Assembly: GCA_026936335.1 (NCBI GenBank)
Contig: JAPMXV010000001.1
Location: 372,001-436,000 of the forward strand
Length of the DNA stretch: 64,000 bases
Origin: Mantamonas sphyraenae STR306
Lineage: Eukaryota > Protista > CRuMs
Direction: 5' to 3'
The position numbers and the translations under genes are program-made. Each line of letters starts with the position of its first letter. Within the stretch, counting starts at the first letter, position 1. The notes under the pieces were generated by a model. The model searched no databases. It was not told the DNA's origin and saw nothing but the letters and a program-made list of their open reading frames with translations. Positions 1 through 64,000 of the stretch are shown piece by piece.

Positions 1-3000
1 AGCAGCCCCATCGTCCCCAGCATCTTCTCCGCCGTCTTCGTCTTCCACCTGAGCTTCCTCTCCCTGCTCCTCCATCTCATCGACATCGTTCTGCGCCTGC
101 TCATCCTCATCCTCTTCCTGTTCCTTGTCTTCCGTTTCTGCTGCCTTTGCTCGTCCAAACGACCGCTTGCGCCCAAACGTTTTCCGCGCAAAGGTGCTCT
201 CCTCCTTGCTGCCCTCGCTGCCGCCTCCGCTCAGCCGCCGTGCAAACGGGTTCGCCTTGCGCCTCGACACCACAGGTGCTGCCGACGAGCTCGACGCCTC
301 TTCTGCCGCCTTGGCCACCACGTCTGCCTCATCCCCCTGCAGCAAAGGGTTGTCCTTTTGCCCTCCGCTTCCGCGCATCATCTTGCGCACCGCGCTCTGG
401 AATCGGCTTGTCTTGGCCACCTTGCGCGGCTGAGCCACCTCGTTGCCTGCATCTTCCCCTCCCAGCGCCTCGCCATCTTCGTCATCCTCATCCACCGTCC
501 CGCTGTCGTTTCGGTCACCGTTCTCGCTTCCACCATTGCTTCCGCTGTCCTTTGTGTCCTCGATCTTTCGTTTCCTTGCATTGGCCATCTTCTTCGACGT
601 GCCCGTCTTGCGTCCTGCCAATCTGCTCAGAGCACTCGACTCTGACCCGCTGCGCTTCATCGACGATCGTTCTTCCTCCGACTTTTTCGCCTTGGCCATG
701 CTCAAGGCCTTGGTCTTGCGCTTCGGCGCATCCGAGCCGTCCGTGCTCAGCGACGAAGACGATCCCGAGCGGTTCATCGCTCCGCCGCCCATCACCATGG
801 CGTCGCCGTTGTCCCCTGGCGACCCTGCACTCGACGCCTGCTTGCGAGGCACAGGCAGTGCCTTCTTCTTCTTTTCTGCAGATCCCGGCGTGCTGCTGTC
901 TCCTTTCTTGTCTTTCTCCTTGTTGCTCTTTGCCTTGCTGCGCCCGTCTGGAATCTTCAGCGATGGCAACACAGCAGGGCTTGTGCTGCGTGCGTCGCTG
1001 CCCTTTGCAGCTGCCTCCTTCTCTGCTCGCACAGACGCCATCACCTTGAACGCTCCCTTGCGTCCACCCTTACCCGCTGATCCTTGCTTCTTGCCGTTTC
1101 CATCTTCCTCCTCCTCTGTCTCCATCGACTTGCTACCTCCAGTCTCCTTGGCGCCTCCACCAAACATGGCTTGCGTCACCTCATCTTCAGAGGCCGATGC
1201 TGTACTCGCGGCGGCTGCCACGTTGCTCGCCGTGCTTGCTGTCGTCTTTTGCGCCTTCAACTTCTTCTCCAGCAGCGCCGCACGCTTCTTCAACATGTTT
1301 TCACGCTTCTCCAGCGCATCCTTGGCGTCCTCAGCCACACTCACCGCTTGTTCCAACTCTGCCACGCGGGCTTGCAGCTTTTCGATCGTCTGCTTGGCCA
1401 GCTCGTACGTCTTGCTGACCGTTTGCAGCCTCTTTTTCCATTCGGCAGAGTCAACGCCGCTTGCGGATGCACCCGACGCAGACAAAGACGCTGTGGCCCC
1501 GCCCGCCGACGGCGCTGCACCCGAGCTTGTTTCCTGTTGCAGCTTCTTGTACTTGCTGCGCCAATTCGTCGCAATGGTGTGCAGCTTCTTGTACTTGTCG
1601 TCGGCAGCCACCTTGTCCGCTTCCAGCTTCTTGATCGAGTCCTGCGCCTCGGACAGACGCTTGTCCGTCGCCGCAGCTGCCGCATTCTTCTTGGCCTGCT
1701 TCACCTGAGCCTGCGCCGCGCTCACTTGCTTCTGCAGGGCCTCGTTCTCGCTGCGTAGCTTCTTCAACGCCGCCGGATCCACACGCTGTTCCATCAACTG
1801 CTTCACTCGCTTGCTCCAGCTCTTGTTGTGCGCCTCCAGCGCCTCCTTCTCCGCCTCCAGCTGCTCCTTTTGCAGCTCCAATTCACGTGAAGCGGCCTTG
1901 GCCTCCTCGGCCTTGTTGCGTGCTTCCGCGGCATCCTTCTGCAGCTCCTCCATGCGTTTCACGCTGCGCTCGTTTTCGCGTCGCAGCATGCTGTTGGATT
2001 CCTGCAGCAGTTTCACTTGCGACACTTGTTCCACCAGCGTCCGGTGCTCCTCTTCCGACCGTGCACGCGTCACGCTCGACGCGCGTTCCTCCTCAAGCTG
2101 CAGCTTCAGCTTGTCTGCAGCCACTGCGTGCTTCTCCGCCTCCCGCTTGCTCCTGCTCAGCTCTTGTCGCAGTCGCTCCTTTTCCAGCTGCAGGATGTCC
2201 TTGTCGCGCTTCAGATATTGAGTCAACTGCAACAGCTCGTTCACCTTGCTGTCGCCCTGTTCGCCATCGTCCTTGCCCGACCCATTCCCGTTTTCCGTTC
2301 CGCTGCCATCGCCCTCGCCACCGTCCTTGCTGCTGCTGCCCAGGAAGTGCTCCACGCGCTGTTCTTCCAGCTTCTTGATCTGTTTCATCAGCGTTTCCAG
2401 CTGGCCGTGCAACAGGTCGTTCTGCTCCTTCACCTGCTCCGCTTGCACGCTCGCCTCCTTCGCTTCTTCCTCCAGCAGTTTCTTCTGTGCCGCGCTGCCC
2501 TCTTCCTGCTGCGTCAACTCGGACTCCAGGCGCCTGCGTACGCTCTCACTCTCGTTCAATTGTGTTTCCAGGCTCTGCTTCTGCTCACGCAGCGTCTTGG
2601 CCTCCTGGATCGCCTCGCTGTGCTCCATCACCTCGGCTTCATACCGCTGCTTCAGCGAAGCATACATCTCGCCCTGTTTGCTGCTGTCTGCCTGCGCGCT
2701 CGCCACTTCTTTCTCCAGCTCGGCAATGCGCTTCTGTTTGGCCTTGAGCAAGCGCTGCGCCTCGTCCAATTGCTCTTGCAGCGTCGCCTTGGCCTCGGCA
2801 ATGCGCTTGTCTGCTGCTGCCTTGCTGCTTTCGTTGGCCTTGGCCTCCTTGTTTACCTTGGCGACCTCGGCCTCCAGCTCCTTGCATCGCTTCTCCATGC
2901 GTGTCTTGAACACTTCGCTTGTGTCACTCAGTGCAGCCAGCTCCGACTCGGCAGCTTCAGCCATCGACTTGAATTGGCTTGCCTGTCGCTTCGCTGCACT

Positions 3001-6000
3001 CAACTTGCTCTTCAGCGCTTCCACCTCCGAACGTGTGTTCTTCAATTCCAGCGCAAGGTCTCCGTCGGCCAGGATGCGCGATGTGCTGCTGCTGCTGCTG
3101 CTGCTGCTTGTCGTGTCGTCACCATCCTTCATGCGGCCAGCCTGTTGCTGCAGGGCATAGTCATGCAGGCGTCGCTCGGTCTTTTCCAGCTTGGCTCGGT
3201 ACTCGGCCAACTGCTCCTGCAACGCCTTTTGGCTGCCGCTCAGTTCCGCCGTGCGCTGTTTCTCCTCAGCCAGCGCCTGCTCTTGTTCCTGTGCGCGCGC
3301 GCGGTGCTGCTTGATGGATTCCTGTCGCATTTCGCTGACGTCCTCCAGCTGCTGCGCCTGTTCCTGCAGCTTGCGCCTGCTCTCGTCCACCTGTTCCTGT
3401 AGCTTGCGGTTCTCTGCCTGCAGGCGTGTCTGCATCTGCAGCTCCCTGTTTTCAAACTCCATTTGCATGTTTTGCACTGTGCTCACCAGATCGCGCAGAT
3501 TGTTGCTCTCGCGCTCGAGCGACTGGTTTTGCGCCTTCAGCCTTGCCTCCACCGTGCGCAGGATATCCAGCTCGCTCTTCAGATTGTTTGCCTGGTGTTC
3601 TTTGGCCTTCAGTTCCTCCTGTGCCTGCTGCAGCGCGTGTGTGCTTTCCTGAAGCTTGCTCTGGAACTGAATCACGTTGCTCTGCAGCTCCGTGTTCTGC
3701 TTGCGCAGGTGCTCCACCTCTGCCGCATGGCTGTCCACATAGCCCTGCTGTGTGCGCAGCTTGTCTTCCAGATGGTCCTTGTTCGATTGCAGCCTAGCGT
3801 TGAGAACGCGCAATTCGCTGCTCTCCGCACGCAGCTTTTCGAGTTCGTCCTCCACCACCTTCATGTCCTTGCGGTGCTCGCGTGCCATCTCGTCCAGATC
3901 GTTCTTCAACTGCGCCACCATCTCTTCTTGCTCGGCCACGCTGCTTCGTGCGGGCGTACCCAGCGCAGCCCGACGCACGCGTTCGGTGCTCGGCGACACC
4001 AAAGCCTGATCGCCGCTTGCCCCAGACCTCTCGATTGCTGCACGGTCGCTCTGATTCAGCATGATGCGGTACATGTCACGCTCTCGTGTGATGGCCTTGA
4101 CCTGTTCCAGCTGTCGCTCGCGCGTGTCCTTCAGCTCCTGCAGCTCCTCTTGAGCAAGCTCTTGGATGCGCTTGCGCTCTTTAAACTCCCGTTCAAACTG
4201 GTTGCGCTCCTTGCTGGCTCGTTCAAGTCGTGTCTCCAGCGAACGTACCTGGCGCAGCAGTTTCTGGTTGTTCTCCTGGAGCTCCATCACGTTGTCGTAG
4301 ATCACCAGTGTCTCGCCTCCGTTGCCGCTTTCGCCCATCTGTTCGCCCAACAGAGCCTGAATCTGCTTTCCCAGGTCTGTGTTTTCGCGTCGTCCCACGT
4401 CCACCTCGTGCCGCAACGTCTGCGCCTCTTCTTCCAGCTGCTCCACGCGCTCGTGCAGCTCGTCGATTTCATGCATGGCTCGGTTCAACGCCTTTGCGCT
4501 GTTGTCGTACCGCTGCATGACGTCGCGAAACGCACTTTCGCGCTCCTCCAGCAGCACGCGGTGCTGTTCGGCACTCTCCACGATGCTCTCCAGCTCGTTC
4601 TCCTTCTGCTCAAGTTCCAGCTGCACCGTGGCCATGGCCTCGGCCTTTTCGTACACCACTGCCACCAGCTGCGACTTTGACATCTTGCGCAGCTCACTCG
4701 AGCTCAGCGTGGTGATGTCCATGTTTGCGCCCAGAGGCGAGGAAGCCGATGACGACGTGTCCCCCTTCTTGTTGCCGCCCTTCTCCTCTTCGCCGGCCTC
4801 GGCCATGCGCGTGTACACTTCGTGCAGCTTGGCTTGCCATTCTTTGTCCTTGGCCGCCAGCTTTGCGTTCAGTGCATCGAGTTCGTCCGCGCGCTCCTGC
4901 AGCACTGCGTCGTGCTCGCGCTTGGTGATGACCAGGAGCTCCTTGGTGCGCTCGAGTTCGGCAGACACCTCGGTCAGCTTGGTCTCTTGCTGCTCGTACG
5001 GCACGCGGTAAATGTCTGCGAGGCGCTGTGTGGTGGCAATCTCCTCGCGGAAGATTTCAATCTGCTCGGCCGAGTCCTGCCTCAGGTTGTGCAGCTCGTC
5101 CTGGGCATCGCTCAATGCCTGGGTGGTCTCCTCGTGTTTGGCCTTGAGGGTGAGCAGTTGCTGAGAGAGCTGCGCCACCTCGGCGGTGCTCTGGTCCAGT
5201 TGATGCTGGAGATTGAACACCTGTTCGGCCTTGTCCTTGCGCACCTGCAACAGTTCACTCGACTTTGCACTCAGTTCACTCTGCAGCCATTCTTCGTTCT
5301 TGGCGCCCACCTCTTTCTCCTTCTGGGCGCGTGTGAGCTCAAACTGCAAGGGCACCACTTGGTTCTGCGCCTCATGCAGCTGGTCCTGCAGCTTGGCCTT
5401 GGCCTTGCTCGCTTCCAGCAGCTTCTCCTGCAGCGAGGCCACCTGCTCGTTCAAGGAATCGATTTCACTGTCCCGGCTGCTCAGGGTCACCGTCAGGTTG
5501 CGTGTCGACTTGTGGTGCTGGGCGGCTTCCTTCTTTGCCGCTTCCAGCTCAGCCTCCTTCTCAGCCAGTGTGGCCTTAAACTTGGCTCGCACGGATGCAA
5601 GCGACGCTTGCGTGGCGTCTGAGTGGACACCATGCCACAGTGGGTGTCAGCTGCGCTGGGGATTCGTGTGTTGTGGGCAAACACTTTGCGCCGACGCCAC
5701 ATGTGCTGCGCCGGAAAACGCGCGAACGAAGGAGGGGAAAACCTACCCTGGCCACTCTGGGCGCTCTTCACCTGAGCCACCTGCTCCTCGGCCGCCTGTG
5801 CCTTGGCTTCCGCAGCACGGTACTTCTTTTCCAGGTTCTCAAACAGTTGGTCTGGAGCGCAGCGACGCGTCCGGGGTGGACGCCCATGGGGTGTCAGACA
5901 TGGCGCGAACGTCCTCGGCACGATCAGCGGCCGGGGCCGCGTCTCTCTGCACGCTCCGAGTCCTCACGACGAGCCGCCAGGGTTACACACAGTCACATGT

Positions 6001-6222
6001 GTGCCCCCGAACTGCACATGACTCATCCGTGCTCCACTCACCTGTGTTGAGCCTCTCGCGCTCCATGCTAATGGTCTGTTGCTGGCGTTCGTGTTCAAGC
6101 GCAGCCACATGGGCTTCGCACTTGCGCATCAGTGCAGCTAGTTCGCTGCGCACCTGCTCATCCACCTTTTCCAGCGTCTCCTTGGTTTTGGCCGCCTCGG
6201 TCTCGCCAAGAAAGTCCAGCAT
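1..6222 (-). CDS. TPR: Nuclear basket nucleoporin TPR/Mlp1 homologue (3' end beyond left edge; introns ~5852-6041 and ~5619-5746)
   Basis: Long stop-free coiled-coil frame running off the window, so absent from the ORF track. TPR-like segments DLGKQIQALLGEQ and ETLVIYDNVMELQENNQKLLRQVRSL; acidic disordered C-terminus. ATG (MLDFLGE) at 6222; GTGAG/GTAGG donors and CAG acceptors join in frame. Confidence 0.85.
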
Positions 6223-6399
6223 CGCCTGCCTGGTGGATTTGCTGGCGCGGTCGGTGCGACTCCCCGTGGCCACTCGATGTTGCACGATGTCCTCTGTCTC
6301 CTTTGCAGGCAAGTGCAGGTGTGAGCGTCCATGCAGCTGAGCACGGACACATGCCTGAAGCGTGCATGGGTCCGCGTGGCGAGCCAACTCTTTTTTGGG

Positions 6400-7367
6400 A
6401 TGGAAGGCGAAGACGTGGTCGACCTGCAGAACATCAACTCGCTTAGCGAGTCGATGACCCAGGAGTTTGTCACCATTGTGTTTTCGTTTCTGATTGACCA
6501 GCAGAGCAACGAGCTTGTCAATGCCATTGGCGAGTTCTGCGACAACAATGGCATCAAGCAAAGTGCCCTGCGCTCGCTGCTCCGCGCCTCCATTCTGTAC
6601 TTCAAAGCCGCCGTCAGCCAAAACACTCCCGAGAGCCAGCTGAGCAAGAGCTTGCAGTCAAACGGTGCGTCCCACCCATCCCTGAGACCCTCTCTGCATC
6701 CTGTACGGGGTGCCAACCCATCCACGCGTCTGCCCTCCCTCACACCGATTCTGCCACTCCCGCCGCTTTCCTGCAACGCACAGGCGTCGACGAAGCACAC
6801 ACGGCAATCATCTGTAAATTGTGGAAGAGCCACTTTGTTGCCCTTTGTCGCGCCGTCATCTCAAAGACCCTCATGGTCAACAAACTCGTCGACATGGACT
6901 GGAAGTTTGGCGGTGCGTGCTCGACTTTTGCCCCTTTTTCGGCCGTCCGTGTTTTGTTGGCACGCCCTCAACAGCACCCACAGTTGCGAGTGTGCCCCCC
7001 ACGTGTTGCCACAGAGTGTACAGCATCCGCATGTGCGGGTGCCTTACCAACGCTTGCTCTCCTGCTCACCCGCCTCGTCCATTCCCTTCTCCGGCGTCCC
7101 CTCAGTCACAGCAAGCTCTTCCGAGCTTGAGAGCTCCGGTAGCACCTTTTTGCAGCTCAAACTGTCGGTGCAGAACGGAAACAATACCGAGGATGTGTTT
7201 ATGGGTACGTGCATCGTCTGCCTCTTGCGCCCTTGTTTTCTGTCCGCCTCGTTCACCCTTGTGCTCACACTGATCCATGCAAACCCTCTGCAGAGCTCAC
7301 TCTGGACCAATTCTACCTGTTCCTGCGCGAGATGGAAACTCTCAAAGCGAATCTCGAGTATTTTTGA
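6400..7367 (+). CDS. COMMD7: COMM domain-containing protein 7 (4 exons)
   Basis: Spliced product contains KTLMVNKLVDMDWKFG|VTASSSELESSGSTFLQLKL...ELTLDQFYLFLREME, the COMM domain signature closest to COMMD7. GT-AG introns. Confidence 0.9.
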
Positions 7368-7382
7368 ATGAATCCGCACCCT

Positions 7383-8028
7383 TCAGCTCAGTTTCATTCC
7401 CGCCCCGTCGTCTTCGTCGCCTCGGCCGAGCCGGTAGCCCTTCTTCTTGTTGTCACTCTTTACGTATCGCAGCCGCTCCAGCTTCTCCTTCTTGCGTTTC
7501 TCCTCCCGTTCCTTCCACTGTGTGGCCTTTTCCTGCTCCAGCGCACGCTGCTCCACTTGTTGGCGCAGACGCACTGCCCGCATCTCGTCGTCCAGCTCGT
7601 TCCTTTCTTCTTCGCCTGGTTCATTCGCGCGTAATGTCCAGTGTGTGTGCGTGTGTGTGTGTGTTTGGTTTTGGTGAGCAAGGGATGCCGTGTGCCAGGC
7701 CGCTCTCCAACCTTTCATTCCGGCCGCTTTGCGCACGCTTCCGCCGTCGCTTCCTTGCGGCCAACCTACTGCGTTTATCCTTCCATGCAGCTCTGCGCTC
7801 TGCAGCAGTCACCATGCTCTCCTGTTTACGCTTGCGCTTCACCAGAAAGTACGCCAACAGCAGCAGCAGCAGCACCTTGAACCCGTGTTGCTCCAAGAAG
7901 CCCGTCACCGAGCCTACAGCTGCCCACACGAAGCCCAGGTCTGGGCTGTGCTCCGGATCTACCTTGACATCCCCTGCACCGCCACCCACACTTCCATCAG
8001 CATTGACGCCGTCCACCAGCTGCGACAT
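7383..8028 (-). CDS. Selenoprotein S/VIMP-like single-pass ER membrane protein (intron 7616-7769)
   Basis: TM segment (GFKVLLLLLLAYFLV) followed by coiled coil MRAVRLRQQ...EEKRKKEKLE and Gly-containing tail. Splicing A|GTAGG...CAG|GC restores the frame. Confidence 0.6.
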
Positions 8029-8123
8029 TGTCACTCAGTTTTTTGTGGCAACGGCGCACTCACAGGGACCACGTTCAGATGTACATTCCATGACGACAAC
8101 ACTCCTGGTCACTCACACCCCGC

Positions 8124-11100
8124 CTATCCCTTCTCCTTGAGGCGTCGGCAGCCTTCCCATCGCTTCGGGCACACATAGTCCGAGCGACCGATGTACTCCA
8201 GCAACACCAGCGCTGGGCCGTCGTCGCGACGCACCTTGAGGCACCTCGTAAGCTTCTTCAAAGCCTTTCGCCAGTCGCCTAGAATGTAGGCGTCCACTGC
8301 TGAGCTGAACGCACGATTGAATGTCACCTTGTCCACAATCAGCTCATCGTCCGACACCTCCTCAAACCCTGTGTGGCTGTTGCTACTGCTCCTGCGTCGT
8401 GCAGCGCCTGTACCCTCCTCCTCGTCATGCAATCCAAACTTGGCCTTCAGCTCCGCCACCTTTTCCGTGTTTTGATCAAACGCAGGCATGCGGTGCGATA
8501 GCTCGCCCCCCACCGACACCCGTTTGCGCCTGTTCCGTAGCGTCGTCTCGTCTCGCGTCGGGCTCTGCAGCAGATTGTTGTTGGGCAAGAGCTTGCTGCC
8601 CGGTTGCAGCGAGCCCGTCCGCGTGCGGCTCGGCGCAAGCACTGTTGGATCCAGGAACGACGACGCACCAGACGTTTTCCTCGACGTCAACATCCCCGTG
8701 GATGCCGTGCGGTCGCTCATGGGATTTCCCGTGTTCGACAAAGCCCCCTTGTGCGGCTCCTCCACTTCCTCGTCCTTCTCGTCCTCGGTCTCCTCGCCGT
8801 CCCTCGCCAGCTGGGTCTCAAACTCGTCCATCTCGGTCGACGACGTTTCGCTCACAAGCTCCGACTCGATGCGACGCCTCACAGAGCTGCTGCGATCAAA
8901 GCGGTTGCCCTTTGTCTGTGTCTGCGCACCTGTCTGCGTCTGCACCTTGTGTTTGCCCTTGCGTGTCCGATCATCCAGCTTCCTCACCGTGCCCACTGCT
9001 GTTTCCACACAGTCCAGCGGGTCCAAATCGTACGTGTACAACATCAACGGCTTTGTGGCTCCCTTGAGAATGACACGGTCTACCTTGCGGCATCGCACCT
9101 TCATGTGCTGGGGCAGGAGCTTGTAGAACATGTGCGACATCAGCACTGGCACCCCGTAAATCTTGGTTGCGCTCTCCAGACGCGCGCTCAGATTAACGTG
9201 CGGCGACAGATAGCTCGCATCAATCTTAAACTTGCTGCCAATGGCACCTTCCACTGCCCAGCCGCTATGCAGGCCAAAGCCCATGCGCGGCAAACCGCCG
9301 TCATCGGCCAGAAACTCTTTCAGCTCTGGGTTCCGTTCAATCATTCGCTTCAGTGGACGCGAGCGCTCCAAGCGCCGATTCACTGCCTCGAACGACTGCA
9401 ACGCACGCATTGCCAGCCGTTGTTTCTCCGACTCTAGATCTCCCCCGGTGATGGGCTTTGCTCCCAGCGTCAGCGGCGCCATCTTGCGCAGATTCTTCAT
9501 GAAAAGGTTCAAGCCCACGCCGACCACGCCTGTGCTAGGGTCCACCTGCTTCATGCTTTGTGGCACAAACGTGCGCCCGTGTTTCTCGTCCGGCAACTTC
9601 CACACGTTCAGGAACGCGTCGCCGATGTTCTTGTTCGTCGATCCCTCGTGTTCATACACACTCTCATGCACCAACTCCGCAATCAGGTTCACAAACGGCA
9701 TCACGTCCGTCTGCAGAATCTCTGTGGCCCGTGTGAAATTGCGAATGTCGCAGAAGGAAAAGATGCCCACCACAATTTCACCGCGGCCCTTGGACAGAGT
9801 CGTCTTCCAGTCACCGCGCTCTGTCAGATTCTGCGAAATGATGCGTGCGCCAGCCTCGCCAAAGCCAATCCGCACCAGCTCGCCCAGTTTGCGCACCATC
9901 ACTTCCAAGTACCACTGTTCCTTGCTGCTTTTGTTGGCCCTCACAGTGGCAAACGGATTCAGCGCAAGCTGCTTGATGGTGGCTGTGATGCGTTGCAGCG
10001 GTTGCCAGAACAGAACGTGGATGTCGCGGTTCAGCTTGTACACACATACCCAGATGAACACGAGCAACAACGCATTGGCCACGATGCGGAACAGAGCAAA
10101 CTGTTGGCTGCGACTCAGTCGCGACACCAGCATATACGTGGTGTTGCTCGACGTGGCTACAACCTGCACCTCGTCCAGCCGTAGTCTCCCTATCTCTGCC
10201 TGCTCCGACACCACGATCTGGTCGCGCACACGCAGGAACAGAACATTCTCACTGTACATGACGTCCAGGTTGCCCAGGACCAGCTCTCGTGTCACGGTGC
10301 CGTTCAATGCCGCTTGCAGCTTCTCCATCAGCACGAGCGAGTTCACCTCACCCGGCCCGCGGTTGTTGGAAGCCACCAACAGCGCACCCCAGCCCACACC
10401 GTATACCACCAGGAACACCACCAGGGCAATCTTGCTCAACTTGTTCGAGTAGTGGCCTCGCACATCCTCCATCTGCTGGAACGACCTTCGCTGTGGCCGG
10501 TTCTGCAGCAATTTTCGCGTGTTGCCCTCGGTGGCCAGCGTCGACACAGCCGCCATGTCCATGTTCGTGGATGGCAACTGTGTCAACTGCGTCAACTGCG
10601 TCATTTGGGTCATGCGGGATTCGGCACGCATCACCGAACTCCGCCCTGCGTTGCCGTCTGTGTCCCACAAACTCATGCGCGGAATCGGTGACACAGATTG
10701 CCTGCCCGCCTGGATTGTCCGGTCGCCTAGCGTCGGAAGGATGACCACCTCTCCGTCTTGTGTCGGGTCATCGCGGCCCTCAAACAGCACCATACGCCGA
10801 CCACACATCGACAAACGCAACCCGTTCGGCCACAGACTCTGGAAAACGCTACTGATCTGCCTCGAACGGCCCATAAACTCTCCCAACAGCGCCAAACGGC
10901 CCGCGCGGGCCATGGAAAACGCCAAAATGTACACTGGGATGTCCACGGGGGGCGCAAAGAGCGCCACGGCAAAGTAGACTAGCGGTACGGCGCTGATGAG
11001 GTCCAGCCAGAAGTAAAGGGAGCGCGCGTAGCTCGGGTCCAGATAGACGACGATGCACAGTTCGATGACAAACACGACGAGGAAGCCAAAGCCTGCGCCG

Positions 11101-13102
11101 TACACAAACACCTCGTCCCACTCCTTGGGCATGAACGCACGGGAGATGTCGTACGCATACACCATGTGCACAAACAGCAACCAGACAAGCGTGGTGAATG
11201 GCACTGATGTGTACAGGTACAGCATGACCTTGTCCAAGAAGCCAAGCTCGATCTCCACGTCCAGTACGTCTTCGTCCGCCGATTGATCGACGCCACTTCT
11301 GCCCTCGTCGTCCAATGGATCAATCTCGTCGTCATAGATATCTTCGTAGAGATCCGTGGGCACAGGCACGAGACTGTCCAGGATGTCTGTGACCTGGTGC
11401 AGGTTGCTGCTCACTCGCTGCCGCTGCCGAACGCTCGCAGGCGTCACAAACTTCATCGGGCCCACTGCGTCCACGTCTGAATTCAGAGGCTGCACCTTTC
11501 CGTGTCTCTTGCGAATCTCTGCCATCAAGTTGGCACGCACGCTCTTCTTGCGCGGCGACGGAGCCTCCTGCGACGATGCGCTCGAGCGACGGCGTGGGCT
11601 CAATGTCTGAATGGCCACCAGGCTCGGTCTGTGACGAGTCGACTTGCTACGTTTGCTCAAGAAGCCACCGCTGTCTCCGCCTCGCTCCAAATCCTCGCTG
11701 TCTGTGCGCCGACGGCGCGCACTTGCAAGAGGCGAGTCCAGCGAGTTGCGAGCTTTCCTGTCTGGCATCGAATGCCGCAACACGCCAGCACCTGCATCTT
11801 GGGATTCCTGTGGTTTTACACTGTGTGTGGTTGGGTCGTTTGGGTGTCCCAGGATCCCGCCCTCGGCTGTGTGAGTGTTTTCGTCGCGTGTGTCCCACAC
11901 CTTCCGTCTCAAAAGCCGCGCACGCTGCGTCTCATCTCACCGCACACTTACGCGCTGAACAACTCGTCGTCTTCGTCTTTGTCGTCGTCGATAAGCTGAA
12001 ACTTGTCGTCAAAGCGCAGGCTGTACGTGCGCTCGGACTTTTGGTGACGCGGCTGCCTCCGCGGCTTGGGCTGCGTCGTGGCCGGGGCCGCGCCGGGCTG
12101 TCTGCTTGTTGTGGTGCGCCTTCCTGCAGGCGGGCTGTCCATGACACTGTTTGTGAACGTGTGCGTGGTGTCGGAGAGCACGTCGTCGTCACTACCCTGT
12201 TGAGCCTCGCCGCCTGCAAGGTTTGCACCGCCTTCCAAGCCCAGCTCGTCCTCTTCGATCGATGCCAGTGCTGCAGCCGCTGTGCGTGGCGATTGCAAGT
12301 TGGACGCTGTAGATGAGCGTCGCCTTGGCGTAGTTTCGCCTTCCAGCAACTCGTTCCTGTGTGTTTCGGCGCTGTTTGTGTGAGTTTTGTGCGTTTTCGA
12401 CGCCGTCCGGAGTCTCCCTGTTTGCACAGGACGCCTGTGCGCGTGAACAAGCCCCAATCCTGATATGAACTGCCTCACCACACGCACAACCACATCTCAT
12501 CGCATCTTCAAGGACGCTGTCTTTGCCGCCTGCACTTACAGTCCTCCGTGTGCGGAAAGAGAGCGCCGAACGTTGCTGCCGTTTCCATCATCGCTCTCGT
12601 CCCTGCCTCTGCTTTTGCCAAAGGAGAATCGAGGGTTGCGCTCAAACTGGGAGCCATGCGACACAGAAGACTCTTGGGAGGCGACCGAATCGTGCGACTG
12701 CCGTCGTGAGTCTGTGGAGTTACCGCCTTCCTTGTTTTGCATGGTGGTTGCCATCAGCGACGAGAGCAGCGATGAGGAGTTCATGCGACTTCGTCTGCGT
12801 GACGAATTTGATGCGACACCTGTGCTGGTGGTGCTACCCATGCTCCCACCACTACGTGCGCTGTTCTTGCCGTCGCTCCTGTCCACGCTGGCCTCGCTTC
12901 CGTGGCTGCGATCTTCGTCGTGCCCTTCTGCCTCCGATTGGGCTTCCATCCGGTATTTCTTCAACTGTTGATACGGGTCCTCCTCCTTCACTTCATCTTC
13001 GCCTCTGTCTGTCGAGCTCACACGCAGTGAGGGTGCGGACATGGCCTCGGCGGGCGAGCCGACGCGCTGTGGCTCACCCTCCACATCTGAATCGCTCTGC
13101 AT
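8124..13102 (-). CDS. Adenylyl cyclase with N-terminal ion-channel-like TM domain and C-terminal TPR-like tail (ciliate/apicomplexan AC-alpha type); 5' exons 12536-13102 and ~11951-12370 inferred
   Basis: Class III cyclase motifs FCDIRNFT, NKNIGDAF, GLHSGWAVEGAIGS, SPHVNLSARLE. TM helices with YFWLDLISA and MARAGRL. Tail YILGDWRKA...DDGPA...WEGCRRL. Both upstream ORFs end at GTAAGT donors that splice in frame. Confidence 0.85.
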
Positions 13103-13238
13103 GCTGCCACTCGCCTTGCAGGGTGCTCGAGGTATGTACAACGGCTGGGTCAACGGTACCAGTGCACTTTCCCGTTGAGGTGGCTTGCTTTGGCACACAG
13201 AGCGCGTGGCCGCCCAAACGCCAGCGGCCGCACCACAC

Positions 13239-15488
13239 ATGGAGGACTTTGACCACAACGGCCACCTCATCCTGTACAAAGCGCGTGACGTGGTGGTGCG
13301 CGAAGTGCCGCAACGTCCGCAAGACGGCCATGTTGAGCAGACATCCGTCGACGTGCTGGTGCTCGGACAAGATGCAGACGAACAGTTTGATTTTCAGGAA
13401 CTAGAGGAATATCTGAGCGAACGCGTACTGGTGGGTTGCATACACATGCGGACACACAAATGCACCGGCGCCTGTGTGTGGTGGATCGTGCTCACATTGT
13501 TTTGCTTTCGCACAGCAAGAGCTCACTGGGCAGGTTGATCTGCACAGCGTCCGCTCGTTGCAGATGGAAGTGGACACGACAGAGAATACCCTGGACGTAC
13601 TCGGCGAGCGCTGTCCCAATCTCTTTGAACTCAAGATCAACGATAGTGTGCTGACCTCTATCAGGTACGGCGTGTTTTCACTTGGCCGCGCGCTTTCTTT
13701 TGCCAACCGTTGCAAGCGACGCACGGACCACGCCCCCTGCCCATCTGTGATATCAGATACATACCATACGTCGTCTTCGAGTACCCCATCTCCACACATG
13801 AGCCCACGCCGCCCAGTGGTCCGACATCGCGTCTGTATCCCCGCGTACGTGCCAACTCACGCGCAACAACCTTCTCGCTCACAGAGATCTGGGCACCGGA
13901 CTCGCCAACCTGCAAGTTTTGTTTGCTTCTCGCTGTCAACTCACAGACCTTGACGGTCTAAGTGCATTTCCGGCGTTGAAGGAGCTCTACGTCTCCTACA
14001 ACGATATCCGCGACCTCAGTTCGCTCGTGTACGCCGACCAACTTGTGGTTCTGGACCTTGAATCGTATGTTGTGCACCTGCCCAGTTCATGCACACGCGC
14101 CCAAAGGCACACGTACCACACCTATTGTCTCTTTGTGCTCCTCGCACATCGTCCACTGACTCTCTTTGCCTCCCCACAGCAACCTGGTGGAGGAGTTTGA
14201 CCACGTGGAGTTCCTGCTCAGTTTGCCTGCGCTCGAGTCTCTCACCCTGGAGGCCAATCCGGTGAACACGGTGGCCAACTATCGCGAGCGAGTGATTTGC
14301 ACCCTTCCGGATCTGCGTATGCTTGACGGCGTGGCCATCACAGGTGACGAACGTGCACGTGCTGCGCTCAAGCTCCAAGCAGGCTCCAACTCCAGCCACC
14401 ATGACACAGACAGGTCTGACAACGCCACAATGGCGTCATACGACACGTTGGACGATGGCCTGCAAGATGACAGGGAGTTTTTGCGCCAAATGATGCAGGA
14501 ACGTGCCCAGCTGGATGCGAGCATCAAGCACGCCAAACAGCTGGATCTGGATCTCAGGCCTGTGGGCGACGACGCAACTTTGACCTCTGGAGTCTGGCGT
14601 CCCACCACCGCGTCCTACCGCGACCGCGTCACATACCAGCAGGGTGCACCTGGACTGGACATCAGCGTGCGGCCTGTTTCGGCTCTCATGCGCGCACGCA
14701 CAGCATCGGCACGTCCCACAACGTCTCTCGGCATTCGTCGTCCTGACACCCAGCGCGGTCGAAGGGCCAGTTCCAATTCGGGCCCGGGAGGCACCCCGCC
14801 GCGCAAAGTCCAAAGCGCCGTCGACGCTGCCAGTGTCCTTACACAGGGTTCTAGCGAGGCCTTTCGCGGTTCCCTTGTCAATAGCAGGCGTCACATTCCT
14901 TTGTACAGCAGCAACAGCAGCAACGAGAGCGGGGAGGATGACGAAACAAGTTCCAGCTCGTCCAACGCAGTCAACACGGGCTCAGGCTTGAACAGGAGCT
15001 TCGATGCATCAACAACACACGCAAGCGATGATCAGGATCCCGTAGAAGAAGACGAGGTGGACGACAAGCGTCTACTGGAGGAACTACGCGCGTGGCAGGC
15101 ATCGTACAACGAAAAGTTGGCAAAGCTCTCGGCGCAGTTTGAGGACCCGCATCGGCGCCGGCAACCACGAGAAGACGAAGACTTTGCCGAGGCTGAGGCA
15201 TTCATTTTTGAAGACGATGATGAGGAGGAAGAAGACCCGGAAGGCGAAGACGAGGAACCGGAAGCAGAAAACGACGAGCAGAACAGAAACAATGCCGGGG
15301 ACGAGAGCGTTGAAGATGCACACATGGGCACCAGCAGCACGGGAGGAGGAACCAGCGCACGGGGCGATGGACGGCAACGGCCCGCGAAACCGACAAAACC
15401 CAAGAAACCACGCGCTCCCAAGGCCATGCGCCCTCCACAGGGACCCAGGCCCACTACCGCACCGGGAAGGAGGAGGTTTGCAGGCTGA
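13239..15488 (+). CDS. LRRC56: LRRC56/ODA8-like ciliary dynein-assembly LRR protein (4 exons)
   Basis: EEYLSERVL|QELTG.DL..V.SLQMEVDT.ENTL..LG...PNL.ELKINDS....IRDLGTGL.NLQVL...RCQL.DLDGL...LTLEANPV, followed by a disordered tail. Confidence 0.8.
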
Positions 15489-15555
15489 AAGACGAATGCA
15501 CAGTGGAAAGAGACGTCGCAATGGCAATGGACTTTTTCAATTCCGCTCACCTTCC

Positions 15556-18500
15556 TCAAAGCTTGGCTTGCTGCAGCAGCTTGAGCTCACGCTCAAAGCG
15601 CTGTGCAACTACAATCATGCCTTTGAACTTGAGACGCTTGGCCATGTAAGCCTTGGTGGAGTTGAGCTTGCCCTGACTCATGAGCACAAAGTCCTCGTCG
15701 CTCACTTCAAGGGTGCAGTCCACCTTGACTGGCTCGCCACGCGTTACACTGCCGCTGCCATTCTTGAGGTCCACAATCCAGGAGCGCTTCTCCTCACCAT
15801 CCACAAGGATGCGCCAATGGATGATGCCACGCACGCGTTGCACAAGGGCAGAGCCCTGGCTGCTGTTCAGCACCGAGCCTAGCTGTGCAAACAGGGCGTC
15901 GCTCTGCAAAGGCTCCTCGCCTTCGTGTTGCTCCATGGACTGGGTGTCCCCGTTGCCCTCACCCTCCATGGGCTCAATGGTGACTACCGCATTGGACAAG
16001 ACTGTCGTGCCGCGCTCCTTGCACGAGCACGTAAACACAATGGTGTCTGGCGCCGTCTGCCACATGGATGTGATGATGGTTTCGCCAGGATACAGGTGCT
16101 TTGCAAAGCGCACCTTGATGGACTTGAAGCGTGCCGGGTCGCCGCCGCAAAAGGTGTCAATGATGTGCCGGCCAGCATATCCAAAGGTGCAGAGTCCATG
16201 AAGGATGGGTTTGTCAAAGCCACCCATTCCTGCCATCTCTGGGTCAATGTGAAGCGGGTTGTAGTCCCGCGAACCCAGACGGTAAAGAATGGCTTGGTTT
16301 GGCGCGGTGGCTTCCTCGACCACTGCGTCAGGCTTGCGCTCTGGAGGGTTGTTCACATTTGTGCTGGGACCACGAGGGCCATCAAAGCCACCAAGTCCAC
16401 GAATGAACAGGGTAAACTGGTTGAACAGCACTTCGTCTCCAGCCTCGTCGCGAGAGATTGCATCCACAAGCACCAGCGCTCCGGAGCCCTTGTCGTATAT
16501 GGCAGAAATGTGTGCGGTGGTCTCAAAGGTGCCCTTGACTGGGATGGGTTTGCGCACTTCCATGTACTGCTCGCCGTGCAGCAGCTGCATAGGGTTGAAC
16601 TCAAACCCGTCCACCTCGAGCTCCGCGAAGCCCATGAGCGTGTCAAACGGAATGACCACGCCAAACGTGGGCAAGGCACGGAAGCCATCGTTATGAAGCT
16701 CATACACCAGACGCAGATCCTTGACGTTCATCGGATCCGACGCAGCGCCTGCTCCCAGCGCGTACAACGCCACGTCCATCTCGTCGTACGAAAACGTCTG
16801 CGCAGGCAGCTTCAGGCCAATCACATGCGAGTACGCGTGCGTTGGCTCTGCCGACGACGATGACGACGACGACGACGAAGCGGAGGACGACGAGGACTCT
16901 GCGTTTTCCGTGAGGCGCTCGATGAGCGGTCCCAGTGAGTCCTGCGGTGTCTCTGGATACGTCGGGTCCACGTCAAAGTCCGTCACCTCCTCCCAGCTCT
17001 CGGCCACCTGTTCAGGCGTCATCGCTCCTTTCAGATCGTAAAACACCCCTTTCGTCCGCTGCCAGCGCAACTTTGACACAAACCCGGCCCCGACCTCAAA
17101 CACCCCACCCGTCTCTTCGCAGTCTTCGTGACACAACCACCCCACAAGCGGTGCCACATACTCGGGCTTCAGTGCTGCAACAATCTCGGGCGGAAGAACG
17201 GTCTCCGTCAGCCGCGAACCTGCAATCGGTGCAATCGTGTTGACGTGGATGTTGCGCGACTCGCCTTCCACAGCCAGCGTGTTGCTGAAGCCCAGCAAGC
17301 CCAGTTTGGCTGCGCTGTAGTTGGCTTGTCCAAAGTTGCCATACAGGCCAGCTGCGCTCGCCGTCATCACAATGCGTCCGTACTGCTGCTCTCGCATCAC
17401 CGCCCACGCTGCCTTGGTCACTGAGTATGCACCACGCACATGCACCTTGTACACAAGGTCCCAGTCCACGTCCCGCATGCGTGCAAAGCTCGCGTCGCGC
17501 AGGATGCCTGCGTTGTTGATGACAATGTCCAGGCGACCCCACGTATCCAGAGCTGTGGCCACCAGTCGCTCACCGTACTCCACCGAGTCGTAGTTGGCCA
17601 CGGCCTCGCCACCCGCTTCACGAATCTCGTTCACCACAAGGTCTGCAGCACGCGTGGAAGCGCCTTCGCCCTTCATCGACCCTCCCAGGTCGTTGACCAC
17701 CACACGGGCACCACGGCTGGCAAACATCAGCGCGTACGCCTTGCCCAAGCCACCGCCTGCACCTGTCACAAGCACAACCTTGCCGTCGAAGCGCACCTTG
17801 TCCGTGGCGCCGCTTCCGCTGAAACCTGAGAGGGCCGACGACGAAGAGTTGGACTCATCGGGTGTGAGGCGCTCGATGAGCGGTCCCAATGAGTCCTGCG
17901 GTGTCTCTGGATACGTTGGGTCCACGTCAAAGTCCGTCACCTCCTCCCAGCTCTCGGCCACCTGTTCAGGCGTCATCGCTCCTTTCAGATCGTAAAACAC
18001 CCCTTTCGTCCGCTGCCAGCGCAACTTTGACACAAACCCGGCCCCGACCTCAAACACCCCACCCGTCTCTTCGCAGTCTTCGTGACACAACCACCCCACA
18101 AGCGGTGCCACATACTCGGGCTTCAGTGCTGCAACAATCTCGGGCGGAAGAACGGTCTCCGTCAGCCGCGAACCTGCAATCGGTGCAATCGTGTTGACGT
18201 GGATGTTGCGCGACTCGCCTTCCACAGCCAGCGTGTTGCTGAAGCCCAGCAAGCCCAGTTTGGCTGCGCTGTAGTTGGCTTGTCCAAAGTTGCCATACAG
18301 GCCAGCTGCGCTTGCCGTCATCACAATGCGTCCGTACTGCTGCTCTCGCATCACCGCCCACGCTGCCTTGGTCACTGAGTATGCGCCGCGCACATGCACC
18401 TTGTACACAAGGTCCCAGTCCACGTCCCGCATGCGTGCAAAGCTCGCGTCGCGCAGGATGCCCGCGTTGTTGATGACAATGTCCAGGCGACCCCACGTGT

Positions 18501-18759
18501 CCAGAGCTGTGGCCACCAGTCGCTCACCGTACTCCACCGAGTCGTAGTTGGCCACGGCCTCGCCACCCGCGTCACGAATCTCGTTCACCACAAGGTCTGC
18601 AGCACGCGTGGAAGCGCCTTCGCCCTTCATCGACCCTCCCAGGTCGTTGACCACCACACGGGCACCACGGCTGGCAAACATCAGCGCGTACGCCTTGCCC
18701 AAGCCACCGCCTGCACCTGTCACAAGCACAACCTTGCCGTCAAAGCGCAATTCGGACAT
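15556..18759 (-). CDS. HSD17B4: Peroxisomal multifunctional enzyme type 2 (2x SDR dehydrogenase, hydratase-2, SCP2, PTS1 AKL)
   Basis: Two copies of TGAGGGLG...NNAG...YSAAK; hydratase motif YRLGSRDYNPLHIDP...ILHGLC; SCP2 domain; C-terminal AKL. Confidence 0.95.
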   Translation of the reverse strand: MSELRFDGKVVLVTGAGGGLGKAYALMFASRGARVVVNDLGGSMKGEGASTRAADLVVNEIRDAGGEAVANYDSVEYGERLVATALDTWGRLDIVINNAGILRDASFARMRDVDWDLVYKVHVRGAYSVTKAAWAVMREQQYGRIVMTASAAGLYGNFGQANYSAAKLGLLGFSNTLAVEGESRNIHVNTIAPIAGSRLTETVLPPEIVAALKPEYVAPLVGWLCHEDCEETGGVFEVGAGFVSKLRWQRTKGVFYDLKGAMTPEQVAESWEEVTDFDVDPTYPETPQDSLGPLIERLTPDESNSSSSALSGFSGSGATDKVRFDGKVVLVTGAGGGLGKAYALMFASRGARVVVNDLGGSMKGEGASTRAADLVVNEIREAGGEAVANYDSVEYGERLVATALDTWGRLDIVINNAGILRDASFARMRDVDWDLVYKVHVRGAYSVTKAAWAVMREQQYGRIVMTASAAGLYGNFGQANYSAAKLGLLGFSNTLAVEGESRNIHVNTIAPIAGSRLTETVLPPEIVAALKPEYVAPLVGWLCHEDCEETGGVFEVGAGFVSKLRWQRTKGVFYDLKGAMTPEQVAESWEEVTDFDVDPTYPETPQDSLGPLIERLTENAESSSSSASSSSSSSSSAEPTHAYSHVIGLKLPAQTFSYDEMDVALYALGAGAASDPMNVKDLRLVYELHNDGFRALPTFGVVIPFDTLMGFAELEVDGFEFNPMQLLHGEQYMEVRKPIPVKGTFETTAHISAIYDKGSGALVLVDAISRDEAGDEVLFNQFTLFIRGLGGFDGPRGPSTNVNNPPERKPDAVVEEATAPNQAILYRLGSRDYNPLHIDPEMAGMGGFDKPILHGLCTFGYAGRHIIDTFCGGDPARFKSIKVRFAKHLYPGETIITSMWQTAPDTIVFTCSCKERGTTVLSNAVVTIEPMEGEGNGDTQSMEQHEGEEPLQSDALFAQLGSVLNSSQGSALVQRVRGIIHWRILVDGEEKRSWIVDLKNGSGSVTRGEPVKVDCTLEVSDEDFVLMSQGKLNSTKAYMAKRLKFKGMIVVAQRFERELKLLQQAKL
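16911..18744. repeat. Intragenic tandem duplication, ~880-bp copies at 954-bp period, encoding the two SDR domains
   Basis: 16911-17790 and 17865-18744 are nearly identical, with about nine substitutions counted by eye. Confidence 0.95.
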
Positions 18760-18830
18760 CGCAACACGAGAGGGAACGATCGAAATGTAAAAGAGGTGGC
18801 AGCAATCGCGCATTGCATTGAAGCTCCCAG

Positions 18831-20923
18831 CTATGGTCCTGCGCACAACCCCACCACACTGCAAAAGCCGAATTGGCAGTCGGCACAAGCCTGGTAGGCG
18901 ACGATGGCGGCGACGAGTACGACGGGCACAATTCGAAACAGGGTACCGGAAAGACCCCACGAGCTGAGCTTGTTGGACAGAGCAGTGCAGGTGATTTGAC
19001 ACATTTCGATGTCTTTGCGATCAAAGGTCAGTTCCTCGTCGTCGTCGAGCCCCAGGTGGCGCAGGTGAGCGCGGGTGTCGTCGTCGAGATGGGCTGTGTG
19101 TTCGCTTGCCTCGTATGCGTCTGCCAGCACGGCGGTGTTGACCTTTTCGAAAAAGGCGAGCGTGTCACACAGGGCGCTCGACGCGCCCGAAAGCATGCTC
19201 TGGTGCTTGGGATAGTTGAGGAGAAGATAGAGCATGAGGTTGTTGCTCTGGGCGACAAAGTGCGGGTAGAGGTGGCGCCACAGAGTCATGCAGCTATCTG
19301 TATCCATGGCAATACACCGTGTGAGGGTGGACAACACATGGTCTCGCAGAGGCTTGGCTGCAGAGGCGGCGTGGCTGAGAAGCATGCCAAAGAAGCGCCG
19401 AGGCTCGTTGCTGTGGCCCTCGGCAGGACGGGTACTGAAAAAGATGCTGAGTGCTTCGACGGTGTCAAACACCGAGTGCAGCTTGGTGCGCAGAGCTTGT
19501 GTGTCGCGTGCGGAGGAGCACTTGAGCAGGAGCAGTTTCTCGTACGAGCGCACGCTGATGTACGTACGGACGCTGGGGGAGCCGAGGAGGCGTGTGCGCC
19601 AACCCTTGTTGCTGAACAGGTGTTCAATGAACCCGAGGCACTGTTCGCGTGCAGCCAGGGGCACATTGTCGTCCAGGAGCTGCGGGAGCAGGAGGCGGGC
19701 CCAGGCTTCGAAGGAGGCACTCGGCATGGAGCCATTGGCCTGTGCAAAGGCCCATGTGAACACGGGCGTGAGTGCGCCTGGGGCACCCAACTTTTGGGAG
19801 AACAGGTTGGTGCCGGAGAAGAACTTGTGGCGAATCTGCTCAAGGGATTCAGAGAGGATGGAACCGTCGCGACGCAGAGTGACCTGCAGAAGGAGGCGCA
19901 GACCAAGACCTGCATTGGGGGTGGCCGACGGTTGATCTGTGGACGCGCGACGAGGGTATCGGGGGAGGAGAAGGTTGTGGCCGGGAGCCGTGTGAGTGAA
20001 CAAAAGCTGTGGGCTGGCTTTCCCCTCTCCGCCTGCAAAAACGCACTGTCCATGATTTCAATGATGTTGAAAATGAGAAAGATCACAAAGTTGACCTGCT
20101 CGTGCTTGGGAATGGTGTCGAGGAAGTTGACGAGGGCGCGCTTGAGCGGCTTGGATATGAAACAGAGCGGCGATTCTGTGCGGGGTTCCAATCGACGTCA
20201 GCGCTGCGTGGACTTTGTGTTGCGTGCCGGAAAAGCGTCCGCCACACACACAGGGACGGCCAACGGGTACAGGGAGAACGGAAGAGGGGCAGAGGGCAGA
20301 GAGAGGGCAGAGGGACACAACGTGCGAGATGGAGGTGGCCTGAATGATGACTTACCGAGGCCGTTGATGCCGCTTGAAGTTCGGACTTGGCTGAGCGGAT
20401 CTTCAAAGTACTCGGTAACTTTCTTGAGTTGGATGGAATACTTGCCCGAGTAGCTGGAGGCCAGTGAGGCAATGTGGTCGTTGAGTTCCGTCTCGTCGAG
20501 GTCCTGGACGACTTCGTCGATGGGGCGCAGAGTGACGGAGCTGCTACTGCTGCTGCTGCCCGCCGTGTTCTTCTTCTTGCTGCGGCGCTTGCGCTTGCCC
20601 TGGCCAGGCGAAACTTGCATACGCTTCCAGGCCTCCTCACGTTCCTCGGCTTGCTCCGACTCGCGTCGTTCGGCTCGAAGTTGCTTGCCCGACGGCAGCG
20701 AGCGTGGATCGTCCATTGCGGCTGCGATCTGCTCGTCGCGAACAGCCGTCAACGCGGCCGCGTCCTCGTGTGCATACTGATCAAAGTCGTCAAACTCTGC
20801 GTCAAAGCCGTAGAGGTCGCGTGACGTCTCTGACGACGAGCTGTTCTTCTTCTTCTTCTTCTTCTTGCTGTTCGTCGACGGTTTGCCATTGCGCACCGTG
20901 GTCCACTTTTCCTCGTCCGCCAT
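18831..20923 (-). CDS. TMEM214: TMEM214-like ER membrane protein (3 exons)
   Basis: N-terminal KWTTVRNG plus Lys run, helical body with LWRHLYPHFVAQSNNLMLYL, C-terminal TM. Introns ~20176-20355 and ~19938-20046 with GTAAGT/GTGCGT donors. Confidence 0.7.
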
Positions 20924-21108
20924 GCTGTCTGGGAGCTGGTCACGATGGCGCATGATCCATGATCCGTGAAGAATTGGAGGGGGTGTGAGAGCGAGCGAGA
21001 GAGATGTTGGATCCTCCACGTGCTGCCTGCATCATGCATCATGCGAGAGCTGAGCGCCGGGGTCATGCGCTGGCAGAGACAAGACGACCTTCAATTTCCT
21101 CTCTGCCA

Positions 21109-23849
21109 ATGTCATCGTCCTCCAGCTCCTCCAACGACGACTCGGAGTACGTCAACATGGACGACATTAGCTCGTGGTCGCGCATTGTGCCGCTGCGCGA
21201 CATGCCCTTGTACGCACTCGATTTGGGAGAACCGCGGCACGTCGATTACCTGCTCTTTGCCGAGTTTGACATCGACAAGGGCTCCATCCTCAAGTACCAG
21301 TATCCAGAAGAGACTGGGGTAGACGAACAAGAACTGGCAGAACTCATGCTTCCAGATGGCGCCCACAATCGGGAGAACGACTGGACCACGTTTTTCCTCA
21401 ATCGGGACGCCGAAACAAACGCCGTCAACACAGCCAAGGAGATGGAAAAGGCCATGGTTCGTTGTCGCCCTGAACTCCACGTGCAATGTCGAGTGTGCGC
21501 ATGTCGTCCAGCTCTCGTGCACATCCGCCTCCCGTCCATACTGCACCCGAGGTCAACCCTCCCAGAAAAGGGCCCCTGACACACCCTTCCCTCCCGCTCG
21601 CCACAGCAACAGGACAAAGACAGCGGCACCAAACCCAAACGACGCGAGGAGATCGTCGAAGCCTTTGTGTACCAGGTTGGTTCACACGTGTTGGCATGCT
21701 CTGTCGTGGCCAGAAGCGCAACCTGTACCCACGCTCACGCCATTTCACGTCCCTTGCCCTGCCGCCTGCTCACAGTGTGAGGATTCCAGCAAAGGCTGGG
21801 AGTTGCTCAGCGACGAGCGCAAGTTTATCTTTTTCCACCCGACGCGCTTGTTCATCCGCAACAAGGACAAAACCGATTTCAAAGTAATGTGCGTTGAGCG
21901 GGTTTTGGCCTTCAGGCTCCTCCGCCGGCGAGAGCCTGTCTATTCGCAAAGGAGGGGGCGAGGGCAGGAGAGAAGAGGCACAGATAGAGAGAGAGTGTGT
22001 GTGTGCGCACGCGCGCGTGTCCGTGAGAAGGTCGTGACACCGGTGACTGACACCTGGGTGTGTGCGTAGTGAACGACACGACCAGCTGCAGTACACCGTG
22101 CTTGGGGAAAACTTTGCGTGCGTGTTTGATGAAGAAGGGGTGGCCATCGGCCTGCGCTTCCTCACCGAAGAGGATAGCCTGCGATTCGAGGAGTATGAAA
22201 AGGTGTTCCGTGACCCAGAGGCGTCGGAAGAACGGTGGGGGCATCTGGTGACCAAGATGCACCTCATCAAAGCCAAACCCATGCTGTACTGCCTCAACCT
22301 GGTGAAAACCAAGCTGGACAGCAGTGTGCGGCGTGGTGCACGCGTCAAAGCCATGGCCGTGTGCACACGTTCGCAGTACTATCACATCTTCCGGCCGCTC
22401 CTCGTGTTGGGTTTGAACAAGTTCTTCGACCGCGACGACATTGGCATTCTGGAAGAGCTGTACGAAAGCATCAACGCCATGGACCTCAGTGGCTTCCCTC
22501 ACTACCCACTGGCACGCCGCATTGCATACCGCACAACCGACACCGCGCCGCCAGATTTCATTGCACACATCCGCTACACAGGCGCGAAACTCAGCGTCAA
22601 GGTACCACAGGCCATGCTTCCAGACGAAGTGGGTGACGGCTCCATCATCGAGCTCGAAAAGGTGTTTAAAGAGCAAATCATGACCATCTACAACGCGCTA
22701 CTGCAGCAGAAGCGCATTCTGATCCTCGGATACAGCCGGGCGGCCCAGGAGGTGTGCACGTACACCATCTCATGCATCTACATGGTTATCCCCACACTGC
22801 GGGGCTTCCTCAAGCGGTGCTACCCGTATGCCAATCTTGTGATGCTGGATTTTCTGAGCACGCCAGGGTACATTGCGGGCGTGACGAATTCCATTTTCGA
22901 GGAGCACAAGGAGTGGTGGGATGTGCTTTGCGACATCAACACGGGCAAGGTGGTGCTGGCTGAGCGTGTGAGCAAGGAGGTGCCCGTGAAGGACCAGCAG
23001 CCCGTGGCTCTGAATCCGCTGGACGCCGCATTCTACAAACACCTCAGCGCGTGTTTGGAGTCAAACAATGCGGCGGATGAGAAGCGCGTGCGCTCGTTGT
23101 TCAAGGACTACACCCAGCAGATGGTCGACGTGGCTTTTGGTGACTACACGTTCGTCAACGCAGAGGAAAGGGCCACGCTGACCGAGGGCCTTCAGGAGCG
23201 CATCACCAAGTTCACCATCACCGACATGTATGCCAACTACACGCTGGACAGGGAGAACCGCAAGATCACAAGCAAACTGAAGTTGGAAACGCTGGGTGAC
23301 AATGTGCAGAAGTTGCGCACCCAAGACGACCTGTCCCTGGACCAGGTGCGCAAGTTTTACCAGGAGTTTGTGTCGTTTGTGCGCACAGAAGACGAAATTG
23401 TGGAGTTTTTGGGCTTTCTGCCTGAATCGCAGGGCGGACTGTACCCCGTGGCCACAGGGTTGTTTTCGTCCGACCCGAGTGTGCGCGACGCGACGGTGAC
23501 GCTGCTGAAGCGCATCGACACGATTCGCATGGGCACGGCAGCCATCAACCAGATGAACTTTTTCCTGGTGCTTGCGTACGATAGGCACGTGCGCGAGATG
23601 CTTCTTGTAGAAGAGGCAACGGGTGAGGAACAGCCAATTGCCGAGGAAGCCGAAATGCAAGAAGCACAGCAGGAGCACACTTGGGCCTCGTCTGACGAGG
23701 CAGTGCAAGAGACAGAGACGCCTAGGCGCAAGAAGCGTTCCGAGAGTGGGATCAATGGGGCGCGCAGTCTCTTCAAGAAGGACAGCAGCGACGACTTGGT
23801 GACCGAGGTGCACAAGAGGCGAATGACCATCGAGCGATCGTACAGGTAG
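21109..23849 (+). CDS. Afi1/MesA-type (DENN-related) polarity/Arf regulator with SPA domain and WH1-like insert (4 exons)
   Basis: YLLFAEFDIDKGS..KYQYP, LAELMLPDGAH.R..DWT.FFL, LYCLNLV.TK.D..VRRGA.VKAMA, PYANL...PGYIAGVTN.IF....WWDVLCDI.TG. Confidence 0.85.
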
Positions 23850-23864
23850 GCAGCGGGTTGTCAG

Positions 23865-26800
23865 TCATTCATTGGTGTGTGCGGCGCCGAGAAGGTGAAC
23901 TTCCACGGTTAGCGAGTCGTCCTCAATGAAGCCAGCCGTCGTGTAGCACTCGGAGAAGAGTTTGAACTTGTGGAGGCCCCAATCCTTGTCGGGCTCAAAC
24001 GCGTGTTTGAACGCCTTGATCTCGGAGCGCGCATACCCTCCTGGGCCAAAGTCGCTCAAGGAGTTGTCCTTGTGATTGACAATCTTGAGGGCAAAGTGGA
24101 CGGTGCGAGTCTTGCGTGCGTTGGCAGAGCCAAGGTACAGGGAGATGTAGCCCTTGGAGGTGTCCGAATCCGGCTGAACTATGCGTACGTTGAGTGTCCA
24201 GCAAGTGCCATCTGCAATCTGAAAGACCTCACTCTGGCGGAAGGAGGTAGTGTGCTTGAGATCGGTAATCCGCCAGCGCCATACTTCGCAACGGTCGGTG
24301 TGGCCAGAATCAATACACTTGGCGGGTGTTACCTTGTCCGGCACCTTGAATCCAATGCGGGGCACCAGACGCTGCACGCTGAGCTCAGTCTGTGCCTCTT
24401 CCTCGCTGGTCATTGCGTGCGGAACGCAGTGAGAGCGGTAGGCCTCGAGAACCAACTCGGCAGGAACGATCCCTGATGGCTCCACAATGGAGAACAACTC
24501 CACGGGGCTCATTTGCGGGAAACGGATGTGCGGTAGCAGGCGCCGAATTCGAGCACGCAGGGCTTGGCGGAAGTGAATGCTTCGTACAGCTTGGCGTTCT
24601 TCATCCTCCTCGGCCACGTGCTCCTCCTCCAACATGTGGATGCGCTTGCGAAGTTCATCCTTCTGCTGTTGAACCAACGAGGAGGAGGAGGCAGACGACG
24701 AGGACGACGAGGACGACGAGGATGACGAGGCCGCTGCAAGATCTTCTTGCTGGTATTGCGTTGACGGGGAGGAGGAGGAGGAGGCCATCGCATGGGTGGA
24801 TGAGCTGGTAGAGGCACTTCCGCGTGTGCTGCTGGTACCCCCATGGGTATGGCGAGAGTCCTGCAACAGTCGCTTGGTGCCCCACTCGATGACAAAGTCA
24901 AACAGCTTGATCTCTTTGACGTTCAACTTGTCGTTGCAGATGATGGCCTCGACAAGCTCCTCAGAGAGACCCATGGCACTCTTTTGTCCGGCCTGACCGA
25001 GAATGCGGTCTGCATGGCGGCAGACAAAGTCAAAAACGGTGTCATAGAGGCGCTCGGTGCCCACAATGCGTGGAGTGACGTGCTGGAGGACGTCGCATGC
25101 GTTTTGGATGCTCGTGTGGGTTCGGAGAAAGGCGACGCAAAGATCGGTACCGTGGCCAAACAGGTACTGGTCCAGGGCCAGGTACAATTCGCACAAACAG
25201 CTGCACAGATGCAAACTCAGCTTTCCCGTGTACACGTACAAAAGCAGCTGGCGGAACACATAGGCGGAGATGTTGGGCACCTTGATTTCGCCTGTCTGCC
25301 CTTCGCTCCAGCCGCCGCCCTGCAGCGGAGGTGGAGAGGAGGAAGAGGAAGAGGAAGATGCAGACGACATCGACGCCTCCGGCTCAGGGGAACCAGACTG
25401 ATGTGGCTGGTCAGACTCTGCGCCTTGTTGCAGACCGAGCATGGAGGCAAAGACCTCGCTGCGTGCACAGAGTACAGCACGGTGAGCAGGTATGCGCTCG
25501 ACCTGCTCGGGATCGTCCATGTCTACAGGTTGCCCTGCATAGAAGACACCTCCGTGCTTTGCGACAATAAAAACAACGTCTGGAGGATCCATGCGCGTGA
25601 CGATCCGCTGCTCAGACAGCAACGGATTGGAGGGATGATTGGAGGAGGACTCGCTGCCGAGAGCGTTGACAATGATGCTATCGGAGGAGGTTGCGTCGTC
25701 GCCGGGTGCATCCCCGTATGGAAACAAGTCGTCCGTGGTTTGAACTCGCTGTCCACAGGCATAGAACTTGGGGCGGCTCTGCTGAGGCGGCTGGGTACTC
25801 TTGATGCCAAATCGAGCCACAGGGGCCTTGTTGGCGGATGTGCTGACGAGCACAGGGGAGGAGGACAGACTCTTTCGCAATCGAGACCGCCTTTTGGGCG
25901 ATAGCGACGAAGGAGGCATGTCGGAGGAGATGGATGAGGAAGAAACGAGATCCAGGTGATCGGATGAGGTGCGGGGAAGAGCGGATGGGGCGCTGTCGAG
26001 CGAGTGGCGTGTGGAGACATCGAGGCCACGGCGGGCGGTCACGGATCGCATAGTGCCGCCGTTCCAGGAGGTGGAGACAGAGCGAGGGAGAGGGCTGCGG
26101 GCGGTGTGTGGGCGCGGTGGAGTGGCGTTGGGACTGCGAGACAGAGCTGTGCCGAGGGACGGGTTGCTTGTGCGAGCGGCCTGTTCGACCGCAGACTCTG
26201 TGTGCCTCCTGCCCTCGAGCACGATGACAGGCTGCGACAACCCTTGCTGTTTGTCTTGTGGAGCATTCGTAGTCGAGTGGCTGTACAATCCGCTATCGCT
26301 GTGGTAGCGGGATGTGCGTGACTTGAGGACTGTGCTGCTGGCAACCTCACCTTCTGCGTCTGTGTGTGCTTCCTGTTGGGCGCCTGTGTCTGTGCCATCC
26401 TGTTGTTCATCTGCATCGGGTGTGTGAAGCCGAAATGTGAAGCTTCCCTGTCGTGTATCGCCACTCTGGCGACGCTGAGGCCGTGCGGATCGGCGAGAGC
26501 GACGCCTGCCGCTGCGGGTCCTGTTTTGCGAACCACGGGCGCGCACTTGAAGGTCGGGCACATTGACTACGAGTGGCTCTTCCGGGCCCTCATTGTCCCG
26601 TGGCCTGAGTTCATCGAAATCGACGGCGACGTTTGCCTCCAGGAAGTTTACCTCTAGGACATTGTCGAGATCTGCGATTCGTCCCATACGACGCATCATG
26701 TTGTCTTCTTGTTCTTGGAGGTGCAGTCGAAAGCGTGCAAAGCTCTCGAGATCCTGCTGGCGCATCAGGCGCATGCCATCTTGGTCTTCGTCGCGGTCCT

Positions 26801-27036
26801 CGTCGTCGTCCAAGGCACCGAGCAGCACCACATCGTCGTGGACATCTTGATCAAAGAGCTGGCCACGCATCAAATCCAGCATGTGCGCGTCGACGTCGTT
26901 CAGGTCCAGCTCTCCCTGTAATTCCAGCTGAGCAAGGGCACGCGCTCCTGGATCATCGTCGGCTTCACGATCCTCCTCGTCCAAGTCACCTTCCTCCTCG
27001 TCCTCATCATCGTGCTCATCTTCATCTTCATCGTCG

Positions 27037-27080
<44 letters not shown>

Positions 27081-29117
27081 GTTGTCTGGTGACGAGGCAA
27101 ACTGATAGCGCAGCATGCCCTCACGAGTTTCATCGTCCATACCCCAAGCCTGGCGTACATGAAAGCGAGCTGCATGTCGCATGGCGAGGTTGCGTTCGTG
27201 CTGGACGGCCATGTCGTCGTGATCGTTGCGGCGGTGTCGCAGATAGTTTGCACGCAGTCGCGTGCGGTAGCCACCACGTGCAGTGCTGGAGACATCGTCA
27301 TCGTCATCGTCATCGTCATCCTCATCGTCGTCAACGTCCTCCCTGCTGCTGTCACGGTCATCTTCCTCCTCCTCCTCCTCTTCCTCGTCGTCGTCGTCGT
27401 TGCAAATGGAGGTGTCCAGGTCGGTGGGTTTGGACACGATGGAATGGGCGTCGTCGTCATCAATGTCGGCATTGTCATCTTCGTCGTCGTCATGGATGAT
27501 GTCGTCGTTGCTGAGCTCCAACGGGTGGCGGTGGGGGTTGCTGAGGCCGGCGAGGCGATGTTGCAGCTGAGCGTTCATCTCTTGCAAGCGGCTTTGACGA
27601 GCCGCGGACTGCATGTGCCTTTGCTTGAGACGCGTATACTCGAGCTCCAGCCGGCCAACCTCATCACTGGCACGTGTGTGCGGCTCTGGATCCATTTCAG
27701 AGCGGGAGTCGTCCATCTCGGGCTCGTCGTCGTCGTTTCGCTCGGCAATTGTATAGGCCTGCTGAGCAAGCCGAACTTTGGACATGGCTTTGAGACGGTC
27801 CAAAAAACACGAGTGTAGCAGCTCCTCGCTAGCGGAGAGGAGGTCGAGGTCGGGTTCACTCGATTCGTCGTCGTTCTCATCGTCGTCGCCGTCGTAGGAG
27901 AGGGATGCAACATGCCTGTGCACACCCATGCCCCCGAGGGTGACTTGAGGCAGCTCGTCGCGCTGAAAGGCCCGCCGTGTGCGATCCCAGTCGTCTGATT
28001 TCCGCAGGGTGTTTGTCAGCAGACGGTCGGTGTTTGTGAAGAGGGAGCGAGAGCTGGGGCTCATCGAAGTTGGCATGGAATGACCATGGATGGCATTGGT
28101 GGAGGAGGTGGTGGAGGAGGTGGTAGCTGTGGTGGTGCTATGACGTTGTGTGTCTGCGACCGACTCTGCTTCGTCGTCGCCTTCGGCAGCAAGCTCATCG
28201 ATGTCGTCGCTGAGCACAGAGTTTAGGTGGTTGGAGGTGGATGTGGTGAATACACGTTGGTGGGTGTCCAGCTGTGTCGGGTACGTGGCATCTGTGTTGG
28301 GGGAGTCGTGGATGGTTGTGTCGTTGCTGCGTTGGGTACGCTCTGGATACTCCTGGGAACTCATAACCTGGACTGTTTCCGTTTCCTGTGCCCAGTTGGA
28401 GACATCCGAGTGGTTTTGGGCGTGGTGTGAACGCTGGTTGGTGCGTGTGGCGTTGCGTTTCCTGCGCCAGCGCCTGCCCGAGCTGCGGCGCTCAACGGCG
28501 TGTGCTATGAGCTGGCGCCCACGTTCCGAGATGTAGTTCTCGTCCAGGTGGATGTTGAGAGGCGATTTGAACGCGTGCAGGTTTGCTGCGATGTACTCTG
28601 CGCCTTCATCGTCGATTTGGTTGCCCCGCAGAAACAAGTCGGTGAGTTGGGTGTGGTCGGGACGCAACTCTTCGCACAGCGCCACCAAGCCTGTGTTGCT
28701 GATCAGATTCTGGTTAAGTCGCAACTCCTGCAACATTTCGCACTCGTATAGCCTTTCGGCGAGCTTCTGTGCACCGTAGTCACCTGCAGACGGGCAAAAA
28801 CGGAGAAGGAAATCACGCACGAGTGAGCGTTTCAACGGCTGGCCTGCAAAAATCCGCCGGCTCTTCTTACCTATTGTGTTTGCGTTGAGATCCAGGATGA
28901 CCAAGTGATGCATGAGACTTGCCAAAAGCATGGCGCCTGTGCTGCTGATGAGATTCTCTGCAAGAAAGAGCTTGGATATGGTGGGGCGTACGCTGTGGCA
29001 GGCGAGGACGAGTTCCTGCACGCCCTGGTCGTCGATGTCAAAGCCGTTCAGATGCAACTCGCTAATGCGTGGATCTTCTTGGAGCTGCTCGACCACGGCA
29101 GCCAATAGCTCATTCAT
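23865..29117 (-). CDS. LRR (RI-like) - long acidic disordered region - BTB - BACK - MATH protein (87-nt in-frame intron 28784-28870)
   Basis: LxLxxNxI repeats; PAHRAVLCARSEVFASM (BTB); LNVKEIKLF..VIEW and IRFPQM (BACK); YISLYL and DWGLHKF (MATH). ATG MNELL at 29117. Confidence 0.8.
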
Positions 29118-30173
29118 TGGAGGTGTACTCGCGAGGCAAAACGTTTGCCTCGACCAGGGCATCGTAGATGGTGCCCAGGGACGGTGCATACCAGCGTGGC
29201 ACGCTATGGTCGTCCCATGTGAGGGCATCCTTGTACGAGTCGACACCCGAGCCGACCAAGAGCCCGTCGACGCCACAGGAGCGACCAAACTCAATGTCGT
29301 GATCCTTGTCGCCGACCATAAGGGTTTTGGACGGCTCCATGGCAAATCTGTGGGATGGGGGCGGGAGGAGTGGCAGGTGTAAGGTGGGGTCAGGCCAAGT
29401 TGGTGAACGACGTGCTGCCAAGAGATGTGAGCGACGCACTTATCGAGGATGTGCTCCATCATGAACGGAGTGGGTTTGCCAATGGTGGCAAAGGTGCGCG
29501 GGGCAAAGGCACACTCCATGGATGCGACGATGCTACCTCCGCCGGGAAGCAGGTAGTCGCCGGCTGGGTAGGTGTTGTCGCGGTTGGTACAGAGGAGCAG
29601 GAGATCGCGGCCTTTCTCCTGGGCCTTTTGCAGAGCCAGGAGGGCGTAAGAGGACTTGAAATAGGAAAAATAGCGGTCAAAGCCGATGACAACGACGCCA
29701 ATGTCCTCGTCAATGGGCTGGTCGAGCAGTTCGTTGGGCCCAGCGCCGTACTGCTCTTTGTGGTCTTCGCCTCCAACGACGACATAGCCAGCGGCTTCGA
29801 GTTCATCGACGAGACCCTGTTGACCCACGACATAGACCTTGAGAGAAGTGTCGACGCCGTGGGCATGGAGATAGGCGCCGACGGCATAGGAGCTGGTAAA
29901 CACTTGATCGACGTCAGCGTCCATGCCCTGAGCGAGGATTTTGTCGAGACAGGTAGCACGAGAGCGAGTGCTGTTGTTTGTGGCAAAGGCGACAGTTTTG
30001 CCTGCGCTGGCGAGGTAGTTGACAAGCGCGGCGGCGCCGGGGATGGGTTCGCTGCCACGCCACAGGACGCCGTCGCAGTCAAAGACAAAGTGGTCGTAGG
30101 CGTCGAGAAAGTCAAGGACAGCCTTTGTGTTGGAGGCGTCGAGGACGGTGATGTCTTGGGTGGTGAGAGACAT
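29110..30173 (-). CDS. HAD-IIA phosphoglycolate/pyridoxal-phosphate-type phosphatase (intron 29348-29439)
   Basis: FDCDGVLW, TNNS, CTNRD, GKP. After splicing AA|GTGCGT...CAG|A the motif MVGDKDHDIEFG follows. Stop TGA at 29110-29112. Confidence 0.9.
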
Positions 30174-30238
30174 GGTGGGAGGTGTTGGGGGATGCGGTGG
30201 TGGAGGCAGGGCAGGTTCTGGTCAGCAGCAAGAGCAGC

Positions 30239-31330
30239 ATGTTCTGGGGCGGCGGCAACGGGGCGGACAAGGGGGAGGACGAACAGTCACTGAACCAAGG
30301 GAAGCGCAACACGTATGGAAGCGCAGGGGAGAAACAGGAGGGGCAGGAAAGGCAGGAGACGAGGAAAAGTGAAAGCTGGGGCGAATGGTTGTCGTCGACG
30401 CTGTGGCCAGGGAGCAGCAGCAGCAGCAACAGCAACAGCAACAGTGATGAAAGCGATGCTTTCAAGTCCATTCTGACGGCTCAGGGCAAAGAGTCCACAG
30501 AGAGGACGCTGGCGACGGTGCGGCGGCCAGAGCGGAAGAAGCGAGCAGAAGCGGACGAGGAGCGTGTGCGTGCACAGGAGAGGGAGGCGGCGATGAAGTC
30601 TCTGGAGGAGTCTGGCGAGCCATTGTACTATACGTACGTGGTCGAGGACGGGGACACGTTGCAGGGGATTGCGCTGAAGCACAACGTGACGGTGAACGAC
30701 CTGAAACGGAGCAACAATCTGTACGGCAGCGAGCTGTTCCAGAGTGAGCTGATCATTCCGCTGTCAGCAGACCACCCGAACTATGCGGCGACATTCGAGG
30801 CGCAACGAAGGGAGCAACTGCGGAAGCGTTTCGTGCAGGAACAGGAAGAGGCGAGCGAAGAGTAGGTTTTTGGCACTGGGTGGGGGGCTGTGCAAGGAGT
30901 GGTTTGACGCGTGCTGACACGTGAATGGGGTGCACACTGGTGTTTGCATGCAACACGGGCACGTTTGTGTGTTGTTGGGTGTAGGGATGCGGAGCACTTT
31001 CTTTGCGAGGCACTGTACAATTACAAGGAGGCTGTGGAAGCGTTTCAACGCGCTTGCGTGAACGACCTGCGGCGGCTGAGCAAGCCAAGCTCGGCCGTTC
31101 TGAGAGACCGGAAGGAGATTGAGAGCGCGGCGGACAATGAGGATGAAGGGGACGGGACGCAGATGCTCAAGAGGCGCATGCGTGAGGAGAGTAGCGGCAG
31201 TGTTGGGGAGAGTGGGAAGCGGTCGTTGTCGACGTCGTCGTCGTCGCCATCTGCATCCACGTCGTCGCCCATGTCGTCTCAACGGGCCAACACGCCTAAA
31301 TTTTCCACGGACGACATGTTTGAGTTGTGA
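30239..31330 (+). CDS. LysM-domain protein with a UBA-like helical domain (intron ~30862-30984)
   Basis: YVVEDGDTLQGIALKHNVTVNDLKRSNNL; then EEDAEHFLCEALYNYKEAVEAF after splicing. Confidence 0.8.
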
Positions 31331-31392
31331 GGAGGGATTTGGAAGCGTGGAGAAAGAGGGATCACATCGAGCCAACAATGTCTTTGTTAGTT

Positions 31393-32667
31393 TTACGAAA
31401 GGGAATCGATGAGCGACTTGCGCATGTCCTTGAGGATGTTTGTGGGCTGTGCATCCTCGAGCTTAAAGATGTGCTCGAGGACAGCAATCTCTGTGGAGGT
31501 TGTGTCGAGGCCGCAAAAGGCGGACCAGTCGTTGGCGACAATGCCCGAACCGAGCTGCTCAGAGCCTCGGTTGACGGTACCAGCCACGAGGGGCACCTGG
31601 AGAAGCTTGGAAAGCTCGTCGAGCTCCTCGACTGTGGTTTGAGGGTGGACAATTCCGCCGTTGTTGGTGAAGCGACAGTAGGTTCCGACGAGCGAGTTGC
31701 TCGCGATGCTGTGAGTACAGAATGGGTAGATGGGTAGGTTGGAGGTGGGTTTGGGTTGGTGAGAGTTAGTGGGCAGGCTGTGCGGCCGTGCGGCCGTGCA
31801 CGGAACGAGAGTTGGTTGTGTACACACCTCTGTTGAAAGACCTCGACGCCAAGGACGTCGGCTACGATCTCTTCTGTCTCCTGAGGGTGGAGAGAGGGTC
31901 ACAAAGAGGGAAAGACGGGCGGAGTGTGTGCAGTGTGAGCAGATGGACGAGGGTGAGGAGCAAGGGGGTGGGGAAGACGGAATCGGACGCATTTCGACGC
32001 ACCCTATCAAGGTCGGGATGGGACAACGCCACATAGTCGTTGCAGGCAATGCAGTTGCCGAGGGCAGAGAGGCGCTCTTCAACGCGCTGTAGGGAGAAAG
32101 GCGGTGTGCAGAACCAGAGGCACAAGCGGGGGTTGAGAGTGTTAGCCAATCTTTCCGTGAAAACGCAAGCAGGAAGGAGCCCTGCGTTCGGACGTGGCAG
32201 GAGGAGCACAGCGTGCATGGAGGCAGGTGAAACAGACCTGAACAACCACTTCGTCTGGAAGAGAGTTGCGAATGTGGAGCAACTCCTGGTCGCTGCAGGT
32301 GTTTGGCAGCAGGAGGCCGTTCTTGTTGCCTGGCCGGACCCGAGGCAAAGGGTTGGGTTAGCACAAGGTGCACACGCGAAGGATACAGGCAAGGCGGAAG
32401 CGAAGGTGAAGAAGCACGGGAGGAGAAGGGACGATGCTTGTTTGGGAGCGGGGTGGGAGGGCGCGACATACCGACACAGAGGTTGCCGACGAGAGCGGAA
32501 TCGGCGACGTCGGCATGGATGACGGGGATCTTGCTCTCGTCCAGCTCGTTCTCAAACACCGAGTAGAAGTTCTGCGAACCTCCATTGGCCACCAGACAGT
32601 AGCTGTTGGTAAGGAGGGAGAACACACCGATCTCGGAAGAGTTTTCGTACTCGCAACGAACTGCCAT
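31393..32667 (-). CDS. EIF6: Eukaryotic translation initiation factor 6 (5 exons)
   Basis: [53 protein letters not shown]. Confidence 0.97.
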
Positions 32668-32809
32668 GGTGTTCTTGTGTGGATTTGGGTGGTTTGACCA
32701 GGGCTGGGCATTCTTCGAGGCATGGATGGTGCTGCCAGGTTGAGAGAAAAGAGAAAGCATGTGTCCCAGGTGAAGTGAGAGTTGGAATGGAGGGGGGGGG
32801 GTTCGGAGG

Positions 32810-34214
32810 ATGATGTCGATGGGCTGGGCCGCTGGACTCGCCAACCTCGCCAACCGAAACAACACGCGAATGTTTGTGCGCCAGAGCGTCCGAAAGGCAG
32901 GCTTGGTTCAGACGAGCCGGGCAGGAGTGAGCTGTTTGAAGGTGGATGTGGCTGGAGAAGGCGAGGGGCGGCGGGGTATGGCGTCGGCAGCCGGGTTTGG
33001 TGGTCGGTCGTCGGTGAGCGGCATCACGGCAACGGTGTTTGGCGCAACAGGGTTTGTGGGCCGATACGTGGTGGGCCGCCTAGGCCGCATTGGGTCGCAG
33101 GTGGTTGTGCCGCACCGAGGAGACGAGCACGATGTGCGTCACCTCAAGGTGATGGGCGACCTGGGCCAAATTGTGCCTGTACCTTTCCATGCGCGTGACC
33201 GGGAGTCGATTGCACGTGCGGTGGAGCATTCGAACGTGGTGATCAACCTGGCGTCGCGCGACTACGAGACAAAGAACTTCAAGTTTGCGGACGTGAACTG
33301 CACGCTGGCGCATACGATTGCCGAGGTGTGTGCCGAGGCGCCGAATGTCGAGCGGTTTATTCACGTCTCTGCACTGGCAGCAGACGAGGACTCGGCATCC
33401 GAGTGGGCTCGCACAAAGGTACGTGGTGGCGACGTGGTGTGTAGGGTGTCTTTGCGTGCATGGGACTCGGTGCGCAGGTGCAAGGGGCGCAAGAGGGCCT
33501 TTTCAATGCGCGCAGAGCGAAAAAGCAGCGTGGAAGCGGAACTGGTCTGAGCAGGCGTAGAGAGACAGCGGCTGACACAGAAAGGCACGTGTGGGGGCAA
33601 AACACCTGGCGTACACACGGATGGACGTTGTGCGTGGGCACACACAGGCTGTGGGCGAGGTGCAGGTGCGTAGCGCGTTTCCGAACGCAACGGTGCTGCG
33701 GCCGGCGGACATTTTCGGCCACGAGGACCGCTTCATCAACTTCTTTGGGTGGCTGCTTAGCAACTTCAACCGCGTGATGGCGTACAATGACGGACAGACG
33801 AAGCACCAGCCCGTGCACGTGAGCGACGTGGTGACGGCAGTGATGCACGCACTGCGGGACCCGTCGACAGTGGGACAGGTGTACGACCTGGCTGGCCCTC
33901 GCACATACACGCAGGACGATATTTGCGAAATGATCTGCGCGGAAACGAAGCGGGACTTCAACAAGCTGACCGTGCCCAAGCTTGCACATAAGCTGTCGAG
34001 CCGCGTGTGGAACCTGGCGCCGCACCCGCAGGTGAACCCGTCCAAGGTGGAGCTGCTGTACGCAGACAATCTGCTGGACGCCAACACGCCGAACAAGGTG
34101 TTTGCCGACCTTGGCATCGAGCCCGAGGCGCTGGAGGAGCACATCACCAACTACGCACGCCGCTACATGAAGCTCACGCGCATGATGGGTGTCAACATGG
34201 ATTCCCAGGCATGA
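32810..34214 (+). CDS. NDUFA9: NADH dehydrogenase 1 alpha subcomplex subunit 9 (39 kDa; intron ~33419-33648)
   Basis: GGRSSVSGITATVFGATGFVGRYVV, LKVMGDLGQIV, RPADIFGHEDRF; mitochondrial presequence-like N-terminus. Confidence 0.95.
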
Positions 34215-34370
34215 GTGCAAAGTCTCAATGGCGCTGTGCGGAGACGGGAAACTGGGAGGGAGGGAGGAGGAGCGTGTGTTGCAATGGGTCGGAAAGGTTC
34301 TCGAGGACCGCGCCGTCGAAACAAAAGCAATCCCTGCCCAAGAGCCTCTGATATTTATTTGGCAAAAGAG

Positions 34371-37300
34371 ATGGCATCGACAGATCGCAACGCAGATCTG
34401 TCGACGCGTCCATCGCGCATGATGTCGGATGCGGTGCCCATGTTTGACCTGGAGGAGCTTGCAACTTCGTCCAGCAACGAGTCGGAAGGGCGCAGCAGAG
34501 TGCATGCGATGCTGCACTCGCACAGTACGCGTGAGCGTACGCTGTCGCAGAGCTCGAGCGGTAGCGCGGACAGAGTTGGCGTGTCGCCGATTCCTTTGCT
34601 CAACCTGGATCGGCGCCAAAGCGTGCACGGGTCGATTGCAACCCCCGAACAGTCCACATACGGACAACGATCGAAATCGAGCTTGTCACAACTAACCAGC
34701 CCGGCACGAGGGATGAGTAGGGCACCGTCTTTGGGCTCGGGCAGCCCTGTACAGCATCCAGGGTCGGTGGCACGACGGATGAGCGCCTCTGGGTTTGGCA
34801 AACAGTTTTCGCCACGCATCCAACGGCAAATAGCCAACTTTGTGGGGTCGGACAGTGTCGCAGAAGAAAGCCACATGGAAGGGGTAACGGAACGCACAAG
34901 TTCTCGAGTACACAGTGTGGAAGAAGAGACGAATGAGGAAAGCGGGGTGGAGCCGTTGGTGGACGTCGTGGCGGAGGAGCTGGAGAACGGTGTACAGGTG
35001 GAAATGGCACTACAGCCGCTACTCAACACAAGCGATGGCCTGAGCAGCATGTTGGACAACCTGTCGATGAAGACAGTGCGGCTTCAGTTTGATCAGGAGG
35101 AGTTGGAACGGTCGTTCCAAGCAAACCTGCCCGAGCTCACGGCTCACTACTTGCCCTTTCTTCTCCTCTTCCTCTTTGTGTTTGCCAACGCAGAGCAGAT
35201 GACACTATTCGCCGAGCACTTTTCCGGGCAGTCGTGGATGAGCATGCCCGGCATTGCGTATCTCGTGTTTATTGGCGTTGTGTATTCTCTCGCCGTTTCG
35301 CTGCTGGGAGTCCGGACAAGGCAGGCGTCGCACAGTGTGCACGGCCAGACGCGTGCGGTGCTGCTCATCATTGCTGCGGGCTCTCTCGTGCTGCAGATGA
35401 TATTCGTGCAGCGCCTGTATATCGCCACGCAGGTAGCGGTGGCGGCGGCCAGTTTCACGCTGACGGGCTTTGCGTCCTACTCAAGTTTGTACTTGGCGGT
35501 GGCGTATGTGCTTCTCCCTGTGCTTGTGTTTGCAATGGGTTTTGTGGTGGACCCGGTGGCAGCAGAGGCAGTGATGTCCTCGCGGGCATTTTGGCTCAGC
35601 TTTGCGCTGCTGGCGAACATTGTGCTCATGTTGTACCTGAGCATGCGGCTGGTAGAGAGCGACGCCCGCGAACAGTTTCTATTTGACTACTTCCGGCTGC
35701 TGTATCTGGAAGAAGTGGAGGCGCAGAGGGCTATCAACGATCGGTACCTGGGCAACATTCTGCCGAGCGCCATCATCGCCAAGCTGGAAGCAGACCCGTC
35801 GCTGATTGCGGAACCGCACGACGACGTGTCGGTGATGTTTTGTCGCTTCCAAGGCCTGGACATGCCGAAGGACAGGGAGGAGGTGGCAGACCTGCTGCGC
35901 ACGTTTGCCAAGATTCTCAAGGTGACGGACGAGCTGACGGACGCGCACGAGGCGGAAAAGATCAAAACGATTGGATCGAACACAGTGATGATTGTTGCTG
36001 GGGTTCCTGAGCAGAGGGAGAAGCATGCGCGTGTGCTGGTGGACCTTGCGTTGGATTTGCGGGACGCCTTGAACACGCTGTACGAGCAGGGGCGCATCAG
36101 GAGAGTACACTGCCAAATCGGTATCAACAGTGGGTCATTGGTGGCCGGTGTGCTGTCCACGCGCGCAGGCTTGTCGTTTGACGTGTTTGGTGACTGTGTA
36201 AACACCGCGGCGCGGATGCAGTCGCACGGAGCGATTGACCGCATCCACGTGTCGTCGTCGACATACTTACATGTGAAGGACGACTTTCCGTTTGTTGTTC
36301 GCGAACCGATGGACATCAAGGGGAAGGGTGTCATGCAGACGTACTTTGTGGACACAGAGCAGCTGGAGCGAAAGCAGCCAACGACGAGCACAGCGACCAG
36401 AGCAACGGATGCGTCTGCGGACTCATCCAAAGGAGGTGTGCGCGCCTCGTTGATGTCACGTGCACACAGTCTTCGCACAGTGAAGGCCAGCAGAGCGAAA
36501 CGGATGGCCAAGGGCATGGCCGAGGAAGAGGAGAGAGAAAGCAAGGTGGTGGAGAAACCGCAGCGGGCAAGGAGACGCAGCAGCGCCAGTGGCAGCCAAA
36601 GTTCCGATTATTCGAGTCCGAGGCGATTCCGCATGGAGAGTTTGATGGAAATACCAGAAACAGGGCTGGGCGAGGAGGAGGACGTGGAGACGGGGGAGGC
36701 TGGGGAGGCGGCAGTGTTGCAAAAGTCTGGGTCAAGTACGGGATCGGATGGGTTGGAAATGCGATGGGAAGACGTGCGCCCGTCGGAAGATAACGAAGAG
36801 ATGGAGGAAGGAGATGGATTCGACGTGATGTTCAGCAACCCGGAGCTGTGGCGTACGCGGGTGCGTGCGGCACGCCTGCCAAGCCAAGGGTCGTTGGGGA
36901 GGATGGAGATACCAGCAGGACAGACGCGTGTGCAACGAACGCTGAAGTTTAGCGGTCTGACGTACGAGCGAGAGGCGTTTCGGACGACGCGACGGCTGCG
37001 GTCGTCGACGATTGACTCGGGGTCATCGCGGGGCACAGAGGACACAGGTACGGTTGAAGGGGGCGAATGGGATGGCCAGGGTGCAACCAGTAGCGACGTG
37101 CGCGCTTTGGTATCGCCAAAGAGGACTCGGCTGGAGCGACGCGGTCGGGCGATGAGCGAAGCGTCGGGAAGCCCACCAAAACGACGGCACGTTGGTGCAA
37201 CGGTGGCGCCGATTGTTGGGGACGTGAGACAAGAGTCGGAGGTGGAGAGAGGTGACAGAGGAGGAGATGATGGGACCCTGGATGCGGTGTTGGTGGGGTC

Positions 37301-38969
37301 GCTGAGACCCGAGGCAGCACGCGCAAACGCACCGCGACGCAATTCACACATCAACATGAGCGAAACATTGAAGCGAGGCAGCTTATCACAAATTGCAGGC
37401 CGCAAAGGGAGTACGAACAGTGACAAGGGAGGAGAGGGCAACGTGGCGCCTGGAGCGAACCATGAGGCTCTGATGCGGCGTGCGTCGACGCGGAACATCA
37501 TGGCACGGACAGCAGGCAAGAAGGAACGCAAGGTGAACAAACACTTGCAGTCGATGCTGAACCAGGGGACGCAGGGTGTTGGAGAGGAGGGGCGGGTGGC
37601 TATGGGGCTGATTACGCTGTGGTTCGAGAGTGACGAGCTGGAGTCCAAGTACAGGGAGATGCGTGTGGAGCAGGAGGCACGAGAGACGGTGGTGTTGGCA
37701 AGGGCGGTGTTGCTGTTGATGGTGAGCATCGGAGTCATCGAGGTGGCAATGGTGGCAATGGTGGAAGATTTGCAAGGGATCACGGGGACAACAGTGGGCC
37801 TTGTGCTGCGTGTGGTTCTGTTGATGGTGGCGTGTGTGTACATGCTGGCGGGGAGCCAACAGGAGCGGCGAGATCGGTCACGGATGACCAATCCGTTCCG
37901 TGTGGCGACACAAGGGACCGAATGGACGCGACGGGTGTGCAGCCAGTGGAGCCGAGTGGGGTTGCTGGTGGCTGTGCTGGCGCTGCAAGCGGCGCAAGTT
38001 TGGTTGTACGAGGAAGAGCTGTATTTGAGTTCGCTGTGCCTGCCGATTTTGGTTGCGTTCATGTTTAGCGGGGTGGAGTTTGTGACGACAATGAGCCTGA
38101 TGACGGCAGGGGTTGTGTTTATGGTGGTGCTGATGTCGGTGCAAGAGTACAGCAACTTGGGCTGGGTGGAAGCATTGGTGAGCTACATGGGGGTGTGTAC
38201 TGGGGGAGCGTTTGCGCTGTATCATTGGGAGACGTCGTTGCGTGTGACGTTCCTGACTGGGCTGTCGCTGGAAAAGGACAAACGAGACCTTGTACGAGAG
38301 CAGCAACGCACGGATGCGCTGCTAAGCAGCATCATGCCATCGCTGATGCTGAAGCAGATGCGGAGCAGCAGCGAGTCGGCGGCGATCTCGACGTTTTCGG
38401 TGTACTTTCCGGACGCATGCATTCTGGTGGCAGACTTGGTTGGGTTCACGCCTCTGTGCAACCGGTTGAGCGCTGTGGAAGTGGTGGAGATTCTGAACGA
38501 CGTGTTTGGCCTGTACGACAAGGTGGCCCACAAGCACGGGGTGCAAAAGATCAAGACGCTGGGCGATGCGGTGGTGATTGCGTCGAGTCCGTATCTGGGC
38601 GTAAAGGGCAATCCGGCACATGCGCTGGCGCGGACTGCGCTGGACCTTGTACGCGTGACAAAGGAGTACCAGGGCCGGGATGGGGTGGAGCTGAAGGTTC
38701 GTGTGGGCATAGACTGTGGCCCTGTGGTGGCGGGTATTCTGGGCAAGACCAAGGTGTCGTGGGATCTGTATGGACAAGCGGTGGACACGGCGACGGCGAT
38801 GGAATCGAGCTCCGAGACAGGGCGCATTCACGTGACCGAAGCGTTTGCAAAGTTGGTGGACGAAGTGTACGTTGTGGAGAAGCGTGGGCGTGTGGCATTG
38901 GACGTGCACGGGGAAACGCGCGTGATGGAGAGTTGGTTTCTTGGGGAGAAGCGGCGGACGGCGTGGTGA
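34371..38969 (+). CDS. Multi-pass membrane nucleotide cyclase with two TM blocks and two class III catalytic domains
   Basis: EKIKTIG...FDVFGDCVNTAARMQSHG and ADLVGFT...KIKTLGD...WDLYG..V.TA..MES, each preceded by a hydrophobic TM cluster. Confidence 0.9.
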   Translation: MASTDRNADLSTRPSRMMSDAVPMFDLEELATSSSNESEGRSRVHAMLHSHSTRERTLSQSSSGSADRVGVSPIPLLNLDRRQSVHGSIATPEQSTYGQRSKSSLSQLTSPARGMSRAPSLGSGSPVQHPGSVARRMSASGFGKQFSPRIQRQIANFVGSDSVAEESHMEGVTERTSSRVHSVEEETNEESGVEPLVDVVAEELENGVQVEMALQPLLNTSDGLSSMLDNLSMKTVRLQFDQEELERSFQANLPELTAHYLPFLLLFLFVFANAEQMTLFAEHFSGQSWMSMPGIAYLVFIGVVYSLAVSLLGVRTRQASHSVHGQTRAVLLIIAAGSLVLQMIFVQRLYIATQVAVAAASFTLTGFASYSSLYLAVAYVLLPVLVFAMGFVVDPVAAEAVMSSRAFWLSFALLANIVLMLYLSMRLVESDAREQFLFDYFRLLYLEEVEAQRAINDRYLGNILPSAIIAKLEADPSLIAEPHDDVSVMFCRFQGLDMPKDREEVADLLRTFAKILKVTDELTDAHEAEKIKTIGSNTVMIVAGVPEQREKHARVLVDLALDLRDALNTLYEQGRIRRVHCQIGINSGSLVAGVLSTRAGLSFDVFGDCVNTAARMQSHGAIDRIHVSSSTYLHVKDDFPFVVREPMDIKGKGVMQTYFVDTEQLERKQPTTSTATRATDASADSSKGGVRASLMSRAHSLRTVKASRAKRMAKGMAEEEERESKVVEKPQRARRRSSASGSQSSDYSSPRRFRMESLMEIPETGLGEEEDVETGEAGEAAVLQKSGSSTGSDGLEMRWEDVRPSEDNEEMEEGDGFDVMFSNPELWRTRVRAARLPSQGSLGRMEIPAGQTRVQRTLKFSGLTYEREAFRTTRRLRSSTIDSGSSRGTEDTGTVEGGEWDGQGATSSDVRALVSPKRTRLERRGRAMSEASGSPPKRRHVGATVAPIVGDVRQESEVERGDRGGDDGTLDAVLVGSLRPEAARANAPRRNSHINMSETLKRGSLSQIAGRKGSTNSDKGGEGNVAPGANHEALMRRASTRNIMARTAGKKERKVNKHLQSMLNQGTQGVGEEGRVAMGLITLWFESDELESKYREMRVEQEARETVVLARAVLLLMVSIGVIEVAMVAMVEDLQGITGTTVGLVLRVVLLMVACVYMLAGSQQERRDRSRMTNPFRVATQGTEWTRRVCSQWSRVGLLVAVLALQAAQVWLYEEELYLSSLCLPILVAFMFSGVEFVTTMSLMTAGVVFMVVLMSVQEYSNLGWVEALVSYMGVCTGGAFALYHWETSLRVTFLTGLSLEKDKRDLVREQQRTDALLSSIMPSLMLKQMRSSSESAAISTFSVYFPDACILVADLVGFTPLCNRLSAVEVVEILNDVFGLYDKVAHKHGVQKIKTLGDAVVIASSPYLGVKGNPAHALARTALDLVRVTKEYQGRDGVELKVRVGIDCGPVVAGILGKTKVSWDLYGQAVDTATAMESSSETGRIHVTEAFAKLVDEVYVVEKRGRVALDVHGETRVMESWFLGEKRRTAW

Positions 38970-39025
38970 GACAAGAGAGTGGTTGTGGGAAGCATGGAAT
39001 GGAAGGAAAGATGCATTCAGTGCGA

Positions 39026-41287
39026 TCACAGGCCCTTGACAGTGAGAAAGGCGTCTTTCGAGGGGTCGCGTCCGAGAAAGTCGACGAGGGCATCCATGGA
39101 GTCGCGGGAGCCGCCGGTGCCGAGGATGTACTTGCGGTACTTTGCGCCCATGTCTGTGTTCATGACGCCGTTCTGCTTGAACTGGAGGAACATGTCTGCG
39201 GAAAAGACCTCTGACCAGAGGTAGCCGTAGTAGCCAGCGTCGTAGCCGCCCATGAGGTGGCCAAATGCGGCGACGGGGTTTGTGCCCGGGGTGTGCTCGA
39301 CCTTTGTGATGTCTGTGCGCAGGGACTCCCAAAGAGTCTCAGAGGGGCCCTGGAGCTGGTTTGTGTGGACGGTCATGTCAAAGACGCCAAAGAAGATCTG
39401 GCGGAGGGTGAGGAGGGCGACGTTTGCGTTCTTTGCGGCGACCATGCGGTCGATGGTGTCCTTGGGCAGTTTGTCGTCAGTGTTCTTGTAGTGACCACTC
39501 ATGCGCTCGAGGATCTCGGGCTGCCAGACCCAGTTTTCGAGCATCTGGGACGGGGCCTCGACAAAGTCGCGCTCGACGTTTGTGCCTGCAAAGCGGGCGT
39601 ACTTGGCCTGTGTGCAGAGGCCGTGCATGACGTGGCCAAACTCGTGGAAGTAGGTGACGACCTCGTTGTGGTTGAGGAGGGAAGGCTTGTCTTCGGTTGG
39701 CTGGTTGAAGTTGCAGACCATGGCTGCGGCGGGTTTCTGACGGGTGGAGCCGTCTTGGGAGAGGCAGCCCGGCTGGAGCGGGAAGCAGGCGGCGTGTGTG
39801 TACTTGCCGTCGCGCGGGTGGAGGTCGAGGTAAAAGTGGCCAACAAAGTCGTTTGAGGCAGCGTCGTGGACCTGGAAGAGCTGGACGTCCTTGTGCCAGA
39901 CTTGGGGCTGGTCGACTTGAGTGAACACGAGGCCGAGAAGCTCCTGGTAGATGTCGAGGAGAGCCTTGGTGACGATCTGGATGGGGAAGTACTGGCGGAT
40001 GGCCTCGTCGTCGACCTGGTACTCGGTTTCGAGGAGCTTGTGGTGGTAGTAGCGGAAGTCCCATGCGTTGAGCTTGCCGTCAAAGTCGACGCCGTTGTCT
40101 TTGCACTCCTGTTCCTTGAGCTGGAGGAGCTTTTCCTTCTCTGCGGCGGCGGCGGGCTGGAGTTTCTCGATGAGCTCGTTCTCCATGTCCATGACGGCGT
40201 CCGAGTTCTTGGCCATCTTGACCTCGAGCTTGTAGGCGGCGTGGTGTTGGTAGCCCATGAGTTCGGCAATCTGCTGGCGAAGCTGGACGGCGCGCTCAAA
40301 GAGGGGCACGTTCTCGTCGATGAGCTTGGAGGAGTTTGTGACCTCCATGGTTTTGCGAGTGGCCTCGACCTGGCACTTGTCCATGACGGGAAGTAGGTCG
40401 GGGTACTTGAGAGTGAAGACGTACTTGCCGTCGTCGTCGAGCGGGTGGCTCTTGACAAAGTCGTCGGGGAGACCGGTGAGCTCGTCGGCGGAGAAATGGA
40501 GCTTGGTGACCTCTTCGTTCATGTTTTTGGAAAACTCGATGCATGCGTCGGAGAGTTCCTTCTTGAGCTCCTTGATCTTGTCCTGGGTTTCCTGATCGAG
40601 CTCGAGGCCGTTGCGCTTGTAGCCGAGGAGGACCTTTTCCATGAAGCGCTTGTCCTCGTCGTCGAGATCGAGGTCGCCTGGGTTGGCAAGGATGCGCTGG
40701 TGGGCGGCGGAGAGCTTGAGAAAGACGTCCTGACGCATGCCGTCGTCAATGTCAAACTGCGAGAGTTTGCGGTCTGCTTCTGTGCTTGCCTCGCGGATGG
40801 CCTTGTCCTCGCAGACGTACTGTGGGAAGTGGATGCTAGAGCCTTGCGTGCGGGACCAGCGCTCGACGTCTGCGATGGCCTGGAAGGTGTTTTCCCAGGT
40901 GAGGGCGTCTGGACGGAAACGGGAGGAGGATTGGGGGAGTGGCAAACGGGGAAGAGGCGGACGGAAGGCGGAGGGGGAACCGGGAGGGGGGGGGGGGGTA
41001 GGGGAGCAGGAAGGGTGAGTGCGTGGGCAAAGGTGGTGAGGAGAGGCGTAGGTGAAACGAGGAGGAAGCAGGAAAGTGTGTGGAGGGGCGGGAGGGCGGA
41101 AGAGGGATTCGCGGGGGCAACTCCCTGGGGAGTTGGAGTTGGAGGGGAACATACCGTCGTCGAGGGCGGCAATGGAGTCAGAAACAGCCTGGACCTTTTC
41201 GATGATCTCGTCCGCCTTTTGGGCGATCTGATCTGCAGTGAGAGTCCAGTCGAGGAATTCCGGGGCGGCGTATGCGTCGGAGGACAT
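39026..41287 (-). CDS. Thimet oligopeptidase/neurolysin (M3A metallopeptidase); 246-nt in-frame intron 40909-41154
   Basis: FYLDLHPRDGKY.HAA, FHEFGHVMH, DFVEAPSQMLENW, GGYDAGYYGYLWSEV. Confidence 0.95.
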   Translation of the reverse strand: MSSDAYAAPEFLDWTLTADQIAQKADEIIEKVQAVSDSIAALDDGMFPSNSNSPGSCPRESLFRPPAPPHTFLLPPRFTYASPHHLCPRTHPSCSPTPPPPPGSPSAFRPPLPRLPLPQSSSRFRPDALTWENTFQAIADVERWSRTQGSSIHFPQYVCEDKAIREASTEADRKLSQFDIDDGMRQDVFLKLSAAHQRILANPGDLDLDDEDKRFMEKVLLGYKRNGLELDQETQDKIKELKKELSDACIEFSKNMNEEVTKLHFSADELTGLPDDFVKSHPLDDDGKYVFTLKYPDLLPVMDKCQVEATRKTMEVTNSSKLIDENVPLFERAVQLRQQIAELMGYQHHAAYKLEVKMAKNSDAVMDMENELIEKLQPAAAAEKEKLLQLKEQECKDNGVDFDGKLNAWDFRYYHHKLLETEYQVDDEAIRQYFPIQIVTKALLDIYQELLGLVFTQVDQPQVWHKDVQLFQVHDAASNDFVGHFYLDLHPRDGKYTHAACFPLQPGCLSQDGSTRQKPAAAMVCNFNQPTEDKPSLLNHNEVVTYFHEFGHVMHGLCTQAKYARFAGTNVERDFVEAPSQMLENWVWQPEILERMSGHYKNTDDKLPKDTIDRMVAAKNANVALLTLRQIFFGVFDMTVHTNQLQGPSETLWESLRTDITKVEHTPGTNPVAAFGHLMGGYDAGYYGYLWSEVFSADMFLQFKQNGVMNTDMGAKYRKYILGTGGSRDSMDALVDFLGRDPSKDAFLTVKGL

Positions 41288-41470
41288 GTTTGTGGATGTT
41301 TCGGGTGGGTGGGACGGCGTGTGAAGCGTGCGAGGTGTGGATGACGGAAAGGGGGAAGGGGTAGGGGGGGTAGGATGGGTGGGTAGGGGCAGGGGGTCAA
41401 GGGTGATGTGGAGAGTCGGGAGACGGAATGGAAGGAGCGGAGTCGCAGGCAACCCAAGCACACGACGAGC

Positions 41471-43129
41471 ATGAGCCAGACGGAAGAAGAAGACTACGAA
41501 GAGCCGCCCACGAACCTGATCAAGGCACTGGTGAGCCAGCTGGGCAAGGGAGCGGATCTGACCAAGGTTGGTTGTGGGATGGAGGAGGAGAGCGTTTGGT
41601 TTGGGATCATGCATCTCGGCAGTCGCTGACGTAGGAGGTCGGGGCCGGAAAAAAACGCACTCACACGGGCGAACAGGTGACGATCCCGGCCGAGTTTCTG
41701 GAACCGCGGTCACTGCTGGAGATGTACTCGGACATGAACGGGTACCCGCAGCTGTTGGCAGAGTAGGTTGGGCTGGAGCGGAGGCGGGAGAAATGGGGCA
41801 CGCGGTGGGAGAGCGAGAGGGTTTCGAGGCTGACCGCCGTTTTTCGGGCTGGACGGGTGAACGGGGCGTGCTTTGCACAGGTGCACAGAGCCTGACGACG
41901 AGGTGGAGCGCATGATTGCCGTGCTGCGGTGGTATTTTTCGTCTGTGGGTCGTCGACGCGGCACAAAGAAGCCGTACAACCCGCTGCTGGGCGAGATGTA
42001 CCGGTGAGTTTGTGCGGGAGGGGCAAGGCAGAACGAGGTGGAAACGCGAGTGCAGGTTGGAGAGGAGACATGCTGACGCAAGGGGAACTTGGCATGTGTG
42101 TGGAATGGTGTGTGTGCTTGTGTGTGTGTGTGTGCGTGTGTGTGTGTGGCACGGGTGTGGACGCATGTGCGTGGACGTGGTGTGCATGGTTTTGTAGATG
42201 CGAATGGGATTTGGAAGAGTTTGGTGCGGGCAAGTCGTACTTTCTGGCGGAGCAGGTGTCGCACCATCCGCCCACGTCTGCGTTCTACGTGGAGAACCCG
42301 GAGAAGCAAGTGATGTACATTGGTCACATCACGACGCGGTCCAAGTTTTACGTGACGTCTGCGGGCGTGATCAACGAGGGCAAGGGCTTCATCCTGCTGA
42401 AGGACCGTGACGACGAGGAGTACGTGCTGACGTATCCTGCAGGATACATCCGCAACCTGCTTGTGGGCACGATGCGTTTCGAACTGGGCGGCTCTGTGCA
42501 GGTGCTGTGCGAAGCGACGGGTCTGCAGGCGGACATCGAGTTTAAGACGAAGGGCATGCTGTGGGGCGACTGGGACCAGGTGGAGGGAAGCATCAGCACG
42601 ACGGACGGCACGAAGCTGTACACGTTGGACGGAAACTGGAAGGAGCAGATCAACATGACGGACAAGTCGACAGGCGAAACGACGGTTCTGTTTGATTTTG
42701 CTGACCAGCAGCTGGTTGCCAAGACGGATGTGCCGCTTGAGGAGCAGGCGAGTGTGGAGAGCCAGAAGTAAGTGGCGAGGGGACGAGGTGGGGGGCGGGG
42801 CAAGTGTTGAGGAGGGAGTTGGAAGCTGACACTGTGTGTGTGTGTGTGTGTGCGTGTGCATGGGTATCAACAGCAAATGGAAGCACGTGACGGCTGCGTT
42901 GAAGGAGAAGGATGTGCACACGGCGAACGAGCACAAGCACGAGCTGGAGGAGATCCAGCGTGCGGAGAAGAAAGAGCGTGATGCAGAGAGCCGCGAGTGG
43001 GAAACGCGCTTCTTCCACTACGAGGAGGATGTGGACAAGTGGCAATACGACGACTTTGGCCGCTATGTGGAGGTCAAGGACAAGTTTGGGGCCACTCTGA
43101 AGGAGATGGTGGGCGACGACAAGGAATAG
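41471..43129 (+). CDS. Short oxysterol-binding protein-related protein (ORD only; 5 exons)
   Basis: GADLTKVTIPAEFLEPRSLLE, KKPYNPLLGE, fingerprint EQVSHHPP, KHELEEIQR. Confidence 0.93.
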
Positions 43130-43317
43130 TTTGGGGCCATGTTGGGCCGGGGTTGGAGAGAAGCATCGAGCAGTGGAAACGACAATGAATTCATGGCTTG
43201 ATTTCATGAGGGAAGATGAGGGATGGAGGAAACAGGGTTGTTGGGGAAAGCGGACAGGCACTGCGAGCGCTCGGCGACGAGGAGGGAATGAGGGAATGCG
43301 GGAGGATGGGCTGTTGG

Positions 43318-43500
43318 CTACCTCCTGCGGGCAGCAGTCTTGAAGCAGGTGGAGAGGGCTTGAAATTCTTTGTCGCATGCGCCGCGGTGGATGTTGTTGG
43401 TGGTGTCGACAATGGCAGCCATGCAGGCGCCGTAGGCTGTGGCTTGCGCTGAGCAGGTGGCCAGGGCAGTGGCGAGACGTGTGCGCGGAGTGTTTGGCAT
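43318..43500 (-). CDS. NDUFAF8: Twin CX9C complex I assembly factor NDUFAF8-like
   Basis: 60-aa ORF: LATCSAQATAYGACM...GACDKEFQALSTCF. Confidence 0.75.
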   Translation of the reverse strand: MPNTPRTRLATALATCSAQATAYGACMAAIVDTTNNIHRGACDKEFQALSTCFKTAARRR

Positions 43501-43646
43501 GGGTGGAAGAGGTGGCGTGGAAGGTAGCAGAGACGGTGGATGCGGGAGGGGGGTTTGTGCAGGGACGGAAGCGGGGGAGCGTTTTTTGCGGTGTTTGCGG
43601 AGGCGCGATATGGGACGCAACGAAAGAAGAGGCTTCGGAGCGCGTG

Positions 43647-45717
43647 ATGGACGACGAGAAGAAGAGGAAGCGGCTGTTGCAGGAGCTGACGGAGGTGGGA
43701 GTGGACGAAGCAGTGGCGTTGAAGGCGCTGGAGGCGACGTTCTACTTGTCGACAGACTTTGCGTGGGAATACATGAACGAGGAGGGAAGCAGTGGGCAAG
43801 AGAGGGTTGTGGAGCGGGCAAAGAAGCGGCTGGAGCGGAGGCTGTCGCAGCTGGCAGAGGAAGGCGAGTCCGAGTCGGTGGGGCTGGATCGTGAAGAGAG
43901 CTCAGAGTCGTTCTATTTCGAGGACGAGGACAGCGAGGCGCTGGACGAGGGCGACGACTATCTGGACGAAGACGACGACGCAATCTACGGGCTATCGTGT
44001 AAGTGAGCGGGGAGAGAAGTTGGGGGCAAAGGGGGTCGTGCAATGCAGAGGGCCGGAGAGAGGCGGAAGAGCAAGGTGAATTCCGGCGAGAGGGCTGACG
44101 CGCAGCTGGGGGCCGCAACAACGGCGGCCTGACGGTGGATGCGGGTGCTGGGATGTGTGGCGAATAGCGAGTCTGGCGAGCCAGCAGAAGAAGGATTTCC
44201 GAGTGCTGGACGAGAAGCTGATTGTGCAGGCGCGTGAGGACACGCTGGAGGCGTGTGCGAAGCGTTTCGGGCTGAGCCTGGCGGTGACGGCGGCGCTGCT
44301 GAAGTACTTTGAATGGGACATCAGCGCATTTGATGAAGCTATGGAACAGGATGCGCAAGAGGTGTTTGACAAGGCAGGCGTGCACCCTGAGCAAACGGTG
44401 AACAACCGAAAGGGCAAGGGCAAGGTGTCGCAAGGAGGGTCGATCTACCTGGCGTCTGTGCTGGAAGAGAAGACGGGCACGTGTCCGATTTGCTTTGAAG
44501 ACGCCATGCAGCTGTCTGCGCTCGAGGTGAGTTGGAGTGGGAGGATGTTGGGGTGTTTGGGGCGCTGGGAACTGACGGAGCTGAGGTCGCACGGGCACAC
44601 AGTGTGGGCACTTTGTGTGCAACGAGTGCTGGGAGTATGGCCTGACGCTGAAGATCAACGAGTCGGAGGTGACGGGCCTGAGGTGCATGGGACACGCAAA
44701 GTGTAACCTGGTGGTGCCGGAGGCGCTGATTGAATCGCTGGTGTCGAGCGATGTGTACGAAAAGTACCTGCGCTTCCTGATGGCTTCGTACGTGAAAGAA
44801 AGCAAGCTGGTGAAGTGGTGTCCGCGGCCGGGCTGCGAGAACGCAGTGGCGGGGGTCAGCAAGTCGAAGCTGGGCAAAGGGGTCACGGTGAAGTGTTCGT
44901 GCGGCTTCAAGTTTTGCTACGACTGCAACAACGAAGCGCATGCGCCAGCGACGTGTGCACAGGTGCGTCTGTGGAAGGAGAAGTTTGACAGTGACGAAGA
45001 GACACAAAAGTACATGAAGGTGTACGTGAAGCGTAAGTTGTGGACGGAGATGGGGTGGGGTGGGCAAATGGTTGTGTGTAGGGAGAAGGGAGAAGGCGCC
45101 TCTGACACGAGAGTGTGTGCGCAGCGTGCCCGAAATGTGGCGTGCTGGTGAAGAAGGAGGAAGGGTGCAATCACATCTGGAACGACCCGTGCGGGTTTCA
45201 TTGGTGCTGGGTGTGCAACCAGGCGTGGGAGGGCCACGACGACTACTACAACTGCAACAAGTTTACGGCTGAGAAGCAGAAGGAGATCAAGAACGAGCAG
45301 GACGAGGCGCTGGCGGCACTGGAAAAGTGGAAGCACTACAGCGAGCGGTACGCAGACAACATGATGAGCGAGGAGCTGGAAAGGAAGAACAGGGACAAGG
45401 CAGAAGCAAAGATGAAGGAGCTGGTGGACCATTCGGGGTCGTACATCGACGCACAATTTCTGTTGAAAGCGGTGGAACAGCTGGAAGAGTGCCGGCGGCT
45501 GCTGAAGTACACGTATCTGCACGCGTTCTTTCTGGGGGACACGGAGCGAGAGCTGTTTGAGTTTCACCAGAAAGACCTGCTGGCGATCACAGACAAGTTG
45601 AGCGAGACGCTGACGATGCCTGTGGACCGGCTTGTGGAACCTGAAGGAGTGAGCAGGATCAACAATCTGATCAGTGTGGCGCGCAAGAATTTCGAGAACA
45701 TGGAGGTGCGTAAGTGA
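43647..45717 (+). CDS. Ariadne-family RBR E3 ubiquitin ligase with N-terminal UBA-like domain (4 exons)
   Basis: RING1 CPICFE...CGHFVCNECW; IBR WCPRPGC...CSCGFKFCYDC...HAPATC; RING2 CPKC...GCNH...CWVC; Ariadne domain ECRRLLKYTY..AFF...LFEF.Q. Confidence 0.9.
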
Positions 45718-45857
45718 AGAGGGGCGAGAGGCAATGAAGAACGGTTGGAGGTCATGTTTTCTGTGGGGCCGGGGAGACGGCAGGGTGGGCCGCGGGGCTT
45801 TTCATTTTCAACACAAACTCGGTTTGTTGCGTGCCGCGCGGTTGGAAGACCAGCAGA

Positions 45858-46337
45858 CGGGTGCATGGTATGCCAGTGCAGATTGGGAGAGGGTTATTGT
45901 GGGGTACGTGTGATTGAAGTACGCTGAGCAGACCTGTGTGGAGTTGGGAGCCTGCGGCCGGAAGTGGAGGGGTACGTGGAGACGACGCGCTTCGAGTACG
46001 CGCAGTACGGCATCACGCAGGTGCTGGTGGAGCCCGGAGGAGCAGGCACCAACTTCTTCAGCAACCTCCTGCCTGGCTCGAACAGCGAGGCGGCCGAGAA
46101 GTATCCGGAGGGACAGAAGGGTACCAGGCATCGTTCATGGCGTTCGCTTCGTCTGGCGCCATGCTGAAGGGCCCCGAGGTGTCGGAGCTGTTTGCAGAAA
46201 TTGTCAACACCGAGAAGCCCAAGTTCCGCTACGTGATTGGCCCGAACGATGCGGAAATCAGCACGCCTGCGATCAACGAACTGTCTGAGGAGGTGTACAC
46301 CAAGACTCTTGGCAACTTTGGCCTGAGCCTGGAGTGA
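45858..46337 (+). pseudogene. 5'-truncated, frameshifted short-chain dehydrogenase relic
   Basis: GAWYAS...VEGYVETTRFEYAQYGITQVLVEPGG.GTNF...KPKFRYVIG. No Rossmann N-terminus, catalytic Lys region missing, frameshift near 46121. Confidence 0.65.
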
Positions 46338-46369
46338 TGGGAAGAGCGAACAATGGACAATGGACACAA

Positions 46370-48346
46370 CTACTTTGGCGTACTTGCATTCTTCTGCTGC
46401 TTGAGTTGGCCACGCACCTTTTTCCACTTTGCACCTGCTGTGACACTGACGTTGTTGCCTTTTGCAAGCGCCTCTTTGGCACGCTTGCCAAAGAGTTTGA
46501 CCTTGTCGCCGGCCTTGTTGGAGGAAGAGGCGTCGCTGTTGCCTCTCCTTCGGCCACGGAGAAAATCCATGCTGGAGCGCGATGGGGATGGAGTGGGGAG
46601 GGCCGCGGCGGTGGATGCGTCTGTGTCGGCCTGGGGTCTGGTTTGGGCGTCGTCGTCATCGTCAGTGGATGAACGGGACAGGTCCAGGTCGGAGGAGATG
46701 GAGGAGGAGCTGGTGGTTCGTGTGGACCTTGTGTCAATCTGGGCTTCGTCGGAGGTGGTAGGGGCAGCAGCTGCTTTGTCTTTGCGTGAGAGGCGTGTAC
46801 GTAGGCTGGCAAGGCGCTTTTTCTCTTTCTGGGCCTCGCGCTGCTGCATCTCGTGGCGCAGGCGTGCGAGGTCGCGCTTGACGCTGTCCTGTTCACCGAG
46901 CTCTTCGGCAAGCTGATTCTTTGTGTCTATGAGGCCACGGTAGGCTTCTTCGAGTTGTGTTTCGAGGTCTTTGATGCGTGCATGAGCGGCATCGAGCTGT
47001 GTGGTGGCGTCGTCGCGCTGGGAAAGAGCGAGCGAGGTTGCCTCCTCGGCAGCCTCGATCTGTGCGGCGTGCGCGCTGCGGAGGACAAGCAGATCTGTGC
47101 GTTGCTGGTCCTGTGCGGTTTCCAGCTCACGCAGCTGGTCGGCAAGGTTGACCATTTCGGCAAACATGCGTTCGCTGCGCACACCGGCGTCGACGGCTTC
47201 AAGGCGTCCGTGGAGCCGATCAAGCTCGCGCTGCTGCTTCAGTTGTTCTTGTGCGTGCTCATGGAGCTCTTGGTCCATGACATGCATGCTGAGCTTGCTT
47301 GCGGCGAGCTGTGCTTCCAGCTCCTCCTTTTCGATGGCCAAATTGTTGGAGCGTGTGCGCTCGTGTTGGAGTTCGATGTCTGCGTGCTGGAGATGGGCGA
47401 CGCGATGGCGCAGGTCTTGCACCTCGAGGTCGAGTTCGGCGGTGTTGAGCTTGCTGCCGATCAGCTGCTGCTCGAGGGTTTTGATTTCGGCCTGTGCGCG
47501 GGCCTCGCCCGAGGCTATGATGGCGCCAACACGGCGGACGAGATCTGTGGCGACGCGGGGGTCGAGGATGGCGTGTTGCATGTCGTCCAGCAGCAACTCA
47601 AGGTCGTCGGCTTCGTCGTGCTGTGCGTCGACGCCTGCAGCATCGAGGAGGTTGGAGGCGCGAGCACGACGCAGCTGCTTCTGTTCGGTGAGGAGCTGAT
47701 GGATGGGCTCGATGACTTCGACAAGAACGGCGTACTGCTCCTTGGTGAGGGTGGTCTGGAGGTTTGTGACGAGAACGGCGGCGGCAATGGAAAAGGACTT
47801 TGCGGTGATGCGGTCTTGGGTGAGCATCTGGTCGAGGTCGAGGTCAAAGTGCAGGCGGACGGGTTCGAGAAGGGTGGCGAGACGTTCGTTGCGGAGTGCG
47901 TCGTGGATGGCGACCTGGAGGTCGGTGCACTCGACGTGGCCGACAAGGTGAAAGTCGGGGAGGCCATCGGCGGTGGTGTTGGAGTCCTCCAGGGCAGCAA
48001 TGGAATCGATGTTGAGGCTGAGCAAGGTCATGTCCAAGCGGATGCCGCGTGTTTCGGGGGTGTCTGTCTCGGAGGCGACGGGAGCAGGCGGGAGGACAAA
48101 AGACGGGCTGGCAATGCGTACAATTAGGCGAATGCGAGGAGTGTGGCGTGTGGAGGGTGGTTTGAGGTAGAGGAGTTTGACGTCGTGGACGAAAAAGTCA
48201 AGGAGCTCGCGGACGGTGTCCATGTCGCTGACGAGGGTGAGCGGGTTGACAAAGGCACGTGCGTTGACATCGCCCTGTTCGGGAAAGAGGAGTAGATCTG
48301 TAAAGTCAGCCGAGGGGTCGGACGAGTCGGACGGGTCGGACGGGTG

Positions 48347-48381
<35 letters not shown>

Positions 48382-50141
48382 TGAGAACGAGGTCGTCGTT
48401 GGTTGTGGTGGCAGCAATGGCCATGAGCTCGCTGTCAAAGAGGCCACGGTGGGCCTGGATGTGCTCGCGGGTGGCGTTGCTCCAAGAGCGGATCTGGGCA
48501 CGGAGGCTGACGAGACAGTCAGCCGAGATATGTTTGGCCCACTCGAGGCTGGACGAGGCACTGTTGCGCGCTGTGGGAGGCTTGCCAGCGGGAGGAAGAG
48601 GCGGGGGTTGGAGAGTGTCGGTGGAGCGGGAAGACTGGTCGAGGAGGACTTGGTTGATGAGGGCCTCCTTGGTTGCAGAGAGGGGCTCGGGCATGAGGAG
48701 AAGGGAATAGTGACTGTGTTTGAGGGGGGAAGAGGGCACCTCCTGCATGGTGACCTGGCCGACGCGAACTTCGAGGACCTGCTTGAAGTAGCCAAGGACG
48801 TGTTGGTGGTCACTGGCGTTGGAAAGGCGGTCGAGACTACGTCGTTCGAGGTCGACGGAGCGGCGGGCAAGGTCAGAGTCTGTGGAGTCGTCCAGCGGGC
48901 CGGTGGTGGCGAAGCGATCCTCGACCAGGGAGGCGACGGAAGAGAAGGAAGAGACGCGGAACATGGTGCGTGTGTCTGTGCCAGATGAGTGCTCGGCGAG
49001 GATGGGGTTTGCGCGATGGAAGGAGCGGATGGAGGCGAGATGGAGGTCGGTGAGCATGACAACGTAGCCACGCATGATGTCGCGTGAGTGTTCGCCGTAG
49101 AGGAGGTTGAGGAGGAATTGCGGGAGCGTGAGACGGAAGGAGATGGCCGGTGTGTTGTGTTCGTCAGTGTGGATGGGGTCGGGAAGGATTTCTGGGTCGA
49201 TGGGGACGTCGGAGGCGTGTGTGATCGTCGTTTGCGCCGCGTTCAAGGGCGGCATTGACAGAGTCGACAAAGAGGAGAAGGGCGCGCCAGTCTGGACGAG
49301 GCAGCACGAGTTCGATGACGTCAAAGATGACGTCTATGTGAGTGGAAATGGCCTGGTTGGTGTCTGAGCGGACGTTGGAGGAGATGCGTAGCTGGAAACT
49401 CATCTTTTCGAGAAAGGTGTGGGCGCGTGGGGCAAGGGAGTCTGCGTCTGGCGGGTGGAGGACGCTCATGGTAACACTGTCAACCTGCGCGAGGCGGTAG
49501 AGGGGAGTGACGGGGCCCCCTTCGGCGGCAGCGCGAATGTCCTGAACGGTGGTTTGCTCCCAGTTTGCGTTTGTGCTGAGGAGGGCAATGTTGGAGAGCT
49601 GCAGGCGGATACCAGGGGCTTTTCGGAGCGGATCGTTGCGCAGACGGGGCGTAAACTCGACGCAGATGTCGTTGATATGGATCTGGAGGTTGTCGATGAC
49701 CTCTTCGGCAAGGCCACGGTCGGACTGGGAAGGGGAAGGGGAGGATGAAGAGGAAGAAGAAGAGGATGAGGATGCAGAAGGGTCCTGGAGCTGCTGGCGA
49801 GCAGCCTCGAGGTCTTGGGCGGCGGCCTCGGGGTCGAGCCAGAGGTCCTCGTCGGGGCTGATCTCTTCCAGGACGAGGGTGACGGTGTCGAGGTCGACAG
49901 TGACGCTCTCAGTCTTGAGTTTTGTGTAGGGGATTTTGAGGGCAATGCGAGAGACGCTTGCGGTGACGATGCGTAGATTGTTGGGCAGGTGGAGGAGGTG
50001 GTGGAGGACGACGGTGTTCAGTTTGAGATCAGTGAGCTCCGCCCTGCCTGTGAGGAGTTTGAGGGAGAGGTTTTCCGGAGCAAAGTCCTTGACAAAGAGG
50101 GCTAATTTGGATGCCAGGGCCTTTGCGACGATGTTGGACAT
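46370..50141 (-). CDS. Chorein-N bridge-like lipid transfer protein (BLTP3/UHRF1BP1-like) with C-terminal coiled coil; apparent frameshift ~49220
   Basis: MSNIVAKALASKLALFVKDFAPENLSLKLLTGRAELTDLKLN...IPYTKLKT, LLSTNANW. Two overlapping ORFs offset by +1. Confidence 0.75.
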
Positions 50142-50316
50142 GTGGGAGGAGTTGGGGGGTGGGGGAGGGGCGAAAAGGGTTGGCGGGGAGGGAGGGAAGG
50201 GGGGGTGATGGGAAGGGATGTGAGAGGGAGGGAGGTGGAGGGAGGGAGGGAAGGAATGTGACAGGGGGGGCGATGGTGCGCCGGAGAAGGCAAACAAAGG
50301 AAAGGAAACGAGGAAG

Positions 50317-51022
50317 ATGAAAGACATCTTGGGAAACCTGCGAGAGAATGAAGGACAGGAGCTGCCGATGACGCAGAAGGAGGGAAAGGTTGGAGAGAGG
50401 GGTGCAGAGTCGGAGACGGCGAACAAAGTGTTTGTGGCGTCGCTGGAACGGCTGCGGGAAAGGCTGCGGCCGTGGGGAGAATTCTTTGCCAAGGACGGGT
50501 TTTCGAAGCCTGAGGGAGACGCAATGGAGAGGGCAAAGGCAAACTATGCGAGGTTCCAGGTGAACTATCTGTGTGTGGGCTTTTTGATGTTTGCGTACAG
50601 CGCGTAGGTTCCGCGCGAGAGGCGAATGCTGGGGTGGCGGGGCGTTGGGAAAAGAGCGGGCGGAAAAAGGGCAACGGGAGCAGGAGACGGGCTGACACGG
50701 GGTGACATGGGCTTTGTGTGGACACAGTGTAACCAATCCGTCGTTCTTGATCGGGTTTGTGATCATCACGGTGGGATGGGGCGTGATTGTGGTGCGGCAC
50801 GAGCCGTTGACGGTGGGAAGCACGACACTGACGGTGGCGCAGCTGCGCGGGATCATGGTGGGCGTCACACTGTGTGCCATCTTGTTTTCCAGTGTGGGGC
50901 CGACGTTCTTTTGGAGCCTGGGGATGGCAGGCTTGCTGGTCGGGGCACACGCGGTGCTGCGGAAACCGGTGGAGGAGGCTGACTGGAGCCTGGAGGCCAT
51001 GGAGGACAAGCTGGGAGGGTGA
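50317..51022 (+). CDS. PRA1 (prenylated Rab acceptor) family protein (intron ~50604-50728)
   Basis: LRPWGEFF...FSKP...RAKANY.RFQVNY and GAHAVLR; TM segments. Confidence 0.9.
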
Positions 51023-51066
51023 AGTGGAGAAGGAGGTGAATGGACACATGGTTGAATTCATGGAAA

Positions 51067-52633
51067 TTAGCGGCGGCGACGCTTGGGGCGTGCGCGAGGC
51101 TTGTCTTCAAGGCGCTGTGCAGTTTCGTGCAGCTTGCGCAGCTGGGCAGGGGTCACGCTGGTGCCGACGACAGGTGTGTTGTCATTGTCCGAGGCAAACT
51201 TGCGGGCCATGTCGTTGAGAGGCACGCCGCCGGAACGGCTCTTGCGCTTGTTGCGTGCGGGCTTGACGGCGCCACTGGGGCTGAGCTCGCTCTCGTCTTC
51301 GATGTCGCTGACAGTTGCCTCTCGTGCAGAGATGAACTGGCGTGACTGGAACTTGTCGACCTGTGTGCTCTTACCTGTGCGCAGGAGTTTCTTTCGCTTG
51401 GCGAGTTCGCGGGAAGAGAGATGGCGTGTGGAGAGGAGGTCATCGTCGGGTTTGGGCAGTTTGATACCCTTGGACTTGGGCTTGGGTTTAGGCTTGGTGC
51501 GGGGTTTGGGTTTGGGCTTGGGTTTGGTGCGGGGTTTGGGTGCGACCGGCTCTTCTTCGGAGCTGACGAGGGAGGATGGGAGGCGGCGCGAATCGGAGGG
51601 CTTGTAGGAGGCGGTGGCAGCACGGCGGCGGCCATGTTGGGATGTCTTTTTGGCCATGGGATCGGCGTAGGGGTTGGGGACTTCCATGTCGGACGGGAGC
51701 TCAATGTCACTGACGGTAGGAATCTTCTTGGCCGGGGGAGCAGAAGCGGTGCGGCTGGGCTTGGTGGGTCGGGCACGGCGTGCGGGCTTGGCGGGCTTGG
51801 TGCGCTTGGTTGGCTGGGCGCGGCGTGCGGGCTTGGTGCGGACGGGGTAGGGCGAATCTACCTCGGAGGGGACGGCAGGAGGCTCGTCGTCGCTGATGGG
51901 CGGGGACACGGAGGGACGGCGACGGTTTTGACGGCCCTTGGGGCGGGAAGATCGAGTGGGGTTCGTGTAGGGGGCGTCGAGGTCGGACGGGAGGTCGTTC
52001 TCGCTGACGGGCGCCCGGGAACGGGTTGCCTTGGCCGCCGAGGGCGCGGGAGGGACGCGAGGGGCGCGAGGGACGGTCACGAGCAAAGGAGTCGGAGGGG
52101 ATGTCAACGTCGCTGATGCCGCTGGGAGCCGGGTGGGCAACGGATTTGGAACGGCGGAATGCGCCGTTTCTTTGTTTGCCGGGAGGGGCTCGGACACGGG
52201 GTGAGCCACGGGTGCGTTTGGAGGATGCGTAGGAGGCGCGAGCCGGAGAGGCGTAGGCGATGTCGTCCTGGTCGTCGTCGCTGATGTCCTCAGAAGCGTA
52301 TACGCGAGAGGAACGGGAAGAGGAGCGTCTGGGCGCCTGGTTCGCGTCGTCCTCCATGTCGCTGGGCAGTTCAGACTCGACGTCGCTCGGGTAGGCGGCG
52401 GAGCGGGAGCCACGGCGAGCAGCAGCATAGGAGCGAGCCGAGTCGCGAGTACGGGAGACAACCAGGGCGTCGTCATCCAGGCCCACCTCTTCGGAGACGG
52501 CGCCGTCGTCGTCGCTGACGTCACTCACGTCGCTGACGGAGGCGTAGCGAGAGGCTGCATGCACAGGGTGCAGTGAAGCCACACAAAGAAGCACAGAAGC
52601 CAGCAGCACAAGCAGAGACAGGCGACTATGCAT
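51067..52633 (-). CDS. Secreted low-complexity protein with acidic SD/PSD repeats and basic Pro/Arg/Lys spacers; apparent frameshift ~52045
   Basis: Signal peptide MHSRLSLLVLLASVLLCVASLHPVHA; repeated (V/I)SDxxLPSD motifs continue across two frames. Confidence 0.6.
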
Positions 52634-52718
52634 GTGGTTTTGTACGGGAAGTGCCAGAAAGGGATGGGCCAAGGAGCGCGGCTGCGGAGGCAACATAGCC
52701 AACACAGCCAACGCCACC

Positions 52719-55700
52719 ATGACGACCACGAGTGAGTTTTCATCGTCGCTCGGTGACGATGACATCTTTGCGTGGATGGAGGCGGCCGAGGCAGCCGAGC
52801 AGCAGATGCTGGAAGCATCGCAGCGGTCGGATCGCTCACCGAAGCGAATGCTAGAGGAGGGGGAGGAGGCATCGCATGTGCAGCAGGATGTGAAGCGGAC
52901 ACGCGTGTGCTCGGAGGACTCTGAAACGAGCGTGCCTGTGGCATGGTCAAACCGCAGTATGAGCAGTGAAGAGATGACGAGCGCACGCAGCAGCTCGAGT
53001 TCGAGGTGAGCGATTCCCGAAAAACATTCTTTTCGTGTGTTTTTTGGCGGGAAGGCGGCGGGAACGGGCAGCGCTAACACCGACAGAAACAGCAGCAGCG
53101 CTGAGCAAGAAACAAGGGACCAAGGAGGGATGCCGCACATGGGCAACGATGACTTGGCGTTGCTGAACGCGAAGCTGAAGGAATACTACGGATACGCAAA
53201 AGTGCGATCGTTTCAGCGGAACGCAATCGCGTGTGTGCTGAGTGGGCGCGACAGCTTTGTGCTGATGGCCACGGGAGCAGGCAAGTCGCTGTGTTTCCAG
53301 CTGCCGCACATGGTGTCTGGCAAGATCACGCTCGTGGTGTCGCCTCTGATCTCGCTGATGGCCGATCAGGTGAACGCACTCGAGGAAAACGGGATCCGTG
53401 CATGCTCGCTTGGCTCGACGACGCCGCTGGAGACGTTGCGAGGCGCAGAAAGGGGCGAGTACGACCTGGTGTACCTGACGCCGGAAAAGGTGAGCGTTTG
53501 GACGCAGGGCCTAAAGTCGATGCACGCGCAGCGGGAAATCGGGCTGATTGCCATCGACGAGGCACACTGTGTGTCGGAGTGGGGCCACGACTTTCGTCCA
53601 GAGTACAGGCAGCTTGCAGCTGTGCGTGAACATTTGCCAGGAGTGCCGATGATGGCGCTGACGGCGACGGCGACGCCGAGGGTGGGCGAAGACATCATCC
53701 GCAACCTACAGCTGGCCAATGTGTGGGTGGAACGGTCTTCGTTCAATCGCAGCAACCTGTTTTACGAGGTGCGGCGCAAAGCAAGCGGGGCAAATCAAGT
53801 GTACAACTCGCTTGCGTTTATGCTGCCACGCAGGGACGGTGGGGACTCGCTGGTGGTGGGTACGCACTCGCCGTACTTCAAGGCGTTTGCAGGGACGCAA
53901 CTGAGCCTGTTGACGGGCGTGTCTGTGGTGTACTGCAGCACGCAAAGAACGACCGAGGCCGTGGCAAACATGCTGAGCAACAACGGTCTGCGTGCACGTG
54001 CGTACCACGCGGGGCTGCCTCTGTCGGAACGAGAGGAGGTGCACAAGGCGTTCATGAACGATGAGCTGGACGCGCTGGTGGCGACGACTGCGTTTGGGAT
54101 GGGCATCGACAAGGGAGACATCCGGCGCGTGGTGCACTACGGTCTGCCCACGAGCGTGGAAGAATACTTCCAGCAGACAGGGAGGGCCGGGCGTGACGGA
54201 CTGCCTGCAGAGTGCATCCTTGTGGCCGGGGACGGAGACGCACTCACGGCGGCGCGTGTGATTGAAAAGTACAACCCCAACTCGACGGGGCACCTGATGA
54301 GCTTGCTGGTGGTGATGAAGCAGTACCTGCACACGCGCAAGTGCAGGCGGGCGATGATTCTGGAGTACTTTGGAGAGGAAGGCCAATGCGAGAGCGCGAG
54401 TGCGTTGGCAGGGCAGGCGCCGGAAAACAACTGCGCAGGGTGCGACAACTGCTTGCGTGAGATGCGGCTGCCTGGTACGTCTGTGCGTGGCTCTGGTGTG
54501 CGCAACGTGGGCCAGGAGGCGTATGTGCTTTTGGCCACGGTGGTGCAGATGAACGAACACTTTGGTCTGTCGCTGGTGGTGGACGTGTTGCGCGGGTCGC
54601 GGAGCAAGAGGGTGCTGCAGTACGACATGGACGAGAAGCCCATGTACGGAAAGGGCAGCCGGTTCACAAAGAACTGGTGGAAGAGCCTTGCGCATCTGCT
54701 GTGCGATGAGGGATACCTGGAGGAAGTGAGCAAGGACAAGTTTACCGTGTGGATGTGCTCGTCCAAGGGCCGTGCGTTCCTGGACAAGAACAGGTACTAT
54801 GAGCGGGGCTCGGAGCAGTATCGGCGGCAGTACGACCACGTGGGTACACTGGAACTGCCGCTGAACAAGGTGCTGCTGATGGAGCACGACCGCGTGCATC
54901 GATACCGATCACCGACGCAGCACGGAAGCAAGGAGGTACTGGAGACGCCTGCGTTCCGTGTGGAGGGCAGTGAAGACACGAGGCAGGGGGCTGGGCGAGC
55001 GCTGCAGGAGGATGAGCGGGTTCTGTTTCGCAAGCTGCTCAAGGTGCGCACGGAGGAGGCGGCCAAGGCCAACGTGGCAGGAATGAGTGTGATGGACACG
55101 CACACACTGCAGCTGCTTGCGATGCAGCGGCCTGTGGACAGGGAGCACATGTTGGGTGTGGAGGGCGTGGGTGTGGTGAAGCTGGAAAAGTACGGGGCAG
55201 CGTTCTGCGAGGCGATCGCAGCGTTTGCGGAGGAGCACAACATGAGCACGAACGTGAGCAGCGAGGCGCTGGAGGCGCAGAGCGAGGCAAACACGCAGTT
55301 GCTACGCAACCTGGGCAGCAGGTTGGACGGGAGCGTGACGGCACCGAGGATGACGCCTGTTCGGGAAGAGGCGATGTCGCTGCTGAGACACACGCAACTG
55401 GGTGCGGAAGAGATGGCACAGCAGCGTGGAGTGCAGACGCAAACGCTGCTCGGGTATCTGAGCGACGGATTCCTTGCGCTTCCAAACGGCAAGGAGCTGA
55501 TGATGGAGCACTGGGAAAGGCTGCAGGTGCGGCAAGAGGACTTTGTGCGCGTGGCAAACGCAGCCAAGGCGTTCAAGACGCAGCACGGCCTGGAGTCGTA
55601 CAGGGAGGTGCGTTTGGGTGCGCTGAAGCAAACGATCGGGGACGACGGCGTGGGGTTTGGTCTGATGCGGATTGTGCTGGTGGCGCTGGAACTGGGAGTG

Positions 55701-55853
55701 AATGGAGGGGAAGAGGAAGTGGAGGTGGAGGATGCCGAGGACACGTTGATTCGGGAGCTGCGGGAGGAGGTTGCGCGAAAGGACGCGCTGATTGCGGACC
55801 AGCTGGCACAGTTGCAGGAGCTGCGACAACAGCTGGAGGGGCGGGGCAGGTAG
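52719..55853 (+). CDS. RecQ-family DNA helicase (DEAH, Zn-RQC, HRDC; intron 53006-53086)
   Basis: MATGAGKSLCFQ, IDEAHCVSEWGHDFRP, ALTATAT, QQTGRAGRDG, CRR...CAGCDNC, HRDC GVG..KLEKYG. Confidence 0.95.
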
Positions 55854-55860
55854 TGCAGGA

Positions 55861-57014
55861 TCATTCTTGTGTGTGCGCTGGCGCTTGATGTCCGAGGAGG
55901 TGGACGCGGAAAGAGTGCGCTTGCGTGGGCCGGTTCGAATCGACTGGAGGGGGGCGGCCGAGGCGTCGTAGACAGAGCGAATGAAAAAGTGGCGGTCGCC
56001 AAACATACGAAGACCAGCGAATTTGTACAGGGGCGCGTCGTGTGCGGAAAAGCCCGGATGGAGGGTGTCTGCGGCAGTGGATTGGAGGAAACGCGGGCGC
56101 TCGGAGCCCAAAGTGTTGCGTAGGCCACAGACAAGGCCAGAAAAGGTGGCTCGGATCTCGTCAATGAGACGGTCGTTGAGAAGGGAGGCAATGGTTGCGC
56201 CACCGGCGGCGACGTCGACAAAGCGCACGTTGTGGGTGCCGCGAAGGTGCTGGAGAATCCAGGGTAGAGAGAGGCGGTCTGTGCGGGCGTCGTCGGGCTG
56301 GGCAAGGACGATGGAGAGGTTGAAGGTGTCGCGAAGGACAGCGTCGAGGGTGTCGTCGTCAGCGTGGAGGGGCAGGTCTTGGGAGTCGAGGTGGGCGTCG
56401 AGGTGGGCGAGCAGAGTGCTGCGGCCTTGTTCGGAGGTGTAGACGACTGCGGGGAGGTCTGGTCCGAGGACAGGGTGTTCGGGAGGCAGGTTGCCGGAGT
56501 AGGTGACGACGGCTTGGAGAGGCGGGTCGGTGGAGCGCGTTTGGGAGCGGTGCTCCACGAGATCGTCGTCTTGGGGCGCGTAGCGAGCACCAGGCTCGAG
56601 GCGCAGCTGGCCGCCACTGAGAAGGACGGCGTCGGCAAGGGCCCAACCAAAGTTGAGGAGGCGCCAGTCTGCAGCAGAGCCTGCCTCGCCGTCAGGGACG
56701 TGTGCGAGGGCGATGTGTTTCGAGTCGCTCGCGCCTTTGTCTAGGAAGGAGGTGATGCCGTCTGCGGGGGGGAAGGGGGGTGGTTAGGGTGGGGGGGGGA
56801 ACAAGGGAAGGAGGGGGGAGGGGAGAGGGGGGTGATTACCGAGGGAGGAGACAGAGTTGCTCCAGATGTAGGGGCGGGTTTCAGGGACGGTGACGTGGTC
56901 GAGGGAGTAGAACTCGCACATGTCTGCAAGGGAGATGCGACCCGCGTCGTCTGTGGTAAAGTCGCCGAGGCGTGCGATGGGGGTTGACACGGCGGAGGAG
57001 GAGGAGGAGGTCAT
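55861..57014 (-). CDS. RibD C-terminal/DHFR-like reductase domain protein (intron ~56762-56839; 3' end uncertain)
   Basis: Spliced RPYIWSNSVSSL|DG, WALADAVL, QAVVTYSGNL, VDVAAGGATIASLL...LIDEI. The frame has no stop until 55302 unless a CA slip near 55870 is corrected. Confidence 0.7.
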
Positions 57015-57044
57015 GTGTGGGTTGGCGGACTGCGCGCCAGCCAA

Positions 57045-57896
57045 ATGGAACATGTGGAGCTGGTGGGGAGGCTGGACGAACGTGGGTGGTCCGAAATGAG
57101 AGATCGGATGCAGGAGATGGTGTCGCTGAGGTCACTGGTGTGGCTGGACAGCGGGTGCGACGAAGAAAGGGTAAGGGAGTTGGTGGAGCTGGTCAAGAAG
57201 CACAAAGGAGTCGTCAGCGTGGCACTGCACTCTCATCAATGCGGAGACGTTGGCCTGCTGGGAAGTTTGTACGAGGCAACTCAGGAAAACCTGCGTGGAA
57301 TGGACGAGCTGGAGGCCGGGATTGAGTGTGGAGACGTGCAGGAGGTCAGTCGGTGTTTGCGGCATGGCACGCCAGTGCAAAGGCGGGTGTTGCGGAAATG
57401 TGTGATGGCAAATGATGGGGTTGTGTTGAATGTGCTGTTGGAGCACGGGGGCGATCCGGAGGAGGCTGTGGAGAAGGCGGCAGGGTTTGGGCGGCCGGCA
57501 CTGGTGTTTGTGGCCCTGTGGCACGGTGCTACGCCGCCGGCGGGTGTGCGATATGGAGGGCAGCGGTTGGTTTGCGAGATGTTGGTGGAGGGGTGGAAGA
57601 GGCAGGATCTGAGAGAGTTGTTTGAATGCGAGGAAAGGGTCGCTTTTGAGGGGATTCAGGGGTGCATGATGCCGGTACAGGTACAGTGGAGTGAGGATGT
57701 ACATTGGATGTGGAGTGGACACATGGATAGAGCGGTGGAGGTGGCGTTGGTGATGAACGGGGAGGAGAGGGAGGCGATGTTTGCGTGTGGAGGGATGGAG
57801 GAGTATGTGGAGGAGGGTGGGTGGGATGGGTGGGTGACACTGCCGGATGAGGTGATGGAGAGGGTGATTGGGTGGATGGGGAAGGGATGGTGGTGA
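57045..57896 (+). CDS. Hypothetical protein with degenerate ankyrin-like repeats and a C-terminal F-box-like motif
   Basis: GDVQEVSRCLRHG, VLNVLLEHGGD, AAGFGRP; terminal WS..VH...TLPDEVMERVIGWM. Confidence 0.5.
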   Translation: MEHVELVGRLDERGWSEMRDRMQEMVSLRSLVWLDSGCDEERVRELVELVKKHKGVVSVALHSHQCGDVGLLGSLYEATQENLRGMDELEAGIECGDVQEVSRCLRHGTPVQRRVLRKCVMANDGVVLNVLLEHGGDPEEAVEKAAGFGRPALVFVALWHGATPPAGVRYGGQRLVCEMLVEGWKRQDLRELFECEERVAFEGIQGCMMPVQVQWSEDVHWMWSGHMDRAVEVALVMNGEEREAMFACGGMEEYVEEGGWDGWVTLPDEVMERVIGWMGKGWW

Positions 57897-58158
57897 CGGC
57901 GAGTGGTGGAGGGGGGAAGAGGTGAGGGAGGAAGTGCAATTTTCCCGACTCGAAGTGGAGCAAAATGAAGTTGGATCCGTTTTATGGATGGGTGATCGAC
58001 CCCTGGCGCAAGGAGACAAGTGGAAGGCCGTGTGCAAAAGCGCGACTCAAGCGATGAGGAGAACGTGAGGACAAGACTTTTCCACACGTGCGATGGTGAA
58101 ACAGTGGGCATCCCAGGGTGCAGTGGAGTGGTCGTGGGGAGTGTGGGAATGAAGGGGT

Positions 58159-60928
58159 TCATTCGAGGCGCTGGCGTTTGGAGGAGGAGGAGGAGGAGGA
58201 GGAAGGGTCTTTGCGCTTGGGGAGGGTGAAGGAGGGGATGGGGTAGGCGTTGACGAGTGCGGTGGTGGTGGGACGGGTGTTGATGTGGGGTGTAATGCGG
58301 TCGATGAGTGTGTGGAGGAGGGTGTGCAGTGTGGCGTCGCTGGGTTTGGGGGTGTCGAGCCAGGCGATCTTGAGGGAAAGGGAGGTGACACCACGGGTGA
58401 GGGTGTTGCTGATGGCAAGTTGTACCTGCTGGTAGGTGAAGTGTGGCCTGAGGAGGCGGACAAAGAAGGCCAGGTCGACAGGCGGCACGCCAACGTTGCC
58501 AAAGCGCCAGGATGATGTGTCGCAGCAGGGAGTTCAAGCTGCCGTTGTTGATCAGATCGCGCAGTGCCTGGAGCTCGTGTGTGTGCTGATGGCGAGGGTG
58601 CTTGGCTGCGCGTGCCTTCATGTGTGCCAGCAGCGTCTTGAACTCCCGCGCCGTGCAGCTGCCACGCTCGTCGCTGTTGGCGCTGCTCCAGCCACTGCGC
58701 ACAGAATCGGGATGCCACTTGTCCACCTTGTTGGTGGTGAAGTGCTGGTCGTAGTCGCATTGCGTCCAGTGTGGGTCGCTGTCGTTGTCAGCAGGGCGTC
58801 GTGCTTCCTGCAGCCACACCTGGGTCTGCTCGTGTTCCTTCCAGGTGCTGGGATGGGTCCTGTTGCCGAGTGTGTCCATCTCTGTCATGAGCAGGTGGAG
58901 AGGAGGGCGTAGTTGGGGTTGCCGTGGTCGTGTGGCTCCTCCAGCCAGCACACCTTCAACCCAGCCTTTGACACACCCATGGCCAGACCAGCGTTGTTGA
59001 TGGCATGGCTGCACGCTTCTTGATCCATGCCACGTCCGAGCAGGATGAGGCAGAGTGCCATGTCGCCCTGGGAGAGGGGAATGTTGCCCAGAGCGAGCTG
59101 AATCTGTCGGACCAGCGTGGTCGAGGTGCCATGGCAGACCACAACACGCGCCTGCAGGGTCATGAGGTCGGGGATGTCGTCGATGGGATGCTCGTTGGCC
59201 AGGGTGTGCAAGTGCTTCAGCAGTGCCGTGTGCTCCTTCTTGTTGCTGTGCATGCGCTCGCTCTTGCGCCAGTTTGTCCAACCACTGCGCACAACGCCAT
59301 CTGGCAGTCCCTCCTCCACGGCCATCAACTCCTCCTCTGTGGGCTCGGGCAGAACAAGCTTGGGTATGCGGAGGGTGTTGACGAGTGCGGTGGTGGTGGG
59401 GCGGGTGGTGATGTGGGGTGCGATGCGGTCGATGAGGGTGTGCAGGAGGGTGTGCAGTGTGGCGTCGCTGGGTTGGGGTTGTCAAGCCAGGCGATCTTGA
59501 GGGAGAGGGAGGTGACACCCCGAGCGAGGGTGGCGCTGACGGCATCGGCAACGTGGTGGTAGGTGAGGTGTGGCCTGAGAAGACGGACAAAGAAGGCCAG
59601 GTCGACAGGCGGCACGCCAACGTTGCCTAGCGCCAGGATGATGTGTCGCACAAGGGACTGCTTGCTGCCGTTGTTGATCAGCTCACGCAATGCATGGTGC
59701 TCGTGTGAGTACTGATGGCGAGGGCACTTGGCTGCGCGTGCCTGCATGTGTGCCAACAGCGTTTCGAACTCCCGCGCCGTGCAGCTGCCACGCTCGTCGC
59801 TGTTGGCTTTGCTCCAGCCACTGCGCACAGACTCAGGATGCCACTTGTCCACCTTGGTTGTGATGAGGTGATGGTCGTAGTCGCATTGTGTCCAGTGTGG
59901 GTCGCTGTTGTTGTCAGCAGGGCGTCGTGCTTTCTGCAGCCACAGCTGGGTCTGCTGGTGCTCCTTCCAGGTCGTGGGATGGCGTCTGTCGCCAAGAGTG
60001 TCCATCTCTGTCATGAGCAGGTGGAGGAGGGCGTAGTTGGGGTCGCTGTGGTCGTGTGGCTCCTCCAGCCAGCACACCTTCAACCCAGCCTCTGTCACAC
60101 CCACGGCCAGACCAGCGTCACGGATGGCGAATCTGCACGCCTGTTGATCCATGTCACGGCTGAGAAGGGTGAGGCAGAAGGCCATGTCACCCTGGGAGAG
60201 GGGAATGTTGCCCAGAGCGAGCAGAATCTGTCGGACCAGCGTGGTCGTGGTGCCATGGCAGACCACAACACGCACCTGCAGGGTCACGAGGTCGGGGATG
60301 TTGTCGATGGGATGCTCGTTGGCCAGGGTGTGCATGTGGTTCAGCAGTGCCGTGTGCTCCTTTTTGTTTCTGTGGCTGCGCTCGTCGCTGAGTCCCCCTG
60401 TCCACCCTTTGCGCACAACTCCATCTGGCAACTTGCTCGTCTTGTCACGCCTGCTTTCTTCCGTGCACCGTTGTCTCCGTTCTTGGCCCCCCTTGCCCGT
60501 GTGCTCGACGTTCCTGTCTCCGTGCCACTGCCAGTCGTGACCCTGTGCCCGTGCTTTCCATTCCATGTGCTGCTTTGTGTCCCAGAGCGACATCCGCTGC
60601 GGCCCCTCTGTCGTGTGCGGCGACTGCTTCGTTTGGGCAGCGACTGTTCATCCATGTTCTCCTGCTCCATGTCGTCTGTGTCGTCATCGCTATTGTCCCC
60701 AGGTATGGAATCCCCATCTATAGTGGTTGTTGACGTTGTGGTCGTGGCTGTGTGGTCTTGCGAGACGGGCTGAGCCCAGGCCTCGTCGCTCGCCTCGACA
60801 TACCGGAGCACGTCATCCTGAGTCATCCAATCGGTGTCGTGGAAGCGGTAGAAGCGCCCTGCGGGTTGTGCGGTGTCCACATACAGCGTTCCAGGCTCGT
60901 TGAAGCGTTCGGAGGAAAGGTTAGACAT
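58159..60928 (-). CDS. Unknown four-domain repeat protein, copy A (frameshifts at ~60447, ~59473, ~58900, ~58501)
   Basis: ATG MSNLSSERF at 60928; two 375-aa units, each of two homologous domains; C-terminal PKRK...KRQRLE. Frameshifts identified by comparison with copy B. Confidence 0.7.
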
Positions 60929-61454
60929 ATTGCGGCGCGCAGCAGGCGCAGGCGGCGGGGGAGGAGTGGTGTTGGATGTGTGCCGGCGGTTCGGATAGTG
61001 TAACAGAACAGGAACCCACACAAAGGACTGCATGGAGTTCTGTGGAGACGCGTAGCCGGGTGGGGAAAGATGATGCCGAGGAATGTAGCCTCGTTGCAGG
61101 TTCATTGGACCGAAACTGAGTGGAACACGATAGGGGGTAGGTTGGGATGGGCGTGTAATGATGCATGTGCGTGAAGGTTGGAGGATGGTTAGCATAGCGT
61201 GGACGGTTGGGCGCAACGAGGGACCTTTGAAGGCGGATGGAGCGGCAAGTGTGTGCAAAGGACGGTTGACGGAACCGAGATGCGAAACATGGAAGGGTAC
61301 TTACACGGAGTAGGGATGGTATGAGCGGAAGGGGGAACTGGTGTTGCTGTGAATGGTGAGAAGTTGTTGTTGGAAACGTTGGTTGGGCAGGTGAGGGTGA
61401 GTGGAATTTCGCACACGCCACTGAGGACAAAGGTGCGTGTGATACGTGTGAGTG

Positions 61455-64000
61455 TTACTCTAGGCGTTGGCGTTTGGAGGAGGAGGAGGAGGAGGAGGAG
61501 GAAGGGTCTTTGCGCTTGGGCAGGGTGAAGGAAGGGATGGGGTAGGCGTTGACGAGTGCGATGGTAGTGGGACGGGTGGTGATGTGGGGTGTGATGCGGT
61601 CGATGAGGGTGTGGAGGAGGGTGTGCAGTGTGGCGTCGCTGCGTTGGGGTTTGTCGAGCCAGGCGATCTTGAGGGAGAGTGTGGTGACGCCGCGGGTGAG
61701 GATGTTGCTGATGGCACCCACGACTTGCTGGTAGTTGAGGTGTGGCCTGAGGAGGCGGACAAAGAAGGCCAGGTCGACAGGCGGCACGCCAACGTTGCCC
61801 AGCGCAAGGATGACGTGTCGCAGCAGGGACAGCAGGCTGCCGTTGTTGATCAGCTCACGCAGTGCATGGTGCTCGTGTGCATGCTGATGGCGAGGTTGAT
61901 TGGCTGCGCGTGCCTTCATGTGTGCCAGCAGCGTCTGGAACTCTCGCGCCGTGCAGCTACCACGCTCGTCGCTGAGAGAGTGCGCTGCCCAGCCACTGCG
62001 CACAGACTCGGGATGCCACTTGTCCACCTTGGTGGTGGTGAGGTGGTGATCGTAGTCGCATTGTGTCCAGTGCTGGTCGCTGTCGTTGTCAACAGGGCGT
62101 CGTGCTTTCTGCAGCCGCAGCTGGGTCTGCTTGTGCTCCTTCCAGGAGGTGGGATGGGGCCTGTCGCCGAGAGTGTCCATCTCTGTCATGATAAGGTGGA
62201 GGAGGGCGTAGTTGGGGTCGCCGTGGTCGTGTGGCTCCTCCAGCCAGCACACCTTCAACCCAGTCTTTGTCACACCTGTGGCCAGACCAGCGTGGTTGAT
62301 GGTAACGCTGCACGCCTGATGATCCACATTACGGCCGAGGAGGATGAGGCAGAAGGACATGTCGCCCTGGGAGAGGGGAATGTTGCCCAGAGCGAGCTGA
62401 ATCTGTCGGACCAGCGTGCGCAGGGTGCCATGGCAGACCACAACACGCGCCTGCAGGGTCATGAGGTCGGAGATGTCGTCGATGCGGTGCTCGTTGGCCA
62501 GGGTGTGCATGTGGTTCAGCAGTGCCGTGTGCTCCTTCTTGTTGCTGTGCATGCGCTCGCTCTTGCGCCAGTGACGTCCAGCCACTGCGCACAACGCCAT
62601 CTGGCAGTCCCTCCTCCACGGCCATCAACTCCTCCTCTGTGGGCTCGGGCAGAACAAGCTCAGCGATGTCTATGGCGTTGACTGCGTCAACGGTGGTGGG
62701 ACGTGTGGTGATGTGGGGTTTGATGCGGTCGATGAGGGTGTGGAGGAGGGTGTGCAGTGTGGCGTCGCTGGGTTTGGGGTTGTCCAGCCAGGCGATCTTG
62801 AGGGAGAGGGATGTGACGCCGCGAGTGAGGGTGTTGCTGATGGCACCGTTCACATGCTCGTAGGTGAGGTGTGGCCGGAGGAGGCGGACAAAGAAGGCCA
62901 GGTCGACAGGGGGGACGCCAACGTTGCCCAGCGCCAGGATGATGTGTCGCACAAGGGACAGCTGGCTACCGGTGTTGATCAGCTCACGCAGTGCATGGTG
63001 CTCGTCTGTGTGCTCATGGCGAGGGTACTTGGCTGCGCGTGCCTTCATGTGTGCCAGCAGCGTCTGGAACTCCCGTGCCGTGCAGCTGCCACGCTCGTCG
63101 CATGTTGCAGCACCGGTCCAGCCACTGCGCACGGACTCAGGGCGCCATTGTTCCTCGGTGGTGGTGAGGTGGTGGTCGTAGTCGCATTGTGTCCAGTGTG
63201 GGTCGCTGTCGTTATCAGCAGGGCGTCGTGCTTTCTGCAGCCACAGCTGGGTCTGCTTGTGCTCCTTCCAGGTGGTGGGATGGGGTATGTCTCCGAGAGT
63301 GTCCATCTCTGTCATGAGCAGGTGGAGGAGGGCGTAGTTGGGGTCGCCGTGGTCGTGTGGTTCCTCCAGCCAGCACACCTTCAACCCAGCCTCTGTCACA
63401 CCCATGGCCAGACCAGCGTCTTTGATGGAATGGCTGCACGCCTGTTGATCCAACTCACGGCCGAGAAGGGTGAGGCAGAAGGCCATGTCGCCCTGGGAGA
63501 GGGGAATGTTGCCCAGAGCGAGCTGAATCTGTCGGACCAGCGTCAACTGGGCGCCGTGGCAGACCACAACACGCGCCTGCAGGACCATGAGATCGGAGAT
63601 GTTGTCTATGGGATGCTCGTTGGCCAGGGTGTGCATGTGTCTCAGCAGTGCCGTGTGCTCCTTCTTGTTGCTGTGGCTGCGCTCGTCACTGATTCCCGCT
63701 GTCCACCCTTTGCGCGCAACACCATCTGGCAACTTGTTCGTCTTGTCCACCCCTGCGTTCTTCCGTGCGCCGTTGTCTCCGTTCTTGGCCCTCCCTGCCC
63801 GTGTGCTCGACGTTCCTGTCTCTGTGCCACTGCCAGGCGTGACCCTGACCCTGCGCTGACCGCTGCCTTTCATATTTTGTGGACCAGTCTGTCGGCTAAT
63901 GTGGCCTCTGCGTCGTCGTGTGCGGACTCTTCTTGTGCACCTCGGCTGCCATTCGTCCGTGTTCTCCTGCTCCATGTCGTCTGTGTCGTCGTCGCTGTCT
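61455..64000 (-). CDS. Unknown four-domain repeat protein, copy B (5' end beyond right edge; frameshift ~62572)
   Basis: Paralogue of copy A at ~3.3-kb spacing, with the same domains and the same NLS-like tail. Confidence 0.75.

Follow-up and report, generated by a model that had tools for sequence, protein, structure and literature searches.

Organization of the Tandem Genes

The window analyzed here, a stretch of 64,000 nucleotides of Mantamonas sphyraenae STR306 (contig JAPMXV010000001.1, positions 372,001–436,000), contains two tandem paralogues on the minus strand. Gene A extends from 61455 to beyond 64000, with its 5' end and first ~80 codons outside the window, and contains one frame break (~62575). 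Gene B is complete (58159–60928), would encode ~920 aa if read through, and contains four frame breaks (60446, 59474, 58902, and 58503). The two genes are 88.5% identical over an alignment of 2549 nt, with a period of ~3300, and each consists of two units of ~375 aa, composed in turn of a pair of homologous domains, a and b. The four units are mutually 87–88% alike over ~1070 nt in nucleotide alignment. Tandem paralogues with two a+b units each, as proposed in an earlier note on this DNA, are therefore confirmed by a similarity far beyond chance. The domain size of ~185 aa suggested there did not hold: the a and b domains are indeed homologous, but their common core is ~140 aa, and the repeat periods are ~197 aa for a with its conserved linker of ~50 aa and ~178 aa for b with its linker of ~35 aa.

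In gene A, a low-complexity N-terminal linker, acidic and then basic (63733–64000), is followed by the cores of domains a1 (63298–63732), b1 (62713–63144; the domain modeled below), a2 (62172–62607, with the +1 break at ~62575), and b2 (61584–62018), all on the minus strand. The Trp/His-rich linker of ~50 aa between a1 and b1 (63145–63297) is conserved and has counterparts in all four units. The N-terminal region of gene B (60432–60928) includes an unassigned ~50-aa segment, a Thr/acidic stretch, and a basic low-complexity linker; it precedes the cores of a3 (59997–60431), b3 (59413–59843, break −1 at ~59474), a4 (58871–59307, break +2 at ~58902), and b4 (58285–58717, break +1 at ~58503), likewise on the minus strand. 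The intergenic spacer (60929–61454) is dissimilar to the DNA located 3' of the gene B stop codon.

A classical bipartite nuclear localization signal (NLS) has the pattern KR-x10-12-KRxR and lies in a disordered tail. The C-terminal tails of both proteins match this pattern, with KR-x12-KRQR in gene A (61458–61517, minus strand) and KR-x11-KRQR in gene B (58162–58218, minus strand), so that the NLS-like tail noticed earlier is present in A and B alike. Judging from this motif match, both proteins may be nuclear.

The genes had also been described as intronless unlike most of their neighbors. This contrast is wrong, since many neighbors are single unbroken ORFs of 2.8–6.3 kb and most genes of M. 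sphyraenae have a single exon (PMC10492846). An intron inside the divergent N-terminal linker is not favored, because this stretch is rich in purines and remains in frame in A as well as in B.

Frame Breaks and Coding Status

The array of ~5.3 kb contains five frame breaks, whereas the neighboring long ORFs, over 25 kb in total, contain none. These breaks are either assembly errors or the result of recent decay. Their uneven distribution favors decay, in which A and B would be young duplicates drifting under relaxed selection, with real breaks. On the other hand, three of the breaks are homopolymer-length changes and one is a dinucleotide slip, types typical of residual long-read error, and the likely source assembly is a PacBio/FALCON one (PMC10492846). 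Moreover, the four units do not contain a single in-frame stop; among the five alternative frames, four contain 20–66 stops and the remaining one, an antisense frame, contains two. ORFs on the opposite strand were rejected as the true genes, because it is the minus-strand frame that combines the lowest pN/pS, zero stops, and the best codon score. In the scripted analyses the breaks were read as X, and the broken genes were searched as separate pieces.

Domain Composition and Predicted Fold

Domains a and b share 37% identity over 135 aa (E = 3e-21). Thirty-four positions are invariant in all eight domains. The invariant residues include five basic ones (R6, R18, R53, R66, and K116) as well as E17, E25, H32, D81, and H135, found in both a and b. 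The b domains are basic (pI 9.5–10.7), the a domains are neutral to acidic (pI 5.7–7.1), and the His content is high (25–30 per unit).

The polar residues invariant in a and b, together with the abundance of His, could suggest an enzyme or a metal-binding protein in which E17, E25, H32, D81, and H135 form a composite a+b site and the variable patches described below line the substrate entry. We consider this very improbable: some invariant polar residues are expected anyway at 37% identity, neither a catalytic motif nor a fold match was found, and a series of four copies is more usual for a binder.

The model of b1 consists of six helices (pLDDT 69), with residues 110–125 below pLDDT 50 and no strands predicted; a six-helix fold of the domain is thus predicted with moderate confidence. 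The AlphaFold2 model of a whole unit (pLDDT 35) was unusable and was left out of the fold search. A Foldseek search of the b1 model against PDB and BFVD gave no match (best E 0.8, TM ≤ 0.33).

Searches for Relatives

No match was found in Pfam for the ORFs, the domains, or their sub-pieces (the latter up to E 10), nor in NCBIfam, PADLOC, or Rfam; PDB sequences, including a profile search, gave no relative, and the best PHROGs score (E 0.007, to an unnamed family) counts as blank. Searches of 5.8e9 proteins with a 372-aa unit and with a 144-aa a+b profile were also blank; they cover only proteins of ~205–650 aa and ~79–252 aa, respectively, and would therefore miss full-length relatives of ~920 aa. 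An exhaustive search of 1.84e9 cluster representatives of any protein length was blank as well. Viral contigs (including IMG/VR), phages, plasmids, metagenome contigs, and prokaryotic genomes did not contain relatives. Exact look-ups found nothing; ordinary neighboring genes are missing there too, so that the host species is not represented in that collection and the negative result has no bearing on expression. No sign of a toxin, an effector, or a virus of humans, animals, or crops emerged. The earlier failure to assign a known family was thus repeated in both sequence and fold searches, and A and B represent an unrecognized, lineage-restricted, duplicated modular family.

The orphan status, the duplication, and the limitation of breaks to the repeated genes would also fit an origin from an unclassified transposon or an endogenous virus of the host, either as a protein that the element still carries or as one that has been domesticated, the more so as ~12% of the M. 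sphyraenae genome is repeats, mostly unclassified (PMC10492846). However, within the window no transposase, reverse transcriptase, or capsid gene was found in or beside the array, and the similarity of A and B reaches no further than the stop codon, neither flanks nor terminal repeats (TIR or LTR) being shared. In addition, the neighbors are ordinary eukaryotic genes, codon usage and GC content are host-like, and IMG/VR, PHROGs, BFVD, phages, and plasmids gave no match. We therefore regard such an origin as improbable.

It should be mentioned that a resemblance to Myb/SANT/HTH helices had been noted previously; it found no support in Pfam (E 10, sub-pieces included) or in Foldseek. Myb/SANT repeats are three-helix units of ~50 aa with three tryptophans spaced 18–19 residues apart, the first of which lies 2–3 residues before the E-E-x-x-L helix. 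In the array, ~15 residues separate the tryptophan that follows RKG from the E..LL helix, and there is no ladder of three tryptophans, the next conserved one coming 110 residues later; Myb was rejected on this spacing. Neither the Pfam Myb/SANT/MADF models nor solved structures gave a match (E up to 10), and linker-histone H15, compared through Pfam only, gave none. Winged helix-turn-helix domains are three-helix bundles followed by a beta-hairpin wing. By eye, the array domain resembles them in the spacing of helices 3–5 and in the location of its most variable helix at the place of the recognition helix; wing strands are not predicted in the b1 model, in which residues 110–125 have a pLDDT below 50. 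Pfam, the PDB profile search, and Foldseek gave no support to the winged-helix idea, and it was rejected with hhalign: against a panel of ArsR and 54 other bacterial family profiles, ArsR reached a probability of 0.11% and ranked 38th of 55, and 72 of 100 column shuffles scored as high (positive control ArsR-LysR, 56%).

Diversifying Selection at Homologous Positions

Site models were applied to the four units, which come from one haplotype. The M0 omega of all units is 0.36 and differs from 1 (p = 1e-11); the scaffold is under purifying selection. At the same time ~4% of codons have an omega of ~12. The LRT of M2a against M1a was 43 for all columns and 31 once the columns next to gaps, breaks, and junctions had been removed; with double and triple changes allowed it was 16 (p = 3e-4). 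Parametric nulls reached a maximum of 4.3, and those with mosaic topologies a maximum of 9.1. Unseen copies acting as donors in gene conversion could inflate the site signal beyond the mosaic null.

The selected sites occupy homologous positions of a and b, one group at the beginning of helix 3 and another on the exposed side of helix 5, and all three selected a sites coincide with selected b sites. The hypervariable pair at the helix 3 start lies at 63544–63549 in a1 (unit positions 62–63) and at 62959–62964 in b1 (model residues 61–62), with a homologous pair in all a and b domains. On the exposed face of helix 5, the pair is located at 62845–62850 in b1 (model residues 99–100), and its a counterpart is unit position 101; all three pairs are on the minus strand. 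Variability along the domain is correlated between a and b (Spearman 0.24, p = 0.004; a value reached by one of 141 circular shifts). Amino-acid changes are clustered (p = 0.0002) and synonymous changes are not (p = 0.85). Helix 5 varies most (0.39 versus 0.04–0.22) and its variable face is opposite the hydrophobic one, while helices 1, 4, and 6 hardly vary; exposure alone is therefore an insufficient explanation. About 40% of the selected-site residues are hydrophobic (L, V, F, and A).

These data also bear on decay, which would make the selected sites tolerant positions at the surface, patches that unseen paralogues had converted, or multi-base mutations. Simple counting gives a pairwise dN/dS of 0.5–0.7, and omega is higher in gene B than in gene A (0.45 versus 0.29), a difference that is not significant (p = 0.4). 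Yet omega = 1 is rejected both for all units and for gene B alone (p = 0.002), by which a long-dead pseudogene was discarded, and the site signal holds under the multi-base and mosaic controls. Decay thus appears unlikely.

Thus, the array combines a repeated scaffold that is conserved with positive selection on exposed sites that correspond between the domains, as expected of repeat proteins with a hypervariable specificity code, and the earlier idea of a modular reader gains independent support. By analogy with PRDM9 fingers and fungal HNWD repeats, this pattern appears to be the signature of a modular binder with changing specificity.

Discussion

That A and B encode a modular binder with evolving specificity we consider probable. 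As to its ligand, we tentatively propose a lineage-specific recognition protein for a nucleic acid of changing sequence; the overall weight we give to DNA or RNA is somewhat short of even. Each gene encodes four domains of ~140 aa in the order a-b-a-b, predicted to have six helices and built on a conserved scaffold, and each domain would carry two small specificity patches, on the first turn of helix 3 and on the solvent-exposed face of helix 5. The patches would be rewritten by diversifying selection, and unit and gene duplication would reshuffle the modules. The C-terminal NLS may direct the protein to the nucleus, where the four modules would read a multi-part target, with the acidic/basic disordered N-terminus possibly recruiting partners. 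Candidate targets are transposons, integrated or invading viral DNA, and recombination or centromeric sites, as for PRDM9 and KRAB zinc-finger arrays.

A nucleic acid seems the most likely target in view of the basic b domains, the invariant R/K residues, and the NLS-like tail in both genes. Against it count the lack of a known nucleic-acid-binding fold, the neutral or acidic a domains, and the hydrophobic residues at selected sites, which suit a protein interface as well. The same fast-evolving binder may instead recognize a protein (for instance, one of viral, bacterial, or selfish-element origin in the nucleus, or a determinant of self versus non-self), an alternative that we hold to be possible though rather unlikely. 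It would produce the same selection signal and agrees with the hydrophobic variable sites, with the acidic to neutral a domains, and with a predicted all-helical fold unlike known DNA-binding domains. However, no signaling or nucleotide-binding domain is attached, unlike in NLRs, and chromatin or a nucleic acid would account no less well for the basic b domains, the invariant arginines, and the NLS-like tail.

NLR and HNWD sensors combine NACHT or NB-ARC with sensor repeats of the WD40, TPR, ANK, or LRR type; none of these families was matched in the complete gene B or in gene A minus its first ~80 codons. The precedent for a protein ligand is provided by HET-D and HET-E of Podospora, whose highly similar WD40 repeats read a protein through diversifying hypervariable sites that set specificity (PMC12222747). 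The array shares with them the combination of highly similar repeats and diversifying selection on hypervariable sites, but it is predicted to be all-helical and not a beta-propeller, has no NACHT or HET domain, carries an NLS-like tail, and consists of far fewer, larger modules.

C2H2 zinc fingers follow the pattern C-x2-4-C-x12-H-x3-5-H in repeats of 28 aa. In PRDM9 and KRAB C2H2 arrays, which are nuclear, near-identical tandem modules undergo concerted evolution with positive selection at few homologous positions (PMC6116924). The M. sphyraenae array is alike in its tandem modules of high identity, their concerted evolution, the concentration of selection on few homologous module positions, and its putative nuclear location, a functional analogy only: it has no C2H2 motif (by sequence and Pfam) and no PR/SET or KRAB domain, and its modules are predicted six-helix domains of ~140 aa that alternate between a and b, four per gene. 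TAL effectors and PPR proteins are composed of helical repeats with a residue code. The array resembles them in its predicted helical modules and adjacent variable residue pairs at fixed positions, but it has no Pfam or PDB match, and its modules are four times larger, only four in number, and carry two patches each, which excludes a one-repeat-one-base solenoid. A bolder version of the nucleic-acid proposal, to which we give little credence, is that a novel all-helical fold could serve as a programmable sequence-specific DNA/RNA reader whose two-patch residue code arose separately from those of zinc fingers, TALEs, and PPR/PUF repeats, and which a deep-branching eukaryote would deploy in an evolutionary contest with viral or selfish DNA.

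Neither sequence nor fold libraries contain a detectable relative of the domain, yet its evolution resembles that of a receptor with a specificity code, an idea that the short list of named selected positions makes directly testable. Should the signal disappear once more copies are analyzed, the array would be an ordinary orphan tandem duplication, of which there are many in protist genomes. A protein reader would give a first insight into innate recognition in CRuMs. A nucleic-acid reader would constitute a new modular DNA/RNA-binding scaffold, with a bearing on engineering and on the policing of transposons and viruses in deep-branching eukaryotes.

Architecture of the tandem array

The earlier note had described tandem paralogues with two a+b units each, and DNA, protein and domain alignments bore out this computed architecture. 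Both genes lie on the minus strand, 3.3 kb apart, and are 88.5% identical across 2549 aligned nt. Gene B, of about 920 aa, runs from its start at 60928 to its stop at 58159; gene A occupies 61455 to past 64000, its start lying beyond the window edge. Per gene there are two units of ~1125 nt (~375 aa), and all four units are 87–88% identical in DNA and 79–84% in protein. Each unit consists of an a and a b domain. Identity between a1 and b1 is 37% across 135 residues (E 3e-21), and at 34 positions all eight domains carry the same residue. The proposed homology of the domains therefore stood, while their proposed length of ~185 aa was reduced to a common core of ~140 aa, with a conserved linker of ~50 aa after a and one of ~35 aa after b. 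Both genes end in an NLS-like motif, KR-x11/12-KRQR. Beyond the stop codon, the 3' flanks of A and B align no better than shuffles. Residues 1 to ~50 of gene B (60770–60928, minus strand) look like a small folded segment without a match in Pfam or PDB; the gene A counterpart falls outside the window.

Sites informative on topology mostly pair the first units together, more than half of them lying within the first 19 codons. Past these the four units are nearly equidistant, a pattern that would fit near-simultaneous duplication or gene conversion, whose donors may be copies elsewhere in the genome.

Five indels of one or two bases interrupt the minus-strand array genes, one in gene A (62575) and four in gene B (60446, 59474, 58902 and 58503); three are homopolymer length changes and one is a dinucleotide slip. 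Since neighbouring genes form intact ORFs of 2.8–6.3 kb, the breaks are particular to the array, and they reflect either failed polishing in repeated DNA or recent decay. No in-frame stops were found in the array reading frame of the four units. For gene B alone omega (dN/dS) = 1 was rejected (p 0.002), and its omega of 0.45 did not differ significantly from 0.29 in gene A (p 0.4). We favor assembly error over very recent loss, and consider it improbable that the duplicates are relaxed or decaying. Homology searches used unbroken pieces as queries, and scripts treated each break as X.

Genomic setting

The window represents gene-dense protist DNA with ~60% GC. The M. sphyraenae assembly comprises 25 Mb (PacBio/FALCON, 59.2% GC); its genes are mostly single-exon, and repeats, mostly unclassified, form 12% of the genome (PMC10492846). 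The array genes had been thought intronless unlike their neighbors, but the long unbroken neighboring ORFs indicate that lack of introns is usual here. GC skew shifts steadily over 1–64000; it is close to -0.27 at the left end and reaches +0.2 to +0.45 on the right, with a cumulative minimum near 18 kb.

An intact RecQ helicase gene (53037–55853, plus; RQC, HRDC, weak C-terminal HTH_40 match) lies 2.3 kb from the array. The gene at 55302–56800 (minus) weakly matches the reductase-like RibD_C domain, and its long C-terminal part beyond this match has no assigned domain. Immediately downstream of gene B and convergent with it is an orphan ORF (57015–57896, plus), by eye with an ankyrin-like middle and an F-box-like C-terminal motif, without matches in Pfam or PDB. 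A 2102-codon open frame (23865–30173, minus) extends from a HAD phosphatase across LRR, an extensive acidic tract, BTB/BACK and MATH domains; it is probably two genes sharing one frame, or else an unusual fusion. Long ordinary genes lie at 1–5646 (minus), 8124–11912 (minus), 34215–38969 (plus) and 46370–50140 (minus); they include a TPR/MLP1-like nucleoporin, a VPS13/BLTP-like lipid-transfer gene and two ORFs that by eye resemble adenylate/guanylate cyclases. An MFE-2-like peroxisomal gene (15559–18759, minus) encodes two short-chain dehydrogenase domains, a hydratase and SCP2. The double dehydrogenase is typical of fungal-type and the SCP2 tail of animal-type MFE-2; here both are joined. Its two dehydrogenase domains (16910–18749, minus) are themselves an 886-nt tandem duplication with 99% identity, which may be very recent or reflect gene conversion or an assembly artefact.

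An orphan family with a predicted helical fold

The family had been called unrecognised, and no relative emerged from any collection searched: Pfam, PHROGs, NCBIfam, PADLOC and PDB sequences; 5.8 billion proteins, queried with sequences the length of a unit and of a domain; 1.84 billion cluster representatives, in an exhaustive scan with an a+b profile; and DNA from viruses, metagenomes, prokaryotes, phages and plasmids. The protein collection included the Mantamonas plastica proteome, so the transcriptome of this species holds no detectable homologue. For a conserved neighbor of the array, the thimet oligopeptidase gene (39029–40855), the closest relative is from M. plastica (72% identity; next, 55%).

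AlphaFold2 gave pLDDT 35 for the whole unit. A single-domain model (b1), built from an a+b alignment of seven sequences, was moderate (pLDDT 69, pTM 0.68; residues 1–19 and 110–125 poorly modelled), with six predicted helices at residues 23–39, 46–58, 61–72, 79–89, 95–108 and 128–140. Foldseek searches of PDB and BFVD with it gave no match (best E 0.8 and 0.27, respectively; TM <=0.33), and this moderate model, compared with those two collections, represents a possible new fold. The protein family is real, undescribed and orphan, with neither a sequence nor a fold relative found. An origin from a mobile element is quite improbable, and an enzyme still more so.

The likeness to Myb/SANT suggested earlier failed on tryptophan spacing and on the lack of a Pfam match. 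Since helices 3–5 resembled a winged-helix core by eye, we ran hhalign against family profiles built from 80 bacterial loci, one for ArsR and 54 for other families; the probability for ArsR was 0.1%, no better than column shuffles (ArsR–LysR control, 56%). Judged by these comparisons, the family is filed under neither heading.

Selection on exposed patches

Codon models of the four units from one haplotype gave omega 0.36, and neutrality was rejected (p 1e-11). An extra positively selected class improved the fit (LRT 43); once columns close to a gap, break or junction were dropped, the LRT was 31 and ~4% of sites had omega ~13. Changes of two or three nucleotides at once are reportedly a recognised source of false positives in such tests; in a model that allowed them, the LRT was still 16 (p 3e-4). 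Null simulations (n=47) reached at most 4.3, and mosaic topologies (n=47) at most 9.1.

Selected sites were unit positions 62, 63 and 101 in domain a and 259, 260, 297, 298 and, more weakly, 244 in domain b. In the a/b alignment 62–63 correspond to 259–260, where helix 3 makes its first turn; position 101 corresponds to 298, in the middle of helix 5. The variability profiles of a and b are correlated along the domain, and amino-acid changes are clustered while synonymous ones are not. Helix 5 is the most variable, and its changes lie on the side facing away from its hydrophobic residues, while helices 1, 4 and 6 are almost invariant.

Proposed function

The array protein, presumably expressed and nuclear, is probably a binder with evolving specificity. 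A nucleic-acid ligand is the likeliest single reading, though at less than even odds. In its favor are the NLS-like tail, the basic b domains (pI 9.5–10.7) and basic residues that are invariant at five positions; the variable sites, too, occupy a helix N-terminus and an exposed helix, both common DNA-contact elements. That the binder reads protein is rather less likely; the neutral to acidic a domains and the hydrophobic residues frequent at variable sites point that way. A new nucleic-acid code is, by a little, less likely again.

Uniform repeats with selected patches read DNA in PRDM9 fingers (PMC6116924) and protein in Podospora HET-D/E WD40 repeats (PMC12222747). The array modules share with both a fixed scaffold and fast-changing patches, but their ligand we only infer. 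Each protein carries four copies of a conserved module, predicted to be helical. In the most likely mode of action, two exposed patches on each module would determine the ligand; duplication and conversion would maintain a uniform scaffold even as selection alters the patches. By analogy, the family appears to behave as hypervariable-repeat recognition proteins, belonging to none of those known and built on what would be a new scaffold.
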